Source: Microcystis aeruginosa NIES-2549 (GTDB lineage: Bacteria > Cyanobacteriota > Cyanobacteriia > Cyanobacteriales > Microcystaceae). Taken from it: DNA of 32,000 bases. This document shows, piece after piece, positions 1-32,000 of the stretch. Where the stretch lies: NCBI RefSeq assembly GCF_000981785.2, contig NZ_CP011304.1, positions 2,580,001 to 2,612,000 on the forward strand, in the 5' to 3' direction. The position numbers and the translations under genes were made by a program. Every line of letters begins with the position of its first letter. Position 1 is the first letter of the stretch. The notes under the pieces are model-generated. The model made no database searches, was not told the DNA's origin, and worked only from the letters and a program-made list of their open reading frames with translations.

Positions 1-2313
1 GCCCAGATTAAACCAAACTCGATGGCAGCGACGGTAATGGCGCTCGGTATTCATGTTGACACGGGTTCCCTGACTTTTGCCGGTAGTACCCCCAGGGATG
101 CCTATGCTTTGGCTTGGTTAATGACCTGTGCTGCTAACATTAAAACGATCGCCCAATACTGTCAACCGAGTTTTTCCCCGCGCTTACAGGAGTTATTTAG
201 CCTTGCTTGGGAAAATCTAGAGATTAAAACGATCCATGACCGTAAAATCGCCCACGTTCTCCTCCATACTGCCGATTTTATCCCCGGTTTGTCTAGTGTA
301 GCCGAGCGCCTAATGGAATTATCCGATAGTGATGCGTTACTTTTCGGCCATAGTTATAGTAAAGACGAGGAAGATAATTCCCGACAGCGTTTAACTGTGA
401 TCGGTCGCGCTAGGATCGATGGAGTGAATCTATATCGGCTTTTTTCCCCCTATAACGGCGGTGGTCATGCTCAGGCCGCTTCGGTGAGTTTTCGCGATGT
501 TCAGCCAGTTCAACAGTTAAACCAACTGCTGGGGGACTTAATTGCTCAAATTCCTCCTTCTCCCACCGCTAGGGATTTAATGTCTTCCCCGGTGCGGACA
601 ATTCGTCCCGATACTTCCATATCTCAAGCCGAGCGCATCCTTTTCCGTTACGGCCATTCGGGGTTATCAGTGGTAGATGAGCAGGATCGCTTAGTTGGGG
701 TGATTTCTCGTCGTGACCTCGATTTAGCTCTCCATCACGGCTTTTCTCGCTCTCCCGTGAAGGGATACATGACTTGTAATCCGAAAACTATTACCCCGGA
801 CACTTCCCTTCAGGAAATCGAGTCGCTGATGGTAACCTATGATTTAGGGCGTTTACCTGTACTAGAAAACGGGCAGTTAGTCGGTATCGTCACTCGTACA
901 GATGTATTAAGACAGATTCATCAAAATGAGCGGGTGCGTTTTGAAGGGGTTGCTTTGGTTTCCTGTCTTTTACCGACGATTAAAGAGCGTTTAGAGCCGG
1001 TTTTATGGTCATTCCTGCAAGCTGCCGCCGCTGCCGCTCAACAACGGGGTTGGCATCTCTATCTGGTTGGGGGTGCGGTGCGCGATTTACTTTTAGCGGC
1101 AGAAAGGGATACTTTATTGTTACAGGATATCGATTTAGTGGTGGATGGCTGCCATCGCGCCGCCGGTGTGGGTGCGGGGGTAGAATTGGCTAATTGTTTA
1201 CGCGAAATTTATCCGGGGGCCCGGTTATCGATTCACGGGGAATTTCAGACGGCGGCTTTGTTATGGCACAAAGATGAGCGTTTTGGCTCGTTATGGGTGG
1301 ATATCGCCACGGCACGCACGGAATTCTATCCCTATCCTGCCAGTAATCCCCAAGTGGAGGCTAGTTCGATTCGACAGGATTTGTATAGAAGGGATTTTAC
1401 AATTAATGCTCTGGCAATTCGCCTAACTTCGCCGAAAGAGGGGGAATTACTCGACTTTTTTGGTGGTATGTTGGATTTACGCGCTCAAGAAATCCGGGTT
1501 CTCCACGCTAATAGTTTTATTGAGGATCCGACGCGCATCTATCGAGCGGTGCGTTTTGCCACTCGGTTAAGATTTGTTATTGAACCCTTGACAGAAAGCT
1601 ATATTAGGTATGCGATCGAAAGTGGGGTTTATGATCGCTCGCGGCAAGAAAATCAGAATGCACCCGCTTTACAGTCCCGTTTAAAAGCGGAGTTGAATTA
1701 TATTTTAGAGGCGGATTACTGGGAAAGTGCCTTAGCAAAGTTGGCTGATTTGGGGGCTTTGCACTGTTTACACGGGGATTTAAGTTTAAATCGGGCTTTA
1801 TGGCGACAATTGCGCTGTCTCAGTCGTTGGTTAGATTGTTTAAGTCTGGAATTGCCGGTGAATGCTTGGTTAATGCGGTTGGAATTATTAATCGCTTCTC
1901 TGGCTGTGGGGGAAAGAATAGCGATCGCTAATAATTTACAATTGCCCAAAGATACAGTGGAGCGTTTACAAAAACTAGAAGTTATGGAAAGGGAGATTAG
2001 CAATAATTTTGCTTATGATCGACCCGTTAGTCAAATTGTCAGCTTTTTCAAGAGTTATCAGGTTCCTAGTTTGTTATTGGTGGCGGTGAGGAGTGAGACT
2101 AGGATGCGGGCTTTAATCTGGCAATATTTAACTAAATGGTCTCAGATAGAGGCTCCTATCGACGGCAATGACCTAAAAGCTTTGGGTTATCAACCGGGTC
2201 CCCAGTTTAAATCGTTACTTGCGGCAGTGTTGGGGGCAACTTTAGATGGAATAGTCAGCAATAAAAGCGAAGCTATGGCTTTTATTGCTAGTTTAACTAA
2301 GTCAGCAGATTAG
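1..2313 (+). CDS. Multidomain CBS / poly(A) polymerase-tRNA nucleotidyltransferase family protein, N-terminal DHH-like part cut by the window edge
   Basis: The frame is open from nt 1, with no stop before the ATG at 22. Two CBS-like segments are present (VRTIRPD...GLSVVDEQDRLVGVISRRD and ...LGRLPVLENGQLVGIVTRTD). Nucleotidyltransferase head motifs are GGAVRDLLL, DIDLVV and RRDFTINALA. The stop is TAG at 2311-2313. Confidence 0.85.
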   Translation, partial: AQIKPNSMAATVMALGIHVDTGSLTFAGSTPRDAYALAWLMTCAANIKTIAQYCQPSFSPRLQELFSLAWENLEIKTIHDRKIAHVLLHTADFIPGLSSVAERLMELSDSDALLFGHSYSKDEEDNSRQRLTVIGRARIDGVNLYRLFSPYNGGGHAQAASVSFRDVQPVQQLNQLLGDLIAQIPPSPTARDLMSSPVRTIRPDTSISQAERILFRYGHSGLSVVDEQDRLVGVISRRDLDLALHHGFSRSPVKGYMTCNPKTITPDTSLQEIESLMVTYDLGRLPVLENGQLVGIVTRTDVLRQIHQNERVRFEGVALVSCLLPTIKERLEPVLWSFLQAAAAAAQQRGWHLYLVGGAVRDLLLAAERDTLLLQDIDLVVDGCHRAAGVGAGVELANCLREIYPGARLSIHGEFQTAALLWHKDERFGSLWVDIATARTEFYPYPASNPQVEASSIRQDLYRRDFTINALAIRLTSPKEGELLDFFGGMLDLRAQEIRVLHANSFIEDPTRIYRAVRFATRLRFVIEPLTESYIRYAIESGVYDRSRQENQNAPALQSRLKAELNYILEADYWESALAKLADLGALHCLHGDLSLNRALWRQLRCLSRWLDCLSLELPVNAWLMRLELLIASLAVGERIAIANNLQLPKDTVERLQKLEVMEREISNNFAYDRPVSQIVSFFKSYQVPSLLLVAVRSETRMRALIWQYLTKWSQIEAPIDGNDLKALGYQPGPQFKSLLAAVLGATLDGIVSNKSEAMAFIASLTKSAD

Positions 2314-2474
2314 GTATCGGCTGCCCCTTCATTTTCCGAAGATTGTCTTTGATCGCTGGAATAACCGCCTCTACCTCCTCTGGTGGTGGTACGATTAGAG
2401 GCAGCCCGGAATTGACGAGCGTAGGCGCGGTTGCGTTCCGCTTTTTCTTTTTTCAAATTACGACGTTTAGCCAC
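2310..2474 (-). CDS. Small, highly basic 54-aa protein (GTG start), not in the ORF track
   Basis: The minus strand reads AAGGAG-ATTCTT-GTG, then VAKRRNLKKEKAERNRAYARQFRAASNRTTTRGGRGGYSSDQRQSSENEGAADT, then TAA. An in-frame stop lies just upstream, so the ORF is bounded. It sits directly downstream of the rbp gene on the same strand. Confidence 0.5.
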   Translation of the reverse strand: MAKRRNLKKEKAERNRAYARQFRAASNRTTTRGGRGGYSSDQRQSSENEGAADT

Positions 2475-2586
2475 AAGAATCTCCTTGGGATATTAGATAG
2501 ACAAGCGGGGAAACGAGCGATCGCTTCCCCTATTGACAATGAAAAGAAGTTAGGTAATCATAGCCTAGAATGGTTACGATCAGGGA

Positions 2587-2880
2587 TTAGTAGCGACGAT
2601 CTCGATTGCGATCACCACCAGCGAAAGAAGATCTGGGTTCTTTTTCACGAGCTTGATTGACTTTTAATTCTCGTCCCATCCATTGAGCGCCGTCAAGAGC
2701 GGCAATAGCCTTCGCTTCTTGCTCTGGGGTTTCCATTTCCACGAAAGCGAACCCGCGTTTTCTTTTCGTTTCCCGATCCATGGGAAAGTGAACGCGCTTG
2801 ATTTCACCATATTCGGTAAAAACCTCAACTACGTCTTCTTGGTCAACCTCGAAGGGGAGATTACCAACATAAATTGACAT
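2587..2880 (-). CDS. RRM-type RNA-binding protein (cyanobacterial Rbp family)
   Basis: RNP motifs are present from the internal Met: MSIYVGNLPFEV (RNP2) and KRGFAFVEM (RNP1), with a short basic C-terminal tail. The longer track ORF (to 2952) adds a non-conserved leader, so the ATG at 2880 is preferred. Confidence 0.9.
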   Translation of the reverse strand: MSIYVGNLPFEVDQEDVVEVFTEYGEIKRVHFPMDRETKRKRGFAFVEMETPEQEAKAIAALDGAQWMGRELKVNQAREKEPRSSFAGGDRNRDRRY

Positions 2881-3121
2881 AAAACCTATCCTTGCACAGA
2901 TAAAAACAACAGATTTGTAGAGAACCAAGATTTCGGGAACTAGCTGAACCAATACTAAACAGAAACGCTTTGACCATTAATACTGACAACGAGCCGCAGT
3001 GCCGACTTTTATTCTCGATTTCCATCCTAGCACATAGCTATTAGCTTTGATCGATGCTGCCTCTCCCGCCACCCGAGCAGATAAACTAGACTAGAATGCT
3101 GCCCTATAAAATGCCCTAATT

Positions 3122-4126
3122 ATGAGTTTATCCCCCCATCCGATCGAAACTGCCCTAAAAACCCTGGCAGGGAAAGCGGAAAATTCCATCGAACAAACAA
3201 CAACCCTAGAAGACTTAGAACAGCTAAGGGTGAATTATCTCGGTAAGAAAGGAGAATTATCGCAGATTTTACGCGAAATGGGCAAATTAAGCCCCGAAGA
3301 GAGACCGCGATTAGGTGCGATCGCTAATGAGGTAAAAGAATCAGTACAATCGCTGCTGGAATCCCAGCGAGAAAGTCTCCAGAATGCCCAAATTAAGGCG
3401 AAATTAGCGGCGGAAACCCTCGATGTCACCCTGCCTGCTCTTAGCCGTCCTTTAGGGCGAATTCACCCCTTAAATAGCACAGTTGATCGCATGATCGATA
3501 TTTTCGTCGGTCTGGGTTACAGCATCGCCACCGGGCCGCAGGTAGAAACCGATTATTATAATTTTGAGGCTTTAAATATCCCTGCTGACCATCCGGCCCG
3601 GGATATGCAGGATACTTTTTTCTTGAGGGATGGTCGTTTATTGCGGACCCATACCTCCCCGGTGCAGATTCGCTACATGGAAAGTCACGAACCCCCGATT
3701 CGGATTGTGGCCCCGGGCCGGGTTTATCGTCGCGATACCGTGGATGCAACCCATTCTGCGGTTTTCCATCAAGTGGAATTATTAGCGGTGGACCGGGGAT
3801 TAACCTTTACGGATTTGAAAGGAACAATTAAAGAATTTCTTAAGCAAATGTTTGGGGCCGATTTACCGGTTAAATTCCGCGCTTCCTACTTCCCTTTTAC
3901 CGAACCCTCGGCCGAGGTAGATGTACAGTGGAAAGGCAAATGGTTGGAGGTGATGGGCTGTGGTATGGTGGATCCCAATGTCTTAAAAGCAGTCGGTTAT
4001 GACCCCCAAATCTATACGGGTTTTGCTGCCGGTTTTGGTGTGGAAAGATTTGCTATGGTATTACATGAGATAGACGATATTCGCCGTTGTTATAATAGTG
4101 ATATCCGCTTTCTCCGCCAATTTTAG
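3122..4126 (+). CDS. pheS: Phenylalanine--tRNA ligase alpha subunit
   Basis: The 334-aa product has class II aaRS motifs ([37 protein letters not shown]), typical of PheS. Confidence 0.97.
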
Positions 4127-4283
4127 GGGGATAAACCCGATGGTCAAGAGTGAAGATTTAACCAAAAAAAGACTCCTATCCGTGGCTTGTCATCGAAAAT
4201 TTGGGTCTGAAACCCCGCCGTTTTACGACGGCTTTACCGTTAAATATTAGCGCATTTACACGATATATGCTAAAATGTGAGAC

Positions 4284-5396
4284 ATGGAAAAAGCCTATTC
4301 TTACCGATTTTACCCAACACCCGAACAAGAGTCGCTATTGCGGCGCACTTTGGGATGTGTAAGATTAGTTTACAATAAGGCTCTCCATCTCAGAACACAA
4401 GCATGGTACGAAAAGCAAGAAAGAGTAGGCTACGCTCAAACTTCTTCAATGCTAACCGATTGGAAAAAACAAGAAGAATTAGAGTTTTTAAACGAAGTTA
4501 GCTGTGTACCCTTACAACAAGGGTTAAGACATTTACAAACAGCTTTTACTAATTTCTTTGCTGGTCGTACTAAGTATCCTAACTTTAAGAAAAAACATCA
4601 GGGAGGAAGTGCCGAATTTACCAAGTCAGCCTTTAAATTTAAAGACAGACAAATCTATTTAGCCAAATGCACAGAACCTTTACCTATTCGATGGTCAAGA
4701 CAAATACCAGACGGATGTGAACCAAGCACAGTAACAGTCAGATTACATCCTTCTGGACGTTGGCATATCTCAATAAGATTTGATGACCCAACAATTAAGC
4801 CATTACCAGTAACAGATAAAGCCATTGGAATTGACTTAGGAATTAGTAGGCTTGTGATTACCAGCAATGGCGATAAAGTATCTAATCCTAAGCACTTTAA
4901 AAAGCATTATCGGAGACTGCGAAAGGCACAAAAAAGCCTTTCTAGAAAACAGAAAGGGTCAAAAAATCGGGAAAAAGCGAGAATCAAAGTAGCCAAGATT
5001 CACGCTCAAATCACCGATAGCAGAAAAGACCATTTACATAAGCTAACCACTCAATTAGTTCGTGAAAACCAAACGATTGTAGTTGAGAATTTAGCCGTTA
5101 AGAATATGGTCAAAAACCCCAAGTTATCTCAGGCAATATCTGATGTAAGCTGGGGAGAAATCACTCGACAATTAGCCTATAAATGCCGTTGGTACGGCAG
5201 AAATTACATCGAAATAGATAGATGGTTTCCCAGTTCTAAAAGATGTAGTAATTGCGGGTATATTGCTGAAAAAATGCCGTTAAATGTTCGAGAATGGGAT
5301 TGTCCAGACTGTGGAACACACCATGACCGAGATATTAACGCCAGTAAAAACATTTTGGCCGCAGGGCTTGCGGTGTCAGTCTGTAGAGCGACCTGA
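4284..5396 (+). CDS. tnpB: TnpB (IS605 OrfB-type RNA-guided endonuclease/transposase accessory protein)
   Basis: The N-terminus is the typical OrfB type (YRFYPTPEQESLLRRTLGCVRLVYNKAL). RuvC-like residues appear intact (IGIDLGI, VVENL, HDRDINASKNI), as does the zinc finger CSNCGY...CPDCG. Confidence 0.93.
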   Translation: MEKAYSYRFYPTPEQESLLRRTLGCVRLVYNKALHLRTQAWYEKQERVGYAQTSSMLTDWKKQEELEFLNEVSCVPLQQGLRHLQTAFTNFFAGRTKYPNFKKKHQGGSAEFTKSAFKFKDRQIYLAKCTEPLPIRWSRQIPDGCEPSTVTVRLHPSGRWHISIRFDDPTIKPLPVTDKAIGIDLGISRLVITSNGDKVSNPKHFKKHYRRLRKAQKSLSRKQKGSKNREKARIKVAKIHAQITDSRKDHLHKLTTQLVRENQTIVVENLAVKNMVKNPKLSQAISDVSWGEITRQLAYKCRWYGRNYIEIDRWFPSSKRCSNCGYIAEKMPLNVREWDCPDCGTHHDRDINASKNILAAGLAVSVCRAT

Positions 5397-5514
5397 TGAC
5401 CAGAACAGAGTAAATCTGTTAAGGCAGGTGCGAAAAATCCTTCGGGAAAGAAGCAGAAACTCAAATCGTGAGGTTTGGGAATCGCCGTCCGTTTACGGCG
5501 GTGAGGATGTCAAT
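5397..5514 (+). ncRNA. Putative TnpB guide-RNA (omega/reRNA) scaffold at the IS right end; the 5' limit is unknown and may lie inside tnpB
   Basis: In this IS family the guide RNA is encoded at the tnpB 3' end through the right end. The segment holds several small hairpins (AACAG-AGTAAAT-CTGTT and CGAA-AAATCC-TTCG) plus the RE hairpin. Confidence 0.35.
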
Positions 5515-5742
5515 TCTGATGATGGAACGGTGAAGGAAAACGCCAAAGAAGCTTTAAACTTTCACCTGAATATGTGGTTATACTACCTAATTGCTGGGAT
5601 TCTGGTTTGGGTTTTAATCGGTTATTTGCTCTTACCGATTCTTGCTGTGGTGAACATTGTTCTCCCCATTCTTGCTATCCTGCAAGTCTGGAAAGATGCC
5701 TATAAGGTTTTCCGTTATCCTTTCATTTTCAGGGTTCTGTAA
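5515..5742 (+). pseudogene. 3' part of a small membrane-protein gene (DUF4870-like), next to or interrupted by the IS
   Basis: The sequence SDDGTVKENAKEALNFHLNMW, two hydrophobic helices and YRYPFIFRVL resemble the C-terminal two thirds of DUF4870-type proteins. The 152-aa track ORF (5284-5742) is a read-through from inside tnpB and the IS end. A strong terminator follows. Confidence 0.5.
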
Positions 5743-5752
5743 TTAATTATCG

Positions 5753-5780
5753 GGGTTGAAACCTGTTCAACCCTTTTTTA
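5753..5780 (+). terminator. Rho-independent terminator
   Basis: GGGTTGAA-ACCTG-TTCAACCC forms an 8-bp stem followed by TTTTTTA, immediately after the stop at 5742. Confidence 0.65.
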
Positions 5781-5816
5781 GTCCTATTCCCACTAGAAAA
5801 ATAGCCTCTGGAGTTT

Positions 5817-6944
5817 ATGACTAAAATTGTCATCATCGGTGCGGGGATAGTGGGGGCCACCATTGCCTACGAATTAAGCGCCATCGCAGGATTAGAAATT
5901 ACCCTCATCGATGAAAAAAAACCGGGACAAGGAGCAACCGGGGCAGCCCTAGGGATTTTAATGGGCATTATCAGCCATAAAACCAAAGGTAGAGCCTGGA
6001 AACTGCGGCAAGAAAGTTTAAAACGCTACGAAACCCTCCTTCCTGAGCTAGAATCCCTCACCGGACTGACTATTCCCTGTAACCGTGATGGTATTGTCCT
6101 ACTGCGATCGAGTGCCGAAGACGAAGAAAATTGGCGCAAGTTAGCCCAAATCCGCCAAGAACAGGGATATTGTCTAGAAATCTGGGATAAAGAGACTTTA
6201 AAGCAAAAATGTCCCCAGGTGGCCGGGGAGCATCTCCAGGGTGCTATCTATTCTCCCAGTGATCGTCAAATTAACCCAGTCCTGCTCACGGAGGCTCTCG
6301 TCACTGCTGCGGCAAGAAGGGGGGTAAAATGTAAATTTGGGGTAAAAGTTGAAAATTTCGGGAAGACAGAGCTTCAAGGTGCTAATTTGAGGCAATGCAC
6401 CCAGGTTTATAGTTCCAATGGTATAGAGGAAACCGACTCTTTGATTCTTTGTGCGGGAATCGGTGCCACTGCTTTAACCGAAACTCTTACCCATCCAGTG
6501 GAAATCCGACCGGTTTTAGGGCAAGCTTTACAGATAAAATTGACGCAACCCTTAGAAAGTTCCGATTTTAAGCCGATTTTAACGGGAAATGACCTGCATA
6601 TTCTGCCTTTGGCCCGAGCAGAATACTGGATTGGAGCAACGGTGGAATTTATGGACGAAAAGGGCGAAATTATCGCCGATACTGCCCTATTAGAACAAGT
6701 GTATCAAAAGGCGATCACTTTTTGTCCCTCTTTGGCTGCGGGTGCGATCGTGCGTACTTGGTCCGGTAAGCGACCGCGACCGGAGAAAAAATCCGCTCCC
6801 ATCATCGAATATTTGCCCGGATACGATAACGTTATTCTGGCCACGGGACACTACCGCAACGGGGTTTTATTGGCCCCCGCTACCGCTAAAATCGTCAGGG
6901 AAATGTTAAGTGGTAAGTTAGGGTTGGCTGAAAAAGTTTGTTGA
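5817..6944 (+). CDS. FAD-dependent oxidoreductase (DAO / glycine oxidase-like family)
   Basis: An N-terminal Rossmann motif (KIVIIGAGIVGATIAYEL...LIDE) is present. The length and the C-terminal GHYRNGVLLAP are typical of the DAO family. Confidence 0.85.
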   Translation: MTKIVIIGAGIVGATIAYELSAIAGLEITLIDEKKPGQGATGAALGILMGIISHKTKGRAWKLRQESLKRYETLLPELESLTGLTIPCNRDGIVLLRSSAEDEENWRKLAQIRQEQGYCLEIWDKETLKQKCPQVAGEHLQGAIYSPSDRQINPVLLTEALVTAAARRGVKCKFGVKVENFGKTELQGANLRQCTQVYSSNGIEETDSLILCAGIGATALTETLTHPVEIRPVLGQALQIKLTQPLESSDFKPILTGNDLHILPLARAEYWIGATVEFMDEKGEIIADTALLEQVYQKAITFCPSLAAGAIVRTWSGKRPRPEKKSAPIIEYLPGYDNVILATGHYRNGVLLAPATAKIVREMLSGKLGLAEKVC

Positions 6945-7420
6945 TGGGGTTAGGGGTCAGTATTCTCCGAGTCAGGAGATTATTTTTATTTATTCTCCCC
7001 TCTCTACAATAATTACTCGCATCCAGAAATACGTTGGTGTGTATCATACTTTGTGCTTTTTGTCAAAAAAACTTTTTTTTTGCAATAAAACTACATAAAA
7101 AAAAGATCATCGTTGTGGGTGAAATTGACTGATTTACCCGTCTTAATTAGGATCACCTTCTAGGTGTGGGAAGGGTTTCAACCACTGCTGCCCAAAAAAG
7201 CACAGAAAAACCCATCATGAAATTCTATCAAATCGCTGTAACCATCATAACATCGTTGTTAAATAAAAATCTTTCTCAATTAATTCTTAAGAATTTATAA
7301 ATATTGCGGAATGTTAATTTAAATATTCTCAAGTGTTTGCAGTCAATAAATAATTTTTGCTTATCTTTGTCGGAAAATAGAACTCCTGCAACAATCCAAC
7401 ATCTACCATTGGGTTAGGAG

Positions 7421-7536
7421 TCAGTTATCAGTTATCAGTTAACTGAGAAAACTCCCCACACCCTACACCCTACACCCTACACCCCACACCCCACACCCCA
7501 CACCCCACTTCCCCAATTCCCCAATTCCCCACTCCC
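7421..7536. repeat. Heptamer/octamer short tandem repeat array (STRR-like)
   Basis: The array contains (CAGTTAT)n, then (CCCTACA/CCCCACA)n in about 8 units, then (TTCCCCAA)n. There is no spacer structure. Confidence 0.85.
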
Positions 7537-7551
7537 TGCTATCGGCAGCCG

Positions 7552-7953
7552 ATGACCCTATCTGAACAAGAAAGACAACAACTCTGTGACACTGCTCGGG
7601 AAGTGGCGAAACTTTCCTATTCTCCCTATTCCCGTTTTCGGGTGGGGGCAGCGGTCTTGACAGATAAAAAGATTTATGCTGGTACTAATGTAGAGAACGC
7701 TAGTTATGGCTTGAGTTTGTGTGCGGAAAGGGCAACTTTAGCGCAAATCATCGCGGCGGGCGATCGAGAAGTACGGGCGATCGCTATAGCCTGTATCGAT
7801 GGGAAGGATGATATTAGTCAGTTAACTCCCTGCGGAGCCTGTCGTCAATGGATAGCCGAATTAGCGCCGCAAGCGGAGATTATTATCTGTGGAACCCAGC
7901 AAAATTATCGTTTTAATCTCTCGGATTTACTGCCTTTTTCCTTTCGTTTTTAA
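7552..7953 (+). CDS. cdd: Cytidine deaminase
   Basis: The 133-aa product carries the zinc-binding motifs CAERATL and PCGACRQW. Confidence 0.9.
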   Translation: MTLSEQERQQLCDTAREVAKLSYSPYSRFRVGAAVLTDKKIYAGTNVENASYGLSLCAERATLAQIIAAGDREVRAIAIACIDGKDDISQLTPCGACRQWIAELAPQAEIIICGTQQNYRFNLSDLLPFSFRF

Positions 7954-8061
7954 CTGTGGGTAAAGTATCGGGGTTAAGGTACTACAACAACGGCTAAGAT
8001 AACTGGTATAAGAGCCATGATCTGACAAAACATTAGTATCTAGTAAATACTTGAGAGTCAT
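7927..8061 (-). pseudogene. N-terminal remnant of a PIN-domain (VapC-like) toxin
   Basis: The minus-strand ORF begins MTLKYLLDTNVLSD, a canonical PIN N-terminus. It then degenerates and stops after 44 aa inside the cdd 3' end. It lies 32 nt downstream of the antitoxin-like ORF. Confidence 0.4.
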
Positions 8062-8093
8062 AAATGAACATCTCTCCCGGTTGAGTTGTCGCG

Positions 8094-8273
8094 TCAATTA
8101 TCAAAAGTATCATCATCAAGACTTGTCAAATCTACCCTTTGCCTAAAATCTTGCAAGGCTGACCAAAAATCATTAACCTCTCTAATTTCTACTAATACCT
8201 CTTCATTATCGGGAAAATCAACTTCCTCTAATAACTCAATAATTTTGCCTTTTTTAATTCCTTTAACTAACAT
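8094..8273 (-). CDS. Small antitoxin-like protein (DUF104/AbrB-like pattern), 59 aa, not in the ORF track
   Basis: GGAG lies 8 nt upstream of the ATG. The product is MLVKGIKKGKIIELLEEVDFPDNEEVLVEIREV... with an acidic tail, the pattern of small antitoxins that pair with PIN toxins in cyanobacteria. Confidence 0.5.
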   Translation of the reverse strand: MLVKGIKKGKIIELLEEVDFPDNEEVLVEIREVNDFWSALQDFRQRVDLTSLDDDTFDN

Positions 8274-8308
8274 AATATCAACTCCTTCTAAATGACTCGA
8301 TTGTAGAA

Positions 8309-8428
<120 letters not shown>

Positions 8429-8640
8429 CTACTCACTGAAACTCATGGCACATTTTTTATATGTTTTGTCTATTACTTGAACGGGATATATTCAACTGTA
8501 TTGAACCATAGATCTGGTTGAAAAGCCCAAGTAAATTTCCAGTGGGGCTAAAGCTGACGAATATTACTAAAATCTCGCTAAATTGAAGATATGCTACTTG
8601 TCTTAGGCTGCTTCATCTCCAACACTTAAGAGGCTAATAA

Positions 8641-9906
8641 CTACATTTTATCTTCCCCTGTAGCGACATTTTTAAATCTTTCTTGGGCAGCAGAAAAAGC
8701 CTCTTTCATCACCCTTTGAATCCTCTTAGGATCGGGTTTTTTACCCCCCATTAAATCGCCAAAATAGACACAAGCACCCTCTCCTAGGGCCCAGGTATAG
8801 GCAGCGGACCAAGAAGCGGCGATAACACTGCCAAAACCGGGGATAAATTTCACCAATTCCCGACCGATGGCCTGGGCCAAAAAGCCGCCAGCGATCGCAC
8901 TGACGACTCCGCCGGCTTGGGATGGGGTTAAGACTTGACCGTATAATTTGCCTAAAACCCCCACCATTGACACTTGTAGGGCGGTTAACACGGGCATAGT
9001 CGCTAAGGGTAAGGGAATCGCCGCCAAGGTTGCCGCTATGACGGAAAAGGCTAACATATAGCGTCGGGCCACGTCCCGATAGAGATTGCCTAATTTATTG
9101 CTGGTTTCCCGATCTAAAAGTTGGTGGATGGTGTTAGCCTCGGCTTTTGGCAATAAATCGGCTAAATTGTCTCTAAATGCCTCTAAACCGTAAAAAACGG
9201 GGTTATAACCGTCTTCTTCTAGGGTAAAATCTATTAGCACAGAATTGTCATATAAATCCTTAAAAGTTTCTTTAATTTCTTGATAGGCGCGATTGATATC
9301 CTCGCAATCGGGAGGATAAGGGGGATGATCGGCGGTATTAGGAGGATAAAGCTGATGAAGACAGGTTACAGCCAGTAAACAGGGGATTTTAGGGTATTTT
9401 TGCCGCAGTTGTTTGGTAATTTCTAGGAGGCTATCGGTGGCAAAATCATTAATTTTTACCGTCACGATAAAAACTTGGGCGCGTCCCGTGTTTTCGCTTA
9501 AATCTGCTAATAATTCCGCGATTACCGTGTCTGTGTGTTGATAGGCATCCCCTAACCCCACCGTATCGGTAAAAATCAACAGGGGTAAGTCTTCCGCGGG
9601 GTAGGTGTAGCGCTGGGTGTTTTGGGTGTGGGGACGGAAACCTTGCCCGACGATTTCCGCCGAAACTCCCGTTATTCCCCGAATAATCGAACTTTTTCCC
9701 GTTTGCGGTTTGCCGATTAACAGCGCCTCGGTGGTGGGTAATTCTTGACGGACTTTTTCTAAAATTTCCGCCACTTGAGTGTCACTAACACTAAACCACT
9801 GGAGGACAGTATTAGTCAACTGGTCGATGGGGAGTCTTTTCATCACTTCCCCCGTGAGACTATTCCAAGTATTGACCAAAGAATCAATGGGCAGTTTATC
9901 AGTCAT
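8641..9906 (-). CDS. GTP-binding protein with a C-terminal membrane (DUF697-like) domain
   Basis: The P-loop is GKPQTGKSS and G3 is FTDTVGLGD. The C-terminus is hydrophobic and glycine-rich (AATLAAIPLPLATMPVLTALQVSMVG...). Confidence 0.8.
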   Translation of the reverse strand: MTDKLPIDSLVNTWNSLTGEVMKRLPIDQLTNTVLQWFSVSDTQVAEILEKVRQELPTTEALLIGKPQTGKSSIIRGITGVSAEIVGQGFRPHTQNTQRYTYPAEDLPLLIFTDTVGLGDAYQHTDTVIAELLADLSENTGRAQVFIVTVKINDFATDSLLEITKQLRQKYPKIPCLLAVTCLHQLYPPNTADHPPYPPDCEDINRAYQEIKETFKDLYDNSVLIDFTLEEDGYNPVFYGLEAFRDNLADLLPKAEANTIHQLLDRETSNKLGNLYRDVARRYMLAFSVIAATLAAIPLPLATMPVLTALQVSMVGVLGKLYGQVLTPSQAGGVVSAIAGGFLAQAIGRELVKFIPGFGSVIAASWSAAYTWALGEGACVYFGDLMGGKKPDPKRIQRVMKEAFSAAQERFKNVATGEDKM

Positions 9907-9964
9907 GGGGATTAGAAGGGTTTATGATAACTAAAATAGAGATTTTCAGCGATAGAATCAGACG

Positions 9965-11140
9965 ATGACAAAAGCCGCAATTAGTCCGCAAGATTTATCA
10001 TGGCCTTTTTGGCCAATTGTACCACTTTATCCCTATGGTCAAAGACGGACAATTCGCCAAGAAGTGGTGAAAGATACGCTCTGGACATTTGAGCAATTGC
10101 AGGGTATTTTCTATGTGGTTGTGCCGATTCGCATGACGGTAATTAAGTTAGCATCCGGGGGTTTATTTGTTTATGCACCAGTGGCCCCGACTCCTGAATG
10201 TATTCGCTTAATGCGTGAGTTGGAAGGTGAACACGGGGAAGTTAAATATATTATTTTGCCGACGATTTCTGGGATTGAACATAAGGTTTTTGTTGGTCCT
10301 TTTGCCCGTTATTTTCCTAAGGCTATAGTTTATGTTGCTCCTAATCAATGGAGTTTTCCTCTTAATTTACCTTTGAGTTGGTTGGGTTTACCGGCAAAAC
10401 GAACAGAAATTTTACCTGCTGACTCGGCAACCACTCCTTTAGGAAAAGATTTTAGTTATGAAATTTTACCCGCAATCGATCTGAATGTGGGATACTTCTC
10501 GGAAGTGGCTTTTTTTCATCACTACTCTCAAACTCTGCTGCTGACTGATGGCATTATTTCTATCCCAGAAAATCCTCCTGCTATTTTAGAATTAGACCCC
10601 TATCCGCTGCTGTTTCACGCTAAAAATAGTGCTAAGGATCTGGTAGAGGATAACCCAGAAAATCGCCGTCGGGGTTGGCAGAGAATTTGTCTTTTTGCTC
10701 TTTATTTTCAACCTCCTGTTTTAGCTGTTCCCAATTGGATTAAGGTGTTTAGAGATGCTTTTACTGCTCAGGAAAGGAGTAAAAAAGCCTATTTTGGTTT
10801 ATTCCCTTTTCAATGGGGTGATGATTGGCAAAGGACTTTTTTAAATTTGCGTCGCGAGGGGAGGTTAATAGTAGCGCCAATTTTGCAAACTTTGATTCTT
10901 AATCGCAATACTGACGAGGTGAGTCAATGGGTTGATAGAATTTGCCAATGGCCGATTAAACAGGTTATTCCTTGTCATTTTGCTAGTCCGATTCAAGCTG
11001 ATATTCAAGAGTTTCAGCAGGCTTTTTCTTTCTTGTTAAAAGATTCTTATTTACCTAAAGATGACTTGGAATGTTTAGAAAGTATTGATAGTTTTTTAGT
11101 GCGCTGGCGATTGACTCCTCCTCCTGATAAAAAATTGTAA
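9965..11140 (+). CDS. Conserved hypothetical protein (DUF4336-like)
   Basis: This is a 391-aa uninterrupted ORF, divergent from the GTPase gene. The N-terminal WPFWPIVPLYPYGQRRT pattern is recalled from the DUF4336 family. The function is unknown. Confidence 0.7.
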   Translation: MTKAAISPQDLSWPFWPIVPLYPYGQRRTIRQEVVKDTLWTFEQLQGIFYVVVPIRMTVIKLASGGLFVYAPVAPTPECIRLMRELEGEHGEVKYIILPTISGIEHKVFVGPFARYFPKAIVYVAPNQWSFPLNLPLSWLGLPAKRTEILPADSATTPLGKDFSYEILPAIDLNVGYFSEVAFFHHYSQTLLLTDGIISIPENPPAILELDPYPLLFHAKNSAKDLVEDNPENRRRGWQRICLFALYFQPPVLAVPNWIKVFRDAFTAQERSKKAYFGLFPFQWGDDWQRTFLNLRREGRLIVAPILQTLILNRNTDEVSQWVDRICQWPIKQVIPCHFASPIQADIQEFQQAFSFLLKDSYLPKDDLECLESIDSFLVRWRLTPPPDKKL

Positions 11141-11198
11141 TTTATGGCTAAGAACTGCTATAATATAGGCGGTTGTTAGTTGATTGCTAATCAAGGTC

Positions 11199-11507
11199 AT
11201 GCAAATTCCCGAAAATCCCAGTAATGATGACATCAGAGCGGCGTTGATTCAATTAAGTGATGAAGTTAGTGATTTGCAAGAAAAATTCAGCCAATCACAG
11301 GACGCATTCAGTAAGTGGCGAGATGAAATAGGACAAAAAATTGATCGCATAGATTATAAATTTGATGCCTATCAAAAAGGTACAGACGGTATGGTGAGAA
11401 TGGCTACTACTATCATCATTGCCACCGCTTCTGTGGTAGTTTTATCTAGTCTTAGTCCTGCGGTGACAGCAATTATCACCGCTTTATATTCTGCTAATGC
11501 TCATTAG
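11199..11507 (+). CDS. Hypothetical tail-anchored membrane protein
   Basis: The ATG at 11199 is preferred over the TTG at 11184. The product has a helical, charged N-terminal part and one C-terminal hydrophobic helix (TTIIIATASVVVLSSLSPAVTAIITAL). Confidence 0.55.
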   Translation: MQIPENPSNDDIRAALIQLSDEVSDLQEKFSQSQDAFSKWRDEIGQKIDRIDYKFDAYQKGTDGMVRMATTIIIATASVVVLSSLSPAVTAIITALYSANAH

Positions 11508-11564
11508 TTACTTTATCGCTAAATTCTGGTGCGATTCGGTGCGTTAGGCGCTTGCTAACACACC

Positions 11565-12701
11565 CTATCTTTCCTGAATTTTTACCCGTTGATTTAATTG
11601 ATTCATAGCCAGAGAAATCACCAGATTAAAGAATAAATAGGTGGCCATAACTACTATTAACATCTCTACAGCTTTTCCTGTCTGATTAGCGATGGTACTA
11701 GAGATAGCATAAATATCATTATAACCAATAGCGATCGCTAAACTAGAGTTTTTAACCAGATTTAAACATTCATTAGTTAAAGGAGGAATAATCACTGGCA
11801 AAGCTTGGGGAAAAATTACTAATCTCATCACTAATAAAGGTTTTAATCCCAAGGCTTTAGCTGCTTCCCATTGTCCCCGATTAACCGATTGAATCCCTCC
11901 CCGTACCGTTTCCGCAATAAAGGCAGCTGTATAAACAGTTAAACCGATTAAGAGGGTGGCAAACTCAGAAGAAAGATGTAAACCAAAGTCAATATTTTGA
12001 TTAAGAGGATTAACTTGGGGACTTTGCCATTGTAAACCCCAGATTAGAGGAATTATAATTAGGAGTATTAGGCTAGTTAGACATAAACTAAGTTTATTTT
12101 TTAGGGATAAAAATAATGAAATAATTATTCCTAAAGCAATGATAAATAAGGCTAACCATGTCCTAAAACTATTAGCGGGGAAAGGCAAATAAACTCCTGA
12201 GTTATTTAAAAATACCCTGCCAAAAAACTCTAAAGATTCCTCAATTTTCGGCAGTTTCAAAAATACAGCAAAATACCAGAAAAATAATTGTAATAATAGG
12301 GGAGTATTGCGAATAGTTTCCACATAAATTGTTGCCAACTGACGAATTAACCAATTATCCGACAAGCGACCTAACCCGATGACTATTCCCAGACTAATCG
12401 CCAAAAATATGCCAGTAATCATAATGCGGAGAGAATTAACTAATCCCACCAAAAGAGCGCGAAAATAGGTATCGGTGGGACTGTAGGCAATAGGAGAGTC
12501 ACCAATCGCAAAAGAAGCTGGTCGGTCAGTATCAAAGAGAAAGCCAAAGCCAAAACTTAAGCGTAAGCGTTGGAAATTAATCACTAAATTGCGACCAAAA
12601 AACCAGAAAATTAGGCAGACAATTAGCAGGATAATTACCTGTAGAAAAATCTTCTGAAATCGCTCATCGTACCAAAAAGAATTTTTTTGAGGTAGAGTCA
12701 T
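11565..12701 (-). CDS. Amino-acid ABC transporter permease (AapQ/NatG-like, HisM family)
   Basis: The product is a multi-pass membrane protein with an EAA-like loop (GGIQSVNRGQWEAAKALGLKPLLVMRLVIFPQAL). No ATPase or binding-protein gene is adjacent in this window. Confidence 0.88.
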   Translation of the reverse strand: MTLPQKNSFWYDERFQKIFLQVIILLIVCLIFWFFGRNLVINFQRLRLSFGFGFLFDTDRPASFAIGDSPIAYSPTDTYFRALLVGLVNSLRIMITGIFLAISLGIVIGLGRLSDNWLIRQLATIYVETIRNTPLLLQLFFWYFAVFLKLPKIEESLEFFGRVFLNNSGVYLPFPANSFRTWLALFIIALGIIISLFLSLKNKLSLCLTSLILLIIIPLIWGLQWQSPQVNPLNQNIDFGLHLSSEFATLLIGLTVYTAAFIAETVRGGIQSVNRGQWEAAKALGLKPLLVMRLVIFPQALPVIIPPLTNECLNLVKNSSLAIAIGYNDIYAISSTIANQTGKAVEMLIVVMATYLFFNLVISLAMNQLNQRVKIQER

Positions 12702-12764
12702 ATTTATTAAGTAGCTGGTTATAATTAAATCCCCCCTATATCCCCCCTTGATCCCCCTTGATAA

Positions 12765-12794
12765 GGTAGGGTTGATTCATGAATCAACCCTACC
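12765..12794. repeat. Perfect 30-nt palindrome flanked by 8-bp direct repeats
   Basis: GGTAGGGTTGATTCA|TGAATCAACCCTACC is perfectly self-complementary. CTTGATAA occurs immediately on both sides (12757-12764 and 12795-12802). Confidence 0.9.
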
Positions 12795-12852
12795 CTTGAT
12801 AACGGGGGTGTCTGATAATTTTTAACGCCTACCTACTTATATAGTCCAGAAT

Positions 12853-12890
12853 TTTTCACAAAAGAAATCGGTGACTTTTGGCCACCGATT
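12853..12890 (-). terminator. Rho-independent terminator of psaK
   Basis: On the minus strand, AATCGGTG-GCCAAAAGT-CACCGATT is followed by TCTTTTGTG, about 20 nt after the psaK stop. Confidence 0.7.
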
Positions 12891-12908
12891 GAGAAAATCA
12901 AAACATAT

Positions 12909-13175
12909 TTAGATAACTCCCAGACGGGAAAGACCGAGGATGACACCGGCGCCGAGGACATGACCAAAACTGGTAGTACCCAGTAAAGCGCCTAATCCCA
13001 TACCACCGAATAAAGCGGGGGAAGGTAAAGCAGGACCGACATTTTGTTGTTTAATAGTCGCTTTACCGAAGGCAATAGCGAGAATATTGCAGATAATCAT
13101 GACAATCGCCACTTTGGGACTCCATTCGCTGGAACCTTGCACGGCGGTAGCGGCCATTAATAGGGTTGAATACAT
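12909..13175 (-). CDS. psaK: Photosystem I subunit PsaK
   Basis: The 88-aa product has two hydrophobic helices and PsaK-typical sequence (SPKVAIVMIICNILAIAFGK...GLGALLGTTSFGHVLGAGVILGL). Confidence 0.92.
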   Translation of the reverse strand: MYSTLLMAATAVQGSSEWSPKVAIVMIICNILAIAFGKATIKQQNVGPALPSPALFGGMGLGALLGTTSFGHVLGAGVILGLSRLGVI

Positions 13176-13319
13176 TGAAATTCTCCTGAACAGGTCGTTT
13201 TAAGTTTTTAATCTTAAAGGTAGTTTTCACCCCACATCACGCCCTGTTGCAATACTTAATAATCAAAAGCAGAGGAGTCAACAATAAGGCCGATTCGTCT
13301 CCACTTATGAACTACTCAC

Positions 13320-13556
13320 TTAGTACAAATTCAAGTTTAAGCCTACTTCTCTAGCGAAGACGGCTAATCCTTTCTTTTCAATGGTTTTGATAGCTTTGGT
13401 GGAGATGCGTAGTTTTACCCAACGGTTGCCTTCCGACCACCAAACTCTTTTCCATTGTAGGTTAGCTTCTTGTAATTTTTTGGTGCGACGGTGGGAATGG
13501 GACACCGCATAGGCGTTATTGGCCTTTTTCCCCGTCATAGTACAGACTCTAGACAT
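13320..13556 (-). CDS. rpmB: 50S ribosomal protein L28
   Basis: [34 protein letters not shown] is the canonical L28 N-terminus. The product is 78 aa. Confidence 0.95.
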
Positions 13557-13810
13557 AATTTACTCCTGTGCGATCGATGTTTGTCAATAGTCAACCTTTC
13601 TAGTTTAACTCAAATCTCGCCAGAAGTCCCCCCCTTCCCCTGGGTGAAGTGAACGGAGATAAATTTAACAGCAAGTGGGGGGATTAAGAAGTTGATTGAA
13701 CCGGTTCACTGCTCAGACAATTTCGACAATTGCATCAAAGGTAATGGTGAGAATATTGTCAACAAATTTAGCTGTAATTTTTTACTGAATAAAAAATATT
13801 TTAATAAGTT

Positions 13811-14233
13811 TTACATAGTTTCTAGTATTCTGGTTAATTCATTTTTGTTTTTCCATAATTTTACTTGAAAATCTTGGTATATTTTGGCGATAAAAGGAGC
13901 TTGATTACCTTGAATTATTTTTTCGATTTTATCGATTGTTTCGACAAAAATATTAATCATAGTTTGACGAGGTAAGTTGCCAGAAACTAGAACAAATACT
14001 TGAGCCTGATAACGGGCTATCTGTTGAACTTCTAAAATATTTCTACCAATGTTTACATCTTTAGTTAATACTATCCATCCTCTTTGACTAACAATAGGTA
14101 GCCAATCTGTATCCGGTGCATCTGGGGCAAAATGGGCATGATGAAATTCAATTTTAACCCCTATTTCTTGCAAAGCTTCACCGATAGATTTTCCTAAAGC
14201 GCGGTCGATAAAATAGGTGTATTGATAGGTCAT
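13811..14233 (-). CDS. PIN-like (DUF5615-type) putative toxin
   Basis: YFIDRALGKSIGEALQEIGVKIEFHH...APDTDWLPIVSQRGWIVLTKD fits the DUF5615 pattern. The ATG at 14233 overlaps the upstream stop as ATGA. The track start at 14251 is less likely. Confidence 0.65.
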   Translation of the reverse strand: MTYQYTYFIDRALGKSIGEALQEIGVKIEFHHAHFAPDAPDTDWLPIVSQRGWIVLTKDVNIGRNILEVQQIARYQAQVFVLVSGNLPRQTMINIFVETIDKIEKIIQGNQAPFIAKIYQDFQVKLWKNKNELTRILETM

Positions 14234-14946
14234 GCCGCTTGCCAATTGCACTCGAATAAAATCGCTTTTTCAATTTGCCAAGGTTGACAATTATAATCAT
14301 TGGCAATATCTTCTATAGAGTCCCCCGCATCATAAAGTTCTGTGACAACTTTAGTGGGAATTCCTGTTCCTGTGATCACGGGTTTTCCGAAGGAAATATT
14401 AGGGTCTATCTTTAGGACTTTATTGCTGAAGTCTTCCCCATTTATGTCGATAGTGGGAAAAAGCCGTGTGGCGATATCTTGTTCATCCCATTCAATACGA
14501 GTTAAGAGATTATTTAAGAATTGTTTCATCGTCAATTGTCCCGAACGGGAGGCATTAATTAAATGCTCAAATTGTTCGATAAAAAGGTCAGTTCCATCGG
14601 TACTAAATTGTTTTTGAACCAGAGGATGATCGGTGTTAAATTGTTCACTAATATAGTCTAGGGCCAGTCTAACTTTATCGAGAGGGATGTTATGAACTTT
14701 GCGAATAACTCTTAAAACGTGCGCTTCCACTAAGTTAGTAAAGGAAAGTTGCGGAATATTCGGATTAGGTCGTTGAATGAGGGGTAAAAACTCTTTTTGT
14801 CCTTTTTTTGTCGGGTAGGTGCGTCCTCGTACCCACGTTCTCAGAGTGGGCAAAGGAATATGGAGATAGCGCGCAGTATCGGCTATAGTGTAGGTGGGAA
14901 CATGATAGAGATGCTCTAGAGATAAGGGAGATGATGCTTTGACCAT
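14230..14946 (-). CDS. DUF433-domain protein with an N-terminal HTH-like extension (putative antitoxin/regulator)
   Basis: The C-terminus (FGKPVITGTGIPTKVVTELYDAGDSIEDIANDYNCQPWQIEKAILF) matches the DUF433 signature. The N-terminus (YTIADTARYLHIPLPTLRTWVRG) looks like a MerR/excisionase-type HTH. Confidence 0.7.
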   Translation of the reverse strand: MVKASSPLSLEHLYHVPTYTIADTARYLHIPLPTLRTWVRGRTYPTKKGQKEFLPLIQRPNPNIPQLSFTNLVEAHVLRVIRKVHNIPLDKVRLALDYISEQFNTDHPLVQKQFSTDGTDLFIEQFEHLINASRSGQLTMKQFLNNLLTRIEWDEQDIATRLFPTIDINGEDFSNKVLKIDPNISFGKPVITGTGIPTKVVTELYDAGDSIEDIANDYNCQPWQIEKAILFECNWQAA

Positions 14947-15143
14947 CGTTAATATTTTGGTGAAGTTGTTGAGATGAGATTATCGCCTATCATTTCATTT
15001 TAGCTAATTTTGGTATCCTTGAGGATAGGGATAAAGCAGGGTACATCTTATTTTTGTAAATCTAGCAAGTTGGGATTTTTACGCGAAAACTCTCTGATAA
15101 AATTGGGCATTACTTCCGACTTTATTAATCAATCCAAGCTTTT

Positions 15144-15229
15144 GGGGGGTTCTACCCCCCAAACCCCCCGTTGGGGGCGTGGCGCGGTCACTGAGCTTTG
15201 TCGAAGTGCCGCCCCCAAACCCCCCGCGC
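15144..15229. repeat. GC-rich structured dispersed-repeat-like element
   Basis: Hairpins are GGGGGG-TTCTA-CCCCCC and CCCCC-GTT-GGGGG, plus the stems GGGGGCG...CGCCCCC. CCCCCAAACCCCCCG occurs twice. The element lies in an otherwise AT-rich spacer, and the 74-aa track ORF here is an artefact of it. Confidence 0.6.
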
Positions 15230-15424
15230 ATTAGCTTTTCGGTGGGATGCTTACAGGCAGCTGCTGATATATCTGTGATAATTCAAGAATCACTGATAAT
15301 TGCTCATTGTCGGTATTTCTGCAAATGTCAGATGCAGCCATAAAGTAGGATGAGGGCAGTGGACATTGGGGGCAAATGAGGTTATATTTTATCTAGAGAA
15401 GAACGTTTGTATGTCGCAACGATA

Positions 15425-18400
15425 ATGAGTAACTCACTGCCAAAATATCTAGAGGAAATCACAGGCATCTATCAACAGGGTAAGGCCACAGAACACAGTT
15501 ATCGTCCTGCTTTAAAAAAATTAATTGAATCCCTAAATAATAACCTACAAGCTCTCAATGAACCCAAAAGGATTGCTTGTGGCGCTCCAGATTTTGTGAT
15601 TAATCAGGGTATAGTAGAAATTGGTCATCTGGAAGCAAAAGATATCGGAACTTCTCTCAAAAAGGTTGAAAATACTCCCCAAATAAAACGTTATTTACAG
15701 GCTTTGGGTAATTTAATTATCACTGATCATTTAGAATTTCGTTGGTATGTATCGGGAGAATTGCGTCTATCAGCGTCCGTGGCAAGTCTTAATCAAAAAA
15801 AGCAAATTAAGCCTGATTCCCAGGGTATTTTACAAGTAGAACAATTGTTCTGTCAATTTTTCCTCTCAAAAGTTATTCAGATAACAACACCGCGAGAATT
15901 AGCGAAAAAAATGGCCGCTTTAGCGCAGTTAATTCGAGACGCAATCGGCCAAGCTTTAAAAGATCAAGATTGCGGGGGAATGTTGCGGCAACAATTGCAA
16001 TCTTTTCAACGAGTTTTAATTAGTGATCTCAATGAAGCGCAGTTCGCGGATATGTATGCACAAACAATCTGTTATGGTTTATTCGCAGCACGCTGTAATA
16101 CGGATCAAATAAGTTCTTTTTCCCGAGAAACGGCAGCATTTCGACTACCGAAAACTAACCCTTTTTTGCGGGGAATTTTTCATCAAATTGCTGGTACAGA
16201 ATTAGATGAGCGGATTACTTGGGCCGTGGATACTCTAGCGACTATTTTACAACAAACGGACATGGATGGTATTCTTAGCAGCTTTGGAAAACGCACACGC
16301 AAGCAGGATCCTGTGGTTCACTTTTATGAGACTTTTTTAGCCGAATACGATAGTAAAATGCGTGAGTCTAGGGGGGTTTATTATACCCCTGAACCCGTGG
16401 TTTCTTACATGGTTCGCAGTGTGGACTATATTCTAAAAAATAAGTTTCAGATTCCTAAAGGTTTGGCCGATGCCAAAAAAATTACGATTAAAAATCCTAA
16501 TGATAGCCAAGAAACTCAGGAAGTTCACCAAGTTTTAATCCTCGATCCTGCTGTGGGAACTGGCACTTTTTTACACTCGGTTATCGACCATATCTATGAT
16601 AGTTTTCGTCAACAGCAAGGGATGTGGTCTAGTTATGTCAGTAAACATTTATTACCCCGTCTCTTTGGGTTTGAATTACTGATGGCTCCCTACACCGTAG
16701 CACACATGAAATTAGGTTTACAACTTCAGGAATTAGGCTATGATTTTAGTGCCGATGAACGCTTAGGAATCTATCTCACCAACACCCTACAGGAAGCTTT
16801 TCAAATTCCCCCTGCTGATGGTTTTTTAAATCGCATTCGCGATGAAGCAGAGTCAGCGCAAGGTGTTAAGCAAGAACATCCTGTTATGGTGATTATTGGT
16901 AATCCACCCTACTCTGGACATTCCGTAAATACAGGAGACTGGATTAAGGAATTATTGAAGGGAAAAGATATTATTTCTGGAGAAAAAACTGCTAGTTATT
17001 TTGAAGTAGATGAGCAACCTTTAGCCGAAAAAAATCCCAAATGGTTAAATGATGATTATGTCAAATTTATTCGCTTTAGTCAATGGCGCATCGAGAAAAC
17101 TGGTTATGGAATTTTAGCTTTTGTTACTAATCATGGTTATTTGGATAACCCAACTTTTCGGGGAATGCGTCAAAGTTTATTAAAAACTTTTGATGATATT
17201 TATATCCTCGATTTACACGGTAATAGTAAGAAAAAAGAAGTTTGTCCCGACGGTTCACCGGATCAAAATGTGTTTGATATTCAGCAAGGTGTAGCTATTG
17301 GTATTTTTATTAAATATCACAATAGTTCTTCAAATTTAGCTAAAGTTTATCATGCTGATTTATGGGGCAAAAGAGAAATAATTGAGAATCAAGTTATTGT
17401 CGGTGGTAAGTATCATTGGTTAGATGAAAATGATCTTTATTCTACTTCTTGGCAGGAATTACAACCTGATTCTCCTTTTTATCTATTTAAACCTCAGAAT
17501 ATTAATCTGCGCTCGGAATACGATCAATTTTGGAAGATTACTGAAATTATGCCAGTGAATGTCTTAGGATTTCAGACTCACCGAGATAATTTTGCTATAG
17601 ATTTTGACAAAGATAAGATAACTAAAAGATTTCAAGAACTAAGAGAAAATAATCTTTCTAACGAAGATTATACTACTAAGTATGATATTAAAGATAACCG
17701 AGATTGGAAATTCAATAGAGTTCGTCAAGCAATTCGTTTAGATGACCAGTGGCAAAATAAAATAACTACTTGTCTATATCGTCCTTTTGATTGGCGTTGT
17801 TGCTATTTTAGTACAGTAGCAATGGACTATCCAAGACGGGAGTTAATTGATCATGTCTTGGGAAAAGAAAATTTATGCTTACTAGCTATTAGACAAATGC
17901 AAGATAAAGTTATATATTCTCATATACTTGTGTCTAAAGTTCCAGCTATTGATAGAAGTTTTGCTTGTTCAAGAGGCGCAGCTTCAGTATTCCCCCTCTA
18001 TCTTTACCCAACCAATACCCCAACCTTATTTGAAACAGAACCAACCAACTCGCCAAATGGTCGCCGTCCCAATCTAGCGCCTGAATTTATTAACAAACTT
18101 TCGGCAAAACTTGAATTAGAATTTATCAGTGATGGCAAAGGAGACGAAAAGAAAACCTTTGGTCCGGAAGACATTTTTAACTATATTTATGCCGTCTTTC
18201 ACTCTCCCCAATATCGCCAACGTTACGCCGAATTTTTAAAAATAGACTTTCCTCGTGTTCCCCTAACCAGTAATCAAGAATTATTCTGGGAATTAGTCAA
18301 AAAAGGTGACAAATTAGTACATTTACACCTAATGAAAGCAACGGGAAAAGAAATTAGTAGCTATCCCGTGGCGGGTTCTAATCTAGTCGAACAGGTGAAA

Positions 18401-18655
18401 TATAACGAAAATAAACAACAAATTTCGATTAATTCTGACCAGTATTTTGCGGGGATTCCGCCCCAAATTTGGAACTTTTATATCGGCGGTTATCAAGTGT
18501 GTCAGAAGTGGCTAAAAGACCGCAAAGGTCGCCACCTTAGCTACGACGACCTAGAACATTATCAACAAATTATCTCCATTTTGGGCGAATCGATCGCAAT
18601 TATGGAAACTATAGATATAATTATCAATAAATATGGTGGTTTCCCCTTTAGTTAA
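15425..18655 (+). CDS. Single-chain Type IIG/IIL-like restriction-modification enzyme (PD-ExK nuclease + gamma-class N6-adenine methyltransferase + specificity domain)
   Basis: The N-terminal GAPDFVI...GHLEAKD (15587-15640) is a PD-x13-ExK motif. Other motifs are HFYETFL...GVYYTPEPVV, motif I LDPAVGTGTF (16541-16570) and motif IV NPPY (16901-16912). The C-terminal DFPRVPL and YIGGYQVCQKWLKDRKGR are as seen in Type ISP/IIG C-terminal domains. The ATG at 15425 is preferred to the TTG at 15407. Confidence 0.85.
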   Translation: MSNSLPKYLEEITGIYQQGKATEHSYRPALKKLIESLNNNLQALNEPKRIACGAPDFVINQGIVEIGHLEAKDIGTSLKKVENTPQIKRYLQALGNLIITDHLEFRWYVSGELRLSASVASLNQKKQIKPDSQGILQVEQLFCQFFLSKVIQITTPRELAKKMAALAQLIRDAIGQALKDQDCGGMLRQQLQSFQRVLISDLNEAQFADMYAQTICYGLFAARCNTDQISSFSRETAAFRLPKTNPFLRGIFHQIAGTELDERITWAVDTLATILQQTDMDGILSSFGKRTRKQDPVVHFYETFLAEYDSKMRESRGVYYTPEPVVSYMVRSVDYILKNKFQIPKGLADAKKITIKNPNDSQETQEVHQVLILDPAVGTGTFLHSVIDHIYDSFRQQQGMWSSYVSKHLLPRLFGFELLMAPYTVAHMKLGLQLQELGYDFSADERLGIYLTNTLQEAFQIPPADGFLNRIRDEAESAQGVKQEHPVMVIIGNPPYSGHSVNTGDWIKELLKGKDIISGEKTASYFEVDEQPLAEKNPKWLNDDYVKFIRFSQWRIEKTGYGILAFVTNHGYLDNPTFRGMRQSLLKTFDDIYILDLHGNSKKKEVCPDGSPDQNVFDIQQGVAIGIFIKYHNSSSNLAKVYHADLWGKREIIENQVIVGGKYHWLDENDLYSTSWQELQPDSPFYLFKPQNINLRSEYDQFWKITEIMPVNVLGFQTHRDNFAIDFDKDKITKRFQELRENNLSNEDYTTKYDIKDNRDWKFNRVRQAIRLDDQWQNKITTCLYRPFDWRCCYFSTVAMDYPRRELIDHVLGKENLCLLAIRQMQDKVIYSHILVSKVPAIDRSFACSRGAASVFPLYLYPTNTPTLFETEPTNSPNGRRPNLAPEFINKLSAKLELEFISDGKGDEKKTFGPEDIFNYIYAVFHSPQYRQRYAEFLKIDFPRVPLTSNQELFWELVKKGDKLVHLHLMKATGKEISSYPVAGSNLVEQVKYNENKQQISINSDQYFAGIPPQIWNFYIGGYQVCQKWLKDRKGRHLSYDDLEHYQQIISILGESIAIMETIDIIINKYGGFPFS

Positions 18656-18807
18656 GCCACCGGTGAGAGAAGATTAATACTAAATCCGTTGACTATAGGC
18701 TACATATCAGGACAGGTAAAAGGGAGAATAAATAATCAGTACAGGTGCAAGATTTTGAGAGAATCGTGCTTCAAAACCTTGGGTTTTCATCGGCCCGCGT
18801 CCTGTAG

Positions 18808-18872
18808 GGGCGAAGCATTCGGGCAATAACCTATCGGTGAAACCGGAGATTTTCTATCCGAATGCTTCGCCC
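18808..18872. repeat. Long perfect hairpin (MITE/dispersed-repeat-like)
   Basis: GGGCGAAGCATTCGG (18808-18822) and CCGAATGCTTCGCCC (18858-18872) form a 15-bp perfect stem around a 35-nt loop, which itself contains CGGT-GAA-ACCG. Confidence 0.7.
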
Positions 18873-18891
18873 GTACTTTTTGCCGCAAACC

Positions 18892-19128
18892 CTAGATTGA
18901 TATTTTATCGCAGGTTTCAACCACAGATAAAGCGTCTTCTAGGTTATATTTATTAGGGTTTCTCTTCCTTTTTTGTTGCGGTTCCCTTTTAAATTTATAT
19001 TGAAATGTCTCAAGAATTTTGACTTGATTAATTTCAACTCCAAAGGTATTGAGGGTTTTCTCAAATAAGCCATAGGTGGACAATTTTAGGATAATGTCAT
19101 TATCCAAACAATAAACAGAACCTATCAA
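18892..19128 (-). CDS. Small ORF coupled to the ImmA-like gene (TTG start), possibly a truncated PIN-like partner
   Basis: The minus strand reads AGGAG-TTTAACC-TTG, with the ImmA-like TAA stop embedded 2 nt before the TTG. There is no internal Met. The N-terminus VYCLDNDIILKL is PIN-like. The ORF ends 20 nt from the 18808-18872 hairpin. Confidence 0.45.
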   Translation of the reverse strand: MIGSVYCLDNDIILKLSTYGLFEKTLNTFGVEINQVKILETFQYKFKREPQQKRKRNPNKYNLEDALSVVETCDKISI

Positions 19129-19130
19129 GG

Positions 19131-20123
19131 TTAAACTCCTAACACCTTTTCTAGATACTCGTAGGTTTCGTCATCAAATTTATCCCAGTCTAACTTATTA
19201 GCCAAATATTCATTAATAATCTTATTGCCATTTGGGTTGGGTTCTAATAATTTTAAAGTAGCCATGGCTAAAGCAAAGTAGCGCCTGTTATGCCATCCAT
19301 AGTTCAGAATAATTGCACCTATATCAATATCCGGATGATGAGAGATAAAATGTTCTTGAACATATATACTGAATCTTTCAACATTTTGGAATTTCCTATC
19401 CCCAAGGCAGTTATCACAATCACCTAAGAGTAATTCAGTGGCAAATTGATTAGCTTCTTTTTCTTCTCTATCATTATCAAATTTAATCTCTTCATCAACT
19501 AATACCCCATCTTTTAGATGTGCTAATGCTAAATGTCCTAACTCGTGCGCTAAGTCAAAAGCGAGTCTTGCCGACTGTTGATGTTTTGAACTAAGAATAA
19601 TTACAGGACAAGTGGAATGCCATTGAATTAATCCAGCAAATTTCTTAGTATTTTTAGGAAAATGATCAAAGTATCCCACCGCTATTCCCTGAGACCAACA
19701 ATAGTCTAAAAGAGAGGTCAAGTCAACCTTTGGCCAGTGACTTAAGATGTCTTTCCTGATGGTTTTAGCATCCTTAGATAAAGGGGTATAATTAACTTCA
19801 ACCCCCAAGGAAATTAACTCAGCAAACCGACTCGCTAAAGCTTGTGCTAGATGGGGATGTTGGTTATTTTGGCTATTGTGCTGTTTAAATTTAGTATGGG
19901 GAGGTCGATTAAATTTGACCTTTTCTTGAGGGGTTAATAAGGATGAGAGGTCAAGATTGAGCTTTTTGGCGATATAACCTGCCCCTTCTAGGACTGCAAC
20001 GGGTTTATCATTGAGTTCATCATCCCACCAACTGGGCAAGCCATTTTCTCGGACATAATCTTTTTTTAGTCCGATTTTTGAGAGTTTCCCGTAGAGGGCT
20101 GCCATGGTAAGGCTTTCTGTCAT
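19131..20123 (-). CDS. ImmA/IrrE-family (COG2856) zinc metallopeptidase with an N-terminal extension
   Basis: HELGH lies at 19533-19547 within FDLAHELGHLALAH, followed by EEKEANQFATELLL. The ATG at 20123 is preceded by AAGGAGG with 8 nt spacing and is preferred over the TTG at 20147. Confidence 0.85.
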   Translation of the reverse strand: MTESLTMAALYGKLSKIGLKKDYVRENGLPSWWDDELNDKPVAVLEGAGYIAKKLNLDLSSLLTPQEKVKFNRPPHTKFKQHNSQNNQHPHLAQALASRFAELISLGVEVNYTPLSKDAKTIRKDILSHWPKVDLTSLLDYCWSQGIAVGYFDHFPKNTKKFAGLIQWHSTCPVIILSSKHQQSARLAFDLAHELGHLALAHLKDGVLVDEEIKFDNDREEKEANQFATELLLGDCDNCLGDRKFQNVERFSIYVQEHFISHHPDIDIGAIILNYGWHNRRYFALAMATLKLLEPNPNGNKIINEYLANKLDWDKFDDETYEYLEKVLGV

Positions 20124-20345
20124 GGTTTCACCCTCCTTTGTCGGCAATACTAAGTTTTTTAAGGTTTTAGGGAATCAAAGTAGATCAGTATATTCTTATC
20201 TCTAAGATACCATCTCTAACTTAATTTTTGCCCACTGGCAAGAGTCCCTTTTCAGCGATAAATGACTCTCTACTCCCAACGAGAGTGATACAATTGTTAA
20301 CACCACAGACCAAGAGCCAATCGAAGCGAGAGAATAAAAACTGCT

Positions 20346-23162
20346 ATGTTAAAAGCCCTACTCGGAGATCCCAACGCCCGCAAAATTAAAAAATTTCAGC
20401 CCCTCGTCACCGAAATCAACCTGCTGGAAGAAGACATTAAAAACCTATCCGATGAGGAATTAAGGGGCAAAACCAGCGAATTTAAGGAAAGATTAGACAA
20501 AGCGAGAAATTATGACGAAAGAGAGGAGATTCTCGAGGAAATCCTCCCCGAAGCTTTCGCCATTGTCCGGGAAGCGGGAATCCGAGTCTTAGGGATGCGT
20601 CACTTTGACGTGCAGTTATTGGGGGGAATGGTACTCCACAAAGGACAAATCGCCGAGATGAAAACCGGGGAAGGAAAAACCCTAGTTGCCACACTCCCCG
20701 CTTATTTGAATGGATTGACCGGAAAAGGGGTTCACGTCGTCACCGTTAACGATTATCTCGCCCGTCGTGACGCGGAATGGATGGGGCAGGTACACCGCTT
20801 TTTAGGGTTAAGTGTGGGACTAATTCAAGCCGGCATGAGTCCGGAAGAAAGAAAGAAAAATTATGCCTGTGACATCACCTACACCACTAACAGCGAACTC
20901 GGCTTTGATTATCTGCGCGATAACATGGCTACAGTGATGGGGGAAGTTGTCCAAAGACCCTTTAACTACTGCGTTATCGACGAAGTGGACTCCATTCTTA
21001 TTGATGAAGCGAGAACCCCATTAATTATATCAGGACCGATCGATCGACCCACAGAAAAATATATTCTCGCCGCCGAAATCGCCAAGCAATTAGTGCGCCA
21101 AAAAGTAGAAGACGGACCGGGAGACTACGAAGTTAACGAAAAAGACCGTAACGTTTTAATGACCGATGAAGGCTTTAAAAGAGCGGAAGAACTATTAGGA
21201 GTTACCGATTTATACGACCAAGAAAATCCCTGGGCGCACTATATTTCTAACGCTATTCGTGCCAAAGAACTCCAGAAAAAAGACGTTAACTATATCGTCC
21301 GCAGTGGTGAAATTGTTATTGTTGATGAGTTCACGGGACGGGTATTACCGGGGCGACGTTGGGGCGATGGTTTACATCAGGCAGTGGAGGCTAAGGAAGG
21401 GGTAGAAATTCAACAGGAAACCCAAACCTTAGCCACGATTACCTATCAAAACTTTTTCCTACTCTATCCGAAATTATCTGGCATGACCGGGACGGCTAAA
21501 ACCGAAGAAACGGAACTAGAAAAAGTCTATAACCTGCAAGTAACAATTATTCCCACTAACCGCATTTCTCGTCGGCAAGATTTAGCCGATGTGGTCTATA
21601 AAAATGAACAGGCAAAATGGAACGCCGTCGCCGAAGAATGTCAACAAATGCACGAACAGGGTCGCCCGGTTTTAGTCGGTACCACCAGTGTGGAAAAATC
21701 AGAAGTGCTTTCGCTGTTATTACAGGAAAGAAAGATTCCCCATAACTTGCTTAATGCTCGTCCGGAAAACGTGGAAAGGGAATCGGAAATCGTCGCCCAA
21801 GCAGGCCGGGCCGGAGCCGTAACTATTGCTACGAATATGGCAGGACGGGGAACCGATATCATCCTCGGTGGTAACTCCGATTATATGGCCCGATTGAAAA
21901 TTCGCGAGTATTTAATGCCCAAATTAGTTATGCCCGAAGATGACAATTTGGCCTTTAGTTTACCCAGTTTAGGAGAACGCAATCGCCCGCAAGGATTCGC
22001 TCCGGGTAAAAAGAAAAAAAACTGGCGCGCCTCGGCGGAAATTTTTCCCACCGAGTTACCGAAAGAGGTAGAAAATGCCCTGAAAGAAGCGGTTAAATTT
22101 GCCGTTGATACCCACGGAACTCAAAGTTTACTCGAATTAGAAGCAGAAGAAAAAATCGCCATCGCGGCCGAAAAAGCCCCCACGGATGACCAGGTTATTC
22201 AAAAGTTACGCGAAGTCTATAAATTAATTCGCAAAACCTATGAAGATTACACGGGTAAAGAACACGATGAAGTAGTAGAAAGAGGCGGACTGCACGTTAT
22301 CGGGACGGAACGCCACGAATCCCGCCGTATTGACAACCAATTGCGAGGCCGGGCGGGCAGACAGGGCGACCCCGGTTCTACACGCTTCTTTTTAAGCCTA
22401 GAAGATAATTTATTGCGGATTTTTGGGGGCGACCGCGTGGCGGGTTTAATGGATGCCTTCCGGGTGGAAGAAGATATGCCCATTGAGTCAGGAATGTTAA
22501 CTCGTTCCCTGGAAGGAGCGCAAAGAAAAGTGGAAACCTTCTATTATGATGCCCGGAAACAGGTGTTTGAATACGACGAGGTGATGAATAATCAACGACG
22601 CGCTATTTATGCCGAACGTCGTCGGGTTTTGGAGGGGATGGACCTAAAAGAACAGGTGCTGCAATACGCCGAAAAAACCATGGATGAAATCGTCATGGCT
22701 TATGTTAATCCCGAACTGCCGGCGGAAGAATGGGATTTGGAAAAACTGATTAGTAAATCTCAGGAATTCGTCTATCTATTGGCAGATATTACCGCTAAAG
22801 ATGTCGAGGAGATGAGTGTTAATGATATCAAGATGTTCCTACACGAAGAAGTTCGTAAAGCCTACGAAATTAAGGAACGTCAAGTGGATAATATTCGCGC
22901 CGGTTTAATGCGCGATGCCGAACGTTATTTTATCCTGCAACAAATCGATATGTTATGGCGCGAACACCTGCAAGCTATGGAAGCTTTACGCGAGTCGATT
23001 GGTTTACGCGGTTACGGTCAAAAAGACCCTCTGATTGAGTATAAACAGGAAGGCTACGAGATGTTTTTAGAAATGATGATTGATATCCGTCGCAATGTGG
23101 TTTATTCCCTGTTCCAATTCCAACCGCAAGGACAACCCCAAGCAGTGGCTAGTGAACAGTAA
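20346..23162 (+). CDS. secA: Preprotein translocase ATPase SecA
   Basis: The 938-aa product has [18 protein letters not shown], the DEAD-like [21 protein letters not shown], and [10 protein letters not shown]. Confidence 0.98.
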
Positions 23163-23187
23163 AAATTAAAAGTTGGCTGAAATTGGG

Positions 23188-23220
23188 GAGAATTGGCTAA
23201 GGCTGATTCTCTCATTTTTT
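23188..23220 (+). terminator. Possible secA terminator
   Basis: GAGAAT-12 nt-ATTCTC is followed by TCATTTTTTT, about 25 nt after the secA stop. Confidence 0.4.
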
Positions 23221-23232
23221 TCTACCGAGAAA

Positions 23233-23403
23233 TCAGTCACCCACAATCCACACTAGGACAAAAATTATCAGTCCGATTACTCCATAGGACAACAACGACC
23301 CCAAAAAATTGATGATTTGTATGGGAAAATGAATCAAAACTTGGTAAGTAAAATCCGTAACTGCCAGCAAGGCAGTGAAAAACATAATCACAAGTGTTAT
23401 CAT
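23233..23403 (-). CDS. Possible 56-aa two-helix membrane peptide (not in the ORF track)
   Basis: The ATG-to-TGA ORF encodes MITLVIMFFTALLAVTDFTYQVLIHFPIQIINFLGSLLSYGVIGLIIFVLVWIVGD, which is strongly hydrophobic. There is no clear SD. Confidence 0.35.
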   Translation of the reverse strand: MITLVIMFFTALLAVTDFTYQVLIHFPIQIINFLGSLLSYGVIGLIIFVLVWIVGD

Positions 23404-23557
23404 ATTTAATATCTTCTCAATCTGATAGAATAAATGGCTATCCTTTGCGGTAATCGGCAGTGGATGGTCAGAAGTTAGGAGATTATCCCCAAGAAAATTC
23501 TACCGCAATTTGGGTGCATCTCACATTTGCAGAAATACAGACAATGAGGACTGCTCT

Positions 23558-24037
23558 ATGAATATTCGTATTGGTAACGGCTACGATATCCACCGATTGG
23601 TAACAGGAAGACCTTTAATTTTAGGAGGAGTAGAAATTGCCCATACTGTCGGTTTATTGGGTCATAGTGATGCCGATGTCTTAACCCACGCTATTATGGA
23701 TGCCATGCTGGGGGCGCTTAGTTTAGGCGATATCGGTCATTATTTTCCCCCCACAGACCCGCAATGGCAAGGGGCGAATAGTTTAAAATTATTAGAACAA
23801 GTTAATCAATTAATTATCGATAAAGGTTGGCAGATTAATAATATTGATTCGGTAATTGTCGCCGAAAAACCGAAAATGAAACCCCACCTTAATGCGATGC
23901 GAGCCAAGTTAGCAGCAACTCTCAAGATTAATCCGGAACAGGTGGGAATTAAAGCCACTACTAACGAACAATTAGGACCGGTAGGACGAGAAGAAGGTAT
24001 AGCAGTTTATGCCGTGGTTTTATTGGTTAAGGAGTAG
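23558..24037 (+). CDS. ispF: 2-C-methyl-D-erythritol 2,4-cyclodiphosphate synthase
   Basis: [14 protein letters not shown]...[15 protein letters not shown]...LGDIG are canonical IspF motifs. The upstream TTG extension is unlikely. Confidence 0.95.
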
Positions 24038-24059
24038 GTTGAATACGGTGTTTTCCCTG

Positions 24060-24278
24060 CTATTCTCCCAGCCATTCTTCTCTGGTAATACCCGCTTGAT
24101 TGAGAATGCGTTTTAACAGTCCTACCCCTATTTCTCCTTGATGGGGATTGGGGATAATTATCGTTAAATTATCGCGACGCATTTGCGGGTGTTTACCCCC
24201 AGCGTAGGGACCTTTAAACCCAAGTTCTCGTAATCTTTGAACTAGATTAAGCCATGATACGGCGGTTAATTTAGGCAT
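24060..24278 (-). CDS. hicA: HicA-family mRNA interferase toxin
   Basis: The 72-aa product (LVQRLRELGFKGPYAGGKHPQMRRDNLTIIIPNPHQGEIGVGLLKRILNQAGI) matches the HicA/YcfA pattern. Confidence 0.9.
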   Translation of the reverse strand: MPKLTAVSWLNLVQRLRELGFKGPYAGGKHPQMRRDNLTIIIPNPHQGEIGVGLLKRILNQAGITREEWLGE

Positions 24279-24281
24279 ATC

Positions 24282-24536
24282 TTAAATTGAAGACATGGGT
24301 TGAGGAAGGAGATTAAGATCTATTCCTGCTAACACTGGAATCGGCAAACCTAAACACAGACGCAAAGCAATCCAATCGCTTAAAGCTTCGCGCAATTCTT
24401 GCTGGCAATCTTCTAGATTGGCGTGATTTGCCCAAACTCCCTGAAGGGGTGGAATTTCGCCCCAATAAGTGCCATCTTCTTCGATGATTTCGTATCGAGC
24501 TAATGCCATCGCTTGATCAATATAACTGGCTAACAT
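24282..24536 (-). CDS. hicB: HicB-family antitoxin
   Basis: The 84-aa product (YEIIEEDGTYWGEIPPLQGVWANHANLEDCQQELREALSDWI) has the HicB N-terminal (UPF0150) pattern. It lies 3 nt upstream of hicA. Confidence 0.85.
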   Translation of the reverse strand: MLASYIDQAMALARYEIIEEDGTYWGEIPPLQGVWANHANLEDCQQELREALSDWIALRLCLGLPIPVLAGIDLNLLPQPMSSI

Positions 24537-24711
24537 GGTTGTACTATTGGTAAAGCTTACTTACTATATTAAAGTAAATTTTTCCCAGCAGCCAGCTGCA
24601 TTGGATTCGTCTTCAGATTATGATAAGGTAAGATGGTCAATAACCTGATTTATCTGGAGTGTTAATCTCGTTGGCTCGAAACTAAGCTGTTAAGCATTTA
24701 AATTGCTTGTT

Positions 24712-24737
24712 GAGACGAGGCAAGAGGCAAGAGGCAA
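24712..24737. repeat. Short heptamer tandem repeat (GAGGCAA)x3
   Basis: The sequence is gagac-GAGGCAA-GAGGCAA-GAGGCAA. Confidence 0.6.
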
Positions 24738-24960
24738 CAGTAAAGGGATTGGGGGAGATTCGGCTAATCTTAAGAATAAGTGCTTTAAATGCGTCTTAGC
24801 TTATAATGAATACACCACAAAAGATTATCACAAAAGTCTTGAAAGAATACCATCAATCGGCATCTTCAGTAGCTAATTCTCCCCACAATCTGGTTACTGC
24901 TAGGAAGCTAACCAATTCCTTCTCAATTTTTGTCTAATCCCTAATTGCTAAATTCTCTCT

Positions 24961-26718
24961 ATGACTGCCATTATCCAACAAATAAAAGAACGTTTTTCCC
25001 AATCCCTAGTTAAATCCTTTGGGGAAAACTTCGCCGCTACCGATCCCCTAATTGTGGCCGCTAGTAACCCCCGTTTTGGCGATTATCAATGTAATATTTC
25101 CCTCTCTTTAGCCAAAGAATTAAAACAAAAACCCCGGGAAGTGGCGACAACTTTACTAAAAAATCTAGAGATAGATGATCTCTGTCAACCCCCCGAAATT
25201 GCTGGACCCGGTTTTATCAATCTTACCCTGAAACCAGGTTATCTAGAAACCCAATTAAAAGACCTAATTACTGACAACCGTTTAGGAGTTGCCGCTGCTA
25301 ACCCCAGTCAAAAAATTATTGTCGATTTTTCCAGTCCCAATATTGCCAAAGAAATGCACGTTGGCCACTTGCGATCGACTATAATTGGTGATTGTATTGC
25401 TCGGATTCTGGAATTTCGTCATCATCAAGTAATTCGTCTTAATCATGTTGGGGATTGGGGTACTCAATTCGGGATGTTAATCACCTATCTACAAGAAGCT
25501 TATCCTAGTGCTTTAACCCAAGCAGATGCCCTAGATTTAGGGGATTTAGTTAGCTTTTATAAAAAGGCAAAAATTCGTTTTGATGAAGACGAAAACTTTA
25601 AAGAAACTGCCCGCCAATCTGTAGTAAAATTACAGTCGGGTGATTCTCAAAGTCGTCAAGCATGGCAGTTACTTTGTCAACAATCACGACGGGAATTTCA
25701 GAAAATCTATGATATTCTCGATATAAAACTAACCGAAAGGGGTGAATCTTTTTATAATCCCTACCTTGAGGCAGTAATCAAAGAATTAGATCAACAGGGA
25801 TTGCTAACAGAAGACAACGGCGCTTTATGTGTCTTTCTCGATGGTTTTACCAACAAAGAGGGAGATCGTTTGCCCCTAATTGTCAAGAAATCCGACGGCG
25901 GTTATAATTACGCTACCACCGATTTAGCAGCAATTTGTTATCGAGTGCGGCAAGATAAAGCCGCAAGAATAATTTATGTCACCGATGCTGGACAAGCTAA
26001 CCATTTTGCCCAAGTATTTCAGGTGGCTAAAAAAGCGGGATTTTTACCCGATAATGTGGCAGTGGTTCACGTCGCTTTTGGATTAGTTTTAGGGGAAGAT
26101 GGTAAAAAATTAAAAACTCGTTCCGGGGAGACGGTAAAATTACAAGAATTACTCGATCAAGCGATCGCCTGTTCCCTAGCTGACTTAGAAAAAAGACTGG
26201 CAAGCGAGGAAAGAGAAGAAACCGGCGATTTTATCGCTAAGACTGCCGAAACTGTCGGATTAAGTGCCGTTAAATACGCCGATCTCAGCCAAAATCGCAA
26301 TAGTAACTACGTTTTCAGTTACGACAAAATGCTCAATCTGCAAGGCAACACCGCCCCCTATATGCTGTACGCTTACGCTAGGGTCCAGAGTATCAGTCGC
26401 GAAGGTGGTATTAATTTTCAGGATTTAAGTGCCAATTCATCGCTAATTCTCAAGGATGAAAGCGAATTAATTCTGGCTAAACAATTACTGCAACTGCCGG
26501 AAGTAATTAGTGCCGTGGAAGAGGATTTATTACCTAATCGTTTATGTGATTATCTTTATGAACTCAGTAAAAAGTATAATCGTTTCTACGAAAATTGTCC
26601 CGTTCTGAAAGCGGCAGAACCTATTAAAACCTCTCGTTTAGTTTTGTGTGATTTAACGGCAAGAACCCTAAAATTAGGCTTATCTCTGCTGGGAATCCCC
26701 GTTTTGGAAAGAATGTAA
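24961..26718 (+). CDS. argS: Arginine--tRNA ligase
   Basis: The 585-aa product has the class I HIGH-type motif ([16 protein letters not shown]), a KMSK-like region, and the C-terminal anticodon-binding (DALR-type) part. Confidence 0.97.
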
Positions 26719-26720
26719 AT

Positions 26721-26874
26721 CAGTTATCAGTTATCAGTTATCAGTTATCAGTTCACCGTTTACTGTTCACAGCAAAAAACTACCCAATTCATAATTCATA
26801 ATTGATAATTCATAATTCCCACACCCTACACCCTACACCCTACACCCCACACCCTACACCCCACACCCCACCCC
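26721..26874. repeat. Composite heptamer tandem repeat array (STRR-like)
   Basis: (CAGTTAT)x4 is followed by degenerate units, then (ATTCATA/ATTGATA)x4, then (CCCTACA/CCCCACA)n. The module order matches the array at 7421-7536. Confidence 0.85.
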
Positions 26875-27267
26875 TTGCATTGCGTATCTTTGACAAAACT
26901 GGGTGCTATTTTATACCCAGAAAAAGTGTACTATGCTGACGTGAAAAAACCTGAGTTTTTGCTAACCTAGAAATAGCTCTAATCAGAGCCAATATCTTTG
27001 GGGGAAGCTTAGAGATTAATCTAGTTAAACTGACTCATGACGTTATCTTATTGTCGTCTGTTGCCTATTAGCTTTCAGGTGATAACTCGGAGACAGGGAA
27101 TTAGTACAAAAGTTCAAATTTCCTCTCCGCAGCCCCAGCGTTCCTGTGTAGTCTTAACGAGTAATTTTATCCCAGAGATGTTATCGTTAAAGCGGTCAAA
27201 TGTCCGAACGTCCTAGAGGATTTTCGGGAAAGAGCATTTGCCCTCCCGTAATCTCAGATAGAACCTT

Positions 27268-27660
27268 ATGAGTCAATCAATTGAAGATAAAGCTATGGCC
27301 GATGCTGATGTATCAGATTATACCACAAATAAAATAATTTTGTCTAATTGGATCGCCCCTTGGTCGAAAGGCAATCGGAAAAACCTGTCACCGCAACCAA
27401 AATGGGATTTATGGCAACCCCTGCGGCAACGAATTGACCGACTAGAGATTAATACACCTGAACTAGCTCATCGGATTTGTCGTCTAATTCCGGCTCAATG
27501 TCCCTTTGCGCGGAAAATTACCCTATTTAGCTGGACAATTCTAGAGATTCCGCCCCTTTGCAAGCTAAATCCCCTCTACGAAAACCTGATGATGTTAAGA
27601 TTTCGCGCTCTTTCTTACCTTGCCGATGAATGTGGAGAGGATATCGGTGCTTACTGCTAA
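27268..27660 (+). CDS. Mo-dependent nitrogenase C-terminal domain family protein (conserved cyanobacterial, function unknown)
   Basis: ICRLIPAQCPFARKITLFSWTILEIPPLCKLNPLYENLMMLRFRALSYLADECGEDI matches the recalled Mo-nitro_C signature. Confidence 0.8.
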   Translation: MSQSIEDKAMADADVSDYTTNKIILSNWIAPWSKGNRKNLSPQPKWDLWQPLRQRIDRLEINTPELAHRICRLIPAQCPFARKITLFSWTILEIPPLCKLNPLYENLMMLRFRALSYLADECGEDIGAYC

Positions 27661-27669
27661 AATGAGTGA

Positions 27670-28449
27670 GTGTCTTTAATCGCCACACCTATGGCCATCA
27701 TCGCTCTGAAAGCTTGGTATCTGGACAAATACGAACCTATCCGCGAGGTTGTCAAACGTCCCCACGACTTGCGCTTAAGTCGCAATAGTCTCTTAAAATC
27801 GGGTTTAAGAGCCGATTTTCTCGATGATAGTCTGACAATACAGGGTTCTGTCTGGTTCCAACGCTATCTAGAAGGGGAAAGGGTGGAATTTTACCTCGAA
27901 GGTAGTGGCGGTTACGTCATCTCGAATATTGACCTGATTTCCCAAGAAATTTACTTTACTAAACAGGACCTCAGCACTTGGCTGGATCCCGTCATTTATT
28001 TTAGCTCCCAAAGCCAATTTAAGGACTCTAGCACCGCTTTAAAAACAGTTTTGACCGAAACCGTCGAAAATCTCAATAAACGCTCCCGTTTGCCCTTAAA
28101 CGTGGAAGAAACGCCCCGAACTGAGGGCAATGTCACCAGATTGAGTGATAGTCAATTACGCAAAATTCGCAAAAGTTTATTATTTATTGCCGATGCTACG
28201 GCGATTAGCCAAAAGGAAACGGAATTACTGCCTAGTCCCCTAGTGGGTGTAGAATTGGGTTATGCGATCGCTTGTAAACAGGGCGGACAAATTCTGCTAA
28301 CCTATCAAAATCGAGCGGAATTAAAGGGTAAACTAGCTTTTGACCTGCCAAGCTACCAAAAATTAACTTTCTCGGATCTTAGCGAATTGCGTCTCACTTT
28401 CCCGCCTTTAATGGCAACTTTATTACAAAAATTCAATCTGATTAGTTAA
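27670..28449 (+). CDS. Hypothetical protein; the C-terminal half is possibly a TIR-like / nucleoside 2-deoxyribosyltransferase-like fold
   Basis: This is an uninterrupted ORF with a GTG at 27670 and an alternative ATG at 27691. C-terminal pattern: PVIYFSSQSQFKDSS (beta strand followed by Ser-rich), LLFIADAT, and SPLVGVELGYAIACKQGGQILL (a conserved-Glu helix followed by a strand). Confidence 0.6.
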   Translation: MSLIATPMAIIALKAWYLDKYEPIREVVKRPHDLRLSRNSLLKSGLRADFLDDSLTIQGSVWFQRYLEGERVEFYLEGSGGYVISNIDLISQEIYFTKQDLSTWLDPVIYFSSQSQFKDSSTALKTVLTETVENLNKRSRLPLNVEETPRTEGNVTRLSDSQLRKIRKSLLFIADATAISQKETELLPSPLVGVELGYAIACKQGGQILLTYQNRAELKGKLAFDLPSYQKLTFSDLSELRLTFPPLMATLLQKFNLIS

Positions 28450-28454
28450 AAAAA

Positions 28455-28706
28455 ATGAGTAGAAAGGCTGACGAGTACGCAGTACATTTGTTCTTAAGCA
28501 ATGGACATCGCGAGGAGGTACGTTTTTTGACTATCCAAGAATTTCAAAAGTGGTACAGTAACGAATTAGTTCCGAAAGCCGATTCCAGGGATTTTATCAA
28601 TGTTCCGATCAGAAATATCCAAGGGGAATATATGGTTTTACGTCCGGCTAGTGTCATTGCTATTCGCGTGGAACCCGTCTTTTTTGGCAGTGTGGAAAGA
28701 ATATAA
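28455..28706 (+). CDS. Hypothetical 83-aa protein
   Basis: The ATG ORF starts 5 nt after the preceding stop. I recognise no motif. Confidence 0.55.
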   Translation: MSRKADEYAVHLFLSNGHREEVRFLTIQEFQKWYSNELVPKADSRDFINVPIRNIQGEYMVLRPASVIAIRVEPVFFGSVERI

Positions 28707-28716
28707 TTTGTCGTTA

Positions 28717-28748
28717 TCCCTAAAAAAGATAGTTAGATAGGGAGAATT
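28717..28748 (+). terminator. Possible terminator hairpin between convergent genes
   Basis: TCCCTA-15 nt-TAGGGA is followed by GAATTTT. It lies between the stops at 28706 (+) and 28749 (-). Confidence 0.3.
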
Positions 28749-29156
28749 TTAGAGATTATTGATAATTCTCTCAATGTCAGCTTGGATTTGATTGCTGACT
28801 TTGCCTTGCCAGCGTTCTTTTAATTCCCTTAATCCCACTTCTGCGTATTGACAGATCTTATCTAAAACTTCTTTGCCGTCGCTGGGTTGAGGATAGGAAT
28901 TCTTTTTACAGATAATATAAATTCCTGCGGTTAAAGCTAAAATAACTTCTGGATCGATTTGGCTAATATTAATTAAATCTTGTCGATTGCTCAGATTGAT
29001 TCCGTAGATACTGAAGTCTTGTTTAATGGCAAAAGCAGCGGCGAATAAATAAGCATCTACCATGCGCTCAAAGGTTTTATTATCTTTTAGTACCTGTAGA
29101 TAATTTCTGGAAGTTTCCGAGGCATAAATCTTCAAACTGGAATCGATTCTCTGCAT
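28749..29156 (-). CDS. 135-aa protein translationally coupled to the DndD-like ATPase (possibly a DndE-like or dnd-associated small protein)
   Basis: Its ATG shares one base with the ATPase TAA (TAATG at 29154-29158). The product is predicted helical. The layout, a short N-terminal strand and then helices (SRNYLQVLKDNKTFERMVDAYLFAAAFAIKQD), loosely recalls DndE. Confidence 0.7.
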   Translation of the reverse strand: MQRIDSSLKIYASETSRNYLQVLKDNKTFERMVDAYLFAAAFAIKQDFSIYGINLSNRQDLINISQIDPEVILALTAGIYIICKKNSYPQPSDGKEVLDKICQYAEVGLRELKERWQGKVSNQIQADIERIINNL

Positions 29157-31105
29157 TAGTAACTCTCCATCACTTCAATCACGGAAGCATCTTCATCGGC
29201 AGCCAAACGGTGTATTTTAAAAATATCAGTAGTGTGGGGAAGCAAGAGATTTAAAAGTGGATCGGGAAGATCGCGATCCGTGGCTAAAATAATCACTTGG
29301 GAGTTGAAATTAGGGAGAGAGTTAATAATATTTTTTTGATGTTCTTTGTCTAAATGGCCAAAAGGTGTATCCATAATTAGGGGGACACAGGTATCAGTTA
29401 TTTGATTTAAACCAGTGATAAAAGCAAAAGCTAAAGCTTCCTTTTCTCCTGCACTTAAGACATCGGGATTTAATAATTTTCCCGTGAGGGTACGGATTCC
29501 TAAAGTGTATTCGGGAGTGATTTCTACTCCTCTATATTCCTCTGGTTTGTTGGTTACTTGTAAATAGCGATCGCTGGTTGCTTGATTAATCATTTTTTGG
29601 GAATTATCGATATGCCATTCGATTAATTCGTTAGTGGCATTTTTTAAACCTCTGGCCATTTTAACCTGATTAGATAACATCGAGGTGGTTTGATTTTCAC
29701 TAGCTAAAATTTCTACTTCTTGGCGTAAATTTTCTAATTGCTTTTCTTTGATTTCGATTTCCTTTTGCAAGCGTTCTATCCTTTCTTCAATCTCTTTAAC
29801 TTTTTGTTCCGATTCGCCAACTTTTCGCCAAATATCATTAGCTGATTCTTGATTTATTCCCGTGGTTTCCTGTTTTAGCTGTTTAATATGTTGATTAATT
29901 TCTTCGATTTCTTCTTCTAAAAGATCTCTTTGTAAAAGCAATTGACTATAATTGCTAAATTTGGCATTATCTCGGATAATTCCCTGTAAATCAATTCTAA
30001 TTTGGTCTTTTTCTATTCTGGTGGCGTTGTCCATTTCTAAGGACTCTAGTTCGGCAATTTTTTCAAGGATAAAGTCACGAGAATTTTTATCTAAACAACG
30101 ACCACATAGACAGCTTTCATCGTCAATTATTGTTTTTAAAACTGCTGTAGAATTAGTTTTATAAGTGCTTTTTAAGCTAGTAACTTGCAAATCGTCAGCC
30201 ATTTCCTGCACAAAGTTAATCAGCAAAGGTATCGAAGCTTTTTTTAACCAAGAATCAATAGACTTTTGTAGGTTATTTAACTGAGTTTGTAAACCGATAC
30301 GCTTTTTCTCTAAGTCATGAATTTCTTCTAATTTTTCTCGTAAACTTTCAATCTGAGCGGCTTTTTCTTGAGCATCATGATGGATAATTATAGCTTTTTT
30401 TTCCTCATCTTTAGCATTTTTAAGCTGACCTTTTTGAAGACAAATTTCTTCTTCTAATTCTCGTAATTGTTGCATCTTATATTTAAAAGTCTGACTGGTT
30501 CCCTCCGCTTTATTTAAACGGTTTTCTAATTCCTGCAAGGCTTTTTCTGTATCATCACGCAGATTTCTTAATTCAGGGATACCCAAAACTTTTTCAATTG
30601 CTTCTTTTGCTTCTTTGGTTTGAGTTATCTGGGTATATTGTTCGATTTTTGAGCCATCAAAACAGAAAAAATCTCGAATAGATTTAGGAAGCAATGCTTC
30701 GATATATTCCCTAGAGTTACTTGCTTTTATGGTTCCATCTTCATAAAATAATGCTTCCTCTACGCTTGGATAAGAAGTGATACCATTATCTTTTAATTTC
30801 GCTGTGCGACTGATAAAGAAATTTTTCTCGTTTCTAGTAAAATTTAATTCTACCCGCATTTCTTTTTCTTCTACTGATGATGAATCATCCTTACCTCGAT
30901 AAAAATAGGTTTTCAGAGTCTCTTTAGATACAATATCTCCCCCATAGAGACACCATAAAATCGCCGTCATCAGAGAAGTTTTACCGTGGCCATTATTCCC
31001 GAATATAATATGAATATTTCTGTCGGGATGCAGGTTAAAAGTAATATTTTGACTAGGGTAACATTTCCAATTAGTTAAGCGAATTTGTTTCAGTCTCAAA
31101 GTCAT
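29156..31105 (-). CDS. DndD-like SMC/ABC-type ATPase with a coiled coil and a CxCxxC hook
   Basis: Walker A is GNNGHGKTS (30974-31000), followed by FFCFDGSKIEQY. Two long heptad-rich charged segments flank CLCGRC (30095-30112). The ABC signature is LSAGEKE (29438-29458) and the Walker B/D-loop is PLIMDTPFGHLD (29348-29383), followed by SQVIILATD. Confidence 0.85.
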   Translation of the reverse strand: MTLRLKQIRLTNWKCYPSQNITFNLHPDRNIHIIFGNNGHGKTSLMTAILWCLYGGDIVSKETLKTYFYRGKDDSSSVEEKEMRVELNFTRNEKNFFISRTAKLKDNGITSYPSVEEALFYEDGTIKASNSREYIEALLPKSIRDFFCFDGSKIEQYTQITQTKEAKEAIEKVLGIPELRNLRDDTEKALQELENRLNKAEGTSQTFKYKMQQLRELEEEICLQKGQLKNAKDEEKKAIIIHHDAQEKAAQIESLREKLEEIHDLEKKRIGLQTQLNNLQKSIDSWLKKASIPLLINFVQEMADDLQVTSLKSTYKTNSTAVLKTIIDDESCLCGRCLDKNSRDFILEKIAELESLEMDNATRIEKDQIRIDLQGIIRDNAKFSNYSQLLLQRDLLEEEIEEINQHIKQLKQETTGINQESANDIWRKVGESEQKVKEIEERIERLQKEIEIKEKQLENLRQEVEILASENQTTSMLSNQVKMARGLKNATNELIEWHIDNSQKMINQATSDRYLQVTNKPEEYRGVEITPEYTLGIRTLTGKLLNPDVLSAGEKEALAFAFITGLNQITDTCVPLIMDTPFGHLDKEHQKNIINSLPNFNSQVIILATDRDLPDPLLNLLLPHTTDIFKIHRLAADEDASVIEVMESY

Positions 31106-31114
31106 AGGGTTTAT

Positions 31115-31282
31115 TTATTGTGGGGAGTCGGTATATTTTTCGATAAGTTCGACAATTTTAGGTGATAGCCGCCGATTTTTTAGAGTAATTTTTTCCACTT
31201 CTAAAGCCATGGCTTCCTTGAGCAGTTGAGGAGGTATCTCATATTTTTGTGCCAGATCTTTAATTTTAGCAGTTATGTCCAT
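31115..31282 (-). CDS. 55-aa helical protein, first gene of the ATPase operon (not in the ORF track)
   Basis: The ATG-to-TAA ORF encodes MDITAKIKDLAQKYEIPPQLLKEAMALEVEKITLKNRRLSPKIVELIEKYTDSPQ. It ends 9 nt before the ATPase ATG. Confidence 0.5.
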   Translation of the reverse strand: MDITAKIKDLAQKYEIPPQLLKEAMALEVEKITLKNRRLSPKIVELIEKYTDSPQ

Positions 31283-31431
31283 GAATTTTCTGGTGGTTGG
31301 GGAGTGGAGATTGTCAAGTCTTAATTCTTATTTGCCAAGAGATACCTTGATGAGGATAAATTTTATAACATATCTGAGTAGGTGAGGCCATAGTAAGTTA
31401 ATTCTTGGACGAATCTCTTAATAATTGTACA

Positions 31432-31826
31432 TCACCATCCCCTCAAGGAGGAAAGACATCGATTAAAGTCCCTTTTTTTTGCCACGGCTGCCCGGAGAAT
31501 TCTGCCGCGACGTTGAATAAATTGACGAGGAGAAGCATCAGCAGCGAGGATAATTCCCTGACTGACTTGTGGGATATCAACCCCCTCATCGAGATATTTT
31601 ACTGCCACTAATGCGTCAAGATTTCCCGAAGATAACTGTAATAATAACATAACTCGATCGCTGTCTAAGGAACTATAGCGAGCGACTCTTTTTCCCTGAC
31701 GTGCTAATCGGGTACTAATCTAAACAAGGTAGATAAAATTTTCCAATAATATTATGGCACTCCCTGGGGTATTCTTCTAATAGGTCTAATTGTTGTAGTG
31801 ACAATTTAAATTCCTCCTCGATCTCG
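31432..31826 (-). pseudogene. Decayed SF2 helicase C-terminal domain (type III restriction res / DEAD-like family)
   Basis: Motifs V-VI are recognisable (LDALVAVKYLDEGVDIPQVSQGIILAADASPRQFIQRRGRILR). The reading frame is broken upstream by an in-frame TAG and a frame change near 31700-31720. It is broken downstream at an A8 run (31473-31480), after which KKGTLIDVFPP continues in another frame. Motifs I-III are absent. Confidence 0.55.
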
Positions 31827-32000
31827 TTTTAAGTCATAAATAACTTTTTCATAACACCAGCTTTTACTGCGTTGGGGATTTCTCAATCTAATACTTAAAA
31901 ACAATCGACTCGCTAAAGCTTTATCTCCATTCACGAGGGTTAAAAGTTCTCTTTCCAAGTAGAAAAGTTTAGGCTGACTGATTGGCAAATTTTGACGATT
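31806..32000 (-). CDS. Small conserved-looking hypothetical protein, open to the window edge
   Basis: The frame is open from nt 32000. The sequence ...LERELLTLVNGDKALASRLFLSIRLRNPQRSKSWCYEKVIYDLKRDR resembles small multi-copy cyanobacterial ORFs. The start is undetermined. Confidence 0.4.
   Translation of the reverse strand, partial: NRQNLPISQPKLFYLERELLTLVNGDKALASRLFLSIRLRNPQRSKSWCYEKVIYDLKRDRGGI

What the first reader, a model, noticed from the sequence alone, without database searches (positions are those of the whole stretch)
28749..31282. Orphan DndD-like SMC ATPase operon (55 aa + 649-aa CxCxxC-hook ATPase + coupled 135 aa) with no DNA-modification partner
Three co-directional minus-strand genes are tightly packed. 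There is a 9-nt gap after the 55-aa ORF and a 1-nt TAATG overlap between the ATPase and the 135-aa gene.

The ATPase has the full DndD/SbcC-type layout: Walker A GNNGHGKTS, two coiled-coil arms around a CLCGRC hook, the LSAGEKE signature and DTPFGHLD. The genes that give DndD or SspC their known role are all absent from the window: a cysteine desulfurase (DndA/SspA), a PAPS-reductase-like protein (DndC/SspD) and DndB. No recognisable nuclease effector of Lamassu, Septu or Gabija type is present either.

The two small partners match no family I can name. The 135-aa protein only loosely recalls DndE or dnd-associated small proteins. The locus is strikingly AT-rich compared with neighbouring core genes: nt 29701-29760 has 16 G+C of 60, while the secA segment 21781-21840 has 34 of 60. 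It sits next to a decayed helicase.

Together this looks like a compact, horizontally acquired SMC-ATPase module, plausibly a defence or DNA-surveillance system, whose composition is not one of the described systems.
Basis: partly seen in the sequence, partly recalled or inferred. Interest (0 to 1): 0.8.

Follow-up and report, generated by a model that had tools for sequence, protein, structure and literature searches.

The report
Known Pbe defence operon, nuclease gene deleted
The three genes are pbeB, pbeC and pbeD of the already described PbeABCD (CxC ABC-ATPase/DndE) anti-virus system, and the "decayed helicase" next door is its fourth gene pbeA, destroyed by a 1.5-kb deletion; so this is a damaged copy of a known system, not a new one.

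Summary
All three ORFs, the motifs, the 9-nt gap, the TAATG overlap and the GC counts check out. The interpretation (an undescribed orphan SMC-ATPase module) is not supported.

- **ATPase (649 aa):** it matches PADLOC PbeC over its full length (1087 bits) and falls below the curated DndD cutoff. Its invariant CxC motif sits in the loop at the apex of a ~340-aa coiled coil.
- **55-aa protein:** this is the PbeB "small protein" (Pfam Sp-DndD, sub-threshold, in 11 of 12 orthologues).
- **135-aa protein:** it folds like DndE (best PDB matches by TM-score), which fits PbeD.
- **Missing effector:** 4 of 12 syntenic Microcystis loci carry an intact PbeA (PLD nuclease + SF2 helicase, 683 aa) directly upstream of pbeB. 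The window and 5 other loci carry the same 1,538-bp out-of-frame deletion, and 3 loci lack pbeA entirely.
- **Selection:** the pbeA remnant evolves neutrally, while pbeC and pbeD remain constrained.
- **Modification partner:** no dnd genes lie within ±10 kb, which is the published "solitary Pbe" situation. In more distant relatives, dnd-type genes are adjacent in 5 of 6 loci.

The system itself is already known. The only mildly new point is that pbeBCD is kept long-term without pbeA.

The parts
28749..29156 (-). pbeD: 135-aa DndE-like (clade-2 DndE cognate) DNA-binding partner of the ATPase. Its start overlaps the pbeC stop (TAATG).
   Evidence: AF2 pLDDT 92.7. The best PDB matches by TM-score are DndE 7x4e and 4lrv (TMq 0.55-0.58, TMt 0.67-0.72, prob 0.93), but Foldseek E-values are only 0.4-0.6. 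There are no Pfam, NCBIfam or PADLOC sequence hits; only 1 of 33 family members hits PADLOC PbeD. It always lies directly downstream of PbeC. Segregating sites by codon position are 9/6/27.
29156..31105 (-). pbeC: 649-aa CxC-type coiled-coil ABC ATPase. Walker A at nt 30974-31000, CLCGRC hook at nt 30095-30112, signature LSAGEKE at nt 29438-29458, Walker B/D-loop at nt 29348-29380.
   Evidence: PADLOC PbeC PDLC02726 scores 1086.8 bits over 3-644 of a 637-position profile. TIGR03185 DndD scores 184.9, below its 245.85 cutoff. C332 and C334 are invariant in 36 homologues at 36-92% identity. The AF2 model has helices 176-328, a loop 329-339 that holds the CxC motif, and helices 340-517. The nearest folds are Rad50, SMC, LmuB and JetC.
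31115..31282 (-). pbeB: 55-aa small protein (the 'SP' / Sp-DndD family), 9 nt upstream of pbeC.
   Evidence: Pfam PF20306 Sp-DndD: E 1.2e-3, 19.3 bits (cutoff 27.2), nearly full length. 11 of 12 orthologues hit it, best E 9.4e-5. PADLOC PbeB: E 0.011. It is present between pbeA and pbeC in L014, L015, L016 and L018. It evolves fast: dN/dS 0.46-0.59.
31283..31362 (-). 80-nt pbeA-pbeB spacer, kept even in strains that have lost pbeA completely. It holds a promoter-like site at 31338-31310 (TTGGCA-17-GACAAT).
   Evidence: Alignment of upstream regions. The promoter scan gives a 9/12 match, but the number of sites in the region is not above chance. This is a candidate only.
31363..31804 (-). Pseudogene of pbeA (PLD/HKD nuclease + SF2 helicase). 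Codons 1-28 (31804-31721) are joined out of frame to codons 542-683 (31719-31366). The deletion junction is at 31720|31719, and there is a further ~58-nt deletion plus frameshifts.
   Evidence: tblastn with the intact L002 PbeA. The junction maps to L002 nt 7776|9315, a 1,538-bp deletion. All six deletion alleles have stop codons in all three frames. Segregating sites 22/23/26 by codon position (p = 0.82) indicate neutral evolution.
31809..32000 (-). 3' part of a 118-aa ORF that abuts the pbeA start and runs off the window. It may belong to the island, since it is lost together with pbeA in three strains.
   Evidence: tblastn, 92% identity to L002 7334-7690. It is absent in L003, L006 and L009, where rsmE lies next to the pbeB upstream region. 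No family hits.

Best explanation
**Identity (shown).** The locus is a solitary copy of the PbeABCD system, also called the CxC ABC-ATPase/DndE conflict system, in a Microcystis-type cyanobacterium. The gene order on the minus strand is psi-pbeA, pbeB (55 aa), pbeC (649 aa), pbeD (135 aa). A 1,538-bp out-of-frame deletion removed codons 29-541 of pbeA. That took out the PLD nuclease domain and the helicase core, and the remnant is now drifting neutrally.

**How the intact system works (inferred from the family literature and the models here).**
- PbeC dimerises through its CxC zinc hook at the tip of an antiparallel coiled coil, like a short Rad50.
- PbeC works with PbeD, a DndE-like double ribbon-helix-helix DNA binder, as an ATP-driven complex that scans or clamps DNA.
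- The small, fast-evolving PbeB acts as a regulator or trigger sensor.
- PbeA supplies translocation and DNA cleavage.

**Status in this genome (inferred).** The effector arm is gone and no phosphorothioate-modification genes are nearby. What is left can at most bind or clamp DNA. I judge it roughly 60:40 that pbeBCD still does something useful, such as weak PbeA-independent interference or work with a partner encoded elsewhere, because pbeC and pbeD remain under purifying selection.
For: - **PbeC identity:** full-length PADLOC PbeC match at 1087 bits. It scores below the DndD cutoff and far below the Rad50, SMC and SbcC cutoffs. The CxC motif is invariant and sits in the apex loop of the AF2 model.
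- **PbeB:** sub-threshold Sp-DndD hits in 11 of 12 orthologues.
- **PbeD:** the high-confidence model is closest to the DndE structures.
- **PbeA:** intact in L001, L002, L004 and L005 (PADLOC PbeA 728 bits; PLDc_2 + ResIII + Helicase_C). The window and 5 other loci share an identical deletion junction.
- **Gene order elsewhere:** A-B-C-D is conserved in L014, L016 and L018.
- **Selection among deletion-allele strains:** segregating sites by codon position are 22/23/26 for the remnant (p = 0.82), 93/70/180 for pbeC (p = 1.6e-13) and 9/6/27 for pbeD (p = 1e-4). A neutrally evolving pbeC would keep its ORF in only 0.3-1.6% of simulations. dN/dS of pbeC is 0.30 in deletion strains and 0.33 in intact strains.
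- **Literature:** the component assignments and the solitary occurrence are published (PMC10853773, PMC6459918). A pbeA deletion left less than 10-fold residual protection, whereas pbeB, pbeC and pbeD were indispensable.
Against: - PbeD has no significant sequence-profile match to PbeD or DndE models, and the Foldseek E-values are weak (0.4-0.6).
- The PbeB hits are all below Pfam's gathering score.
- Published Pbe activity depended on PT modification. No dnd genes lie within ±10 kb here, and no Microcystis DndC appeared among the 120 listed cyanobacterial DndC hits. The trio may therefore be inert.
- pbeC is itself disrupted in one strain (L009, 126-bp insertion with stops). A related locus (L013) has lost pbeB and the 5' end of pbeC, so decay of the trio does occur.
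- The pbeC tree does not separate strains cleanly by pbeA state; the window groups with an intact-pbeA strain. Recombination therefore blurs the 'after the deletion' argument.
- Transcription, zinc binding and complex formation have not been tested.
Confidence: 0.85

Rival explanations
1. The whole locus is a dead relic. After pbeA was lost, and with no PT modification in the host, pbeB, pbeC and pbeD have no function and simply have not yet decayed.
For: - The pbeA pseudogene.
- pbeC is disrupted in L009.
- A larger deletion has occurred in L013.
- The codon-position pattern of PbeB cannot be told apart from neutral (6/6/10, p = 0.48).
- Published Pbe activity needs PT modification and all four genes.
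Against: - pbeC and pbeD show clear codon-position constraint among strains whose pbeA remnants have diverged by about 8% in a neutral pattern.
- pbeC is intact in 6 of 6 deletion-allele strains, against an expected 0.3-1.6% per lineage under neutrality.
- All catalytic motifs are conserved.
- dN/dS is no higher in deletion strains than in intact strains.
Confidence: 0.3
2. The pair is the modification-side ATPase/DndE core. It would act like DndD-DndE with dndA/B/C or a methylase encoded elsewhere in the genome, marking host DNA rather than restricting invaders.
For: - In Spirulina (L017) the small protein, the CxC ATPase and the DndE-like gene sit next to DndB and a protein with a faint PAPS_reduct hit, with no PbeA and no separate DndD seen within 8 kb.
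- PMC10853773 describes CxC-DndE cores coupled to modification genes.
- A Type-ISP-like N6 methyltransferase lies about 10 kb away in the window.
Against: - The ATPase scores below the DndD equivalog cutoff.
- Where canonical dnd genes are adjacent (L013, L016, L018), they bring their own DndD, which is only 23-28% identical and, in the one pair I inspected (L013), lacks the CxC motif.
- Sister Microcystis loci carry the PbeA nuclease-helicase in the operon.
- No dnd genes lie within ±10 kb in any of the 13 Microcystis-type loci.
- No Microcystis DndC was among the 120 listed hits.
Confidence: 0.07
3. One reading: a compact SMC-ATPase defence module with no nuclease effector and no modification partner, whose composition matches no described system.
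For: - Pfam and NCBIfam give no above-threshold family for the two small proteins.
- No dnd or ssp genes are in the window.
Against: - Full-length PbeC match.
- The PbeA remnant lies in the window itself, and intact PbeA sits at the same position in sister strains.
- The A-B-C-D order is conserved across phyla.
- The system and its solitary form are published.
Confidence: 0.02

Closest known systems
PbeABCD of Halalkalicoccus jeotgali A29 (Xiong et al. 2019, PMC6459918), which is the CxC ABC-ATPase/DndE-anchored system of Krishnan/Aravind (PMC10853773)
   Same: - The operon order is the same: nuclease-helicase, small protein, coiled-coil ABC ATPase with a CxC hook, then a DndE-like protein of about 135-150 aa.
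- The sizes are comparable: 55/649/135 aa here against 66 aa (PbeB) and 152 aa (PbeD) there.
- The domain set of PbeA in sister strains is the same (PLD + ResIII + Helicase_C).
- Occurrence without dnd genes is already documented.
   Different: - Here pbeA is a pseudogene (1,538-bp frameshifting deletion).
- No dndCDEA lies within 10 kb.
- PbeD is too divergent for the PADLOC PbeD model.
- The host is a cyanobacterium.
- No activity has been tested.
DndD-DndE core of the DndABCDE phosphorothioation system (TIGR03185; PF08870; PDB 4lrv, 7x4e)
   Same: - A coiled-coil ABC ATPase of about 650 aa is paired with a small double-RHH DNA-binding protein encoded immediately downstream.
- The ATPase aligns end to end with the DndD profile (185 bits).
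   Different: - The score is below the DndD cutoff of 245.85.
- The ATPase has the CxC hook, which DndD lacks according to PMC10853773 and according to the alignment with the L013 DndD.
- There is no DndA, DndB or DndC.
- True DndD paralogues in related loci are only 23-28% identical.
Rad50/SbcC-Mre11/SbcD
   Same: An ABC head split by an antiparallel coiled coil with a Cys-based hook at the apex. Rad50 structures are the best structural matches.
   Different: - The coiled coil is much shorter.
- The hook motif is CxC, not CxxC.
- There is no Mre11/SbcD partner.
- NCBIfam Rad50 and SbcC scores (24-75 bits) are far below their cutoffs (478-1087).
Lamassu (LmuB), Wadjet (JetC) and other SMC-like defence ATPases
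   Same: A coiled-coil ABC ATPase used as a DNA sensor in a defence operon with a separate nuclease effector. These are structural neighbours.
   Different: - The 25 best of the 86 matching PADLOC families are all PbeC or DndD.
- The partner proteins are different: no LmuA/LmuC and no JetA/B/D.

Membership tests
PbeABCD / CxC ABC-ATPase-DndE system | PbeC: full-length match to the PbeC (CxC-clade ABC ATPase) profile | tested here: met
   PADLOC PDLC02726: 1086.8 bits, residues 3-644 on profile positions 1-637 of 637. A further 21 PbeC models are among the top 25 families.
PbeABCD / CxC ABC-ATPase-DndE system | A CxC zinc-hook motif at the apex of a ~400-aa coiled coil, with no SMC hinge | tested here: met
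   CLCGRC at aa 332-337. C332 and C334 are invariant in 36 homologues. In the AF2 model the motif lies in the loop 329-339 between helices 176-328 and 340-517. Zinc binding itself was not tested.
PbeABCD / CxC ABC-ATPase-DndE system | PbeD: a DndE cognate encoded immediately downstream of the ATPase | tested here: met
   Position: the start overlaps the pbeC stop. Fold: the DndE structures 7x4e and 4lrv are the best TM matches (TMq 0.55-0.58, TMt 0.67-0.72, prob 0.93).
PbeABCD / CxC ABC-ATPase-DndE system | PbeD or DndE recognisable by a sequence profile | tested here: not met
   No Pfam, NCBIfam or PADLOC hit for the window protein. Only 1 of 33 family members hits PADLOC PbeD, and none hits Pfam. 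No PDB sequence hit. PMC10853773 notes that clade-2 DndEs are highly divergent.
PbeABCD / CxC ABC-ATPase-DndE system | PbeB: a small, rapidly evolving protein between pbeA and pbeC | tested here: inconclusive
   Position and size fit. Pfam Sp-DndD hits are nearly full length but below the gathering score (19.3 against 27.2 bits; 11 of 12 orthologues at E <= 0.01, best 9.4e-5). PADLOC PbeB: E 0.011. dN/dS is 0.46-0.59.
PbeABCD / CxC ABC-ATPase-DndE system | PbeA: an HKD/PLD endonuclease fused to an SF2 helicase, encoded upstream | tested here: not met
   The window holds only a frameshifted remnant (aa 1-28 plus 542-683). An intact 683-aa PbeA sits at the same position in L001, L002, L004 and L005 (PADLOC PbeA 727.9 bits). 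The locus is therefore a degraded member.
PbeABCD / CxC ABC-ATPase-DndE system | Link to a DNA modification module (dndCDEA or a methylase). This is common in the family but not universal. | tested here: not met
   No dnd genes within ±10 kb in the Microcystis loci whose flanks I examined (L002, L007) or among the larger ORFs I scanned in the window. A PAPS-reductase (DndC-type) gene is adjacent in 5 of 6 distant relatives, though the Pfam hit is only faint in L017. The whole genome could not be searched.
PbeABCD / CxC ABC-ATPase-DndE system | Antiviral activity that depends on PT modification | not testable with these tools
   Shown only for the H. jeotgali system (PMC6459918).
DndD (TIGR03185 equivalog) | A score at or above the curated cutoff, and no CxC hook | tested here: not met
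   184.9 bits against a cutoff of 245.85. The CxC motif is present. The genuine DndD of L013 is 27% identical and has a gap at the hook.
Housekeeping SMC / RecN / SbcC / Rad50 | A match to the equivalog models at their cutoffs | tested here: not met
   Rad50 74.5 (cutoff 700), SMC 34 (cutoff 567), SbcC 23.9 (cutoff 478.5), RecF 40.3 (cutoff 172); RecN is not listed.

The most novel reading that the evidence does not exclude
pbeB-pbeC-pbeD is a working module in its own right. After the PbeA nuclease-helicase was lost, and with no phosphorothioate marking in the host, the CxC ATPase, the DndE-like protein and the small protein would still be kept by selection across Microcystis lineages. They might provide nuclease-independent interference, for example clamping or blocking replication of incoming DNA as Xiong et al. 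observed, or another DNA-surveillance role. The recurrent erosion of PbeA in cyanobacteria would then reflect selection against a costly nuclease arm. I saw that erosion in two Microcystis alleles, in Hydrococcus (loss of the PLD domain), in Spirulina (PbeA absent) and in L013.
Probability: 0.3. Interest if true: 0.5.

Novelty: already known. Interest (0 to 1): 0.25.

Why it matters
As a discovery it matters little. The system is in PADLOC, and two papers describe its components, including the solitary form.

It is useful in two smaller ways:
- **Annotation:** these Microcystis genes are labelled 'AAA family ATPase', 'SbcCD subunit C', 'SMC' or 'DndD' in public records. They should read PbeC/CxC-ABC, and the unannotated small ORFs should read PbeB and PbeD.
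- **A natural experiment:** Microcystis populations carry intact, internally deleted and fully deleted pbeA alleles at one syntenic site, while pbeC and pbeD stay constrained. This could be used to test whether the ATPase/DndE core acts without its nuclease. That question bears on the unresolved dispute over whether Pbe cleaves DNA.

Tried and rejected
- **Exact-sequence lookup of the ATPase:** found nothing, so the source strain is not in that index.
- **Sequence-profile routes from the 135-aa protein to DndE all failed.** These were Pfam, NCBIfam, PADLOC and PHROGs; PDB sequence searches with 13- and 33-sequence profiles; and family-wide scans. Only the fold comparison linked it to DndE. PF27807, precomputed on two homologues, is not in the Pfam copy available here.
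- **Promoter and terminator scan:** no signal above chance and no intrinsic terminator.
- **DndC search:** I searched for a Microcystis DndC using a cyanobacterial DndC query. None appeared among the 120 hits listed out of 8000. This is suggestive, not proof of absence.
- **Mean pairwise dN/dS for pbeC in the 'pbeA-absent' class:** distorted by the L009 insertion, so L009 was excluded afterwards.
- **First attempt to anchor the remnant's start codon:** failed. Codon-position counts on the C-terminal segment replaced it.
- **Microhomology at the deletion junction:** considered, but nothing convincing was found.
- **Lamassu, Septu, Gabija and Wadjet membership:** rejected, because the 25 best of the 86 matching PADLOC families are all PbeC or DndD.
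Full report
**1.

The three minus-strand ORFs are exactly where stated: 135 aa at 28749-29156, 649 aa at 29156-31105 and 55 aa at 31115-31282. Other details also check out:
- The 9-nt spacer (TAA-ATAAACCCT-ATG) and the TAATG overlap are present.
- The four motifs are present: GNNGHGKTS at aa 36-44, CLCGRC at aa 332-337, LSAGEKE at aa 550-556 and LIMDTPFGHLD at aa 576-586.
- The two GC counts (16/60 and 34/60) are reproduced. The locus is 34.8% GC against 41.2% for the window.
- Among the larger ORFs I scanned with Pfam in the rest of the window there is no dnd or ssp gene. They are housekeeping genes (pheS and others), an IS605 TnpB and a 1082-aa N6-methylase/Type-ISP-C protein about 10 kb away. 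argS is also encoded in the window.

**2. What the ATPase is**

- PADLOC matches it end to end to a PbeC model: PDLC02726, 1086.8 bits, residues 3-644 on profile positions 1-637 of 637. Another 21 PbeC models and three DndD models fill the rest of the top 25.
- NCBIfam's DndD equivalog TIGR03185 aligns over the whole length but scores 184.9, below its cutoff of 245.85. Rad50, SMC, SbcC and RecF models score far below their cutoffs.
- In an alignment of 36 homologues (36-92% identity), C332 and C334 are invariant, and so are the Walker A, signature and D-loop residues.
- An AlphaFold2 model (pLDDT 82) shows a split ABC head, helices 176-328, a non-helical loop 329-339 that carries CLCGRC, and returning helices 340-517. 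This is a ~340-residue antiparallel coiled coil with the Cys motif at its tip.
- The nearest solved folds are Rad50, SMC heads, LmuB and JetC.
- This matches the published definition of the CxC clade of ABC ATPases, the sister clade of DndD. That clade is distinguished by a CxC zinc hook and a ~400-residue coiled coil, and it is equated with PbeC (PMC10853773).

**3. The two small proteins**

*The 55-aa protein.* It hits Pfam PF20306, 'Sp-DndD, small protein found in certain Dnd systems', over nearly its full length but below threshold (19.3 against 27.2 bits). Of 12 orthologues, 11 do the same, with a best E-value of 9.4e-5. PADLOC PbeB gives E 0.011. It evolves fast, with dN/dS of 0.46-0.59, as described for the 'SP' component.

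*The 135-aa protein.* It has no sequence-profile hit anywhere. Its model, however, is confident (pLDDT 92.7). The best matches by TM-score among 350,542 PDB chains are the two solved DndE proteins, 7x4e and 4lrv (TMq 0.55-0.58, TMt 0.67-0.72, rmsd 3.0-3.4 Å, prob 0.93). The Foldseek E-values are weak, at 0.4-0.6. The literature says that PbeD is a divergent 'clade-2' DndE. Position, size and fold all fit.

**4. The missing effector is next door**

A scan of species-representative genomes with the ATPase returned 12 loci. All are Microcystis, at 85-92% identity, with the same flanking genes: argS, a Mo-nitrogenase-C-like gene, a 259-aa gene and an 83-aa gene on one side, and a 118-aa ORF, rsmE and DUF6391 on the other.

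In L001, L002, L004 and L005, a 683-aa ORF lies directly upstream of the 55-aa gene. It carries PLDc_2, ResIII and Helicase_C domains and matches PADLOC PbeA at 727.9 bits over its full length.

In the window, tblastn with this protein finds only residues 1-28 (31804-31721) and 542-683 (31719-31366), in different frames. The junction corresponds to L002 nt 7776|9315. That is a 1,538-bp deletion, which is not a multiple of three. The same junction is present in L007, L008, L010, L011 and L012.

L003, L006 and L009 lack both pbeA and the 118-aa ORF but keep the 80-nt spacer in front of pbeB.

**5. Conservation beyond Microcystis**

| Locus | Source | Pbe genes | dnd-type genes within 8-10 kb |
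|---|---|---|---|
| L014 | metagenome | A-B-C-D intact | contig too short to tell |
| L018 | Pseudanabaena | A-B-C-D | DndB, DndC and DndD follow |
| L016 | Pyrinomonadaceae | A-B-C-D | full dndBCDE plus dndA |
| L015 | Hydrococcus rivularis | PbeA has lost aa 51-175 (the PLD domain) in frame; B-C-D present | DndC nearby |
| L017 | Spirulina subsalsa | no PbeA; small protein, C and D present | DndB and a protein with a faint PAPS_reduct hit adjacent |
| L013 | metagenome | PbeA N-terminal remnant fused to a 5'-truncated PbeC, then D | DndC and DndD adjacent |

A PAPS-reductase (DndC-type) gene is adjacent in five of six distant relatives, while the Microcystis loci are solitary within ±10 kb. 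Solitary pbeAC is already documented, at 320 of 553 pairs (PMC6459918). A search with a cyanobacterial DndC listed many cyanobacterial genera but no Microcystis among its top 120 hits. That is suggestive only.

**6. Is the trio still functional?**

I counted segregating sites at codon positions 1, 2 and 3.

| Gene | Strains | Pos 1 / 2 / 3 | p (uniform) |
|---|---|---|---|
| pbeA C-terminal remnant | six deletion-allele strains | 22 / 23 / 26 | 0.82 |
| pbeA, same segment | four intact strains | 0 / 1 / 8 | 0.002 |
| pbeC | deletion-allele strains | 93 / 70 / 180 | 1.6e-13 |
| pbeD | deletion-allele strains | 9 / 6 / 27 | 1e-4 |
| pbeB | deletion-allele strains | 6 / 6 / 10 | 0.48 |

Further points:
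- Every remnant has stops in all three frames.
- dN/dS of pbeC is 0.30 in deletion strains and 0.33 in intact strains. For pbeD it is 0.14 and 0.17, against 0.07-0.13 for the neighbouring genes.
- All ATPase motifs are conserved.
- Substitution-only simulations at 4-6% divergence leave the pbeC ORF open in only 0.3-1.6% of trials.
- The remnants have diverged about as much (0.08-0.09) as the third positions of pbeC and pbeD. Most of this divergence therefore probably post-dates the deletion.

Caveats:
- The pbeC tree does not separate strains by pbeA state, and the window pairs with an intact-pbeA strain. This points to recombination.
- pbeC is disrupted by a 126-bp insertion in L009.
- Nothing is known about expression.
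- In the only experimental system, deleting pbeA left less than 10-fold protection, while pbeB, pbeC and pbeD were indispensable, and activity required PT modification.

**7. Mechanism**

*Shown:* the domain and motif content, the operon structure and the pseudogene state of pbeA.

*Inferred from family knowledge (PMC10853773, PMC6459918):* PbeC dimerises through the zinc hook. With the double-RHH PbeD it forms an ATP-dependent DNA-scanning or clamping complex. PbeB regulates it. PbeA translocates along DNA and cleaves it.

In this genome the cleavage arm is gone, so any remaining activity must be nuclease-independent or use a partner encoded elsewhere.

**8. Verdict**

The system is already known. 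The locus is a degraded, solitary PbeABCD copy. The modestly interesting residue is the population-level polymorphism of pbeA alongside continued constraint on pbeC and pbeD.

Noticed in passing
window 27670-28449 (+) and 28455-28706 (+): A 259-aa and an 83-aa gene pair lies convergent with pbeD. The 259-aa protein has weak hits to Pfam Nuc_deoxyrib_tr (E 1.2e-3) and to a PADLOC TIR-PNTD model (E 0.03). The pair is conserved in all 13 loci with dN/dS of about 0.1 and core-like GC. It could be a separate nucleotide-targeting conflict gene pair.
   Followed up: no
window 31809-32000 (-), runs off the window; L002 7334-7690: A 118-aa ORF ends 1 nt before the pbeA start. It is lost together with pbeA in L003, L006 and L009, and it carries variable repeat insertions in L011 and L012. 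A homologue of its C-terminal half lies next to the Hydrococcus pbe locus (L015 3708-3851). It has no family hit, and it is unclear whether it belongs to the island.
   Followed up: partly
L015 4002-5696; L017 7600-8001; L013 8053-10004: PbeA erosion recurs in cyanobacteria. Hydrococcus PbeA has lost the PLD nuclease domain in frame (aa 51-175). Spirulina subsalsa has no PbeA upstream of its small-protein/PbeC/PbeD trio. L013 has a deletion running from pbeA into the 5' end of pbeC.
   Followed up: partly
L001, L002, L004, L005 at 7692-9743: The intact pbeA alleles are unusually alike. In the C-terminal 143 codons, segregating sites are 0/1/8, against 47/37/78 in the adjacent pbeC of the same four strains. 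This hints at a recent spread or re-introduction of the intact allele by recombination.
   Followed up: partly
L009, about 10440-10570 (inside pbeC): A 126-bp insertion with two in-frame stops interrupts pbeC just after the FFC of the Q-loop region. It looks like a small mobile or MITE-like insert.
   Followed up: no
window 15407-18655 (+): A 1082-aa protein has N6_Mtase and Type_ISP_C specificity domains but no nuclease or helicase part. It may be an orphan or truncated Type ISP/IIG methyltransferase.
   Followed up: no
window 4284-5396 (+); 14230-14946 (-); 19131-20147 (-): An IS605 OrfB/TnpB (Cas12f-like TNB domain), an HTH_66+DUF433 protein and an IrrE-like Peptidase_M78 protein are present. 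These are mobile-element or defence-island-type genes scattered among core genes.
   Followed up: no
public records of the PbeC homologues: These proteins are variously named 'AAA family ATPase', 'Nuclease SbcCD subunit C', 'chromosome segregation protein SMC' or 'DndD'. The Hydrococcus rivularis 'SMC' (P0258, 50% identical) appears to be the protein that Xiong et al. cited as the SMC relative of PbeC.
   Followed up: no
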